Assembly: GCA_035531115.1 (NCBI GenBank)
Contig: DATKTP010000243.1
Location: forward strand, 23,433 to 47,432
Reading direction: 5' to 3'
Source: Candidatus Deferrimicrobium sp.
Lineage (GTDB): Archaea > Asgardarchaeota > Lokiarchaeia > Helarchaeales > HEL-GB-A
DNA: 24,000 nucleotides
Shown: in pieces, positions 1 to 24,000 of the stretch
How the letters are laid out: each line of letters begins with the position of its first letter
How positions within the stretch are numbered: position 1 is the first letter of the stretch
The notes under the pieces: generated by a model
What the model saw: only the letters and a program-made list of their open reading frames with translations
Told to the model about the DNA's origin: nothing
Database searches by the model: none
Program-made: the position numbers and the translations under genes

Positions 1-215
1 ACAATAAAATGGTTCGAATCAGGTTACGAAATAATTTAAGCGTGAATTGTAAAGTAGGGAACGAAAAGATGCTTCCTGCTCAAATAGCAGAAAATATCCA
101 ATCAGTTACCCACTTTCTTGAAGATAATTTGGAACATGGATTGCGTAATATTGCGGGATTGTATATCAAGACCACAATGGGACCATCCATAAAAATAGGA
201 GTTAAAGGCGGTTAA
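1..215 (+). CDS. rpl1: 50S ribosomal protein uL1, C-terminal fragment (5' end lies outside the window)
   Basis: The reading frame is open to the left window edge (in frame from nt 3). The C-terminal peptide ...NIAGLYIKTTMGPSIKIGVKGG resembles the uL1 C-terminus. It lies directly upstream of uL10/P0 and P1, the conserved archaeal L1-L10-L12 order. Confidence 0.75.
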   Translation, partial: NKMVRIRLRNNLSVNCKVGNEKMLPAQIAENIQSVTHFLEDNLEHGLRNIAGLYIKTTMGPSIKIGVKGG

Positions 216-216
216 A

Positions 217-1221
217 TTGTCCACTACAGCCAGACATAAGCATACAATACCTCAAGGGAAACTTGAAGAAGTTGAACAGCTCAAAGACTTAATCAATAAA
301 CATAACGTGATTTGTCTCGCGAGAATGGATAAACTAGGAGCTCGCCAATTACAGTTTATTCGAAAAAAGTTAGCGGGAACCATTTTTATTCGAATGAGTA
401 AAAATAGATTATTTAACATTGCGGCATTACAGAGTGATAAAAAGAATATTAAGTCCTTTATTGAACAGATTGATGGATCAACATCGTATATTTTTACGGA
501 TCTGAATCCTTTTAAATTAAAACTATTTTTAGATAAAAATAAGGTTAATGCACCCGCAAAAGTCGGAGATATAGCACCTAAAGACATAATTGTACGTGAG
601 GGAAATACTGGCTTTCCACCGGGTCCAATGATAAGCGAATTCAAAGAAGTAGGTATAGATTCGATGGTTAAAGGCGGGTCGATTTATATAAAAAATGATG
701 TGTTAGTAGCGAAAAAAGGTGAAGAAATAGGGCGAATGCTTGCCTTAGTTTTATCACGATTGAATTTAAATCCAATGGAAATAGGACTTAATCTTTATTC
801 AGCTTTCGATGAAGGGATTATACTAACAGATGCAGATTTGAATATCAGCGTAGAATCGACATTAGCCCAATTAAAGACCGCAATTTCAAATGCGATAAAT
901 TTATCTATAGAAGTAGCTTATCCAACCAAAGAAAATATTGCCTTTATTATCCGAAAGGCAGTTTTATCTGCAAAGAGTTTAGTATTAACAGCTGGAATTA
1001 TTTCCAAGGATACGATTAGAGATCTTTTATCTAAAGGATATATTACAGCCCTATCATTATCAAGTAGGATTATTGAAGTGGATCCGAATGCTCTACCTTC
1101 GGATCTGAAAGAAAAATTAAAAAGAAAAGGTGTATCTGAAAAGAAACCCGAAAAACCTGAGAAAAAAGAGGATAAGAAAGAAGAGAAAAAAGACCTGGGT
1201 TTTGGGTCATTATTTGGTTGA
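217..1221 (+). CDS. rplP0: 50S ribosomal protein uL10 (acidic stalk protein P0)
   Basis: 334 aa with a TTG start 1 nt after the uL1 stop. The length fits archaeal P0. It has a Lys/Glu-rich C-terminal tail ending ...EEKKDLGFGSLFG, the conserved stalk peptide also present on the downstream P1. Confidence 0.9.
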   Translation: MSTTARHKHTIPQGKLEEVEQLKDLINKHNVICLARMDKLGARQLQFIRKKLAGTIFIRMSKNRLFNIAALQSDKKNIKSFIEQIDGSTSYIFTDLNPFKLKLFLDKNKVNAPAKVGDIAPKDIIVREGNTGFPPGPMISEFKEVGIDSMVKGGSIYIKNDVLVAKKGEEIGRMLALVLSRLNLNPMEIGLNLYSAFDEGIILTDADLNISVESTLAQLKTAISNAINLSIEVAYPTKENIAFIIRKAVLSAKSLVLTAGIISKDTIRDLLSKGYITALSLSSRIIEVDPNALPSDLKEKLKRKGVSEKKPEKPEKKEDKKEEKKDLGFGSLFG

Positions 1222-1244
1222 TAAAATTATTGGAGGTACCAAAA

Positions 1245-1541
1245 ATGGAATATGTATACGCATCTCTTTTGTTACATACAGCTGGAAAAGAAATAAACGA
1301 AGCAAATATTGGTTCAATTTTAAAGTCGGTCGGAATTAGTATAAATCAAGCACAAGCAAAATCAATTGTTGCTGCACTTGAAAATGTTAATATAGAAGAG
1401 GCAATGAAGTCGGCTGCTATTCCAGCTGCTGCACCAGCTGCATATGTTTCAGGAGAGCCCAAGAAAGAAGAGGCGAAAAAGGAAGATAAAGAAGAAAAGA
1501 AGGAAGAAGAAGTAGCAGGATTAGGAGCACTATTTGGCTAA
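1245..1541 (+). CDS. rpl12: 50S ribosomal stalk protein P1 (archaeal L12)
   Basis: MEYVYASLLLHTAGKEINEANI... is the typical archaeal P1 N-terminus. It has an Ala/Pro hinge and an acidic tail ending EEEVAGLGALFG. I prefer the ATG at 1245 over the track start at 1218 because a TGGAGGT Shine-Dalgarno sits at 1231-1237. Confidence 0.9.
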   Translation: MEYVYASLLLHTAGKEINEANIGSILKSVGISINQAQAKSIVAALENVNIEEAMKSAAIPAAAPAAYVSGEPKKEEAKKEDKEEKKEEEVAGLGALFG

Positions 1542-1560
1542 TCCCCCATTTTCTTATTTT
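1542..1560 (+). terminator. Oligo-T-rich tract after the ribosomal stalk operon (candidate archaeal terminator)
   Basis: tcccccattttcttatttt lies immediately after the P1 stop. Archaeal RNA polymerase terminates at oligo-T runs. The next gene is about 300 nt away. Confidence 0.3.
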
Positions 1561-1755
1561 AATTCAAGAAAATAATGATTATCCATATTTTCAGAATTTT
1601 ATTCTTCCTAAATTTAAAATTTTTATAAAATTCTGCTTTTTTTAATTTTAATTACGCCCTAAAAGGCATTAAAAAGCTCAGTTAAACTTTTAATTTGGTT
1701 TAAAAAAATTATAAGAAGACTAAGATACATTGTGAAAAATTTTTCAAAGATAAAA

Positions 1756-1850
1756 CACATCAGAGATGTGATTTTGAGAGAAAGGAAGAAAGACTAGGAA
1801 AGAAGGAAACAACCAATAGGACAGAAAGAAAGAAAGAGATGTGATTTTTC
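1756..1850 (+). promoter_or_regulatory. 5' leader or control region of the 591-aa gene: hairpin, 14-nt direct repeat and polypurine tract
   Basis: CACATC-aga-GATGTG is a perfect 6-bp inverted repeat at 1756-1770. AGAGATGTGATTTT occurs at 1762-1775 and again at 1835-1848. The repeats flank a tract of about 60 nt (1776-1834) that is almost entirely purine (gagagaaaggaagaaagactaggaaagaaggaaac...). Confidence 0.35.
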
Positions 1851-3626
1851 ATGCCAAACGGAATAATTATGGTACGATGGGACGACAAACTTGGAGTTGT
1901 TATTGAGGGTATTTATCCAAAAACTCTGAAAATCTCCGAGGACCATGTTATGCGTATTTTCACAACGCATGCAATGGGGGGTGGTGAGTCTGGCTTTTTA
2001 TCGATGAGTATAGAGAATTTAAACATCGCCTCATACTATACCGGCCTCCCAGAGGAAGGGAAAAGTCAATATTATGTGGCATTAATGTTAAGGGATGATG
2101 AGAATTCTGATATTTTTGAAGAACCGCTTATTGAAACTTCACCTTTACTAATTTTACATGTTAAGGACAAGAACTTCGATCAATTTTTTAAAAAACAATT
2201 TGAAGATATCATAAAATTAACTGAAATGACGGAAGAACAAAGATATGCAATGATTCATCGTGATCGAAGAAGAATACTTATCTTACTGAAATTAGGGTTG
2301 GGCGCCATTCCTAAGGACAATTTAAGGAAGTGGGTATCAGATCAGATAGGGGAAGAGGTTTTAGATATCGATGCAATTTTATCCCCTCTTACTAAGACTG
2401 AAATGATTAAGGAACTCTCTGTTGAAACAATGGATGGCTCCAGAAAAAAATGTATTTTTTTAATCAAAGACGTCTTTTCAATGCGGAGTCCCGTTGAGAA
2501 ATTTTATAAAATGGCAAAAGATGGAAAAGCACCTTCAGATATGAAACAAGTGTTGGAGATTTATAAAGAAAATGTGGATCAATTTTTTAAAGATTATAAA
2601 TTTGGAGATGCAGATTCCAAGCAAATTGCTGAAATTGCTTCAGATCCAAGTCAATATAATTTAATAACAATACTACGAAACAATTATATCGAAGTTAATC
2701 AATTGCCAGACATATTTGAGAAAAGTATCGAGCAAATAAACGAATATATCAATGATTTAAAACGTTATAATATTATTGATGAAATTAAGGATAAAAGAGG
2801 CAATACTTGGATATTCTTAAGAACTGATATTATATTTCCAACTTTCTTTCCTGAATATATTGTAGATTCAATTCGACGAAGATGGATGGAAAAGGATATC
2901 ACACAGAATTTGGCATTGAGCCATTTAGAATTATTAAAATCAGTATATCGTGGGGAAGAAGAAGAATTTATTGAAGGATTTGAAGGACCAAGGGTTCAAG
3001 TTGAAGAAGAAATCTCTTTATCTAAGGCACCAACAAAACTCCCAAAGGTTAGTGCACCAGGTGCGCCAGTTGTAGCAGCGCCTACCAAAACCTTATCAGA
3101 CGAAGAAATATTTCAATTTGTAGAACAAGTCTCCTATTTAAGAAAAGAGGCTAAAATGGACCTAGATAATAAAGATAGGGAATCCGCATATAACAAATTA
3201 CAAGAAGCTATTAGTATTACAAATACTTTGATAGCGGCTGGTGCCGTAGGACAAGAAAAAAGATTAGAGAAATTAATACAAGTTGCAGACAGTGTGAAGA
3301 AACTATTGGAGAAAGAAACAGGGAAAAAGTTCAAAGAAACGCCTATTACCCCTACGCCAGCAACTCCTAGGTTTCCAACGATGCCAAGTATGAGTGAACC
3401 TGTAGCAACTCTTTCATCGGTTGATCAGCAGAAGTTTTTACGTGAAGATCGTGATAATGCAATTGCTAGTGCAGATTCAGCGCTTACAGGAGGGGAATTT
3501 AATGATGCTGTACGGTACCTTGAAAAAGCCGCAGAATTATCAGAAAAAATGGGAGAAGCGGATAAGGCAAGAGATATCACGAAGATGGCTAATGATATTA
3601 AAAAGAAATTGGAAAAGTTACAATAA
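1851..3626 (+). CDS. Uncharacterised multidomain protein: N-terminal longin/roadblock-like alpha-beta module, two winged-helix-like modules, Pro-rich linkers, two C-terminal MIT/TPR-like helical modules
   Basis: A long uninterrupted 591-aa ORF with an ATG start. Domain calls come from residue-pattern reading only: the beta-beta-alpha-beta-beta-beta pattern in aa 5-110, RRRILILLKLG...IFLIKDV and YNLITILRNN...GNTWIFLRTD winged-helix-like segments, and C-terminal helices resembling the Vps4 MIT domain. Confidence 0.7.
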   Translation: MPNGIIMVRWDDKLGVVIEGIYPKTLKISEDHVMRIFTTHAMGGGESGFLSMSIENLNIASYYTGLPEEGKSQYYVALMLRDDENSDIFEEPLIETSPLLILHVKDKNFDQFFKKQFEDIIKLTEMTEEQRYAMIHRDRRRILILLKLGLGAIPKDNLRKWVSDQIGEEVLDIDAILSPLTKTEMIKELSVETMDGSRKKCIFLIKDVFSMRSPVEKFYKMAKDGKAPSDMKQVLEIYKENVDQFFKDYKFGDADSKQIAEIASDPSQYNLITILRNNYIEVNQLPDIFEKSIEQINEYINDLKRYNIIDEIKDKRGNTWIFLRTDIIFPTFFPEYIVDSIRRRWMEKDITQNLALSHLELLKSVYRGEEEEFIEGFEGPRVQVEEEISLSKAPTKLPKVSAPGAPVVAAPTKTLSDEEIFQFVEQVSYLRKEAKMDLDNKDRESAYNKLQEAISITNTLIAAGAVGQEKRLEKLIQVADSVKKLLEKETGKKFKETPITPTPATPRFPTMPSMSEPVATLSSVDQQKFLREDRDNAIASADSALTGGEFNDAVRYLEKAAELSEKMGEADKARDITKMANDIKKKLEKLQ

Positions 3627-3698
3627 TACTTATTTTTCTATCTTACTTTTTGATAAGTTTTTTATTTTTTGCTTTTTAAAAAATATTAGTACTATTTA

Positions 3699-4229
3699 AT
3701 GAGACAGAATTTTATGCCGCATGAAAATACGCCAGATAGTAAATTAACTTCATTCGAAAAGGGGATTAAAAAGCGACTTAGTAAAGAAAGGCAGTTAATT
3801 GAATGGATAATCGGTGAATATATAATAGGTGTAAATTCAAAATGGCACAGTGATAATTTTCCAAGTACTCAACTTACCAAAGTTGTACTTAACATTACTG
3901 GAAGAAGCCGTAGAGATTTTTCTTCGACACACCGTTTAATACGTGAGATTTTAAAAGAATGGGAGGATAATGGAGTTTGTGAATATATAACAACCACTAA
4001 ATATGCGCATTGTAGAAAGACAAAGATGATTTATCATTTTCCAATGAATGGCTTAAAGAAAATAAAAGAAATGATTATTGATCACCATATTGAATTCATT
4101 AAAAATTGGAATCAATGGGAACGCTATGTAAATAATGAAGATGTTATGAAAACGCGCGAAAATATCATTAAGTTACTTCTCTTTGAGTATAATAATAAAA
4201 TTCGTTTAAGAATTTTGAGTTATTCCTGA
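3699..4229 (+). CDS. Hypothetical protein (possible winged-helix fold)
   Basis: 176-aa ORF with no competing ORF. The segment STQLTKVVLNITGRSRRDFSSTHRLIREILKEWEDNGVCEYI looks like a helix-turn-helix plus wing. No family was recognised. Confidence 0.5.
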   Translation: MRQNFMPHENTPDSKLTSFEKGIKKRLSKERQLIEWIIGEYIIGVNSKWHSDNFPSTQLTKVVLNITGRSRRDFSSTHRLIREILKEWEDNGVCEYITTTKYAHCRKTKMIYHFPMNGLKKIKEMIIDHHIEFIKNWNQWERYVNNEDVMKTRENIIKLLLFEYNNKIRLRILSYS

Positions 4230-4338
4230 TTTTTATACTGTTTTTTATCTGAAATTTTTGAATAATATCGCGATAATACCGAGTTTTAATTGATTTTCGG
4301 GGTATTTCTTAATAAAAAACAGTGTGAAGTGAGGTTAA

Positions 4339-4482
4339 TTGAGATTAGTAACGGTACATCTTCCGCAAAGTTATATTGAAGGATTAGAAGAGCTGGTTAA
4401 AGATAGTGTTTATCCGAATCGAAGTGAGGCAATTCGTGTCGCTGTGCGAGATATGTTGAAAGCAGAGCTGTGGAAAAAATAA
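4339..4482 (+). CDS. Ribbon-helix-helix (CopG/Arc/MetJ-type) small DNA-binding protein, 47 aa, absent from the ORF track
   Basis: My own translation gives (M)RLVTVHLPQSYIEGLEELVKDSVYPNRSEAIRVAVRDMLKAELWKK*. It shows the classic RHH pattern: an N-terminal beta-strand VTVHLP, then two helices with YPNRSEAIRVAVRDML. It has a TTG start with GTGAGGT just upstream (4329-4335). Confidence 0.65.
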   Translation: MRLVTVHLPQSYIEGLEELVKDSVYPNRSEAIRVAVRDMLKAELWKK

Positions 4483-4544
4483 AATAATATTCTCTCCTTT
4501 TTAATAGAGGATAATAATTTTTCTTCTATTGAAGAGGTTGATCG

Positions 4545-5099
4545 ATGAATCATAAAAAATTTATTAAAGACCGGTATGATAAGACAGCAGAATTCTATGA
4601 TCGCCGTTATAGAGAAATACAGGAACTAAAATATAAAATAATTTTAGAAAAAATTTCAATTAAACACAATCAAATCATTTTAGATATTGGATCAGGGACT
4701 GGAAATTCCTTTTTATATTTAGATAAATACAATTCTTTTAAATATGGAGTTGATTTTTCAATTGAATCCTTAAAAACTTATCAAAGGAAACCCAGTAGAG
4801 AAAATTCAGCTCAGCTTATCTGTGCAGATATCGAATTTCTTCCATTCAAAAAAGATATTTTTGAAATAATTTTTGTAGTTACAGTACTTCAGAACTTACC
4901 AGATCCAAGAAATAGTCTAAAAGAAATAAAACAGATTTGTCAACACGGAGGTTTAATAGTCTTATCGTTGCTAAAGAAGAAATTCGGGATGGAACGAATT
5001 AAACAAATCTTAGATGAAGTAGATTTACTACCTCTAGATATAATTGATGATGAAAAGTGTGAAGATATTATAATTTTTATCGAAAATAGAAAGAGTTAG
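4545..5099 (+). CDS. Class I SAM-dependent methyltransferase
   Basis: Motif I is ILDIGSGTGN. Downstream it has an acidic-loop residue (GVDFS), and the motifs ADIEFLPF and GGLIVLS are typical of the Methyltransf_11-type Rossmann fold. Confidence 0.8.
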   Translation: MNHKKFIKDRYDKTAEFYDRRYREIQELKYKIILEKISIKHNQIILDIGSGTGNSFLYLDKYNSFKYGVDFSIESLKTYQRKPSRENSAQLICADIEFLPFKKDIFEIIFVVTVLQNLPDPRNSLKEIKQICQHGGLIVLSLLKKKFGMERIKQILDEVDLLPLDIIDDEKCEDIIIFIENRKS

Positions 5100-5103
5100 A
5101 AAA

Positions 5104-6324
5104 TTACTTTTTAGATTTTGTTAAAAACTTCCGATAACTATTATTATATAGGACTTCAGCTTCTGAATCGTTTAATTTATTCGATAGTTTCGCTGCCCTT
5201 TTATATAATTGAGCGGCTGCAAGATACATACCTTCAGCAGCACGACTTCGTGCTTCCTTAAGAACCATGGCACGTTCGTCTTCGAGATTTTGTTTTTCAA
5301 TTTCGTATGAAGGAGTTTTTGGTATTGCATAACGGGTATAATAGATAAGAACAATTATTCCGATTATTGCAATTAAACTTATTATAAGAATGAAAATAAT
5401 GGATAAATTTGGAATTTCGATAGTTAATGTCCAGTGAATTAGATTTAGCCAGAGACGTAAATTATCAACACTATCAATCCAGTGGACGCCCGTATAATCA
5501 TAACTCCCTGTATCTGTAACATTCAGATCACTAAACATGACAGTTGAACCGCACAACACAATTCGAGCTGAACCTTGTTGAATAGCAAATAACCAGGGAG
5601 TTGAATAAATTATTGATTCATTATATTCTAAATAAGAATTGGAATATCCCGTTGAAATTATACCGCTTTCCTGTGTGACATTTAATCCAGAGGTAAATGT
5701 CAAAATATTTTTTAGTTTATACTTAATTGGATGGAATAATTTAAAATTGGTTTTCGCAATTTCAACTACCTCGCGCTTTCCAATGGGAGTATGGTCAGTT
5801 CCATTATGGTGTAAATCATACTGAGTGAATAATGCAGGAATACTCAGTGCTTGAGTAATATTGTTTAAATAATCAGCATGACCTGTTATATTTTCATCAG
5901 GTACGGGGACACTCACATCATTATAGTTACAAAGAAGGATCAAATTTCCCCCAAGTTCTGTATAATTTTTAAGTAAATCTATTTCAGTTATCGAAAAATT
6001 GCCGTCAGGTCCAGGATTCCCGATAATAATAAGGTCGTAATACAACATTTTTGTTAAATTTTCAAATTCCGCCTTATTTAAATAGACTTTACAATCATTC
6101 GTTTGATTAAGGTACGATAATGCGGTTTTAAAACGAGTATTTGAGTAGGTATAATATTGATCATGTGCCTCATCAAAAAGAATTGAAAAAGGACTTGAAG
6201 AAGAAGTGGCTTTCACATTTGCTAAAAAGAACTGGGTACAAAATAAAGTTATCAAAGTAATGACCATAAGGCTTAAAGCCGCTTTTTTGTAATACGAATT
6301 TAGTTTCAAGATCCAGAACCTCAA
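5104..6324 (-). CDS. Type-I membrane protein with an extracytoplasmic DUF4350-like (GATase1-like) domain, many N-glycosylation sequons and a helical cytosolic tail
   Basis: It has an N-terminal hydrophobic signal or anchor (AALSLMVITLITLFCTQFFLANVKA). ILFDEAHDQ...DLIIIGNPG...GGNLILLCN...ARIVLCGSTVMFSD...DNLRLWLNLIHW matches the DUF4350 pattern. A C-terminal TM (LSIIFILIISLIAIIGIIVLIYY) is followed by a tail of about 75 aa. The TTG start is uncertain. Confidence 0.7.
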   Translation of the reverse strand: MRFWILKLNSYYKKAALSLMVITLITLFCTQFFLANVKATSSSSPFSILFDEAHDQYYTYSNTRFKTALSYLNQTNDCKVYLNKAEFENLTKMLYYDLIIIGNPGPDGNFSITEIDLLKNYTELGGNLILLCNYNDVSVPVPDENITGHADYLNNITQALSIPALFTQYDLHHNGTDHTPIGKREVVEIAKTNFKLFHPIKYKLKNILTFTSGLNVTQESGIISTGYSNSYLEYNESIIYSTPWLFAIQQGSARIVLCGSTVMFSDLNVTDTGSYDYTGVHWIDSVDNLRLWLNLIHWTLTIEIPNLSIIFILIISLIAIIGIIVLIYYTRYAIPKTPSYEIEKQNLEDERAMVLKEARSRAAEGMYLAAAQLYKRAAKLSNKLNDSEAEVLYNNSYRKFLTKSKK

Positions 6325-6430
6325 GTGGAAATAATACGGGGGTATTATATTTATTATTTGATTTTTAACCGATTTATTTCAATTAATTATTAATGTTGTT
6401 GAATTGAAATGATTATAAGTAGATTTTGGA

Positions 6431-6440
6431 TTTTTATAGG
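6431..6440 (+). promoter_or_regulatory. Candidate TATA box for the DP2 gene
   Basis: TTTTTATAGG lies about 30 nt upstream of the ATG at 6467. This is compatible with a leaderless or very short-leader archaeal transcript. Confidence 0.3.
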
Positions 6441-6466
6441 AAAGTAAAAATAAATACGTGAAATGA

Positions 6467-9400
6467 ATGCAAGAATGTAGTGAGAAAATTCAGGAATATT
6501 TTACAGCGTTAAAAGAGGGGATTACACGTATATACGATATTGCAAAAAAAGCTAGGACTATTGGAATAGATCCGACTAACTTTCCTGAAATATTTCCTGC
6601 AATGGATCTTGCATCACGCGTAGAAGCATTATTAGGACCAAAAGGAGTGGCAAATAGAATAAGATTATTTAATGAAAAACAAGATAGAGAGGAGACTGCT
6701 TTTAAGATAGCAGAAGAAATAGTTAATGGCAAATATATGGAATGGGTAGAAGATAAAGAGGAAAATGGTAAATATGAGATGATGGAGAAAGATGAAATTG
6801 CTGCCTTGGCAACACGCGTTGCGCTCTCTATATTGACGGGAGGAATAACCGCAGCACCTCTCGAAGGGATTTCAGATGTCAAAATTCGAGAAAATTTTGA
6901 TAGGACTCGATATTTAGCGATTTATTTTGCAGGTCCGATAAGATCCGCTGGAGGAACTGAAGCAGCCCTTGCTGTTTTAGTAGGCGATTGGGTAAGAACC
7001 TTATTAAAACTTGATAAATATAAACCAATTAATAAGGAAGTTGAACGATATGTGGAAGAGGTTCAAGCTTATAAAAGAGAGGTTAATTTACAATATCCTT
7101 CAAGTTCAGAAGAAATTCGTGCGGCATCTATGAATATTCCAGTGGAAATAACAGGAGAGCCAACAGAAACGGTAGAAGTTTCAGGTTATAGAGACTTAAA
7201 GCGTGTGGAAACAAATAAATTGAGGGGTGGGGCATGTCTTGTTCTGAATGATGGAATAATCGGAAAGGCACATAAATTAAAGAGAATTGTAGAAAAATTA
7301 AAAATAACAGGTTGGGATTGGTTAGAAAACCTTCAAGCAAAAAAATCTTCAGAAAACGAGGAATCAGAAGAAAAAATTCCACCAAAATATAAATTTATTG
7401 CGAAGGTAATTACAGGTCGCCCAGTATTTGCATATCCTTCTAAAGTTGGAGGATTTAGAGTAAGATATGGGCGATCTCGAAATACGGGTTTCGCAGCAGT
7501 TGGCCTAAATCCTTCCACGATGTTTTTATTGGATAATTTTTTAGTACCCGGAACGCAGTTCATAACGGAAAGACCTGGTAAAGGGTCTATTGTGCTTCCG
7601 GTTGACTCCATAGAAGGGCCAATTGTTCAATTAAAAGGGGGGCAAGTTTTACAAATTAATACCGTTCAAGAAGCTCATGATCTGAAAGATAAGGTGGAGA
7701 AATTTATTTATTTAGGTGATTGCCTCATTGGATTCGGGGAATTTTTAGAAAATGGACATATTTTAATTCCAGCGGGTTATTGTGAAGAATGGTGGAGCGA
7801 AGAATTAAGATTTGCTATAGAGAAAATGTATGCAGATATTAATGCATCGGCAAAGGATTTATCGATTTCACTTGATGATTTAAAAGGTTTCATTGAAAAT
7901 CCATTCTTTCAAATCCCAAATGAGGAACAAACATTATTATTATCAAGTAAATTGCAGATACCGATTCATCCAAAATACAATTTGTTTTGGGGAAGTGTAT
8001 CAGACCATGATTTAATTTTTTTACAAAAATATTTGAAGGCTGGAATAATAGAGCAGAACCCGCCTTTAATTAAATGTAATTATGAGTTAAGAGTAAAGGA
8101 ACTTCTTGAAAAATTAGGTATTCCTCATAAGCTACATGATAATCAAATCATTTTATCGATAAATATTAAAATTATTAAAGAAATATTTGCACTAGATACG
8201 GAAGCTTTTGAATATACGCATCCGACAAAGCAAAATCGTTGGAAAGGATCGATCTCAACTTATGCAATTCGGGATCGGGCGCCCTATTATATCGGAGGGC
8301 GCATGGGACGTCCTGAAAAGGCTAAAGGACGTGAATTTTTTCATATTCTTTTTCCAGTGGGAATAGCTGGAGGAAATAGACGCAGTTTGATAAAAGCTTC
8401 CGAAGCGAAAAAAGTAAATGTTGAAATCACTTATCGCGAATGTCCGCAATGTGGAATAAAAACTTTCTTGTATAAATGCGCTAAATGCAATAAAAGAACA
8501 GTATCCATTCGTAAATGCTCACAACTTAATTGTCAGACAAAGACTGAAGAAGAATTTTGCCCCAGATGTGGTAATATTACAAGAACTTACGAAAAACGAG
8601 AACTTCCTATCAAAAAACTACTCCTTAATCGATTAACAAAATTAAATGAACCTATGCCTAAGGAAATTAAAGGTGTAAAAGGGTTAATGAGTCAAGGAAA
8701 AACCCCCGAGATTCTTGAAAAGGGAATACTTCGAGCAAAATATAATCTTTTCACTTATCGAGATGGAACAATTCGTTTCGATGCAACTGATGCACCGCTC
8801 ACGCATTTTTCCCCCATAGAAACTGGCGTTTCCATCTCACAGTTAAAGGATTTAGGTTATACTCACGATTATTTGGGAGCTCCACTTACAACTCAGGATC
8901 AGATTTTAGAGTTAAAGGTTCAGGATATCGTCGTTCCGATTGCAGGTGCAGAATTTTTAATAAAAGTGGCAAATTTTATCGATGATCTCTTAGTTAAAGT
9001 ATATAACTTGGATCCATTTTACAAAATATCTAAAAAGGAAGAATTAATTGGACATCTAGTAATTGGACTGGCACCACACATTTCAGCAGGTGTGGTTGGA
9101 AGGATTATTGGGTTTACTACTGCAAAACTGTGTTACGCTCACCCTTACTGGCATTCTGCGAAAAGGCGGAACTGTGATGGTGACGAGGATACAATAATTT
9201 TAGGATTAGATGCGGTACTTAATTTCTCAAGAAGTTATCTCCCGCAGAAGAGAGGAGGGATGATGGATGCGCCGCTAGTTCTCACGTCACAACTCAATCC
9301 GAGTGAAATTGATGATGAAGTGTATAATATGGAAGTGGGAAGTCGATTTCCAATTGATTTCTATGAAAAAACATTGGAATACGAAGAGCCAAAAAAAATT

Positions 9401-9922
9401 CAAAAAATAATTGATATTGTAGATCATCGGATAGGATATGAATCTCAATTTGAAGGATTTAGTTTCACCCATCCTACAAGTAATATAAATACTGGGCCTG
9501 AAATTTCACGCTATAAAGAATTGAAATCGGTTAGGGAAAAGGTGTATGCCCAATTAGAGTTAGCGGTAAAAACAGAGGCAGCAGATGCGCAAGATGAAGC
9601 TCGTCGTCTTCTACATACACATTTCATTCCAGACATTATTGGAAATTTGAGATCATTTGCAACTCAAAAATTTCGGTGTATTAAGTGCAATACGAAGTAT
9701 CGGCGTCTCCCATTAGCGAACCAATGTTTAAAGTGTGGGGGAAAAATAATCCTTACGGTAACAGAAGGAGGAATTACGAAATACTTGGGACTCTCTCTGG
9801 AGATTGTAGATAAATATAAATTGGATACATATACAAAACAGAGGCTGCTTCTTGCGGAGGATTATGTCGATTCAATTTTCACAAGTGATAAAGGACGCCA
9901 ATTGAAGTTAGATAAATTTTAA
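6467..9922 (+). CDS. polC: DNA polymerase II (family D) large catalytic subunit DP2
   Basis: 1151 aa. It carries several PolD DP2 hallmarks: YFAGPIRSAGGTEAA, GRPVFAYPSKVGGFRVRYGRSRNTG, GGRMGRPEKA, internal Cys clusters (CPQCG...CAKCN...CPRCG), NCDGDEDT, and a C-terminal zinc finger CIKCN...CLKCGG. Its length argues against an intein. Confidence 0.95.
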   Translation: MQECSEKIQEYFTALKEGITRIYDIAKKARTIGIDPTNFPEIFPAMDLASRVEALLGPKGVANRIRLFNEKQDREETAFKIAEEIVNGKYMEWVEDKEENGKYEMMEKDEIAALATRVALSILTGGITAAPLEGISDVKIRENFDRTRYLAIYFAGPIRSAGGTEAALAVLVGDWVRTLLKLDKYKPINKEVERYVEEVQAYKREVNLQYPSSSEEIRAASMNIPVEITGEPTETVEVSGYRDLKRVETNKLRGGACLVLNDGIIGKAHKLKRIVEKLKITGWDWLENLQAKKSSENEESEEKIPPKYKFIAKVITGRPVFAYPSKVGGFRVRYGRSRNTGFAAVGLNPSTMFLLDNFLVPGTQFITERPGKGSIVLPVDSIEGPIVQLKGGQVLQINTVQEAHDLKDKVEKFIYLGDCLIGFGEFLENGHILIPAGYCEEWWSEELRFAIEKMYADINASAKDLSISLDDLKGFIENPFFQIPNEEQTLLLSSKLQIPIHPKYNLFWGSVSDHDLIFLQKYLKAGIIEQNPPLIKCNYELRVKELLEKLGIPHKLHDNQIILSINIKIIKEIFALDTEAFEYTHPTKQNRWKGSISTYAIRDRAPYYIGGRMGRPEKAKGREFFHILFPVGIAGGNRRSLIKASEAKKVNVEITYRECPQCGIKTFLYKCAKCNKRTVSIRKCSQLNCQTKTEEEFCPRCGNITRTYEKRELPIKKLLLNRLTKLNEPMPKEIKGVKGLMSQGKTPEILEKGILRAKYNLFTYRDGTIRFDATDAPLTHFSPIETGVSISQLKDLGYTHDYLGAPLTTQDQILELKVQDIVVPIAGAEFLIKVANFIDDLLVKVYNLDPFYKISKKEELIGHLVIGLAPHISAGVVGRIIGFTTAKLCYAHPYWHSAKRRNCDGDEDTIILGLDAVLNFSRSYLPQKRGGMMDAPLVLTSQLNPSEIDDEVYNMEVGSRFPIDFYEKTLEYEEPKKIQKIIDIVDHRIGYESQFEGFSFTHPTSNINTGPEISRYKELKSVREKVYAQLELAVKTEAADAQDEARRLLHTHFIPDIIGNLRSFATQKFRCIKCNTKYRRLPLANQCLKCGGKIILTVTEGGITKYLGLSLEIVDKYKLDTYTKQRLLLAEDYVDSIFTSDKGRQLKLDKF

Positions 9923-9926
9923 TTCT

Positions 9927-10763
9927 TCAATTTTTATTTTGAACTGTTGTTACAATGGTCACATCGTCAATTAGACCAATTAATTCGCCCCTCGCATCTA
10001 GAACTGGAATTTGATCGATTTTATTTTTCCACATTTTATTTGCGCATTCAGAAATACTGGTGAATTCATTAATAGTAATGATATTTTTGACCATAACATC
10101 TCGTACCGGCCTATTTGGCATCTTTAATTTCTTTTTGGTAATTAAAAGGATATCACTTGTTTCCCATGACCACTCCTTGTCCGATGAAGAGGAAATGGAA
10201 GAAGCTTTTTCTTCGGAAATGATTTTACTTTCTCTGATGAAATCTACATCAGAAATGATTCCGGTGAGTGCTTCATTTTCATCAATACAGGGAAGGGTTC
10301 GAATTTTTCCTAGGCGCATTATAGCTGGGACAGCGTTAAGGGGAGTCCCATCCCAGATCACATTAATTTTGGTTTTAATAAGATCCTTTATTGGCGTTTT
10401 AATATTCATGCGGGAGATTGCCTTGATAATATCCCCAATACTAATCATTCCGACAACTTGATTGTTCTCAGTGACTGGAAGTCGGCGTAGGTTTTTTTGG
10501 ATCATGATATCTACTAGTTCTTTGACGGAAATTTGAGGACTTATTTGAACGGGATCTCGCGTCATTAAGAGAGCTATCTGTTCTTCGTCTGGATTAAGAA
10601 GTAAATCTGTCTGAGAAATGATACCCACAATTTCTTTAGTCCCCTTTTTTACAACAGGCATGGCTTTTACATTGTAATTCTGCATTAGTTGGATAACTTC
10701 TTTCCTATTACCCGGTACTTCTGCGTATACCACATCCTTCTGCATAATTTCTTCGACGTTCAT
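9927..10763 (-). CDS. CBS-domain protein (four tandem CBS motifs)
   Basis: Four repeats of the CBS pattern are present, for example ...AMPVVKKGTKEIVGIISQTDLL, ...RLPVTENNQVVGMISIGDII, ...TLPCIDENEALTGIISDVDFI and ...QIPVLDARGELIGLIDDVTIV. Confidence 0.85.
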   Translation of the reverse strand: MNVEEIMQKDVVYAEVPGNRKEVIQLMQNYNVKAMPVVKKGTKEIVGIISQTDLLLNPDEEQIALLMTRDPVQISPQISVKELVDIMIQKNLRRLPVTENNQVVGMISIGDIIKAISRMNIKTPIKDLIKTKINVIWDGTPLNAVPAIMRLGKIRTLPCIDENEALTGIISDVDFIRESKIISEEKASSISSSSDKEWSWETSDILLITKKKLKMPNRPVRDVMVKNIITINEFTSISECANKMWKNKIDQIPVLDARGELIGLIDDVTIVTTVQNKN

Positions 10764-10888
10764 CTAATACATCTCCAGTCAGTTGAATTATATGAGACTA
10801 GTTCCTTCCATTATGAAAATGAGTTAATACTGAAGAATTTATTTCGTTTCAAAGCTTTAAAGTTTTTCTCCTTTTATTTTCTAAAAAA

Positions 10889-11203
10889 TTATTTAAACTC
10901 ACAGCCACATGGATTTTTTCTACATTTCGGACAAATTAGTGGATATTTTTGAGATAAAGCTTTCTCTAAATCTATTTGAAGTATGTTTGCCAATGATGTA
11001 ACCCATGCTATTACGTCAGCAATTTCCATTTCTATGTCTTTTAATTTATTTGTATCTTTATTTTGTACATTATAGTCCCGTAAAGTCTCTGCTAATTCTC
11101 CAACTTCCTCAATAATCCATAAAAAAGTTTTGAACACACCGCGTGTCCTATCACGTTCAAAATATAACGACCTCATTAAATTTTGGAATTCGTGTATTTG
11201 CAT
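10889..11203 (-). CDS. MazG-like nucleoside triphosphate pyrophosphohydrolase domain protein
   Basis: 104 aa. It has the EExxE-type motif IIEEVGELAETL and a second acidic helix EMEIADVIAWV, typical of the all-alpha MazG family. A C-terminal Cys cluster CPKCRKNPCGC is present. Confidence 0.75.
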   Translation of the reverse strand: MQIHEFQNLMRSLYFERDRTRGVFKTFLWIIEEVGELAETLRDYNVQNKDTNKLKDIEMEIADVIAWVTSLANILQIDLEKALSQKYPLICPKCRKNPCGCEFK

Positions 11204-11266
11204 GAGTAATAATTAAATAGTTTAATTTATTAAATAGCTTGAATCTCATTTTAAAAGGTACCACAG

Positions 11267-11458
11267 ATGTCAAAGAAAAAATCAAAGCGATCGCGGCGTC
11301 GAGGAAGAGAAGGGCCAATGCCCTTTGCAGGAGCTGGATTAATTCGCTTTTTTGAAGAAGAATCAAGCGGTGTAAAAGTGGGACCAATTGTGACTGCTAT
11401 TATTTCCTTAATCTTAATAATTGCAGTAGCAATCGGGAATGCAGTATTTCAGGTCTAA
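11267..11458 (+). CDS. secG: Preprotein translocase subunit Sec61-beta (archaeal SecG)
   Basis: 63 aa with a basic N-terminus. It contains GAGLIRFFEEE..GVKVGP followed by a single C-terminal TM (IVTAIISLILIIAVAIGNAVF), which is the tail-anchored Sec61-beta architecture. Confidence 0.8.
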   Translation: MSKKKSKRSRRRGREGPMPFAGAGLIRFFEEESSGVKVGPIVTAIISLILIIAVAIGNAVFQV

Positions 11459-11495
11459 GAATAAAAAAGAAAATCTTTTTAATTTTTCTTATGAA

Positions 11496-12125
11496 TTAGT
11501 CAGGTTCTGTTAATTTTCGTAATTCCTCGAGGTCCTTTCGCGCTTTCTCTTTTCGAGAAATAGGCTCTGCGGGCTCTTCTGCAGGAATATCTGGTAGAGG
11601 GCCTTCTCCTAAGATTAATTCTGCTTCAAATCGGGAGAGTTCCTGATTAGCTTCAAGGTCTGAATCAAGTTCGTCTGTACTTGACATTTCAGCATAAATT
11701 TCGCCTACTTGGTCGATTTCTGCCATAGCAGCATCAGCTTCAGCGGCAACTTGCTCTGCTTTTTCGATGTTAATGTCTTTTTGTATAGTTTTCATTTCCT
11801 GCAGACCTATTTTAACCGCATTATCAACGCCTTTGATATCTTCCGCCTGATCAATGACAATAATCATATTTTCCAAACGTGAAGCATAATTTACGTAACG
11901 TTCAGCATATTTATTTAATCTGGACCATTTAACTAGTGCTTGTTTCGACGCTCGCTTGTTTCCACTCTTATAATATTGTTTCGCTTTATAATAATCCATT
12001 TGGGCTCGTTTTTTAAAGGCTCGCTCTCGTAACTCGATTTTATTAATCATTTGTCTCAATTGAGTGATAGTACTTTCCTTATCTTTTTTACCTCGTCCAG
12101 GTAATAACTTTTTCATGAAAGACAA
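11496..12125 (-). CDS. ESCRT-III subunit, Vps20/32/60 (Snf7/CHMP4-7)-like
   Basis: 209 aa. By eye it aligns to Snf7/CHMP4: NKRASKQALVKWSRLNKYAERYV...LENMIIVIDQAEDIKGVDNAVKIGLQEMKTIQKDINIEKAEQVAAEADAAMAEIDQV versus NKRAALQALKRKKRYEKQL...LE..NTNTEVLKNMGYAAKAMK...MDIDKVDELMQDI. It has an acidic C-terminal half and terminal Pro-rich and LxxLRKL motifs. Confidence 0.85.
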   Translation of the reverse strand: MSFMKKLLPGRGKKDKESTITQLRQMINKIELRERAFKKRAQMDYYKAKQYYKSGNKRASKQALVKWSRLNKYAERYVNYASRLENMIIVIDQAEDIKGVDNAVKIGLQEMKTIQKDINIEKAEQVAAEADAAMAEIDQVGEIYAEMSSTDELDSDLEANQELSRFEAELILGEGPLPDIPAEEPAEPISRKEKARKDLEELRKLTEPD

Positions 12126-12200
12126 TCAAATCACATCCTAACGACATTTATTGTAAGTTGTTTCATTAATTTAAACATTTCATAATTATAGTGAATGAAT

Positions 12201-14924
12201 TCATTTTAATTGAGTAGTAAGTGAATTAAAAAGGGCTTCAATTTGTTGTATATCGGGTTGTTTTGGGGTAGTAACAACGAAAACAATGAGGGATTGAGTT
12301 GATTCAATTATTTTTGCGATCGAAAAAGCGATTTTAAATCCTTCTTTTGAAATGAGAAATACTGGTAAATCAGTATCAGAAATTATTTTGTCAATAACCC
12401 ATCCTTTTTGAAGAAGTGCATCTTGGATATGAGTTATTATAAGGGATGGAGTTTCGGAAAGAGTTTTGATGAAAATTTTTTCATGCAAATTAGAAGACCC
12501 GACGGGATAAAGATGTTTTCGATATTTATAAAGAAGTAGGCGTTTCATATAATCTTCAAGTTGATTTTTAGGAAGATTAATTTCGAAAAAAGGAGTTTTA
12601 GATTCACTAAGATCTTGAACTTTCATATCATCTTGTAATGGTGATGATGGGGAACTTGGAGGCAGTGTAATAAAGGTGGTCTCATCGGAGGGCTTTTCAG
12701 GAGAGCTGGGTGTTAAACTAGAAAGGTCAGGTATTTCAGGAACATCAGGGCGTATAATAATTGGTCTATCCATTTGATCTATAATTTTCGGAAGGCTTTC
12801 TCTACCTGCATGTTGGCTGATCCGTGGACGGATGCGAGCAACAAAGATGCGATTTGTCGTGATTGATTCATCGGCAATCACGCATACCCCTACTGGAAGA
12901 CTACGGAAAAAGGCAGCATCGTTTACTTCATGGGGGACATTACCAGGGGCACGATGAACAAAAGAATCTATATCTGAGGAGTACGTGAGAAAATGGCAAA
13001 AAGATTTGTCTAATTGGGAAAGAATTTGTACATTGGTTGCACTCGGTTGTTGAGTACAAAGAACTAATCCGCACCCTGGTTTTCGGCCTAATTTTGCATA
13101 TTGGACAAGGGGTTCTGATGCCGCTGTATTTCCACGTGCTGGTGCGAGAAGATGGGCTTCATCAATGAGAATCCAAGTTATTGGAATACTCTCAATTGCT
13201 TCACCCTCATCGATAGAAATTTTAGCAGCTTCAACTTGGCGGGATATTTGAAGCCGAGCACGAAGCACTTTTCGTGCGAGAATTCCAGTAATTAATGCAT
13301 GAAGATTTTGGTCGAGCACGCTCACATCTACAATTGATATTTGATTGGGTCTTGACAATTCAATAAGGGGTGTTCCTTCATCTGAAAAAATACCCCATTC
13401 TTTGGCAATTTCAAATCGCGAGACCATAGCCCTTCGGGTTTGACGTGTAAAGCCCTTATCCTTGTCGGTAACAAATGTAGAGGTGTTCATACAACGAATT
13501 ATATCTTCGAGAGAATACTTATCCCCTTTTCCTTTCACTTTTACTATAGAATCTTTCAATTCGGCTTGAAATCCTTCCTGAACTAATTTAATCGTTTTTT
13601 CAATAAGGATACCACGTGGACTAAACCGACTGACATCGAAAACATAACACCAATCATCAACACTTAACTCTGAGGGTCTAATGGAGAAGGATTCATCTTT
13701 TGTTTCCTTAGGTGTTAAATTAAAGTGCCCTAAGGGAACAAATACTTTTACATTTTCTTGAAAAGATTTTGGTTCTAGATTCCATTTTTCTAGAATTTTA
13801 CGTTCTTTTTCCTCCCAATTTGCGTATTTCATACTCCAATAAACGCCAAGGGGATCCAGGATAATAACTCCAATACCTATCTGCGCCGTAGCTAGTTCTT
13901 CGGCAATAACACCCATCGTATAACTTTTACCACTTCCACGATGCCCCGATATAAAAATTACATGAGGTTGAGTACAATCAAGTAAGAGTGTTCGACCATA
14001 GTGCCCTAATCCGTGAGCAGGGCGTTCCGAAATTTTCCCAATGTTAAGAGTCCCCTTCAAGCCAATTTTCCGATGCAACCCTTCAGAACGCCCAATTACA
14101 ACAGCTCCGGTCTCATTATCAACCAATAATTTTAAATGTTCTTTAATATGGGGGGTAAAGGTATTGAAAATTTCCTCATCCCAGATTTTCGTCTCTCCGA
14201 GAACATAAGCTAACGCCAGATGAATGGTTTCAAAATCTGAGACTTCATTCTCAAGAAGTAGATCAACTTTAGCCTTGCAAAATCGACGAAATTCCGGCGT
14301 ATTGGGATATTGATCCGGTTGAAAGTCCGAGACTTCCCAAATATAGTAATCGAGGCTATCACCTTTCGAGAGGTTTTCTTTCGGTATAATCAGTTCATAA
14401 GCTTGAGTGAGGATTGCTTCATCTCGGGTTATAAGATAACAAATGGTCAAGCACTTTATCTTTTCAATGCCCGTAACGTTATTTAAATTTTCTAAAAGCT
14501 GTATCCTATATTTTTCTTCTTTGGTCTTCTCCAATGCTTGATAGAGAATAATTGAACTGCCAGGACTGGGGGATTCCTCTTCATATACATGATTAAAGAG
14601 GACATCTGGAATTCTTTTTAGAAAGGGAAATTCTTCAATTCGTAAGGTGGCAATCATAGCATGTTGAAGCTTATTCGCCGAGATCGGATCCTCTCGTAAT
14701 AATTTAATAAGCCAATCTTCAATATCCACATCAGGTAAAATCTCCTTGATTAATTTTAAAATGGTATCTCTCAAATTCTGCAGATGCTGAATATCACTCA
14801 CTAAATTATATTGTAATATATAAATATCCAATAATAGAATTTGTTCTTTTAGTGATTTGGGAACAAGATCCCGAACTTTATTAAAAACTTTGATGATATC
14901 GTTATGTTCTATCACATAATTCAC
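12201..14924 (-). CDS. HerA/FtsK-superfamily (DUF87-type) P-loop ATPase with a unique N-terminal helical domain (about 270 aa) and a C-terminal linker plus alpha/beta domain (about 180 aa)
   Basis: Walker A is HVIFISGHRGSGKSYTMGVIAEEL (nt 13923-13946). Walker B is ITWILIDEAHLLAP (nt 13152-13175). GCGLVLCTQQPSATN, SRFSPRG and RIRPRISQHAGRE are typical of HerA-like DUF87 ATPases. No TM segments were seen. Confidence 0.8.
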   Translation of the reverse strand: MNYVIEHNDIIKVFNKVRDLVPKSLKEQILLLDIYILQYNLVSDIQHLQNLRDTILKLIKEILPDVDIEDWLIKLLREDPISANKLQHAMIATLRIEEFPFLKRIPDVLFNHVYEEESPSPGSSIILYQALEKTKEEKYRIQLLENLNNVTGIEKIKCLTICYLITRDEAILTQAYELIIPKENLSKGDSLDYYIWEVSDFQPDQYPNTPEFRRFCKAKVDLLLENEVSDFETIHLALAYVLGETKIWDEEIFNTFTPHIKEHLKLLVDNETGAVVIGRSEGLHRKIGLKGTLNIGKISERPAHGLGHYGRTLLLDCTQPHVIFISGHRGSGKSYTMGVIAEELATAQIGIGVIILDPLGVYWSMKYANWEEKERKILEKWNLEPKSFQENVKVFVPLGHFNLTPKETKDESFSIRPSELSVDDWCYVFDVSRFSPRGILIEKTIKLVQEGFQAELKDSIVKVKGKGDKYSLEDIIRCMNTSTFVTDKDKGFTRQTRRAMVSRFEIAKEWGIFSDEGTPLIELSRPNQISIVDVSVLDQNLHALITGILARKVLRARLQISRQVEAAKISIDEGEAIESIPITWILIDEAHLLAPARGNTAASEPLVQYAKLGRKPGCGLVLCTQQPSATNVQILSQLDKSFCHFLTYSSDIDSFVHRAPGNVPHEVNDAAFFRSLPVGVCVIADESITTNRIFVARIRPRISQHAGRESLPKIIDQMDRPIIIRPDVPEIPDLSSLTPSSPEKPSDETTFITLPPSSPSSPLQDDMKVQDLSESKTPFFEINLPKNQLEDYMKRLLLYKYRKHLYPVGSSNLHEKIFIKTLSETPSLIITHIQDALLQKGWVIDKIISDTDLPVFLISKEGFKIAFSIAKIIESTQSLIVFVVTTPKQPDIQQIEALFNSLTTQLK

Positions 14925-14996
14925 CTAATATAACAAAAAAAATGCCTTTTATTACTATTAACGAGATTCTGAAAAAAAGGAAAGGCATCGAGCTTT

Positions 14997-15617
14997 TTAC
15001 CGTTCTTCTTTGATTTTTCGAATCTCTTCCTCTAATTTTTGAATTCGAGTATCTGCTGGAGTTGATGGTAGCGCGACTCCCGTTTCTACTGCAATTTCTT
15101 GATTAATTTCTTCCATTGTTTTTTGGACATCAGTATCAGTTATTTCTGTTGAAACGGTTATCTCTTCTAGACCTCCTTGCGCGACTTCTTGTGCCATCTC
15201 AAAATGTTCGATTTGTGAATCAATACCGTCGACAAGCTGGGCAATATTTTGGGTCCGGACGGAACTTTTCAAAGCACCTAATGCCCGTGTTATTCCTCCT
15301 AATATCTTCGCGGTCTCGGCAACAGCTTGTGATTGCTTCAATTTCATTAATAAATTCATAATATGTAGGCGATACGCATCTATCCCCCAAGCCCACTTCT
15401 GATACCGAACGAAATGCTCTGCATAGAGCTTTGCAGCATCACTGTTCCCATCCATCTGATATTTTTTCGCTTTAGTCCGATTATTTCTTGCCTCTTTTTC
15501 GAGTTGTTTGCGTTGGCGGTCCAACTTTCTCGTAAAAACATCGACCTTGAAGATGATGTCATTTAAATTTGTACCCTTCAGCCAATTCACAAATTTTTTC
15601 CAAGACATTTCAACCAT
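14997..15617 (-). CDS. ESCRT-III subunit, Vps2/24/46 (CHMP1-3)-like
   Basis: 206 aa. By eye it aligns to CHMP2: LDRQRKQLEKEARNNRTKAKKYQMDGNSDAAKLYAEHFVRYQKW versus LDRERQKLETQEKKIIADIKKMAKQGQMDAVRIMAKDLVRTRRY. The C-terminus IQKLEEEIRKIKEER is MIM1-like. An alternative ATG start lies 9 nt downstream (15608). Confidence 0.85.
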   Translation of the reverse strand: MVEMSWKKFVNWLKGTNLNDIIFKVDVFTRKLDRQRKQLEKEARNNRTKAKKYQMDGNSDAAKLYAEHFVRYQKWAWGIDAYRLHIMNLLMKLKQSQAVAETAKILGGITRALGALKSSVRTQNIAQLVDGIDSQIEHFEMAQEVAQGGLEEITVSTEITDTDVQKTMEEINQEIAVETGVALPSTPADTRIQKLEEEIRKIKEER

Positions 15618-15659
15618 CTAGCTTTTAATTACCTTTTAGAATTTGCAATTACCATTAAC

Positions 15660-15681
15660 TTATAGTAAATTTATAGTAAAT
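15660..15681. repeat. Perfect tandem 11-mer x2 (TTATAGTAAAT) in the divergent ESCRT-III/Vps4 control region
   Basis: Read directly: 15660-15670 and 15671-15681 are identical. On the minus strand each unit reads ATTTACTATAA (TATA-like), 43-64 nt upstream of the ESCRT-III (Vps2/24/46-like) start. Confidence 0.6.
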
Positions 15682-15844
15682 GCTACCTTATTTATTTTAT
15701 TTATTTAGGTTTTCAGTTGAGCGTAAAAGCAATTAGTATTTTATTAATAAAATATTAAAGTGAGAATGAGATAAGTTCTGATAGAACTATTTTCTTGGAA
15801 AAGAGTGAAAATTGCTAGGTAAGGATAGAATAGGATAGATAAAT

Positions 15845-16999
15845 ATGTCTAAAGAACTTTTTCAGCACGCGATGAATATTGCGAAGAAGGCAATCCAATT
15901 TGATGAGAGTGGAAATTATAAAATGGCAGTGAACAATTATGTTGAAGCGGCGGATATTCTCACAAGATTTATTAAGACCTCGGGGAATCCTGAAATGAAG
16001 AAGATCTGCTTTTCTAAAGCAGAACAGTATTTACAACGTGCGAAAGAGTTACGGGATGCAATTTCGCCGGAGGGGCCTGGGCATCCTTCAGAGGGAACCG
16101 GAAGATCGGCAAAGGAGACGACCCAATTACGGGGAGCCTTGGAAGAAACGATCACGAGGGAAAAACCAGATGTAAGCATGGCAGAGGTAGCTAACTTGGA
16201 AAATGCCAAACAAGCCTTACGAGAGGCAATTGTGCTTCCCCTCCAGCGACCAGATCTTTTTCAGGGGGCCCGAAAACCCTGGCGAGGCGTGCTCTTATTT
16301 GGACCTCCAGGGTGTGGTAAAACATTATTGGCAAAAGCCATTGCAGCCGAGTGTGAAGCTACCTTTTTTTCGGCAGATGCGGCCTCTTTGGTAAGTAAAT
16401 GGCTAGGTGAAAGCGAGAAGTTAATTAAAGAATTATTTAAACTGGCGAAAGAAGACCAACCCTCTATAATTTTTATCGATGAGGTTGACTCAATTGCGAC
16501 CGCCAGAGGAAATAGGGATGAAATTGGAGGAGAGCGACGTATAAAAACGCAGCTCTTAATAGAAATGGAAGGTGTTAAAGGGAAGGCGCAAGAAAGAATT
16601 ATCATTCTCGGCGCCACAAATCGTCCATGGGAAATAGATCCTGCTTTTCGGCGTAGATTTGAGAAAAGAGTCTATGTGCATTTACCAGATGAAGCAGCAC
16701 GGGAAAAAATGTTTATGATCCATACAGACGGAATTCCGCTAGAAGCGGATGTTAATTTTAGTGAATTAGCAAAAATAACAGAGGGGTATACAGGTTCCGA
16801 CATAGCACTCCTTTCCCGCGAAGCCATTATGATACCGATTCGAGAACTCGATAAAATAGGCGCGCTATCAGACGATGCTGAACCGCGGGACGTGAAACGA
16901 ACAGATTTTATTGAGGCAATGTCAAAAATGAAGCCGGTTGTTTCACCAGATGAATTACGGAAATTTGAAGAATGGAACGATCAATTTGGTGCGGAATAA
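15845..16999 (+). CDS. vps4: Vps4 AAA+ ATPase (N-terminal MIT domain plus a single AAA cassette)
   Basis: The MIT-like N-terminus is AMNIAKKAIQFDESGNYKMAVNNYVEAADIL...AEQYLQRAKELRD. Walker A is GPPGCGKT (16301-16324) and Walker B is IIFIDEVDS. It also has the second-region-of-homology sequence ILGATNRPWEIDPAFRRRFEKR and the C-terminal helix ELRKFEEWNDQFG. Confidence 0.95.
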   Translation: MSKELFQHAMNIAKKAIQFDESGNYKMAVNNYVEAADILTRFIKTSGNPEMKKICFSKAEQYLQRAKELRDAISPEGPGHPSEGTGRSAKETTQLRGALEETITREKPDVSMAEVANLENAKQALREAIVLPLQRPDLFQGARKPWRGVLLFGPPGCGKTLLAKAIAAECEATFFSADAASLVSKWLGESEKLIKELFKLAKEDQPSIIFIDEVDSIATARGNRDEIGGERRIKTQLLIEMEGVKGKAQERIIILGATNRPWEIDPAFRRRFEKRVYVHLPDEAAREKMFMIHTDGIPLEADVNFSELAKITEGYTGSDIALLSREAIMIPIRELDKIGALSDDAEPRDVKRTDFIEAMSKMKPVVSPDELRKFEEWNDQFGAE

Positions 17000-17036
17000 T
17001 TATAATATTCAGATTGCAGTTCAATCTTTTTTAGAT

Positions 17037-17507
17037 CTATAAGGGAGTTGGAAAAATTCCTAATGTTTTTAGTTTCTGATATGCATTTGTAAATTTAGAC
17101 ATAATGTTTTCTTCCTGAATGAACGCTGAAATGTTATATCCCTTCTTTTCTAGCAGAATTTTAAATTTAAAAATATCAGAAATGAGAAATTTAAGTTGTT
17201 CATTATAGATTTGAGCATCAATCTTCCCGAGTTGGTAATTTGAGATGATGGTATCGAGGGTTGCAATGCTAGCATAGAATTCTGCTTGAGCATGTTCTAA
17301 AGTATGGGCTTCAACTTCTGCTTCGGTGATCCTAATGGGAATTTCTAATGGAGGCGGGTTTGATTGATTTTTCACGGTTGTTTGTAAAATATTTTTAACG
17401 GTTTGTGTCTGCTGGACAACTTTTCGGTTTAATTTAGTGATTTCTGCTTCTAATTCGTCGATTGACTTTTCATCCATTTCATTTTTGGGTTTATTTTTTT
17501 GGATCAT
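17037..17507 (-). CDS. ESCRT-I subunit Vps28-like (N-terminal core domain only)
   Basis: 156 aa. AQAEFYASIATLDTIISNYQLGKIDAQIYNEQLKFLISDIFKFKILLEKKGYNISAFIQEENIMSKFTNAYQKLK aligns by eye to the human VPS28 core [75 protein letters not shown]. Its start is 9 nt after the upstream Vps23-like stop. Confidence 0.7.
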   Translation of the reverse strand: MIQKNKPKNEMDEKSIDELEAEITKLNRKVVQQTQTVKNILQTTVKNQSNPPPLEIPIRITEAEVEAHTLEHAQAEFYASIATLDTIISNYQLGKIDAQIYNEQLKFLISDIFKFKILLEKKGYNISAFIQEENIMSKFTNAYQKLKTLGIFPTPL

Positions 17508-17516
17508 AATGGAAAA

Positions 17517-18419
17517 TCACTGAGTAATACCCATTTCTTTCAATTTCTGATTAATCAAATGTAATTCTTTTTGATAATTTTTGTAGAGCTGTGCGTATTC
17601 CGTAGAATTGATTTCACCACATTCGAATTTATCTTCCAAAGTCCGGATTAAATCCTCTACAGCAATTTTTTCACTTTGAAGATCGAGAATTTGTTTATCT
17701 CTCGGATTTTGAGGAAGTAAGATTTCAGCAATTCTATCACCAAGCCTTGGAACGTTATGAACATCCATACGCCCTTCAAGGCGCGCGACTTCCTCCGTCT
17801 TATTAACCAAGGATTTCTGTAAGGATTGAAGTTCATCCTCTAACATGTCAATTTGTGTCTTTAACTCCTTTACCTTCGGGGTTTCCTCTGGGATTTCTGA
17901 GGAAAACGGGGTAGAAGTCTCAGCTGAAGGTTGTTCTGATTTAATGGGAGGAGCGGGAGAAGGAGCTTGTGGTATAACAGGTAATTGTGTCTGAAATGGG
18001 GTGGGTGGAGCTTGTTCTAGCTGGTTCGGAACTTCTTCTTGGGGAGAAGTTAATGTAGATGCGAAAGTATCCGGTAACTTTGGCGAAATTCTAGCAAAGA
18101 TGCCTTTTATTGAATTTATGACCTGATAGAGATGGTATTCAGAACGCCAATAGGTTATTATTCGCAAATTTAACTCACCAGATCTAGGATCTACCTGTGG
18201 ATGATCAGTGGGAGTAACCATTATGACTTTAGGAGCTTGCCGAGGAAAATCGGAAGGGATTAGAATTTCAACTTCAAATTGAATATTTTCATAAGGTCCG
18301 CGTCCAGGAATGGAGCCCCGCCATTTAGTTAAATTTCCTGCTACTGGCTCGAATTCTCGTGCCCGTCTATACATAAGTTGGGCTTCTCTGGCGAGGATAA
18401 ATTCAAACTGGGAACTCAT
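17517..18419 (-). CDS. ESCRT-I subunit Vps23/TSG101-like: UEV (catalytically dead E2-fold) domain, Pro-rich linker, coiled-coil stalk, steadiness-box-like C-terminus
   Basis: The E2-like N-terminus is FEPVAGNLTKWRGSIPG...FEVEILIPSDFPRQAPKV...HPQVDPRSGELNL, where Leu/Asn replaces the active-site Cys. The P-rich segment spans aa 112-181. The C-terminus AVEDLIRTLEDKFECGEINSTEYAQLYKNYQKELHLINQKL resembles the TSG101 steadiness box AIEDTIFYLGEALRRGVIDLDVFLKHVRLLSRKQFQLRALMQK. I prefer the ATG at 18419 (TGGAGG 10 nt upstream) over the TTG at 18443 in the track. Confidence 0.8.
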   Translation of the reverse strand: MSSQFEFILAREAQLMYRRAREFEPVAGNLTKWRGSIPGRGPYENIQFEVEILIPSDFPRQAPKVIMVTPTDHPQVDPRSGELNLRIITYWRSEYHLYQVINSIKGIFARISPKLPDTFASTLTSPQEEVPNQLEQAPPTPFQTQLPVIPQAPSPAPPIKSEQPSAETSTPFSSEIPEETPKVKELKTQIDMLEDELQSLQKSLVNKTEEVARLEGRMDVHNVPRLGDRIAEILLPQNPRDKQILDLQSEKIAVEDLIRTLEDKFECGEINSTEYAQLYKNYQKELHLINQKLKEMGITQ

Positions 18420-18534
18420 AGGATAGTGCCTCCAAAGATACAAATCAATTGAAATCTTAAATAAAGTAGTAAATGCTTTCCTTTAATATTTTCTATTAAT
18501 TTTAGTCCCTATAAAATATTGAGGATTGAGGATT

Positions 18535-18945
18535 TTAAGTATCAGAGAGTTTTTTTACCACTTGAGTTATTCGGTCTTGGAAGACGCGCACTGATCCAAT
18601 AAAATCAATAATTAATTTTGATAAGTCACTTATTTTTTCCAATTGAGCGTTTTCTCTTTCATCAAGGCGCTTATTTAATACATTGATACTCTCTTTAACT
18701 GCTTCAAAAGAAATAATTTCTTCAGATATTAATTTTCTCAAACTTTTCAATTCTTTTTCGATTGTATGCAATTGTTTATACACCTCATTATTTACAGTTT
18801 CTTGTGTACGAATCATATCGGCATTGAGTATATTCATTGCTTCACAGATCTGTTTTAAACTAGCTAAAGTTGGAACGTCACCTAATGGAGTTTTAATTGC
18901 CTCAATTTTAATATCTATTTTTTTCTCGTCTGCGTCGCCAACCAT
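18535..18945 (-). CDS. Coiled-coil protein of unknown function (candidate additional ESCRT-I stalk subunit)
   Basis: 136-aa ORF with an ATG start, predominantly heptad-like helical sequence. It is co-directional with, and upstream of, the Vps23-like and Vps28-like genes. No family was recognised. Confidence 0.55.
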   Translation of the reverse strand: MVGDADEKKIDIKIEAIKTPLGDVPTLASLKQICEAMNILNADMIRTQETVNNEVYKQLHTIEKELKSLRKLISEEIISFEAVKESINVLNKRLDERENAQLEKISDLSKLIIDFIGSVRVFQDRITQVVKKLSDT

Positions 18946-19105
18946 TCAAGATCCCCATTTCTTTAAACTTTTTTATTGACTTAAATCACAACGTCTTTAA
19001 TTCGCGTCTTTGGTCCTTTGAAATCCTCATTTATCCTAATTTTTATATTTCAGAATTTTCATCTCTTCAATAATTTTTTAAAATTCGCTATACTATTTCA
19101 ATTTA

Positions 19106-19351
19106 ATGACTAATAAAATCTCTAATCGGTTTATTATCACTTCCGAAATAATAATCGGGGAGTGGGATTGGAATAGACTAGAGCGCTGTATAGTCTGTAA
19201 TCTCCCCATTACGCAAGAGCAGAAATTAGGTAGATGCCCTGATTGTGGTCATTCCGCACATCTTGAACATTTATTAGAATGGATCAAAATTAAGGGTGTG
19301 TGTCCTTATTGTAAAGGAAAAATAACTGCGGAAAAAATAATTATAAATTAA
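19106..19351 (+). CDS. Small RING-type zinc-finger protein (candidate E3 ubiquitin ligase)
   Basis: 81 aa. The ligand spacing is C28-x2-C31-x15-C47-x-H49-x2-H52-x2-H55-x10-C66-x2-C69. This matches the RING cross-brace spacing with His at ligand positions 4-6. It lies directly upstream of the ubiquitin, E2 and E1 genes. Confidence 0.7.
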   Translation: MTNKISNRFIITSEIIIGEWDWNRLERCIVCNLPITQEQKLGRCPDCGHSAHLEHLLEWIKIKGVCPYCKGKITAEKIIIN

Positions 19352-19590
19352 ATAGATTACTAAACGCGTAGGAAAATACAAAACTTCATAGCCATCCTCA
19401 TTAGATCGTTACCTCTCCAGCTATTGCTGTAACAATATTATCTTGTAATAAAAGATCGATATGAAAAAAATACAAAACTTAATATTTTATTCTTAATTAA
19501 ATTAATATTAAAATAGAAATGAAGTGTATTACGAAAAATATAAAATTAAAATCAAGCAAATCAAAAAGATATGATGGAGGAAATTAGGAA

Positions 19591-19827
19591 ATGATTCTAA
19601 AAATCGTGTCTGCAATTGGGGGGGATGTGATCGAACTCAATACACCCCCAACTACAACAATTTCTGAGATTAAAAGGGAAATTAGCCGAAGAAAACGAAT
19701 TCCAGAAGGAATTTTTGTTCTCGCTTTCAGGGGTACTGAAATAAGAAATGAAAATCTATCTTTGTTAGATATAGGGGCTTCTGACTACGACAAGATTTAT
19801 TTAATCACCCGAACGGAAGGTGGGTAA
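19591..19827 (+). CDS. Ubiquitin-like beta-grasp protein ending in Gly-Gly-stop
   Basis: 78 aa. TISEIKREISRRKRIP aligns to ubiquitin TIENVKAKIQDKEGIP, and VLAFRGTEI aligns to RLIFAGKQL. The C-terminus ...LITRTEGG is followed directly by TAA. A GGAGG Shine-Dalgarno sits at 19576-19580. Confidence 0.85.
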   Translation: MILKIVSAIGGDVIELNTPPTTTISEIKREISRRKRIPEGIFVLAFRGTEIRNENLSLLDIGASDYDKIYLITRTEGG

Positions 19828-19833
19828 TTCTAC

Positions 19834-19866
19834 TTCTTTTTTAAATAACCACATCTTTTTTAATTT
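19834..19866 (+). terminator. Two T6 runs after the ubiquitin gene (candidate terminator or attenuator)
   Basis: T6 runs occur at 19837-19842 and 19856-19861, within 40 nt of the ubiquitin stop. The E2 gene starts 132 nt downstream. Confidence 0.3.
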
Positions 19867-19959
19867 TAATTAATAATATTTTTTTAGCTGCTCTGAACCA
19901 TCTGAATGTGGTTAGAATAATTTATAATTACCACACATCTGAATAGTAACTAAAAATAA

Positions 19960-20445
19960 ATGGTAACCAAGATGTTAAGTGAGGAAGATTACTATAATAG
20001 GTTAGTGTATGAAGCGAAAATATTAGAAGAGGAAGAGCCGTCGTTCAAACCAGTGGCAGGAGATCTAAGAGTTTGGAACGGATTTATTTTAGGAACAGGG
20101 CTTTATGATGGGGGAGTCTTTGAAATTCAATTAACTTTAACGAGGAAGTTCCCATACGAACCTCCAAAAATCAGATGGATAACTAAAACATATCATCCCA
20201 ACATTTCATTGCAAAGTAAAATTTGTGTTGGAATACTTGGAAAAGATTGGGTTCCAACTATGAGTGTTGCAGGTGTGATAGAAACACTCAGAAATTTATT
20301 AAGTTTTCCCAATCCCGCCTCGCCATTGAATACTGAGGCAGCAAATCTCCTGAAAAAAGATAAAAATAGATATGAAATGGAAGTTAAGAAATATGTAGAA
20401 AAATACGCAACTTGGGAAAATTTAAGAAAAACCCAAACGATGTAA
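19960..20445 (+). CDS. E2 ubiquitin-conjugating enzyme (UBC fold, active)
   Basis: It has the canonical motif YHPNISLQSKICVGILGKDWVPTMSV, with HPN at aa 79-81 and the catalytic Cys89 at nt 20224-20226. The downstream SFPNPASPLNTEAA motif is also present. Confidence 0.9.
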   Translation: MVTKMLSEEDYYNRLVYEAKILEEEEPSFKPVAGDLRVWNGFILGTGLYDGGVFEIQLTLTRKFPYEPPKIRWITKTYHPNISLQSKICVGILGKDWVPTMSVAGVIETLRNLLSFPNPASPLNTEAANLLKKDKNRYEMEVKKYVEKYATWENLRKTQTM

Positions 20446-20454
20446 GGGGGTTTT

Positions 20455-21732
20455 TTGGGTATAACAACAAAAAATAAGAATCAGGTTAAGGAAGTTCAGG
20501 TTCAGGGAGAATTAGAAAGATATAGCAGACAAATGCTTTTAAAGAATTGGAATCAAGAGAAATTATTGAATTCTACTGTTTTTATTGCAGGAGTTGGGGC
20601 TCTTGGGACGATCATTGCGTTAAATCTTGCGATGATGGGTGTGGGACACTTAATTTTATGTGATTTTGATACCATAGAGCTCTCGAATTTAGCGCGCCAG
20701 GTACTCTTTGAGAATAAAGATATTGGTAAATCAAAAGTTGTAACGGCAAAGGAAGCTCTTGAGCGAATCAATCCTACAATTAAAATTACCGCTATCAATA
20801 AGCAGTTGGAAACGATTAATCATAAGATTATTGAAGCATGTGATATAGTAGCAGATGGTTTGGATACATTTGAAGCACGAAGATGGCTCAACTCCGTTTG
20901 TATCACACTAAATAAGCCCTTAGTACATGGTGGTATGTTTGGATGGATGGGAAATGTACAGGTCGTTATTCCATTTAAAAGACCCTGTTTAGAATGCCAT
21001 CCACTCATCCCTCAAGAGCGCCTTCAAAAACCTTGTACCCCGCCAGGGGATGCGCGAAAAGAGTTAGAAGCAGAGGAAAAAGAAGAAAAAATTCCAACAC
21101 TAGCTACGGTTTCTACGATTATAGCTGGAATTCAATCACAAGAAATCATTAAGTTACTTATAGGATCCGATAAAATCTTGGATGAATTTCTTTTTTATGA
21201 TGGCCAATCGGAGACAATAACAAGAATGCCACTCATTCTTAATCCAAATTGCATTGTCTGCGGAAAATACCGGTTAGAGGGGATAGATTTCGCAATAGAT
21301 AACGAAGATACTATTCGCGATATAAAAAATAGGTTAATAATGTCTTGGGGTTTAAAAGAACCAATGCGGGTTGTTATTAAAGGTGTAATCCAAGAAGATA
21401 ATATAAAAATTCATGATTTAAAACTCAAAGAAAGAGAAGCGATTTTTGTATATGATAAAATTCTTTCAAAACCCTTAAAACTATATACGGTCTTAAAAGG
21501 AGCTGAGTTTATTCCAGAAGTTTCTGTCATAGCTCCGAAAAAAGAAGTTAAACCAGGTTCCAAATGGTCAAAAATGCATGAACTCGCTGTAGATGTGGGG
21601 AAAGTAACCTATCAAAAAAATCTTTTGCAAATTCAAGCAACCGATGCGGAGACCCCTATTCGATTCTTTCAGACAACGTCAATCTCAAAAATGAAGAAGA
21701 AAATAAGATATAAGTTAAAGGAAAGTAAATAA
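20455..21732 (+). CDS. E1-like ubiquitin-activating enzyme (ThiF/MoeB/UBA adenylation domain) with a C-terminal extension of about 150 aa
   Basis: RYSRQMLL...VFIAGVGALGTIIALNLAMMGVGHLILCDFDTIELSNLARQ is the Rossmann/ATP-binding signature. Two CxxC pairs are present (C178/C181 and C266/C269), with a candidate catalytic Cys194 in KPCTPPG. It has a TTG start 9 nt after the E2 stop, preceded by AAGGGGG. Confidence 0.9.
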   Translation: MGITTKNKNQVKEVQVQGELERYSRQMLLKNWNQEKLLNSTVFIAGVGALGTIIALNLAMMGVGHLILCDFDTIELSNLARQVLFENKDIGKSKVVTAKEALERINPTIKITAINKQLETINHKIIEACDIVADGLDTFEARRWLNSVCITLNKPLVHGGMFGWMGNVQVVIPFKRPCLECHPLIPQERLQKPCTPPGDARKELEAEEKEEKIPTLATVSTIIAGIQSQEIIKLLIGSDKILDEFLFYDGQSETITRMPLILNPNCIVCGKYRLEGIDFAIDNEDTIRDIKNRLIMSWGLKEPMRVVIKGVIQEDNIKIHDLKLKEREAIFVYDKILSKPLKLYTVLKGAEFIPEVSVIAPKKEVKPGSKWSKMHELAVDVGKVTYQKNLLQIQATDAETPIRFFQTTSISKMKKKIRYKLKESK

Positions 21733-21778
21733 ACTATATATTTGAAATTGAATTAATAAGCTTTCGAGGATTTCCACG

Positions 21779-22609
21779 ATGTATGAAAAACATAAAATAC
21801 CTTATTTTGTACAAAAGAAGATGGAAGAGGGCGGTCCATCGAAAGAAATTTTCCGAGGCAGAATCCTCTTTGATCAATCACGGGAAAAGGATAAATGGCT
21901 TAATGAACATCATTCAGAATTTTTACTATTATTAACGAGTAATGGGTATTCCATCAGTAAAATAACGGAAGGTCCAATTAATTATGCCAATATGAAAGAT
22001 TTTGATATTCTCGTTTTATCCGCAATCCGAACCGGTTCTATGGATTTCAATGCAGTTGAAATTCGATCTATTGCGCAATTTGTGAGTGATGGGCGGGGAT
22101 TATTTCTAATTGGTAATGAATATATTGGGAAAGAGAAGAATTTCAACTATCTATTCAATCAATTATTTGGAATTTCTTTTAGTGATCAAGTATTAGATAA
22201 AGAAAATAATGCAAATCCGGCAGCAGGATGGAGCCATAGCCCGATTATTAGTATTTTTGTCGATCATAAAATAACTAAACAACTTGAAGAAATTGTTCTT
22301 CGAGATGGCTCTGGGTTAAATTTAACAAAATCTTCAGAACCTCTTGCTTTCTCTGCTCCAACAGCAGAACCTGCCTGCGTGCCTGTCATTGGAGCGACAG
22401 AATATGGAAAAGGAAAAGTAATTGCAATTGGCGGGGACGGTATTTTTACAAATGACCCTAGAATCGGTATTAATGCCCGGGATAATGAGCAATTCATTTT
22501 AAACGCATTGGATTGGATGCCATCTTGGACGGATTGTCCACAATGTGGAAGTGGAGTGCCGCCTGCTGAATCACTATGTCCTCGTTGTAAAACACGCGTT
22601 CTACGGTAA
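21779..22609 (+). CDS. Cytosolic DUF4350-like (GATase1-like fold) protein with a C-terminal zinc ribbon
   Basis: ILFDQSREKD...FDILVLSAIRTG...FVSDGRGLFLIGNEY...GKVIAIGGDGIFTND...DNEQFILNALDWM parallels the ectodomain of the 5104-6324 protein. The C-terminal CPQCG-x9-CPRCK motif (nt 22535-22606) is a zinc ribbon. No signal peptide or TM was seen. It lies 46 nt downstream of the E1 gene on the same strand. Confidence 0.65.
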   Translation: MYEKHKIPYFVQKKMEEGGPSKEIFRGRILFDQSREKDKWLNEHHSEFLLLLTSNGYSISKITEGPINYANMKDFDILVLSAIRTGSMDFNAVEIRSIAQFVSDGRGLFLIGNEYIGKEKNFNYLFNQLFGISFSDQVLDKENNANPAAGWSHSPIISIFVDHKITKQLEEIVLRDGSGLNLTKSSEPLAFSAPTAEPACVPVIGATEYGKGKVIAIGGDGIFTNDPRIGINARDNEQFILNALDWMPSWTDCPQCGSGVPPAESLCPRCKTRVLR

Positions 22610-22616
22610 AGGTTGC

Positions 22617-23000
22617 TTAAGAACCTTCATCTACCTTTACTACTTCATCCTTTAAATTCTGAGCGAATAATCTGAGCATCCCTAAAGGAATTTTATTGAC
22701 CTTCGAAGAAAGAATCGCATAACTGATATCATTATTTACGGGACCCACCATTAAAAAGAAATTTTCGGATTCAAATATCTGATTGATGAAATTTGCTTTA
22801 TCCATATGCAAATCTTTTAAAGCACGCTCTCCTGCATCGATTAATCGATTTGCGGAACCCCAAATGCCTTCTGAATCATTTAATCCACATGTTTGCTCTG
22901 CAATTTTTAGTCCATCATTATTTAAAAGCATTACACTCCCGGCACTCATCTTCCGGATTACATTAGTTAGAATGCGATCAAATACTTTTGATTTATGCAT
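22617..23000 (-). CDS. Roadblock/LC7 (MglB-like) domain protein
   Basis: 127 aa with an alpha-beta-alpha-beta-beta-alpha pattern: FDRILTNVIRKMS / GSVMLLNNDGLKIAEQ / GSANRLIDAGERALKDL / INQIFESENFFLMVGPVNNDISYAILSS. This is typical of the Roadblock/LC7 family. Confidence 0.65.
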   Translation of the reverse strand: MHKSKVFDRILTNVIRKMSAGSVMLLNNDGLKIAEQTCGLNDSEGIWGSANRLIDAGERALKDLHMDKANFINQIFESENFFLMVGPVNNDISYAILSSKVNKIPLGMLRLFAQNLKDEVVKVDEGS

Positions 23001-23177
23001 ACTTCTTTAGCCTCTATTGATTTTTTTACGGGGAAAGTTTCTTGTTGAAATAAGGAGGTATGATATCTTTCTTAAATTAAAAGAATATCCTGATATTGAG
23101 TATTTTGCTTCCACAAAATTTTTATAACCCAATTCATGTAGAATTATATCACTCCTAAAAATAAGGCGAATTACAGC

Positions 23178-23780
23178 ATGTCTGAAATAAAAATTTTTAA
23201 TGAATGGGACATTAGCGGAGTCGAAATTAAAGATTTAGGACTACAGCAATACTTGAAATTAACCCCCCATATTAGTTGCCACACACATGGTCGGCATGAA
23301 CATAAACGCTTTCATAAATCACAAGTAAATATTGTCGAGCGCTTTATTAATCGTTTACTTTCGCCAGGCGCGTCTCGTAAGAAAAATGGGGGACGCCAGA
23401 CAGGAACCATCTCTGGAAAAAAAGCAAAAACAATTAATTTGATTAAAAATGTATTTAAGATTATTAATCTCAAAACCCATCAAAATCCAGTTCAAATCTT
23501 GATGAATGCTGTTGTCAATTCTGCCCCTCGCGAAGAAACTACCCGTATAAGTTATGGTGGAATAAATTACCAGCAAAGTGTCGATGTCGCGCCACAACGC
23601 CGGGTTGACCTCTCCTTAAAATTTCTGGTCGAAGCATGTTGGCGTAAAAGCTTCAATACGATTTCAACCATCGAAGAAATAATTGCAAATGAACTAATCT
23701 TGGCTGCAAACAATGATTCTAAAAGTTCCGCTGTAAAAAGGAAAGAAGAAAAAGAAAGAATTGCAGCCTCTGCTCGATAG
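23178..23780 (+). CDS. rps7: 30S ribosomal protein uS7
   Basis: 200 aa. It has the archaeal/eukaryotic-type uS7 N-terminus KIFNEWDISGVEIKDLGLQQYL and the conserved NAVVNSAPREETTRISYGGINYQQSVDVAPQRRVDLSLKFL and KKEEKERIAASAR segments. Confidence 0.9.
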   Translation: MSEIKIFNEWDISGVEIKDLGLQQYLKLTPHISCHTHGRHEHKRFHKSQVNIVERFINRLLSPGASRKKNGGRQTGTISGKKAKTINLIKNVFKIINLKTHQNPVQILMNAVVNSAPREETTRISYGGINYQQSVDVAPQRRVDLSLKFLVEACWRKSFNTISTIEEIIANELILAANNDSKSSAVKRKEEKERIAASAR

Positions 23781-24000
23781 GTTGGATTGTCTAATAACCA
23801 GAAATATCCTTCTGTGTTTTATGATTATCTTTACGAACCTTTCTTTTTACATTTTTTAAAGGTATGATTATCATTCCTATTAAAAGAAAATTTATATACG
23901 ACCATTTACGATCTTTGATTCAATTATGACTTTTAAGGTCAGACAAATCATTAAAAAACAGATTCTTGAATTATTAAAAAGTATATTCTTACAATAATTC

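Follow-up and report, generated by a model that had tools for sequence, protein, structure and literature searches.

The gene at 1851..3626 (+) of the 24,000-nucleotide stretch of DNA analysed here (the window) encodes a 591-aa protein whose core has the layout of NPRL2 and NPRL3, with a longin domain ahead of two winged helices; most likely it serves an Arf-like GTPase as a longin platform or adaptor that is not itself catalytic. The 360-aa core represents an unannotated family of 576 clusters, whose named members are all from Asgard archaea and belong to at least nine classes; the source archaeon is a relative of the ancestors of eukaryotes. At eukaryotic lysosomes, Rag and Arf GTPases are under the control of the longin GAP complexes GATOR1, FLCN-FNIP and C9orf72-SMCR8.

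The frame runs from ATG to TAA and is a real gene, since its homologues are numerous (50 in a word-index search, 576 representative clusters in a profile search), and its start codon is backed by an N-terminal MPxG conserved among the homologues. The peptides quoted in the first-pass annotation are all found in the translation, and its division of the protein into five parts stands, the limits being within about 10 residues of the AF2 model. The features are as follows.

1851..3626 (+), whole gene, 591 aa, NPRL2/3-like core and tail (reading frame, translation, homologues)
1851..2225 (+), longin domain, aa 1-125 (AF2, Foldseek, conservation in 78 sequences)
2232..2600 (+), winged-helix unit 1, aa 128-213, and helical connector, aa 216-248 (AF2)
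2607..2948 (+), winged-helix unit 2, aa 253-328, and two conserved C-terminal helices (AF2, profile matches, invariant columns)
2949..3098 (+), linker 1, acidic, Pro-rich, disordered, aa 367-416 (pLDDT <50)
3099..3335 (+), three-helix module 1, TPR/MIT-like, aa 417-495 (AF2, Foldseek)
3336..3416 (+), linker 2, Pro-rich, disordered, aa 496-522 (pLDDT ~50; 7 Pro in 27 residues)
3417..3623 (+), three-helix module 2, TPR/MIT-like, aa 523-591 (AF2, TPR_2, consensus-TPR matches)
3699..4229 (+), gene of the conserved candidate partner, a small basic 176-aa protein (homologous genes near the core gene elsewhere)

The 5' leader of the gene contains a 14-nt repeat, which is not conserved at other loci.

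When core and tail were modelled with AF2 and compared by Foldseek, the folds were as initially called, the two C-terminal modules having three helices each. In the core model (pLDDT 90.9, pTM 0.87), aa 4-125 form strands 4-11 and 15-22, helix 30-42, strands 48-54, 57-63 and 73-80, and helices 86-103 and 109-125, that is, the b1-b2-a1-b3-b4-b5-a2-a3 topology of a longin domain of about 120 aa. This region had been described as being of the longin/roadblock type, of which longin is retained and roadblock is not: Foldseek matches it with prob 0.99-1.0 to NPRL2 (7t3a_B, 133 columns), DENND10 (8p0v_M), a Loki longin (8yqg) and Lst4 (4zy8), and the matches covering the longin domain only are FLCN/FNIP2, DENND10, Lst4 and the Loki longin. 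No Pfam family matched aa 1-130 even at E<=10, and longin families of Pfam were absent in the 16 members scanned.

Both predicted winged helices are present in the model, the first at aa 128-213 with helices up to 250, the second at aa 253-328 with helices up to 365/366. Unit 1 is mildly basic (pI 8.9), and aa 135-163 of the Odin orthologue weakly match ArsR/SmtB in NCBIfam. Core positions 237-343 have profile matches to MarR/ArsR wHTH structures, Pfam wHTH families are carried by family members (16 scanned), and the C-terminal helices of unit 2 contain an invariant F333-P334-x-Y336 and the motif D339/I341/R342/W345. For the target itself, taken whole and in pieces, Pfam yielded nothing at E<=0.01, the pieces having only faint HTH_69 and TPR_2 matches, there was no match in NCBIfam and no phmmer match in PDB, and hmmsearch against PDB gave weak wHTH and TPR matches only.

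The order of a longin domain and tandem wHTH, observed in the modelled core, is known for NPRL2 and NPRL3, which have an N-terminal longin and then at least two tandem wHTH (PMC3747258); hence the combination, which the initial reading had not recognised in any described family, is not undescribed. The best full-length Foldseek matches of the core are NPRL3 (7t3b_C, 9o5d_C, 8fw5_C) and NPRL2 (9o5d_D, 9v0j_A, 7t3a_B), further ones being yeast Npr2 (8adl_S) and a SEAC chain (9h4q_T); the chain identity was checked for the NPRL2 and Npr2 structures. The best NPRL3/NPRL2 matches have E of about 7e-4 and prob 0.97-0.99, and the full-length alignments comprise 330-449 columns with prob 0.85-0.99. 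These E-values are modest (~1e-3), and differing domain orientations keep the global TM-scores low (0.2-0.26). Neither NPR2 (PF06218) nor NPR3 of Pfam matched the target or the members scanned. In hhalign, alignment A2 gave Prob 0.13% against human NPRL2, and the 78-sequence core profile gave Prob 0.15% against a 13-sequence NPRL2 alignment, which has limited sensitivity, as the matches listed in the search for NPRL2 homologues were vertebrate sequences only and the resulting profile is shallow. Since similarity is absent at the sequence and profile level, homology with NPRL2/3 is not established; the likeness of the predicted core is architectural and could be due to convergent domain shuffling.

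The b1-b2 loop is the face that longin GAP complexes turn to their GTPase. In the family, the longin hallmark is R9-W10-D11-x3-G15, accompanied by P23, H40 and S61-Y-Y-T-G65; over 78 sequences, W10 is conserved in 65, D11 in 59 and G15 in 72, and Pro occupies position 16 in 16. The target reads G15-V16, not GP, and has no Arg in its loop; across the 78 members, no Arg is conserved in the loop at aa 64-72. The longin paralogue from Atabey has WDDATGP and, in the b4-b5 loop, 'RGR'. Judging from the sequence, the missing Arg and the missing GP of the target are compatible with an NPRL3-like non-catalytic role.

The family is not a lineage-specific orphan, as it has partners that are conserved and is spread over many classes of Asgard archaea. 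The conserved neighbours of the core are a small winged-helix protein, longin paralogues, JAB, Arf-like GTPases (in Jord, Baldr and Loki) and giant single-pass surface proteins. In the window, the small protein (3699..4229, pI 9.6) is encoded 72 nt downstream of the target on the same strand, and its sequence pattern suggests a winged helix; such a gene adjoins the core in Odin, Hod, Hel and Atabey, is about 3 kb away in Loki, and is found at approximately 20 of the 37 loci, the two genes overlapping at one of them (L009). Longin paralogues are situated near the core gene at Loki, Hel and Atabey loci. In Jord, a gap of 36 nt separates the core from the Arf-like GTPase after it (Pfam Arf, 7.8e-25), in Baldr the GTPase, the core and a 2026-aa giant overlap, and in Loki a homologous GTPase is two genes away from the core. 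GTPase adjacency is seen in Loki and for divergent members, whose identity to the target is 27-32%, not for Hel.

Downstream of the core-partner pair, Odin has the gene of a 1552-aa giant with one TM, and nine representative proteins have a signal anchor, an ectodomain, a single TM and a K/R-rich juxtamembrane segment, followed by the core. In other members the core is fused to SIR2 plus TPR, or HhH motifs replace the longin domain (P0172, HHH_5 2e-9). The 24-kb window contains no GTPase, longin paralogue or giant, and tblastn found in it no homologues of the Odin/Hod 415-aa, 255-aa and JAB operon genes. The core compared by blastp with the 415-aa protein, the 255-aa protein and the 406-aa GIFT protein of the window gave no output, even for the L006 paralogue matched by tblastn, so that this comparison is given no weight.

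The tail is specific to the Hel, Loki and Prometh members examined and is missing from Odin and Hod members. Its AF2 model is disordered at aa 361-408 and 496-520, so the proposed Pro-rich linkers are present (the whole protein has 26 Pro); linker 1 is poorly conserved in alignment A1. Both modules, aa 417-495 and 523-590, are three-helix bundles with pLDDT >90, the helices of module 1 being at tail residues 57-79, 83-102 and 108-135, and module 2 contains a TPR-like motif 'GGEFNDAVRYLEKAAELS'. The first-pass annotation had proposed two MIT-like modules of about 70 aa; the three helices are there, and MIT and TPR are indistinguishable by Foldseek, which gave calpain-7 tMIT at E 0.06-0.1, VPS4B MIT at E 0.27, CTPR/KLC/MamA at E 0.05-0.1 and no match at E<=1e-3. 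TPR_2 matches the target with E 0.0085 and 16.6 bits, the cut-off being 27 bits, and orthologous Hel tails with E from 7.5e-8 to 1.3e-8, about one hairpin per module. MIT was absent from the 25 most frequent Pfam families over 15 tails scanned.

We give about an even chance to an explanation in four layers: a cytoplasmic NPRL2/3-like scaffold, a GTPase platform, partners and a tail. The 360-aa core would supply the scaffold, with its longin domain and then two winged helices, and the W-D-x3-G site of the longin b1-b2 loop would, as the motif suggests, be turned to the GTPase. As there is no Arg finger, the core would be the non-catalytic (NPRL3/C9orf72-like) half of a longin-longin platform, and an Arf-like small GTPase would be what this platform binds or regulates. 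The core probably works with the small basic winged-helix protein encoded just downstream, the genes being observed together and the complex being putative. In other Asgard lineages, a longin paralogue linked to the core could supply the loop arginines, and there the core is also joined to, or lies next to, the cytoplasmic end of giant surface proteins with a single TM. In Hel, Loki and Prometh, the tail presumably recruits partners by TPR/MIT-like modules, which may bind peptides, on Pro-rich tethers.

A wider proposal, which we regard as rather unlikely, is that the core, a longin paralogue with GP and Arg, the small winged-helix protein and an N-extended Arf-like GTPase form an Asgard-wide complex of the GAP/GEF type, docked on or fused to the cytoplasmic tails of the giants, and that this complex is the archaeal sister or precursor of the NPRL2/3, C9orf72/SMCR8 and FLCN/FNIP complexes. 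If so, prokaryotes would have a pathway by which a surface receptor or adhesin acts on a small GTPase.

According to one alternative, which we consider improbable, the protein is an ESCRT accessory: the winged helices would be ESCRT-II-like, MIT domains of the tail would bind Snf7/ESCRT-III MIMs, and the longin platform would be coupled to ESCRT. The three-helix bundles of the tail agree with it, as do the Foldseek matches of the tail, which include the calpain-7 tandem MIT:IST1 (8uc6, prob 0.99-1.0), VPS4B MIT (2cpt) and Atg1 tMIT (4p1n), the presence of ESCRT-II VPS22 (2zme_A) at rank 22 with E 0.02 for the core, and the Snf7/Vps4/UEV cluster downstream in the window and also in three other Hel loci. 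The distance initially given, within 8 kb, is correct (Snf7 is at 11496-12125, 7.9 kb downstream), but the link is not conserved: seven unrelated genes lie between the target and the first Snf7, Snf7 occurs within 10 kb at 4 of the 37 loci, all from Helarchaeales and forming one synteny block, and near the core it is absent from every other class as well as from the Hel loci L009, L007 and L012. The ESCRT linkage was dropped after this tabulation, the conserved neighbours being those named above. Likewise, the winged helices are tandem as claimed, but NPRL2/3 outrank ESCRT-II among the Foldseek matches of the core, and EAP30 and Vps25 have no Pfam match at any threshold in the target and none in the small partner protein. 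Since Odin and Hod members lack the tail, the conserved function does not include it; moreover, Pfam MIT (PF04212) does not match the target tail at any threshold, the tail profile has Prob 1.8% against the MIT domain of the window Vps4 in hhalign, and TPR proteins fit the tail equally well. Hence, the ESCRT interpretation, attractive as it was, is corrected here as unsupported.

Another alternative is a one-component transcription regulator, where a longin/GAF-like sensor would govern DNA binding by the wHTH, as in CodY, with the basic winged-helix partner as a possible co-regulator; we find this hardly probable. Winged-helix unit 2 has weak MarR/ArsR/TrmB matches (AdcR, E 0.002; in members, TrmB 1.6e-5 and HTH_20 5e-4), CodY, a GAF plus wHTH protein, appears among the Foldseek matches of the core with prob 0.35-0.72, and the replacement of longin by HhH motifs in some members, the mildly basic unit 1 and the partner pI of 9.6-10.2 point in the same direction. 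The core as a whole, however, is acidic (pI 5.2; Odin/Hod orthologues, 4.5-5.9), in many members it is attached to giant TM proteins at their C-terminus or joined with SIR2 plus TPR, its neighbours (GTPases, JAB, surface proteins) do not resemble a regulated operon, and structurally it is matched best by the winged-helix units of NPRL2/3, which bind proteins. It is very improbable that the protein acts in translation or at the ribosome and was inherited along with the stalk operon (L11-L1-L10-P1), e.g. as a translational-GTPase platform at the P-stalk: the gene adjoins L10/P1 in the window and at 10 further Hel, Loki and Prometh loci, but in Prometh (L002, L018, L022) the genes are divergently oriented, Odin, Hod, Atabey, Jord, Baldr and a number of Hel loci do not have the link, the 310-nt spacer has T-runs and TATA-like boxes, which argues for transcription separate from L10/P1, and the adjacency fits synteny inherited within Lokiarchaeia.

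The family bears on the question of how the regulation of GTPases at membranes predates eukaryotes. Asgard 'NPRL2-like' proteins have so far been known mainly by their longin domain, and the core family shows the full NPRL2/3 layout; its links to Arf-like GTPases, longin paralogues and giants provide specific testable partners, with candidates in cultured Lokiarchaeia.

Compared with known systems, the protein shares with ESCRT-II (Vps22/Vps25/Vps36) tandem winged helices as a protein scaffold and a weak structural match to VPS22; it differs by its longin N-terminus, in place of a GLUE or helical one, and has no conserved linkage with ESCRT genes. With tandem MIT proteins (calpain-7, Atg1 tMIT, Vta1) and TPR proteins it has in common two three-helix bundles of about 70-80 aa and weak structural matches, although its modules have no MIT profile match, orthologous tails match TPR models, and a long disordered linker separates the modules.

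Asgard 'NPRL2-like longin' proteins (Liu et al., bioRxiv 10.1101/2020.10.19.343400) and FLCN/SMCR8-type longins (PMC12290439) were judged to be GAP-longin-like, some of them with GP and Arg motifs, and the core family may fall within these broad asCOG classes. In the literature searched, we found no description of the tandem winged-helix core family in nine other classes, of the small winged-helix partner, of the JAB operon, of the giant-protein fusions or of the TPR/MIT-like tail.

In C9orf72, the motif W-D-x3-G(-P) is located in the b1-b2 loop with identical spacing (W33-D34...G38-P39, compared with W10-D11...G15), and this subunit, like the target, lacks the Arg finger (PMC12290439). It belongs to an Arf GAP system (C9orf72-SMCR8-WDR41), similarly to the association of the family with Arf-like GTPases. 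However, its longin domain is followed by a DENN module instead of winged helices, and no C9orf72 chain is among the 50 Foldseek matches listed for the core; the likeness is thus restricted to the motif.

NPRL2/NPRL3 agree with the core in the domain order, in being the best full-length structural matches, in size (360 aa for the core, 380 aa for NPRL2) and in a b1-b2 loop motif with glycine (xxLG). The NPRL2-NPRL3 heterodimer is echoed by the paralogous longin encoded near the core in some genomes, and small GTPase genes adjoin the core in some lineages. In contrast to NPRL2, the target has neither an Arg78-type finger in the b4-b5 loop nor the Pro of the GP motif. Unlike GATOR1/SEACIT, where the GTPase is RagA/Gtr1, no DEPDC5/Iml1-like gene is recognised in the neighbourhoods of the core gene, and the core-adjacent GTPases score best as Arf, Gtr1_RagA being weaker. 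Finally, the target adds the C-terminal TPR/MIT-like modules, and the family has a conserved small winged-helix partner and links to giant surface proteins.

The target (window 1851-3626, +; 591 aa) is an open reading frame running from ATG to TAA, and its translation contains every peptide quoted in the first-pass annotation. It is a real, conserved gene of a family present in many Asgard classes: a word-indexed search yielded 50 homologues (named Helarchaeota, Lokiarchaeota/Promethearchaeota, Hodarchaeota and Odinarchaeum), and an exhaustive profile search, 576 representative clusters at E<=1e-3, 141 of them at E<=1e-30. Pfam and NCBIfam hold no curated family for it. All homologues share no more than the first 62% of the protein, those of Odin and Hod being stand-alone proteins of about 361 aa; we refer to aa 1-366 as the core and to the rest as the tail. 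The surrounding DNA is AT-rich (GC about 0.32-0.37) and its gene set is of Asgard type, with ribosomal L10/P0, ribosomal P1 and the PolD large subunit as well as ESCRT genes (a pair of Snf7 genes, an MIT-containing Vps4, a UEV-Vps23 fusion) and ubiquitin-type genes (RING, E2, E1). Several further features were observed in it.

Other features of the window
1762-1775 and 1835-1848 (+): AGAGATGTGATTTT, a perfect direct repeat of 14 nt within the target's purine-rich 5' leader, with 2 nt between its downstream copy and the ATG; 0.03 expected by chance, absent from 37 related loci
4339-4482 (+): 47-aa ribbon-helix-helix protein between the small winged-helix partner gene and a methyltransferase; orthologous RHH_1 genes (47-48 aa) in L008 and L009
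19591-19827 (+): 78-aa ORF with the C-terminus ...TRTEGG, flanked by the RING and E2 genes, probably a ubiquitin-like modifier of the E1/E2/RING cluster
21779-22609 (+): protein of 276 aa, encoded after E1 and ending in a double zinc ribbon; weak matches to DUF4350, ABC_transp_aux and OST48_N, families that we take to be GIFT-like
5104-6324 (-): membrane protein of 406 aa comprising a signal anchor, an ectodomain of IFT52-GIFT-like type and a TM helix (aa 309-327); its place beside PolD is conserved in L003, L008 and L009 (Hel and Loki loci); the 276-aa protein would thus be the second GIFT-like one

The core was modelled on a 16-sequence alignment (pLDDT 90.9, pTM 0.87), and the tail (aa 361-591), on 15 Hel and Loki tails. 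In the core model aa 4-125 follow the order b-b-a-b-b-b-a-a; thus, of the longin or roadblock fold proposed for the N-terminus, the longin is retained and the roadblock is not. As the two models agree with it, the earlier five-part parsing is correct to within about ten residues.

Predicted elements of the target
aa 128-213 and 253-328: winged helices, helix-helix-helix-helix-hairpin (core model)
aa 216-248: helical connector between both winged helices (core model)
aa 336-365: two C-terminal core helices bearing the invariant FFPEY...D-IRRRW motif
aa 361-408 and 496-520: disordered linkers (tail model)
aa 417-495 and 523-590: two three-helix modules, pLDDT above 90 (tail model)

The tail modules had been described as MIT-like. 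Foldseek gave no match for the tail at E<=1e-3; TPR proteins (CTPR, KLC, MamA, SGT; E 0.05-0.3) and MIT-type bundles (calpain-7 tandem MIT with IST1, VPS4B MIT, Atg1 tMIT) scored alike, Pfam on 15 tails returned TPR families (best 1e-8) and in no case MIT, and comparison of the tail profile with the window's own Vps4 MIT was null. Thus, the fold is compatible with MIT, which is not told apart from TPR. Among the members examined the tail is limited to Hel, Loki and Prometh, and so lies outside the conserved function of the family. The short cytoplasmic tail of the 406-aa membrane protein carries a TPR-like hairpin (AAEGMYLAAAQLYKRAAKLSNKL) resembling module 2.

One rival reading, suggested by the earlier association of the target with ESCRT, makes it an ESCRT accessory; the MIT-type bundles among the tail matches speak for it. 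Among 37 fetched loci holding core-family genes, Snf7 lies within 10 kb of the core in only four (the window, L008, L010, L014), all from Helarchaeales and sharing one long synteny block, and in a close relative (L009) the place of Snf7 is taken by a WD40 gene and one encoding 1518 aa. Thus, conserved linkage is absent; ESCRT-II VPS22 ranks only 22nd with the core (E 0.02), and we regard this explanation as improbable. A 907-aa HerA/DUF87-type ATPase (12201-14924, -) lies between both Snf7 genes, an arrangement shared by the Hel locus L008 and unusual for an Asgard ESCRT cluster.

A wHTH regulator, to which the weak MarR/ArsR/TrmB-type matches of the winged helices (the only part visible by sequence) would point, seems to us no likelier. 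The longin gave no match by sequence methods. In a Foldseek search of the core against PDB the four matches at E<=1e-3 were all GATOR1 chain C (7t3b, 9o5d, 9o5a, 8fw5), full-length over 359-449 columns, followed by chains B/D/H/A of those assemblies and yeast SEA complex chains. As 7t3a and 8fw5_B contain NPRL2 and 8adl_S is yeast Npr2 (chain identities checked), we infer from chain lengths and complex composition that chain C is NPRL3. The longin by itself matched NPRL2, DENND10, FLCN/FNIP2, Lst4 and a Lokiarchaeal longin (prob 0.93-1.0). NPRL2 and NPRL3 comprise an N-terminal longin, then 'two or more repeated aaaabb winged HTH domains' (Levine et al., PMC3747258); thus, the combination that the first-pass annotation recognised in no described family is the NPRL2/3 architecture, which the modelled core shares. 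Comparison with NPRL2 was null both from profile to sequence (Prob 0.13%) and from profile to profile (Prob 0.15%), the NPRL2 profile being shallow because only vertebrate sequences went into it; the resemblance is one of predicted architecture, and homology is not shown.

Neighbours were tabulated by tblastn in the 37 loci. A small partner, winged-helix-like in its sequence pattern (176 aa, 3699-4229, +), starts 72 nt downstream of the target. In about 20 loci (Hel, Hod, Odin, Atabey; about 3 kb off in Loki) a homologue of it adjoins the core gene, the two genes overlapping in L009. The partner is conserved beside the core, and is basic (pI 9.6-10.2) where the core is acidic (pI 5.2). In Odin and in Hod/Prometh-labelled MAGs the operon reads [~415 aa]-[~255 aa]-[JAB/MPN]-[core]-[small wH], followed in Odin by a 1552-aa protein; the first two proteins are unannotated, and the operon lies beside a divergent SAM synthetase. 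In Atabeyarchaeia a longin-only paralogue (148-160 aa; WDDATGP, plus 'TGMAVRGRPQ' in the b4-b5 loop) occupies the JAB slot, and 237-aa paralogues (longin and coiled coil) lie near the core gene in Loki and Hel. A ribosome-linked factor is very improbable, L10/L1 stalk genes adjoining the core only in Hel, Loki and Prometh, divergently in the last.

Arf-like GTPases (Pfam Arf 7.8e-25; N-terminal extension about 120 aa) lie 36 nt downstream of the core in three Jord-type loci, one from a MAG labelled Thermoproteota; in Baldr the overlapping genes are [GTPase]-[core]-[2026-aa giant], and in L003 (Loki) a homologous GTPase is two genes away. The C-terminal zinc-finger segment of this Loki protein (L003 13147-14523, 458 aa) shares 44% identity with the 81-aa RING protein of the window (19106-19351), which suggests a GTPase-RING link to the ubiquitin cluster. 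In nine representative proteins (588-2548 aa) the core is C-terminal; ahead of it come, in order, a signal anchor (in full-length sequences), the ectodomain, one TM helix and about 100 aa of conserved K/R-rich juxtamembrane sequence. Pfam matches of the ectodomains scanned were to Laminin-G, CarboxypepD_reg and MG-type domains, weak to moderate in strength; domains of these kinds and one TM also occur in the neighbours of 1552 aa (Odin) and 2026 aa (Baldr). The core thus recurrently adjoins longin paralogues, Arf-like GTPases and giants of the cell surface, and is in some cases fused to the giants; taken together, this points to the core working at the cytoplasmic face of the membrane, beside these giants. 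The giants reach 2548 aa, with one TM and Laminin-G/Ig/MG/CarboxypepD_reg-type domains in those scanned, and their tails hold repeated 'LP(P)E(D/E)R..L' motifs. In other members the core is fused to SIR2_2 and TPR repeats, or HhH motifs replace the longin; P0108 and P0119 (Helarchaeota, about 1020-1046 aa), in which the core is joined to SIR2_2 and to a long array of TPRs, recall in their architecture signalling or defence NTPase-less effectors.

Operons and giants
Core-upstream operon, including the Atabey variant: L001 6975-9667; L006 7105-9924; L020, L023, L025; L024/L027
Giants with the core fused at the cytoplasmic C-terminus or encoded alongside: P0057, P0062, P0063, P0066, P0067, P0068, P0072, P0078, P0134; L001 11595-16253; L033 5167-11247

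Overall, we give about an even chance to the target serving an Arf-like GTPase as a longin platform or adaptor that is itself non-catalytic; the target would act with the small winged-helix protein near the membrane, its tail modules recruiting further ligands. Asgard NPRL2-like longin proteins have been reported (bioRxiv 10.1101/2020.10.19.343400; PMC12290439), and therefore the general kind is known; our literature search found no description of this core family with its tandem wH, of the partner genes, of the fusions to giant proteins or of the tail, and the family may sit in an asCOG table.

A WD...G site is conserved across 78 diverse full-length members.

Conserved longin positions (members of 78)
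10: W, 65
11: D, 59
15: G, 72
23: P, 74
40: H, 66
61: S, 68
65: G, 60

A b1-b2 loop 'GP' motif is reported to be specific to the GAP longins FLCN, NPRL2, SMCR8 and C9orf72 (PMC12290439). At position 16, Ala stands in 18 of the 78 members, Pro in 16 and Val in 13; the target has Val. By longin topology, the conserved residues would cluster at one pole, facing the GTPase in GAP longins. From a sequence alignment, we place the NPRL2 finger R78 (within 'KKYSRNALL') in the b4-b5 loop, where the 78 members have no conserved Arg. Given this loop and the putative GTPase-facing pole, the target looks like a non-catalytic longin subunit of the NPRL3/C9orf72 type, and the W33-D34...G38-P39 spacing of C9orf72 is identical to the W-D-x3-G of the family.

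Follow-up and report, generated by a model that had tools for sequence, protein, structure and literature searches.

The locus described here extends from position 11496 to position 22609 of the window, that is, of the whole stretch of 24,000 nucleotides that was analyzed. The ORF listing and the Pfam scans revealed 12 ORFs in it, which are the following:

11496..12125, minus strand, ESCRT-IIIB (Vps20/32/60, Snf7/CHMP4-type), 209 aa; Pfam Snf7, E = 2e-16
12201..14924, minus strand, HerA-like hexameric-translocase-type ATPase, 907 aa; Pfam DUF87/HerA central domain, E = 1e-16
14997..15617, minus strand, ESCRT-IIIA (Vps2/24/46, CHMP1-3-type), 206 aa; Pfam Snf7, E = 9e-21
15845..16999, plus strand, Vps4 AAA ATPase, 384 aa; MIT, AAA, AAA_lid_3 and Vps4_C
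17037..17507, minus strand, putative Vps28 N-terminal (core/steadiness-box) domain protein, 146-156 aa; transitive homology
17517..18443, minus strand, UEV-Vps23 (ESCRT-I ubiquitin receptor), 300-308 aa; UQ_con and Vps23_core
18535..18945, minus strand, p136, conserved Helarchaeota coiled-coil protein, first gene of the ESCRT-I block
19106..19351, plus strand, small RING-H2-type E3 ligase candidate, 81 aa; Pfam zf-RING_2
19591..19827, plus strand, ubiquitin, 73-78 aa; Pfam ubiquitin, 1.8e-7
19960..20445, plus strand, E2 ubiquitin-conjugating enzyme, 157-161 aa; Pfam UQ_con, 2.6e-33
20455..21732, plus strand, E1 ubiquitin-activating enzyme, 425 aa; Pfam ThiF, 6.8e-66
21779..22609, plus strand, p276, GIFT/DUF4350-like with a C-terminal zinc ribbon; sub-threshold Pfam matches

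The ORFs are organized in four blocks of alternating strand (-, +, -, +), with 9 to 239 bp between genes. The first block embeds the genes for ESCRT-IIIB, the HerA-like ATPase, and ESCRT-IIIA, the second that for Vps4 alone, the third those for the Vps28 N-terminal domain protein, UEV-Vps23, and p136, and the fourth those for RING, ubiquitin, E2, E1, and p276. This arrangement had already been recognized in the first-pass annotation, whose gene families also stand and whose count of eleven genes has to be corrected to 12. ESCRT-IIIB, ESCRT-IIIA, Vps4, UEV-Vps23, RING, ubiquitin, E2, and E1 all lie above the Pfam gathering cut-off; the profile searches thus recovered the Snf7, UEV, UQ_con, ThiF, ubiquitin, and zf-RING families, and only Vps28 was not recovered directly. 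The finding that ten of the 12 consecutive ORFs belong to ubiquitin or ESCRT families is far beyond chance, and the existence of a ubiquitin-ESCRT gene cluster at this locus is confirmed. Neither tRNA genes nor Rfam elements were found in the window.

Within the ubiquitin cascade, the ubiquitin itself (Pfam 31.2 bits versus a cut-off of 25.4) ends in ...RTEGG with the stop codon directly after, and the E2 (UQ_con, 115 bits) carries the HPN motif and the active-site Cys ('YHPNISLQSKICVGIL'). The E1, whose gene starts 9 bp 3' of that for E2, combines a ThiF/MoeB-type adenylation domain (222 bits) with a C-terminal extension of about 150 aa, and in PDB it is matched best by eukaryotic Uba1, namely by its active adenylation domains (2e-36). 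The RING assignment is marginal by score (zf-RING_2 1.7e-6, 28.7 bits versus a cut-off of 27.3; Prok-RING_1 1.7e-4), and the Cys/His ligands C-x2-C-x12-C-x2-C-x-H-x2-H...C-x2-C are visible in the sequence. The block is closed by p276, which has a zinc ribbon pattern CxxC-x10-CxxC and matches, all below the cut-off, DUF4350 (1.1e-5), ABC_transp_aux (2.9e-4), and OST48_N (1.4e-3), as well as DZR (0.0075). The same protein is weakly similar to a second GIFT-like protein of the window. Neither the window nor the 32.5-kb contig was found to encode a JAMM/MPN deubiquitinase.

As regards the ESCRT-I block, UEV-Vps23 matches UQ_con (4.6e-17, 62.4 bits), UEV (1.5e-4), and Vps23_core (1.6e-6, 28.5 bits versus a cut-off of 26.8). 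Alignment to Ubc13 places an Asn at the position of the catalytic Cys ('GELNLRII'), which implies that the UEV domain is an inactive E2 variant. The analysis of the adjacent Vps28-like protein was less direct. The protein itself has no meaningful match in Pfam, PDB, or NCBIfam, and a word-indexed homologue search returned only three close relatives; an exhaustive phmmer search, instead, yielded 35 representative homologues, and 22 of the resulting 36 sequences (query included) match Pfam VPS28, the best at 3.7e-19. Among the homologues retrieved by phmmer, residues ~70-150 of the protein align to residues ~10-90 of proteins of 200-230 aa. The family profile matches the N-terminal core of yeast Vps28 (2f6m_B and 2p22_B, E~0.005-0.009); its longer members also bring in a match to the C-terminal domain of Vps28 (2j9w, 6e-9). 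The protein of this locus stops at residue 156, after the N-terminal homology, and lacks the four-helix bundle that, at the C-terminus of Vps28, makes the link to ESCRT-II. The initial "Vps28-like" call is therefore retained, through transitive homology, for the N-terminal core domain and is lost for the C-terminal one; the gene most probably encodes the Vps28 N-terminal core domain only, a reading that is indirectly supported.

The block begins with p136, for which 35 homologues sharing 61-100% identity were retrieved, the named ones being mainly Helarchaeota plus one from Promethearchaeota. Its AF2 model (pLDDT 87) consists of a beta-hairpin (16-25) and a single helix of 109 residues, and no match was found in Pfam, PDB, or Foldseek, the fold and PDB profile searches giving coiled-coil noise. 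The idea that p136 might represent the missing Vps28 C-terminal domain was discarded (hhalign versus the Vps28 family profile, probability 0.5%). An uncharacterized gene, asCOG005522, has been reported to adjoin UEV-Vps23, RING, and ubiquitin genes (bioRxiv 10.1101/2023.07.25.550441); the position of p136 matches that of this gene, and the two are putatively the same. The Vip3 similarity reported for asCOG005522 was not reproduced with p136 in the fold and PDB profile searches.

Both ESCRT-III families are represented, as had been claimed from the sequence, and the A- and B-types are separated by their best PDB matches: an Asgard Vps20/32/60-like protein (9fn1_U, 8e-17), a Heimdall ESCRT-IIIB (9ftl), and yeast Snf7 for ESCRT-IIIB (Snf7, 60.5 bits); CHMP1B (3e-10), CHMP1A, CHMP2A, and CHMP3 for ESCRT-IIIA (74.7 bits). 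The proline-rich C-terminus of ESCRT-IIIB ('LPDIP') was recognized by eye as a putative MIM2-like motif. The order of the Vps4 domains is an N-terminal MIT (2.8e-14, 53.4 bits), a single AAA+ domain (8.4e-43, 146 bits), and a Vps4_C helix (1e-8, 35.5 bits). A scan of genomic contigs with Vps4 returned one short contig, of little use for synteny. ESCRT-II (Vps22/36, i.e., EAP30, and Vps25) was not detected by Pfam among the ORFs of the window, p176 and p591 included, or in the 32.5-kb contig, the rest of which was judged from precomputed Pfam annotation; the Pfam model for ESCRT-II does detect the Asgard Vps25 in the related locus L018 (8.6e-18), which served as positive control. With neither ESCRT-II nor the Vps28 C-terminal domain in the window or its contig, the link from ESCRT-I to ESCRT-III is unexplained in cis, and this bridge must be either encoded elsewhere in the genome or of a different kind. 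The reduced ESCRT-I of this clade, consisting of UEV-Vps23, a Vps28 N-terminal domain, and a conserved coiled-coil protein, sharpens in this way the question of how Asgard archaea pass ubiquitin recognition to ESCRT-III.

The HerA-like gene embedded between the two ESCRT-III genes is the least-described part of the locus. In the AF2 model of its product (pLDDT 82.8), residues 1-251 form an N-terminal alpha-solenoid, followed by a barrel and by a RecA-like core at 320-710; a disordered linker separates this core from a C-terminal alpha/beta domain at 780-907. When this model was compared with PDB by Foldseek, the top 50 matches were all HerA translocases, with E-values down to 6e-15 and 9x1m, 4d2i, 7wrw, and 8wld as leading structures. 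The protein scores far below the cut-offs of NCBIfam helicase_HerA (46 bits versus 970) and of the anti-phage HerA models (18-22 bits versus 800-850). With HerA, known from the archaeal HerA-NurA DNA-end-resection translocase and from the bacterial Sir2-HerA and DUF4297-HerA defence systems, it shares the central fold of ~450 residues, comprising the barrel and the RecA-like core with the Walker A GSGKS; however, both its N-terminal alpha-solenoid and its C-terminal alpha/beta domain are unique, and the constant neighbours of its gene are ESCRT-III genes rather than those for a nuclease or Sir2 partner. Indeed, no NurA, Mre11/Rad50, Sir2, or DUF4297 gene lies beside it. A defence-island reading was rejected, given that the PADLOC defence-HerA matches are weak and partial and that the neighbours are ESCRT-III and housekeeping genes; an MIT-like N-terminus was likewise unsupported, the isolated N- and C-terminal domains having no Pfam family.

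The origin of the contig deserves attention since its NCBI copy is labelled 'Candidatus Deferrimicrobium sp.', and identical proteins (HUY01099.1-HUY01116.1) are deposited under this bacterial name. According to this label, the locus might be a ubiquitin-ESCRT island horizontally acquired by a bacterium. The flanking genes, however, are archaeal housekeeping ones (PolD large subunit, uL1/uL10/P1 stalk, Sec61-beta, uS7, and EF-1alpha), and the PolD large subunit shares 75% identity with its counterpart in the Helarchaeota MAG GCA_013375455.1, with a gene order common over >13 kb. The bacterial reading is thus extremely improbable and effectively refuted; its label is accounted for by mis-binning and looks like a binning error, and the name might give rise to spurious claims of ESCRT or ubiquitin systems in bacteria. 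The HerA-like protein and p136 are 68% and up to 73% identical, respectively, to those of relatives, the named ones being Candidatus Helarchaeota. Sequence identity therefore supports the Asgard origin proposed at first sight, and the names of the relatives, the PolD identity, and the shared gene order narrow it to the order Helarchaeales. The proteins of the locus are ~60-80% identical to named Helarchaeota sequences and no closer, which makes this a further lineage.

The comparison with related loci revealed that three metagenome contigs, L009, L010, and L012, carry all 12 genes in identical order, except that no Vps28N ORF was detected in L009; in L001 this order is kept in part. Protein identity across these four ranges from 58% to 89%, the Vps28-like gene being at 42-49%; ubiquitin is 85-88% and Vps4 80-82% identical in all four, and p276 is kept in the equivalent position in L009, L010, and L012 with 73-77% identity. 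In the more distant Helarchaeota L004 and L011, the ESCRT-III/HerA block and Vps4 are ~8 kb apart and the neighbourhood of the block is devoid of ubiquitin genes, a split arrangement that points to a lineage-specific fusion of the whole ubiquitin-ESCRT set, restricted to close relatives. On a broader scale, an ESCRT-III gene adjoins the HerA-like gene in 22 of the 28 related loci, which represent several Asgard groups. The triplet ESCRT-IIIA/HerA-like/ESCRT-IIIB was found in Helarchaeota, in Loki/Jord/Freyarchaeia-type loci, and in Thor-like ones, and a reduced form, in which the HerA-like gene is followed by a helical partner gene and then by ESCRT-IIIB, in Heimdall-like loci; all the other neighbours of the three genes vary between lineages.

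The core system had been regarded as already described, and correctly so, since gene clusters combining ubiquitin with ESCRT have been published for Hel- and Heimdallarchaeota (Hatano et al. 2022, PMC9192718) and biochemistry has been carried out on homologues. The present locus adds one Helarchaeales example to this pattern, with comparative use and with concepts unchanged. It shares with the clusters of Odinarchaeum LCB_4, Heimdall-, and Helarchaeota (PMC9192718; 10.1101/2023.07.25.550441) the genes for ubiquitin, E1, E2, RING E3, UEV-Vps23, a Vps28-type protein, ESCRT-IIIA/B, and Vps4, the tight ubiquitin/ESCRT clustering reported for Helarchaeota, and the uncharacterized coiled-coil gene beside UEV-Vps23, RING, and ubiquitin; it differs from them in having no ESCRT-II (Vps22, Vps25) in cis and only the N-terminal domain of Vps28. 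In the published analysis, no gene is linked to ESCRT-III and Vps4 as tightly as Vps25 (PMC9192718; 10.1101/2023.07.25.550441). The eukaryotic ESCRT-I/-III/Vps4 multivesicular-body pathway likewise has a UEV without catalytic Cys joined to a Vps23 core, a Vps28 N-terminal core, A- and B-type ESCRT-III, a Vps4 of MIT-AAA-Vps4_C type, and a GG-ended ubiquitin, whereas ESCRT-0, Vps37/Mvb12, ESCRT-II, and Bro1/ALIX are absent from this locus, which has two ESCRT-III paralogues only, a single-ThiF-type E1 of 425 aa, and operon-like blocks. The Cdv system (CdvA-CdvB-CdvC) of TACK archaea is also a membrane-scission machine with ESCRT-III and Vps4 homologues, but it lacks a ubiquitin system, UEV-Vps23, and Vps28, and CdvA is absent from the window.

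On the whole, we consider it quite probable that an uncultured Helarchaeales archaeon carries this ubiquitin-ESCRT locus on its chromosome and that the modules of the locus act in a coupled mechanism. According to this model, the plus-strand RING-Ub-E2-E1 block would provide a eukaryote-type conjugation cascade, with a ubiquitin ready to use because it is GG-terminated, and the minus-strand p136-UEV-Vps23-Vps28N block a reduced ESCRT-I, in which the catalytically dead E2 fold would read ubiquitin and the Vps23 core would pair with the Vps28 N-terminal domain. ESCRT-IIIB might then nucleate a membrane-bound polymer joined by ESCRT-IIIA, and Vps4 (MIT-AAA) might disassemble it, leading to membrane remodelling or scission. 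The domain identities, the absent catalytic Cys, the GG terminus, and the gene order with its conservation are established in this analysis, and on them we infer the coupling of the cascade, ESCRT-I, and ESCRT-III steps in this organism. For homologues, UEV-ubiquitin binding, the Vps23-Vps28 complex, and the ESCRT-IIIB/IIIA/Vps4 interplay are found in the literature; a ubiquitin-directed action of ESCRT has already been deduced and partly tested on them (PMC9192718; bioRxiv 10.1101/2023.07.25.550441).

Different explanations of the linkage can be envisaged. The modules might be simple neighbours, with an autonomous ESCRT-IIIA/HerA-like/ESCRT-IIIB (plus Vps4) module for membrane remodelling or division, a ubiquitin system devoted to general modification and proteasomal turnover, and a juxtaposition that, in this clade, would reflect recent synteny without obligatory coupling. 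In L004, L005, L006, L011, and L014-L017, the triplet does occur with ubiquitin genes missing from its surroundings, and in some of these loci Vps4 is missing as well; moreover, in the close relatives the whole block of 22 genes is syntenic, and since the unrelated PolD and uS7 are equally so at this short evolutionary distance, order alone is no proof of coupling. However, UEV-Vps23 unites a ubiquitin-binding fold and the ESCRT-I core in one protein, and the association of ubiquitin with ESCRT recurs in several Asgard classes (PMC9192718; 10.1101/2023.07.25.550441), so that we judge independent modules to be improbable. It is somewhat less unlikely, though still doubtful, that the cascade serves mainly to regulate the ESCRT-I machinery, its target being UEV-Vps23, which would be mono-ubiquitinated and turned over or switched, rather than to tag membrane cargo for sorting. 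One E1/E2/RING set from Helarchaeota is known to mono-ubiquitinate a UEV-Vps23 lysine in the steadiness-box region, at which Vps28 competes, and Vps28 binds the Vps23 domain (10.1101/2023.07.25.550441); in our locus the RING and ubiquitin genes divergently adjoin the ESCRT-I block. Cargo tagging and such a regulation are nevertheless not mutually exclusive, and the ubiquitin-reading role of UEV implies other ubiquitinated ligands.

Besides the coupled mechanism favoured above, the HerA-like ATPase has to be considered, which most likely acts as an additional ESCRT-III partner. No mention of it was found in the searched text of several ESCRT or Asgard papers, some supplementary files included. 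We may tentatively suggest, as a possibility on the doubtful side, that the most conserved unit of the locus is the ESCRT-IIIA/HerA-like/ESCRT-IIIB triplet and not the ubiquitin-ESCRT fusion, and that a hexameric HerA-type translocase represents a so-far undescribed component of Asgard ESCRT-III. By analogy with FtsK, it is possible that this ATPase pumps DNA, outwards or inwards, at a membrane neck that is closing; alternatively, it might act on the ESCRT-III polymer itself. If the ATPase is functional, DNA handling would be linked to ESCRT-III. The assembly of Loki ESCRT-III tubes has been reported to be DNA-dependent, and either role, if true, would give this dependence a physiological context.

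Within window positions 11496-22609, the ORF listing gives 12 substantial ORFs in four strand blocks; the first-pass annotation had recognized the blocks but counted only eleven genes.

Genes of the ubiquitin-ESCRT cluster (window positions, strand, product; p136 and p276, proteins without a settled family, are named by length in aa)
11496-12125, minus, ESCRT-IIIB (block 1)
12201-14924, minus, HerA-like ATPase, 907 aa (block 1)
14997-15617, minus, ESCRT-IIIA (block 1)
15845-16999, plus, Vps4 (block 2)
17037-17507, minus, Vps28-like gene (block 3)
17517-18443, minus, UEV-Vps23 (block 3)
18535-18945, minus, p136 (block 3)
19106-19351, plus, RING (block 4)
19591-19827, plus, ubiquitin (block 4)
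19960-20445, plus, E2 (block 4)
20455-21732, plus, E1 (block 4)
21779-22609, plus, p276 (block 4)

The spacers measure 72-75 bp inside block 1, and 91 bp (p136/UEV-Vps23) and 9 bp (UEV-Vps23/Vps28-like) inside block 3; the gaps between blocks are 227 bp (1/2, divergent), 37 bp (2/3, convergent) and 160 bp (3/4, divergent). A Sec61-beta gene (11267-11458, plus) converges on ESCRT-IIIB, 38 bp from its end, a place kept in every Helarchaeota locus examined (L003, L004, L009-L011 and L016 among the fetched loci). A Roadblock/LC7-like gene (22617-23000, minus; Pfam E=2e-4, slightly below the cut-off) converges on p276 at 7 bp and keeps this place in L009 and L010.

The claimed Snf7, UEV, UBC, ThiF, ubiquitin and RING families were all recovered by Pfam profile searches. 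Indeed, Snf7 (on two genes), ubiquitin (ubiquitin gene), UQ_con (E2), ThiF (E1), MIT, AAA, AAA_lid_3 and Vps4_C (all on Vps4) and, together on one protein, UQ_con and Vps23_core (plus UEV) scored above threshold, the RING gene only marginally (zf-RING_2, 28.7 bits against a cut-off of 27.3). PDB sequence searches cleanly separate the two Snf7 proteins: the 209-aa one (ESCRT-IIIB) matches an Asgard Vps20/32/60-like protein, Heimdall ESCRT-IIIB and yeast Snf7, and the 206-aa one (ESCRT-IIIA) matches CHMP1B, CHMP1A, CHMP2A and CHMP3. In the same search, the closest match of the E1 is eukaryotic Uba1, in its active adenylation domain. The E2 retains HPN and Cys, and ubiquitin ends in GG, immediately followed by the stop codon. 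In the 308-aa UEV-Vps23, aligned to Ubc13, the catalytic-Cys position of E2 enzymes is occupied by Asn; the protein thus fuses a UEV domain to a Vps23 core.

The Vps28-like protein gave no Pfam or PDB match in direct searches, and a word-indexed homologue search returned three near-identical relatives only. An exhaustive phmmer search of 1.8 billion representatives found 35 homologues, and 22 of the 36 sequences scanned one by one (query included) matched Pfam VPS28 (best 3.7e-19). Residues ~70-150 of the query align to the N-terminal ~90 residues of homologues 200-230 aa long, and the family profile matches Vps28 chains in yeast ESCRT-I core structures (E~0.005-0.009) and, via longer members, also the Vps28 C-terminal domain. 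The VPS28 matches, the alignment span and the profile matches point, at the sequence level, to a predicted short coiled coil followed by the Vps28 N-terminal (core/steadiness-box) domain. The identity proposed at first thus holds for the N-terminal domain, through homologues and profile, and not for direct profile searches or for the C-terminal domain, which the window protein lacks and which in eukaryotes contacts ESCRT-II. An N-terminal-only gene agrees with the statement that the two parts of Asgard Vps28 may sit on separate genes (Makarova et al., PMC11188069).

Neither Pfam scans of the window ORFs nor the precomputed Pfam annotation for the remainder of the 32.5-kb source contig show a match to EAP30, ESCRT-II or JAB/MPN. 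The absence of ESCRT-II is real, because the related Asgard locus L018 has a Vps25 that the Pfam ESCRT-II model picks up easily (8.6e-18). The locus, having no ESCRT-II in cis, departs from the pattern reported by Hatano et al. (PMC9192718), where no gene is linked to ESCRT-III and Vps4 as tightly as Vps25. Two conserved proteins without a family match, p591 (1851-3626, plus; C-terminal tail helical, TPR- or MIT-like by eye) and p176 (3699-4229, plus; resembling a single winged helix), are syntenic in Helarchaeota relatives; neither matches ESCRT-II models.

The Asgard origin put forward initially is supported. PolD is 75% identical to that of the Helarchaeota MAG GCA_013375455.1, which shares the order ESCRT-IIIA-HerA-ESCRT-IIIB-Sec61beta-MazG-CBS-PolD-GIFT-methyltransferase-p176-p591; the flanking genes are archaeal housekeeping ones (uL1, uL10, P1, PolD, Sec61beta, uS7, EF-1alpha), and the named relatives of HerA-like and p136 are mainly Candidatus Helarchaeota. 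The window sequence is contained in ENA metagenome contig ERZ27256847 k141_24428. At NCBI, identical proteins (HUY01099.1 PolD, HUY01106.1 Vps4, HUY01109.1 p136, HUY01113.1 E1, HUY01116.1 uS7) are filed on a 49-kb contig under 'Candidatus Deferrimicrobium sp.', of a bacterial phylum. Despite this label, the gene content of that contig is plainly archaeal (Helarchaeales), and the label is probably a binning error that misplaced the contig in a bacterial MAG. Past the 3' end of the window, after uS7 and EF-1alpha, a MULE-type transposase gene (L002 19709-21155) ends the source contig and may be the reason for the assembly break.

Window proteins were compared with the 39 fetched loci by tblastn and jackhmmer. 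L010 carries all 12 genes, within a block of 22 that keep the window's order from p591 through uS7; L009 has the same block with no Vps28-like ORF detected, L012 the cluster from p276 to HerA-like, and L001 part of it. Protein identity to these four is 58-89% (42-49% for the Vps28-like gene). The more distant Helarchaeota L004 and L011 (HerA-like 43-44% identical) retain the PolD-side neighbours of the ESCRT-III block; no ubiquitin genes were seen in either locus, and in L004 ~8 kb with fatty-acid genes separate that block from Vps4. It follows that the supercluster arrangement holds at clade level.

The core cluster is a further example of a system that, as previously recognized, is already described. 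Hatano et al. 2022 (PMC9192718) report clustering of the complete set of ubiquitin and ESCRT genes in Hel- and Heimdallarchaeota, and show UEV-ubiquitin and Vps23-Vps28 interactions; a Helarchaeia cluster of UEV-Vps23, ubiquitin, RING and the uncharacterised asCOG005522 has been described, with UEV-Vps23 mono-ubiquitinated by a Helarchaeota E1/E2/RING cascade and the Vps23 domain bound by Vps28 (2023 preprint, 10.1101/2023.07.25.550441). A ubiquitin-directed ESCRT pathway had been proposed from adjacency; at the short evolutionary distance of the close relatives synteny alone is weak evidence of coupling, and the UEV-Vps23 fusion together with this literature is the stronger argument for coupling.

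As for the accessory genes, p136 is conserved as a family, and those members that carry a name are mostly from Helarchaeota; its model (a beta-hairpin and one 109-residue helix) found no match by fold search, nor did the protein by sequence or profile searches. Because it heads the ESCRT-I block it may be a stalk partner, and its position hints that it may be identical with asCOG005522. The p276 protein, kept after E1 in relatives, has sub-threshold GIFT/DUF4350-type Pfam matches and a C-terminal four-Cys zinc ribbon. It is soluble and terminates the ubiquitin block; a second GIFT/DUF4350-like protein, p406 (5104-6324, minus), weakly similar to it (E=0.007), looks membrane-anchored by eye, with hydrophobic stretches close to its N-terminus and around residue 320, and has a helical cytosolic tail.

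The embedded HerA-like/ESCRT-III module merits separate evaluation. The AF2 model of the HerA-like ATPase (pLDDT 82.8) runs from an N-terminal alpha-solenoid through a barrel and RecA-like core to a C-terminal alpha/beta domain, which follows a disordered linker, and its top Foldseek matches are all HerA hexameric translocases. The protein scores far under the curated HerA equivalog cut-offs, and none of the HerA partners NurA, Sir2 and DUF4297 lies beside it. An ESCRT-III gene adjoins HerA-like in 22 of the 28 loci whose match reaches the N-terminal domain (loci concerned: L003-L020, L023, L026, L029, L030, L036, L039 and the window, 12201-14924, minus); only two distinct ones with full flanks lack it. 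Where only the ATPase core matches and no contig end truncates the locus, none of seven has an ESCRT-III neighbour (L027, L028, L033-L035, L037, L038). The order IIIA-HerA-IIIB is present in Helarchaeota loci, in the Thor-like locus L018, and, with an extra 345-aa helical gene, in loci with Loki-, Jord- or Freyarchaeia-named proteins; Heimdall-like loci retain HerA, a helical partner gene and IIIB. No other neighbour is constant.

HerA or DUF87 beside ESCRT-III is unmentioned in the searched text (figures aside) of the ESCRT/Asgard papers covered, one paper's supplementary files and a wider literature search. Loki ESCRT-III is reported to bind DNA and to depend on it when assembling into tubes in vitro (PMC11791191); coupling of a DNA translocase to ESCRT-III would therefore be a reasonable hypothesis.

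The helical partner, an all-helical protein of 328-346 aa without a Pfam family, follows HerA-like in Loki/Jord/Frey-type and Heimdall-like loci (L005 13067-14107; L006 11071-12108; L007 10770-11756; L008 10710-11711); the two groups are distant homologues (E~1e-12), with no counterpart in the window or other Helarchaeota loci. L031/L032 (10001-13189; protein P0090) carry HerA-like and its helical partner with no ESCRT-III gene detectable within 10 kb. The NCBI name of the protein is 'candidate division Zixibacteria bacterium', so that the case is a genuine exception or else a further mislabelled contig. L018 (3323-13096, SMTZ metagenome; Thor-like is guessed from the sample name) reads Vps25-DUF3786-Vps4-methyltransferase-ESCRT-IIIA-HerA-like-ESCRT-IIIB-540-aa protein; HerA-like therefore also lies inside an ESCRT locus that has ESCRT-II. 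A FYVE-type zinc finger is matched weakly by the 540-aa protein, which also matches the window UEV-Vps23.

Follow-up and report, generated by a model that had tools for sequence, protein, structure and literature searches.

We have identified a HerA-family ATPase, a putative ring motor, that is probably an unrecognised partner of the ESCRT machinery, because its gene sits between the two ESCRT-III genes in several Asgard lineages and the searchable ESCRT literature is silent about it. In the window, the whole stretch of 24,000 nucleotides analysed here, this gene occupies positions 12201..14924 on the minus strand, and the ORF list and its translation give a protein of 907 amino acids with a GTG start codon. 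An identical database protein (P0001, 100% identity) has 904 amino acids and the orthologs begin with MIEH; therefore, translation probably begins three codons further in, at the second GTG. The protein is a soluble P-loop ATPase of the HerA clade of the FtsK/HerA superfamily. It most likely serves the Asgard ESCRT-III module as a dedicated and conserved partner, and its most consistent association is with ESCRT-IIIB.

Gene neighbourhood in the window

The first-pass annotation had placed the ATPase gene on the strand of both ESCRT-III genes, and the ORF list and Pfam Snf7 matches bear this out. On the upstream side, across a spacer of 72 nt, lies an ESCRT-IIIA gene of the Vps2/24/46, CHMP1-3 type (14997..15617, minus strand; Snf7 E-value 9e-21), whose best PDB matches are CHMP1B, CHMP1A, CHMP2A, and CHMP3. 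On the downstream side, across a spacer of 75 nt, lies an ESCRT-IIIB gene of the Vps20/32/60, Snf7/CHMP4 type (11496..12125, minus strand; Snf7 E-value 2e-16), for which the PDB gives the Loki Vps20/32/60-like structure 9fn1 and the Heimdall ESCRT-IIIB structure 9ftl as best matches. The vps4 gene is divergent, as had been described: Pfam recognises MIT, AAA, and Vps4_C domains in the product of 15845..16999 on the plus strand, and this gene diverges from that of ESCRT-IIIA. Beyond it, Pfam identifies an ESCRT-I protein with a UEV/E2-like domain and a Vps23 core (17517..18443, minus strand), and a domain scan places genes of ubiquitin-type modification on the plus strand, namely a RING finger (19106..19351), an E2 (19960..20445), and an E1/ThiF protein (20455..21732).

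The short spacers had suggested that the ATPase and the ESCRT-III genes may share an operon. On the one hand, the spacer of 72 nt that precedes the ATPase gene holds runs of T7 and T8. Oligo-T tracts are archaeal termination signals, so these runs speak against an obligatory co-transcription in this genome. On the other hand, the intergenic gaps in other Asgard loci go down to 6 nt, and some genes overlap, indicating co-expression in those genomes. A shared operon is thus uncertain in the window genome and much more plausible in the lineages with gaps of about 6-50 nt.

The statement that no NurA partner is encoded nearby holds for every window ORF scanned, and Mre11 and Rad50 were likewise not found in the window. 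In the related loci, including L090 and L091, no NurA, Mre11, or Rad50 was found either.

Conservation of the linkage across Asgard lineages

The position of the ATPase gene between the ESCRT-III genes is not a chance insertion. The recurring gene order is ESCRT-IIIA, ATPase, sometimes a gene for a helical protein of about 340 amino acids (c2), and then ESCRT-IIIB, and this order is seen in Helarchaeota, Loki-type archaea, Jord/Freyarchaeota, Hodarchaeota, and Heimdallarchaeota. It is kept at 68%, 44%, 40%, and 35% identity, while the outer flanks differ. In the other loci examined, ESCRT-IIIA is always upstream and ESCRT-IIIB always downstream of the ATPase. The survey of ortholog neighbourhoods therefore contradicts the possibility, raised in the first-pass annotation, that orthologs are never linked to ESCRT genes.

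In an unbiased set of 80 species-representative loci, a Snf7 gene lies within 10 kb of the ATPase in 14 of the 18 loci that have the N-terminal domain and in 0 of the 62 loci of core-only relatives (Fisher's exact test, p = 2e-12, without phylogeny correction). Of the four N-domain loci without Snf7, three are on truncated contigs, and at the remaining one no more than 6.7 kb of sequence follows downstream. At locus L090 the ATPase gene lies inside a complete cluster that comprises Ub, E1, E2, RING, Vps23, Vps28, Vps22, Vps25, Vps4, and ESCRT-III, and at locus L091 Vps25 and Vps4 are found a few genes upstream of the block formed by ESCRT-IIIA, ATPase, and ESCRT-IIIB.

This conserved order could also be synteny without mechanistic coupling, in which a housekeeping archaeal DUF87 ATPase, acting in DNA repair, for instance, or in some other process, keeps an inherited gene order and perhaps shares only cell-cycle regulation with its neighbours. 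The core belongs to a widespread and highly conserved archaeal family, with relatives in at least 587 species genomes at 42-47% identity; its non-Asgard members sit among housekeeping genes and are never beside Snf7 in the loci examined. Such a reading also agrees with the oligo-T runs found in the 72-nt spacer. However, the order has been kept over deeply divergent Asgard classes in which all outer flanks changed, the linkage accompanies a lineage-specific N-terminal domain in all but the four short or truncated loci, and the gaps of about 6 nt and the overlaps in some genomes point to co-expression. Accordingly, we consider uncoupled synteny to be a rather unlikely explanation.

In Thorarchaeota, only an unlinked paralog was found among the matches listed, and among these matches there is no full-architecture ortholog from Odinarchaeota or cultured Lokiarchaeales. 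Therefore, the ATPase is not essential to every Asgard ESCRT system. The c2 protein is all-helical, has no match in Pfam, PADLOC, or the PDB, and is unrelated to the ATPase's N-terminal domain. We considered c2 as a divergent NurA or other nuclease and rejected this, as it is all-helical and without a nuclease signature; the other neighbours of the ATPase likewise carry no nuclease signature.

In the first-pass annotation, canonical descriptions of the ESCRT machinery were not known to include a HerA/FtsK-type translocase, and the ATPase is indeed unmentioned in the ESCRT literature that could be searched. Its linkage to the ESCRT-III genes is absent from that literature, the coverage of which is incomplete, so that an earlier mention elsewhere is possible. 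The survey of Makarova et al. 2024 (PMC10936438) does not mention this gene in the body of the paper, and HerA-NurA genes of the canonical kind come up only incidentally in the supplements available. According to the legend of Fig. 1C in Hatano et al. 2022, synteny was plotted for Hel_GB_B, the source genome of our locus L011, and the searchable passages of that paper do not comment on the ATPase gene.

HerA-type core and accessory domains

The ATPase has the fold and the motifs of HerA, with invariant catalytic residues. A short beta neck (aa ~275-316) and a HerA-type RecA-like core (aa ~320-707) are encoded at 12804..14138 (minus strand), supported by matches in DUF87, HerA_C, Foldseek, and phmmer. 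The Pfam domain DUF87, the HerA central domain, matches aa 327-553 with 62.1 bits against a cut-off of 23.2, and HerA_C stays just below its threshold (21.6 against 22). The HerA/DUF87-type Walker A and Walker B motifs and the arginine-containing C-terminal ATPase motif that had been read from the sequence were confirmed. Walker A, GHRGSGKS (aa 327-334; 13923..13946, minus strand), aligns to the HerA P-loop, and Walker B, WILIDEAH (aa 584-591; 13152..13175, minus strand), aligns to the hhhEEAH motif of HerA. The block KLGRKPGCG...TQQPS (aa 613-627; 13044..13088, minus strand), which comprises the arginine motif and a sensor-like motif, pairs with EGRKFGVGL...SQRPS in the alignment to the HerA chain in the PDB. 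In an alignment of 41 orthologs, both Walker motifs, GRKPG (613-617), TQQP (624-627), and RPRISQHAGRE (699-709) are invariant, including G327 and R329-S334 of Walker A and D588, E589, A590, and H591 of Walker B.

A phmmer search against the PDB aligned the ATPase to Thermococcus and Sulfolobus HerA over Walker A, Walker B, GRKxG, and (S/T)Q(R/Q)P. The top Foldseek matches of the AlphaFold model (mean pLDDT 83.6) are the HerA structures 9x1m, 4d2i, 7wrw, and 8wld, with E-values of 1e-15 to 1e-13. Each of the best 50 PDB matches listed is a HerA, a complex containing HerA, or a cryo-EM entry without a name, with E-values from 1.8e-15 to about 3e-11 and target-normalised TM scores of 0.41-0.57. 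By analogy with these proteins, the ATPase most likely forms a hexameric ring. Ahead of the P-loop, the model places only about three short strands, some 45 residues of beta structure (aa 275-316), and a full HAS-barrel, HerA's N-terminal domain, is not evident in it.

HerA subunits also occur in anti-phage defence and mobile-element modules, and we considered whether the gene could belong to one of these, for example HerA-SIR2 (Nezha), HerA-DUF4297, or a VirB4 of conjugation. In favour of this are weak matches in PADLOC and NCBIfam and the structural likeness to HerA subunits from defence complexes. However, the scores do not come near the cut-offs (18-22 bits against 800-850 for the HerA_antiphage models, with 22 against 850 among them, and 32 against 590), and the PADLOC matches mostly cover a core segment of about 60-165 residues, while mad8 covers aa 316-647. 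SIR2, DUF4297, nuclease, and conjugation genes were not seen in the 28 N-domain loci or in L090 and L091, and, in contrast to a defence island, the gene has stable surroundings that are inherited vertically. Accordingly, no assignment to a defence or conjugation family holds in the NCBIfam and PADLOC searches, and we consider membership in such a module to be barely credible. Identity with a known defence system was rejected on the scores below the cut-offs and the mostly partial PADLOC matches.

The helical N-terminal domain and the linker with a C-terminal domain, which had been proposed without an assignment, are all evident in the AlphaFold model. The N-terminal domain (aa 1-262, about aa 1-255; 14139..14924, minus strand) is modelled with a pLDDT of 90.8 as 13 helices. 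Its best Foldseek matches are the toroids GH76, GH88, and C3d (TMq 0.55-0.58, E-value 0.02-0.1), and an independent profile match to GH76/AGE/LanC has an E-value of 2e-3. Based on this model, the domain is predicted to be an (alpha/alpha)6-toroid-like scaffold. An MIT-like domain was rejected on the Pfam scans, which gave no MIT match, and on the fold search, in which the model resembles toroids and not the three-helix bundle of MIT. Considering that its net charge is -16, the N-terminal domain is strongly acidic and therefore not itself a DNA binder. The domain HMM matches 28 loci, all of the Snf7-linked type, so that the domain is restricted to the Snf7-linked Asgard orthologs. A search of an index of 5.8 billion proteins with the N-domain profile returned one fragment and missed known positives, and is therefore silent on other architectures.

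The core is followed by an acidic, Pro/Ser-rich linker of about 70 residues (aa 708-777; 12594..12803, minus strand) that is predicted to be disordered, with a pLDDT below 50. Short motifs in the linker are conserved by clade in the ortholog alignment, such as D-E-(T/S)-T-Y-I-x-L-P-P-S in the Hel clade. The window ATPase has three P[ST]xP motifs, compared with 0.43 expected by shuffling. We considered these late-domain motifs as a docking site for the UEV-Vps23 protein and dropped this idea because the motif is not conserved and is absent from most orthologs. The C-terminal domain (aa 778-907; 12204..12593, minus strand) has a model pLDDT of about 85-90 and is predicted to be a rare alpha/beta fold tethered by the disordered linker. 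It has no Pfam match and no PDB sequence match, and only 36 representatives were found among 1.84 billion proteins; designed coiled coils, its sole PDB profile matches, were rejected as spurious. The hydropathy scan found no transmembrane-like segment outside the Rossmann core, within which lies the segment with the highest 19-residue hydropathy (1.66). Therefore, the localisation of the ATPase must come from a partner.

Possible functions and known systems

We infer the biochemical role of the ATPase and favour, tentatively, the reading that the ESCRT-III-partnered HerA-clade ring is a DNA translocase recruited to ESCRT-III necks. The N-terminal domain, the C-terminal domain, and the linker motif would dock the ring onto ESCRT-III or other ESCRT assemblies, and the docked motor would use ATP to move a polymer through its pore. 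If this polymer is DNA, chromosomal DNA could be cleared, segregated, or processed in the neck constricted by ESCRT-III, and the ATPase would act as an analogue of bacterial FtsK that is anchored by ESCRT-III instead of a transmembrane domain. DNA is the most likely substrate because, to our knowledge, the HerA proteins characterised so far all translocate double-stranded DNA, and because the core-only relatives include fusions to the wHTH domains of TrmB, MarR, and RPC3 and, in DPANN, sit directly behind a Hel308-type helicase. We counted against the DNA reading the absence of a clear HAS-barrel and of a nuclease partner, the protein-translocating members of the superfamily, and the acidic N-terminal domain, and also the Asgard lineages without a linked ortholog and the T7/T8 tracts in the 72-nt spacer. 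As a hint at DNA we counted a report (bioRxiv 10.1101/2021.11.29.470303) that Asgard ESCRT-III proteins, in a heterologous system, associate with chromatin.

The main rival, which the first-pass annotation had named beside DNA clearance or pumping and which we consider possible and clearly less probable than the DNA translocase, is a second, non-AAA+ motor of ESCRT-III that works alongside Vps4 or replaces it. Such a motor would thread or remodel subunits or protein cargo, or nucleate or cap the copolymer of ESCRT-IIIA and ESCRT-IIIB. The gene lies exactly between those of the two filament subunits, an arrangement that is maintained over Asgard classes, and in the Heimdall-type and Jord-type loci the ATPase is linked to ESCRT-III with no Vps4 nearby. 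The FtsK/HerA superfamily also holds the protein-translocating ATPases EssC/EccC and VirB4, and NCBIfam gives weak matches of the ATPase to EssC and VirB4. Furthermore, the acidic toroid and the tethered small domain with short linear motifs resemble protein-interaction scaffolds, and Pfam finds no nuclease or DNA-binding domain in the Asgard architecture. On the other hand, the closest solved structures among the matches listed are all DNA translocases, the N-terminal domain is not MIT-like, and no known ESCRT-III-binding module was found. In the Hel, Hod-like, and Loki-type loci Vps4 is kept beside the module, so that it is not obvious why another enzyme would be needed for disassembly.

Another reading would have the ATPase load DNA into vesicles made by ESCRT, with a pump at ESCRT-III buds that fills outward-budding vesicles or protrusions and enables gene transfer. 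Sulfolobales ESCRT-dependent vesicles carry DNA, many dsDNA viruses have packaging ATPases that belong to the superfamily, and both the HerA-fold core of a DNA pump and the tight genomic coupling to ESCRT-III would suit this role. However, this reading is purely inferential, and capsid, portal, and vesicle-cargo genes are not conserved in the neighbourhood; we regard it as improbable.

Asgard ESCRT systems are a reference for reconstructing the origin of eukaryotic membrane remodelling, and the retention of a HerA-clade motor between ESCRT-IIIA and ESCRT-IIIB in these lineages implies that a functional partner has been missing from the picture. If the favoured DNA translocase is correct, ESCRT-III scission would be tied to genome segregation in archaea, with an echo of the chromatin-linked roles of eukaryotic ESCRT-III in nuclear envelope sealing and the abscission checkpoint. 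Reportedly, Iyer et al. put HerA forward in 2004 as the archaeal FtsK analogue; the question has been open since that proposal, and DNA pumping, if true, would bear on it. If the ATPase is instead a filament motor, ESCRT-III could be driven by a non-AAA+ motor. A bolder version, to which we give little weight, is that the ancestral ESCRT-III module of the Hel/Loki-type, Jord/Frey, Hod, and Heimdall lineages was a two-motor machine, with Vps4 and a HerA-type DNA pump docked on the polymer of ESCRT-IIIA and ESCRT-IIIB. Such a machine would physically couple DNA handling, as neck clearing or vesicle loading, to scission. The pump would have been lost on the way to eukaryotes, and the archaeal counterpart of FtsK that has long been postulated would thus have turned up in their closest relatives.

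Among known systems, archaeal HerA of HerA-NurA(-Mre11-Rad50), such as 4d2i and 9x1m, shares the ATPase fold and the catalytic motifs and gives the best structural and sequence matches, so that a hexameric ring translocase would be expected by likeness. The identity, however, is only about 16%, and the ATPase adds a toroid N-terminal domain of 260 amino acids, a disordered tether, and the C-terminal alpha/beta domain. It shows no clear HAS-barrel, and where HerA has a nuclease as its partner, the linkage here is to ESCRT-III. We rejected membership in canonical HerA-NurA end resection, as the NCBIfam HerA equivalog gives 46 bits, with a cut-off of 970, and NurA is not a neighbour. The defence systems SIR2-HerA (Nezha) and DUF4297-HerA combine a HerA ring with accessory partners and give strong structural matches, whereas the window ATPase has no effector partner, stays below the family cut-offs, and is found in a vertically conserved housekeeping or ESCRT context.

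Vps4 (ESCRT-IV) is, like the window ATPase, a ring ATPase encoded beside ESCRT-III, and both may target the same assemblies. Vps4 is an AAA+ protein with MIT, whereas the window ATPase is of the RecA-like HerA/FtsK type without MIT, and both coexist in many loci. A precedent is provided by Cran1, an ATPase of the OLD family, which is better known for antiphage defence; it is reported to be needed for cell-cycle progression in Saccharolobus, an archaeon that divides by ESCRT (PMC12796447). Cran1 is of an unrelated ATPase family, another phylum, and a different gene neighbourhood. Bacterial FtsK/SpoIIIE belongs to the same superfamily as the window ATPase, which has no N-terminal membrane anchor and no FtsK_SpoIIIE or FtsK_gamma match in Pfam and is of the HerA clade, not the FtsK clade. 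In terms of function, the proposed DNA pump at a closing division or scission site would follow the FtsK paradigm.

The ATPase gene, its core and its neighbourhood

The ATPase is encoded on the minus strand by a 907-aa ORF (12201..14924). An identical database entry has 904 aa and the orthologs agree with the later start, which suggests from the sequence that translation begins three codons further on, at the second GTG. On the same strand, the Snf7-family genes of ESCRT-IIIA type (CHMP1/2/3, Vps2/24/46; 14997..15617) and ESCRT-IIIB type (Vps20/32/60; 11496..12125) lie 72 nt upstream and 75 nt downstream, respectively; the types follow the best matches among solved structures, those of the latter being Loki 9fn1 and Heimdall ESCRT-IIIB 9ftl. 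Vps4 is divergent (15845..16999), and beyond it lie a UEV-Vps23 fusion, a RING finger, E2 and E1. The window is a typical Asgard ubiquitin-ESCRT locus, Helarchaeota-like, and the closest homologs of the ATPase, among the matches listed, are proteins of Helarchaeota MAGs.

The RING-finger protein (81 aa), E2 (161 aa) and E1/ThiF (425 aa) adjoin the ESCRT genes at 19106-21732. The window ORFs scanned include no ubiquitin; a compared locus with the full ubiquitin-ESCRT cluster (L090) has a ubiquitin gene at the equivalent position. Two small genes on either side of UEV-Vps23 (17037-17507, 156 aa; 18535-18945, 136 aa, coiled-coil-like) have no family match and could, by position, be Asgard ESCRT-I parts of Vps28, Vps37 or steadiness-box type. 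One window end holds a DUF4350 protein (21779-22609) and a Roadblock/LC7 protein (22617-23000). Toward the other, a 406-aa protein (5104-6324) shows a below-threshold IFT52 GIFT-domain match; its orthologs in loci L001 and L002 (faint GIFT match) also adjoin PolD, as does a 388-aa gene without annotation that takes this position in L003. The 72-nt spacer upstream of the ATPase gene (14925-14996) carries T7 and T8 runs and then TTATATTA directly before the start codon. If these are a terminator and an internal promoter, as they could be, the three window genes would not be one simple operon.

The centre of the ATPase passes the Pfam DUF87 'HerA central domain' profile. Walker A GHRGSGKS (aa 327-334), Walker B WILIDEAH (aa 584-591), GRKPG (aa 613-617), TQQP (aa 624-627) and the Arg-rich block RPRISQHAGRE (aa 699-709) show no variation among 41 aligned orthologs, whose identity goes down to ~30%; accordingly, the ATPase is under selection as an active enzyme. 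The whole-protein AlphaFold2 model (pLDDT 83.6, pTM 0.72) has four parts: a 13-helix N-terminal domain (N-domain, aa 1-~255), a short beta neck followed by a RecA-like core (aa ~275-707), a disordered acidic Pro/Ser-rich linker (aa 708-777) and a compact alpha/beta domain (C-domain, aa 778-907). Foldseek against the PDB placed HerA chains and complexes on top (E 1e-15 to 1e-11, ~16% identity), among them Thermococcus HerA-NurA 9x1m, Sulfolobus HerA 4d2i, Deinococcus HerA 7wrw and defence complexes of the SIR2-HerA and DUF4297-HerA types, and phmmer aligned the catalytic blocks to these proteins. By motifs, profile and fold, the ATPase is a member of the HerA clade of the FtsK/HerA superfamily. 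The first-pass annotation had described this gene arrangement, the HerA-type motifs, the helical N-terminal domain, and the linker and C-terminal domain, all of which are present in the sequence and the model; it had also reported no NurA nearby, and none occurs among the window ORFs scanned.

Conserved linkage to ESCRT-III

The linkage is kept on contigs whose orthologs share 68%, 44%, 37-40% and ~35% identity with the ATPase. Helarchaeota loci read ESCRT-IIIA, ATPase, ESCRT-IIIB; Jord/Frey and Loki-type loci read ESCRT-IIIA, ATPase, a ~345-aa helical protein (c2), ESCRT-IIIB; Hod-like loci read divergent Vps4, ESCRT-IIIA, ATPase, c2; and Heimdall-type loci read ATPase, c2, ESCRT-IIIB. By BLAST typing, the IIIA type is always upstream and the IIIB type always downstream. 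In some lineages, genes of the block are 6 nt apart or overlap. In GCA_004524165.1 the ATPase lies inside a complete cluster (E1, E2, ubiquitin, RING, UEV-Vps23, Vps28, Vps22, Vps25, Vps4, IIIA, ATPase, IIIB), and on a White Oak River contig Vps25, Vps4 and a methyltransferase gene precede IIIA, ATPase and IIIB.

Genes outside the block differ completely from lineage to lineage: Sec61-beta, MazG, CBS and PolD in Helarchaeota, TauE, a methyltransferase and proteasome alpha in Jord-type loci, and LarC-like and ~1030-aa proteins and Cdc48 in Heimdall-type loci. A block order that is kept while the outer flanks change bears the mark of selection on the block itself, and the position of the ATPase between ESCRT-III genes is meaningful. 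Synteny inherited without direct coupling is distinctly unlikely as an explanation. We scanned one genome per GTDB species, which gave at least 587 relatives, and scored the best 80 loci with profiles of the N-domain and Snf7. Among these 80, Snf7 occurred within 10 kb in 14 of 18 loci with the N-domain vs 0 of 62 without it (Fisher's exact test, 2e-12, on phylogenetically non-independent loci). The four exceptions are three truncated contigs and one with only 6.7 kb of downstream sequence. The first-pass annotation would have been refuted by orthologs never linked to ESCRT genes, which would make its window a case of chance insertion; instead, the ESCRT-III linkage holds in Helarchaeota, Loki-type, Jord/Frey, Hod-like and Heimdall-type loci.

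The c2 protein is a conserved all-helical protein of ~300-370 aa in which a DDPSL motif close to the C-terminus hardly varies. In Jord/Frey, Loki-type, Hod and Heimdall loci (L004:13067-14107, L005:12710-13711, L016:9179-10231 and 14 further loci) its gene comes after that of the ATPase and before ESCRT-IIIB; it is missing from every Helarchaeota locus, the window included. It matches nothing in Pfam, PADLOC or the PDB, and it shows no relation to the N-domain. Heimdall-type loci L005-L007, L019-L023, L039, L049 and L050 conserve, upstream of the ATPase, genes for one or two ~1030-aa proteins and for one of ~345 aa, along with Ni_insertion (PF01969); after ESCRT-IIIB, most Heimdall-type loci reaching far enough have Cdc48 together with a 90-aa gene that is conserved. 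L021 (DATKZI010000013.1), labelled Bathyarchaeia, has the exact Heimdall-type neighbourhood (c8, c12, c11, c8, ATPase, c2) and is probably mis-binned or mislabelled.

Accessory domains and the wider family

Modelled alone (pLDDT 90.8), the N-domain resembles the (alpha/alpha)6 toroids GH76 mannanase, GH88 and C3d (TMq 0.55-0.58, E 0.02-0.1), and an independent weak profile match to GH76/AGE/LanC repeats (E 2e-3) agrees with this fold. The domain is acidic (net charge -16), and the model points to a degenerate toroid scaffold. An MIT domain was ruled out by the toroid-like model.

For the C-domain, Pfam and PDB sequence searches detected no family. It is very rare (36 cluster representatives among 1.84 billion proteins) and nearly always forms the end of this ATPase, the others being a few standalone ~130-aa proteins. 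Standalone homologs of ~130-150 aa include P0135 (L089:8001-8399), P0137, P0140 and P0148; one, at two genes' distance from a small GTPase gene of the Arf/Ras family, is on a MAG contig and has neither the ATPase nor Snf7 in its vicinity. Jord/Frey-type orthologs P0123 and P0128 (~1015 aa) extend beyond the C-domain in a tail ending LHEYYxLGRMTExEYxFLKRKxFxKIExL, which by eye resembles a SHOCT-like helix.

The linker (window 12594-12803) differs between clades, each keeping its own short hydrophobic motif: in the ortholog alignment DETTYIxLPPS in the Hel clade, LPxVVxGETSxxIDL in a second Hel/Loki group, EEEMVEVAPDISIP in Jord, and RDVVIE with LIPEPIP in Heimdall. All have the look of short linear interaction motifs.

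The core (aa ~250-715) shares 42-47% identity with proteins of Thermoplasmatota, Methanofastidiosia, Theionarchaea, Hadarchaeota, DPANN and others, in which the profile scan of loci found neither N-domain nor C-domain. These relatives occupy lineage-specific housekeeping contexts, behind Hel308 in DPANN and elsewhere near TrmI, an aEF1A-like GTPase and a GHMP kinase; in some, a TrmB, MarR or RPC3 winged-helix domain is fused to the N-terminus. A Thorarchaeota paralog (L074-L088; 670-770 aa) has a weak C-domain match, no N-domain, no ESCRT linkage and no Snf7 nearby. It sits in its own conserved block with a GCD14/TrmI-type methyltransferase gene and ~120-aa and 131-aa uncharacterised genes. 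In Thermoplasmatota, a ~300-aa protein just passing Pfam EMC6_arch is encoded after the core-only relative (~1100-1250 aa) in the same orientation (L044:13174-14088; equivalents in L033, L046, L052, L055 and L059); this different, conserved partner might point to a membrane-related role of the wider family. The ESCRT association co-occurs with the N-domain in Hel/Loki-type, Jord/Frey, Hod and Heimdall lineages, which fits an early acquisition there; given this co-occurrence, the N-domain would be the best candidate specificity determinant.

Possible function and comparison with known systems

This HerA-type ATPase has intact catalytic residues, Asgard-specific accessory domains and a conserved genomic coupling to ESCRT-III. 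It may assemble as its structural relatives do, into a hexameric ring, which would be recruited to ESCRT-III or ESCRT assemblies via the N-domain, the C-domain or the linker motifs and would then translocate a polymer. Tentatively, we favour DNA as this polymer because of the characterised HerA proteins, which to our knowledge all move duplex DNA, the DNA-type fusions and neighbours of relatives, and the chromatin binding of ESCRT-III. The last was reported for Asgard ESCRT-III proteins in a heterologous system (bioRxiv 10.1101/2021.11.29.470303). A soluble pump borrowing its localisation from ESCRT-III would do the job of bacterial FtsK; that the ATPase loads DNA into ESCRT-made vesicles has only a slight chance of being correct. 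Against a DNA pump count the lack of a clear HAS-barrel in the ATPase model, of a nuclease partner at the loci examined and of a detected DNA-binding domain in the Asgard architecture, and the absence of the gene from Thor and, apparently, from Odin and cultured Lokiarchaeales among the matches listed. The upstream T7 and T8 tracts also count against it, as they leave co-transcription in the window genome no more than possible. A motor acting on protein or filaments, which the first-pass annotation had offered beside a DNA pump, is an unlikely but appreciable alternative, and functions outside these readings have, taken together, about as slight a chance as the vesicle loader.

In comparison with known systems, the ATPase falls outside the HerA-NurA repair system, with no NurA and an equivalog score of 46 vs 970, and outside FtsK/SpoIIIE, as it has no membrane anchor, with no transmembrane segment found, and no motor-domain or gamma-domain match. 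The defence HerA systems include its structural relatives, but its scores are far below their cut-offs and no effector was found, and a defence or mobile-element role is highly improbable. Unlike Vps4, it is without MIT-type recruitment. Full-text searches brought up no report of this association of ESCRT or ESCRT-III with HerA or DUF87, and a mention elsewhere is possible. The text of the ESCRT survey by Makarova et al. 2024 (PMC10936438) does not mention it, and its stored supplements hold only incidental canonical HerA-NurA genes; Hatano et al. 2022 plotted synteny for Hel_GB_B, the source genome of locus L011, with no comment on the ATPase gene in the portions of text searched. Both the architecture of this HerA-clade ATPase and its conserved association with ESCRT-III appear to be new.

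Follow-up and report, generated by a model that had tools for sequence, protein, structure and literature searches.

Background

Did the minimal ubiquitin cascade of an archaeon come with a dedicated accessory adaptor? The question is raised by an uncharacterized gene that directly follows ubiquitin, E2 and E1 in a genome of the archaeal order Helarchaeales, and which we analysed within a window of 24,000 nucleotides (the whole stretch of DNA considered here). The surrounding locus is the known Asgard ubiquitin-ESCRT gene cluster (PMC9192718; bioRxiv 10.1101/2023.07.25.550441; PMC10936438). Its helarchaeote form is one of the rare Asgard systems to have been reconstituted in vitro. The conserved gene within it has apparently been passed over: term searches of these three reports found no mention of the gene or of GIFT domains, literature searches combining Asgard with IFT52 or GIFT (some supplements were covered in part) returned nothing, and we could not find an earlier description of a protein with this architecture and context.

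A preliminary description, made from the letters alone, had read the product as a DUF4350-like protein with a zinc ribbon, closing a ubiquitin operon where a deubiquitinase might be expected. Here we report that its domain is better named GIFT (GldG/IFT52/OST48), that it is probably non-catalytic, and that the conserved unit is the pair it forms with E1; that it acts in the ubiquitin pathway is plausible, though unproven.

The gene and its surroundings

The features of the window referred to below are as follows (coordinates, strand, identity).

21779..22609, +: gene under study, encoding a GIFT domain and a C4 zinc ribbon (276-aa soluble protein)
21788..21808, +: K-x-K-[LI]-P-x-F (residues 4-10), motif conserved in the N-terminal arm, which has low pLDDT
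21851..22528, +: GIFT domain (IFT52-N/OST48-like, class I GATase-like fold), residues ~25-250, from Foldseek, structural Z and profile
22100..22123, +: LFLIGNEY, residues 108-115, strand and turn equivalent to the nucleophile elbow, from alignment and model
22376..22378, +: codon of C200, the sole conserved Cys outside the zinc ribbon (14/15; Ala in one orthologue)
22535..22588, +: zinc ribbon C-x2-C-x10-C-x2-C with four invariant Cys, lacking the NZF TF motif
20455..21732, +: ubiquitin E1 (ThiF and C-terminal ubiquitin-like domain), constant upstream neighbour of the GIFT gene
19960..20445, +: ubiquitin E2
19591..19827, +: ubiquitin, ending directly in Gly-Gly, with no pro-peptide in this genome
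19106..19351, +: small RING E3
17517..18443, -: UEV-Vps23 (ESCRT-I) with steadiness box
22617..23000, -: Roadblock/LC7-like gene, convergent with the GIFT gene and missing at this position in family f2
23178..23780, +: rpS7, first gene of a conserved translation-gene block, used as synteny control

The reading frame, its start 46 nt past the E1 stop and the run of ubiquitin, E2 and E1 upstream on the same strand all stand as originally described. Further upstream of ubiquitin lie the small RING, UEV-Vps23, Vps4 and two Snf7 genes; downstream come the convergent Roadblock-like gene and then rpS7. The frame is a real gene on which purifying selection acts (pN 0.14-0.19 against pS 0.75-0.81), with a pN slightly below that of E1 (0.17-0.21), and its named close homologues are from Helarchaeota. 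A cytosolic location had been proposed, and we likewise find neither a signal nor a transmembrane segment (maximal 19-residue hydropathy 1.06; first 45 residues -0.58). A scan for sigma-70 promoters and terminators, a model unsuited to archaea, stayed at chance level.

Several neighbours deserve mention in their own right. A 907-aa HerA/DUF87 ATPase (12201-14924, -) sits between the two Snf7 genes; it is conserved in family f1 and also adjoins Snf7 in family f23 (L086, L087). Between RING and UEV-Vps23 lies a coiled-coil gene (18535-18945, -) that is conserved across many Asgard lineages and probably corresponds to an uncharacterised group of the UEV-Vps23 preprint, asCOG005522. The Vps28-like frame at 17037-17507 has a weak ARPC4 match (E 0.024). 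The E1 carries a basic C-terminal extension of ~70 aa past its ubiquitin-like domain (about 21510-21732), present in families f1 and f2 and absent from f31 and most other Asgard E1s.

A GIFT domain resembling that of IFT52

The DUF4350 label did not hold: the protein scores 26.2 bits against PF14258, below the gathering cut-off of 30.4, and structure and profile searches lead instead to the GIFT domain of the ciliary transport protein IFT52. The AlphaFold model (pLDDT 82, pTM 0.82; pLDDT <50 at residues 1-23) has the N-terminal GIFT domain of IFT52 as its best Foldseek match (5fmr, E 3.8e-14), the top six matches all being IFT52, and a VIA comparison with IFT52-N (5fms) gave a Z of 23.0 with rmsd 2.4 over 209 aligned residues. 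Structural Z falls to 18.8 for OST48, 15.5 for GldG and 13 or less for true GATases (HisH, PdxT and GMP synthase, ~10-13). A profile of the homologue alignment (A1) likewise found IFT52 as the best PDB match (E 4.5e-8), and among 20 alignment members Pfam matched PF09822 in 19, OST48_N in seven and PF23355 in five. In the ESM Atlas, a feature search returned GIFT/DUF4350 clusters only, at 0.90 or below, and a fold search ranked Asgard IFT52_GIFT clusters first.

The likeness to IFT52-N extends to a cytosolic location and to missing catalytic residues in both, and there are also clear differences. Identity to IFT52 is 16-20%, and the protein itself falls below the PF23355 cut-off; IFT52 continues into a linker and a C-terminal IFT46-binding domain, whereas the helarchaeal protein ends at residue 276 in a zinc ribbon and so lacks the architecture expected of an IFT52 orthologue. 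Archaea are not known to have cilia or IFT partners. OST48/Wbp1 and GldG have GIFT domains of the same fold, which are non-catalytic subunits of larger complexes (PMC7226087); these proteins are luminal or extracytoplasmic and membrane-anchored, unlike the soluble protein described here. IFT52-N itself lacks catalytic residues, apparently binds no sugar and acts as a protein-binding surface (PMC4818760).

In the low-confidence N-terminal arm that precedes the domain, K6 and P8 are the same in all 15 orthologues, which come from three families, and on this sequence pattern its K-x-K-[LI]-P-x-F may be a candidate linear interaction motif.

Absence of the GATase/DJ-1 triad

The core fold is shared with class I glutamine amidotransferases and DJ-1/PfpI hydrolases, the equipment of which is lacking here. 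The preliminary description had noted that the elbow has no Cys and that the domain might be non-catalytic, and both points were borne out, the latter as probable: within LFLIGNEY, G112-N113-[EQ] occurs in 15/15 orthologues and Cys in none, and no GATase/DJ-1 triad is present. The His-x-Glu that class I GATases have near the C-terminal strand was not found in the 15 orthologues; the region reads GGDGIF. The only invariant His (H163, 15/15) belongs to a family-wide motif, and the position of C200 is a variable small residue in paralogues.

The suggestion that the gene fills the slot of a deubiquitinase is not supported either by what the genome encodes elsewhere. Six JAMM-motif proteins, one of them Rpn11-like, are present in this genome, JAB matches occur in 7/7 Helarchaeales species, and Rpn11/JAMM is the demonstrated archaeal maturase and deubiquitinase (PMC5654768). 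The protein is not itself a JAMM/MPN+ enzyme, a class marked by an MPN fold with E..HxH-x7-S-x2-D: its fold differs, and the JAB search that finds the six other loci does not find this gene. Ubiquitin of the window ends in Gly-Gly and so needs no trimming, and the GIFT gene is kept anyway. Most Helarchaeales ubiquitins do carry C-terminal extensions, ranging within the one order from none to ~14 residues (window 19591-19827 compared with L031, L040, L047, L061 and L068), and the L047 extension is that of the Hel_GB_B locus studied in vitro.

A generic zinc ribbon

The CPQCG-x9-CPRCK ribbon was found as described, spanning C253-C270, with C253, C256, C267 and C270 invariant. Its C-x2-C-x10-C-x2-C spacing, with a preceding Trp, is shared with the NZF fingers of Npl4, Vps36 and TAB2. 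Ubiquitin-binding NZFs are defined, however, by a Thr-Phe/Tyr motif after the second Cys and a hydrophobic residue in the second CxxC (PMC11372445). A TF or TY motif occurs in none of the 15 orthologues, where these positions read GS, GD, EL, QF, NI and others; the third NZF contact position is mostly Arg or Gln, the invariant W250 lies one residue further from the first Cys than the NZF Trp, and the NZF Asn is present in family f2 members only. Pfam sees generic DZR and Zn_Ribbon_1 in the ribbon, with weak Zn_ribbon_RanBP matches in 3/20 alignment members (best E 0.005), and overall it is nearer to Zn_Ribbon_1/DZR and archaeal eL40 ribbons than to an NZF. The earlier proposal of an NZF-type ubiquitin binder is not supported, the TF motif being absent, and since the same Cys spacing recurs in 61 open reading frames of this genome, the ribbon alone says little.

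Conservation of the E1-GIFT pair

The orthologue is single-copy in 7/7 Helarchaeales species, and searching 154 further genomes of the class yielded none; an exhaustive profile search for the E1-linked clade returned two full-length representatives and a single fragment, and no more. In the tree the orthologues form one clade (100/100), the sub-clades of which match the three families f1, f2 and f31. We conclude that the gene is single-copy and has been vertically inherited beside E1 since the ancestor of the order.

It stands directly after E1 and in the same orientation in 19 of 21 distinct loci (f1 14/14, f2 4/4, f31 1/3), with spacers of -4 to about 225 nt, and is always <2 kb from E1; the 21 loci are related, so that these counts are descriptive and neither independent nor statistical. 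In all four f2 loci ubiquitin and E2 are inverted or displaced and the E1-GIFT pair is kept, from which it follows that the conserved unit is this pair and not a four-gene operon. In Hel_GB_B the gene overlaps E1 by 4 nt. The operon as first drawn exists in the family of the window only, ubiquitin and E2 having the opposite orientation in f2, and the supposed linkage to ubiquitin genes is conserved, in Helarchaeales only and specifically to E1. One locus in which unrelated genes precede E1-GIFT (L038) may be chimeric and was left out as evidence of joint movement. In another (G301; L032:638-1917) E1 is split into two open reading frames, by a real break or an assembly error, with the GIFT gene intact.

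Both exceptions to the pairing are f31 loci. In G305 a 484-aa frame on the opposite strand, named from its sequence as a glycosyltransferase-like membrane protein, lies between the two genes, and in GCA_011365055.1 an inversion has moved the GIFT gene to just ahead of truB, 1.8 kb from E1 and pointing towards it. In the latter and a second assembly the gene is cut from E1 and precedes truB, co-oriented with it, by 5-14 nt. Moreover, the synteny control showed that rpS7 and EF1A stay near the GIFT gene about as faithfully as E1 does; rpS7, EF1A, truB and SecY are nearby in nearly all loci.

Linkage beyond the order, which the preliminary description had named as a check, did not emerge: the orthologue is missing from all 26 E1 neighbourhoods taken from other Asgard families. 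A wider association between E1 and any GIFT gene was likewise rejected, only one of these 26 loci (G038) having a GIFT gene within the 3-20 kb covered. Among genomes tested, a full-length E1 orthologue and the GIFT gene both occur, within the class, only in Helarchaeales, and the same type of E1 occurs without the GIFT gene across other Asgard classes. In other Asgard families E1 is usually followed by a convergent Yip1, in which an N-terminal zinc ribbon is frequent (L081:8010-8762, L086:7641-8426, L088:9103-9861, L093:8172-8873, L094:7529-8152).

Related GIFT proteins in Asgard archaea

GIFT matches occur in 216/301 Asgard genomes. This genome alone has at least seven other soluble GIFT paralogues or fragments, one of which also ends in a zinc ribbon, and no ubiquitin genes were recognised near several of them. 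A second, weak IFT52_GIFT-like protein is encoded within the window (5104-6324, -; E 1.7e-5), with a hydrophobic N-terminus; its gene is divergent from PolD DP2, as it is in G305 (L046).

Most Asgard genomes hold members of a separate paralogue clade (99/98), in which the GIFT domain is followed by a low-complexity linker, then a coiled coil and in many cases a C-terminal hairpin (L003, L010, L020, L082 and L108-L114; C147:16359-17696 in this genome). IFT52 is the only GATase-like chain that its profile matches (E 1e-25), and the clade has an invariant Cys and a SHAGGD-like motif, both missing from the E1-linked clade. In a profile-profile comparison of motif-selected segments (hhalign), the paralogue tail matched the Vps23 steadiness box with a probability of 95% and E 2.5e-8, against <2% for shuffles and 0.8% for a Snf7 control. 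Single-sequence HMM matches are weak (best E 5.5e-4), and the Pfam and PDB families listed for the tail are generic coiled-coil, GvpG, CdvA and SHOCT, with Vps23_core not among them; we therefore call the tail only steadiness-box-like. No such hairpin was found in the E1-linked protein. Two Jordarchaeia-type loci have the paralogue 5-7 kb away from E1 or Vps23, unlike the other loci examined; its neighbours are lineage-specific and mostly unrelated to ESCRT. A convergent neighbour of the paralogue in Jordarchaeia-type genomes is an ARPC4-like gene (Pfam E 3e-7; L082:14390-14965, L108:7272-8042). We regard this paralogue as a candidate alternative ESCRT-I subunit or IFT52 forerunner.

A natural fusion of GIFT, zinc ribbon and Asgard small RING also exists, as a singleton (P0153; L128:478-1383, GCA_016294945.1). 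It was considered as a fused ancestor and rejected, the tree giving no supported sister position to the E1-linked clade, and it counts for less because Asgard RINGs fuse promiscuously, with 11 RING fusions in this genome. These relatives hint that Asgard GIFT domains serve ubiquitin and ESCRT proteins, which is no proof for the E1-linked gene.

Possible functions of the GIFT protein

Based on these observations, we suggest, with a probability that we put at roughly 0.45, that Helarchaeales have here a cytosolic adaptor specific to their lineage, one that is non-catalytic and serves the ubiquitin-ESCRT locus as an accessory. The gene would usually be co-transcribed with E1, and by analogy with IFT52-N the product may bridge protein partners, most plausibly recruiting a substrate or an ESCRT-I component to the small RING E3 and E2, or else tuning the timing of the cascade; it would be dispensable for ubiquitin activation or transfer. 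This adaptor reading is supported by the IFT52-N fold and its known use as a protein-binding surface, by a single-copy gene more conserved than E1 that keeps its place after E1 through the f2 inversions, and by the RING and steadiness-box-like modules of related GIFT proteins. It is weakened by the f31 breaks, by the presence of rpS7 and EF1A nearby about as regularly as E1, by the lack of the gene at E1 in other Asgard families, by the singleton status and unsupported position of P0153, and by the report that the Hel_GB_B cascade ubiquitinates UEV-Vps23 in vitro with no GIFT protein present (bioRxiv 10.1101/2023.07.25.550441). A predicted complex of E1 (14-352) with the GIFT protein (24-276) scored 0.06 (mark 0.32) and weighs neither way.

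The main rival is a passenger gene. Its product would be a non-catalytic scaffold of the GIFT type working outside the ubiquitin pathway, for example in translation or RNA modification; the gene would have come to lie between E1 and rpS7 in the ancestor of Helarchaeales and been kept there by slow rearrangement of the super-cluster. We consider this a real possibility. The translation genes and SecY near almost every copy fit it well, as do the two assemblies in which the gene has left E1 for truB, the GIFT paralogues (one with its own zinc ribbon) that sit apart from recognised ubiquitin genes, and a cascade that works without the protein. A mere bystander is harder to reconcile with an E1-GIFT junction, overlapping in one case, that outlasts inversions breaking Ub-E2-E1, with retention of the gene in f2 loci that have no neighbouring Roadblock gene, and with relatives in which GIFT is joined to RING or steadiness-box-like modules. 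The tight coupling of the gene to E1, co-oriented and in one case overlapping, and the joint restriction of both genes to Helarchaeales within the class, might also suggest an obligate non-catalytic E1 subunit analogous to NAE1 or SAE1 of heterodimeric E1s; we hold this to be very improbable, given that E1s of the same type do without the gene in other classes, that the Hel_GB_B E1 works alone in vitro (bioRxiv 10.1101/2023.07.25.550441) and that in two f31 loci the genes have come apart.

Other readings assign the protein a direct contact with ubiquitin. As a receptor it would bind ubiquitin through the ribbon, in NZF fashion or non-canonically, and couple it to a partner through the GIFT domain, and the RanBP2/NZF spacing, invariant W250, f2 Asn and few weak RanBP matches are in keeping with this; the absent TF motif, a third contact that is mostly Arg or Gln, the offset Trp and the commonness of the ribbon type make it improbable all the same. 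Deubiquitinase activity is unlikely, and the broader notion of a deubiquitinase or other hydrolase, or of a carrier accepting a thioester on C200, is very improbable. It can draw on the hydrolase fold, on the retention of C200 and H163 and on the ubiquitin extensions that need trimming in most of the order, and it meets an elbow with no Cys, no His-x-Glu after the last strands, an orthologue with Ala for C200, an H163 that belongs to a family-wide motif, and JAMM proteins already at hand for the work.

Implications

A bolder reading would make cytosolic IFT52-like GIFT domains an unrecognised module of ubiquitin-ESCRT trafficking in Asgard archaea, in which the Helarchaeales protein would adapt a substrate or partner to E1, E2 and RING, and the widespread paralogue would be both an alternative subunit of ESCRT-I and a forerunner, in archaea, of IFT52 in the ciliary IFT-B core; we think this rather unlikely. 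Should the gene be only a passenger, it would be an ordinary lineage-specific GIFT paralogue. Should the adaptor reading hold, a minimal archaeal ubiquitin cascade would have had a dedicated accessory adaptor. A soluble IFT52-like family across most Asgard lineages bears on the origin of the ciliary IFT-B core.
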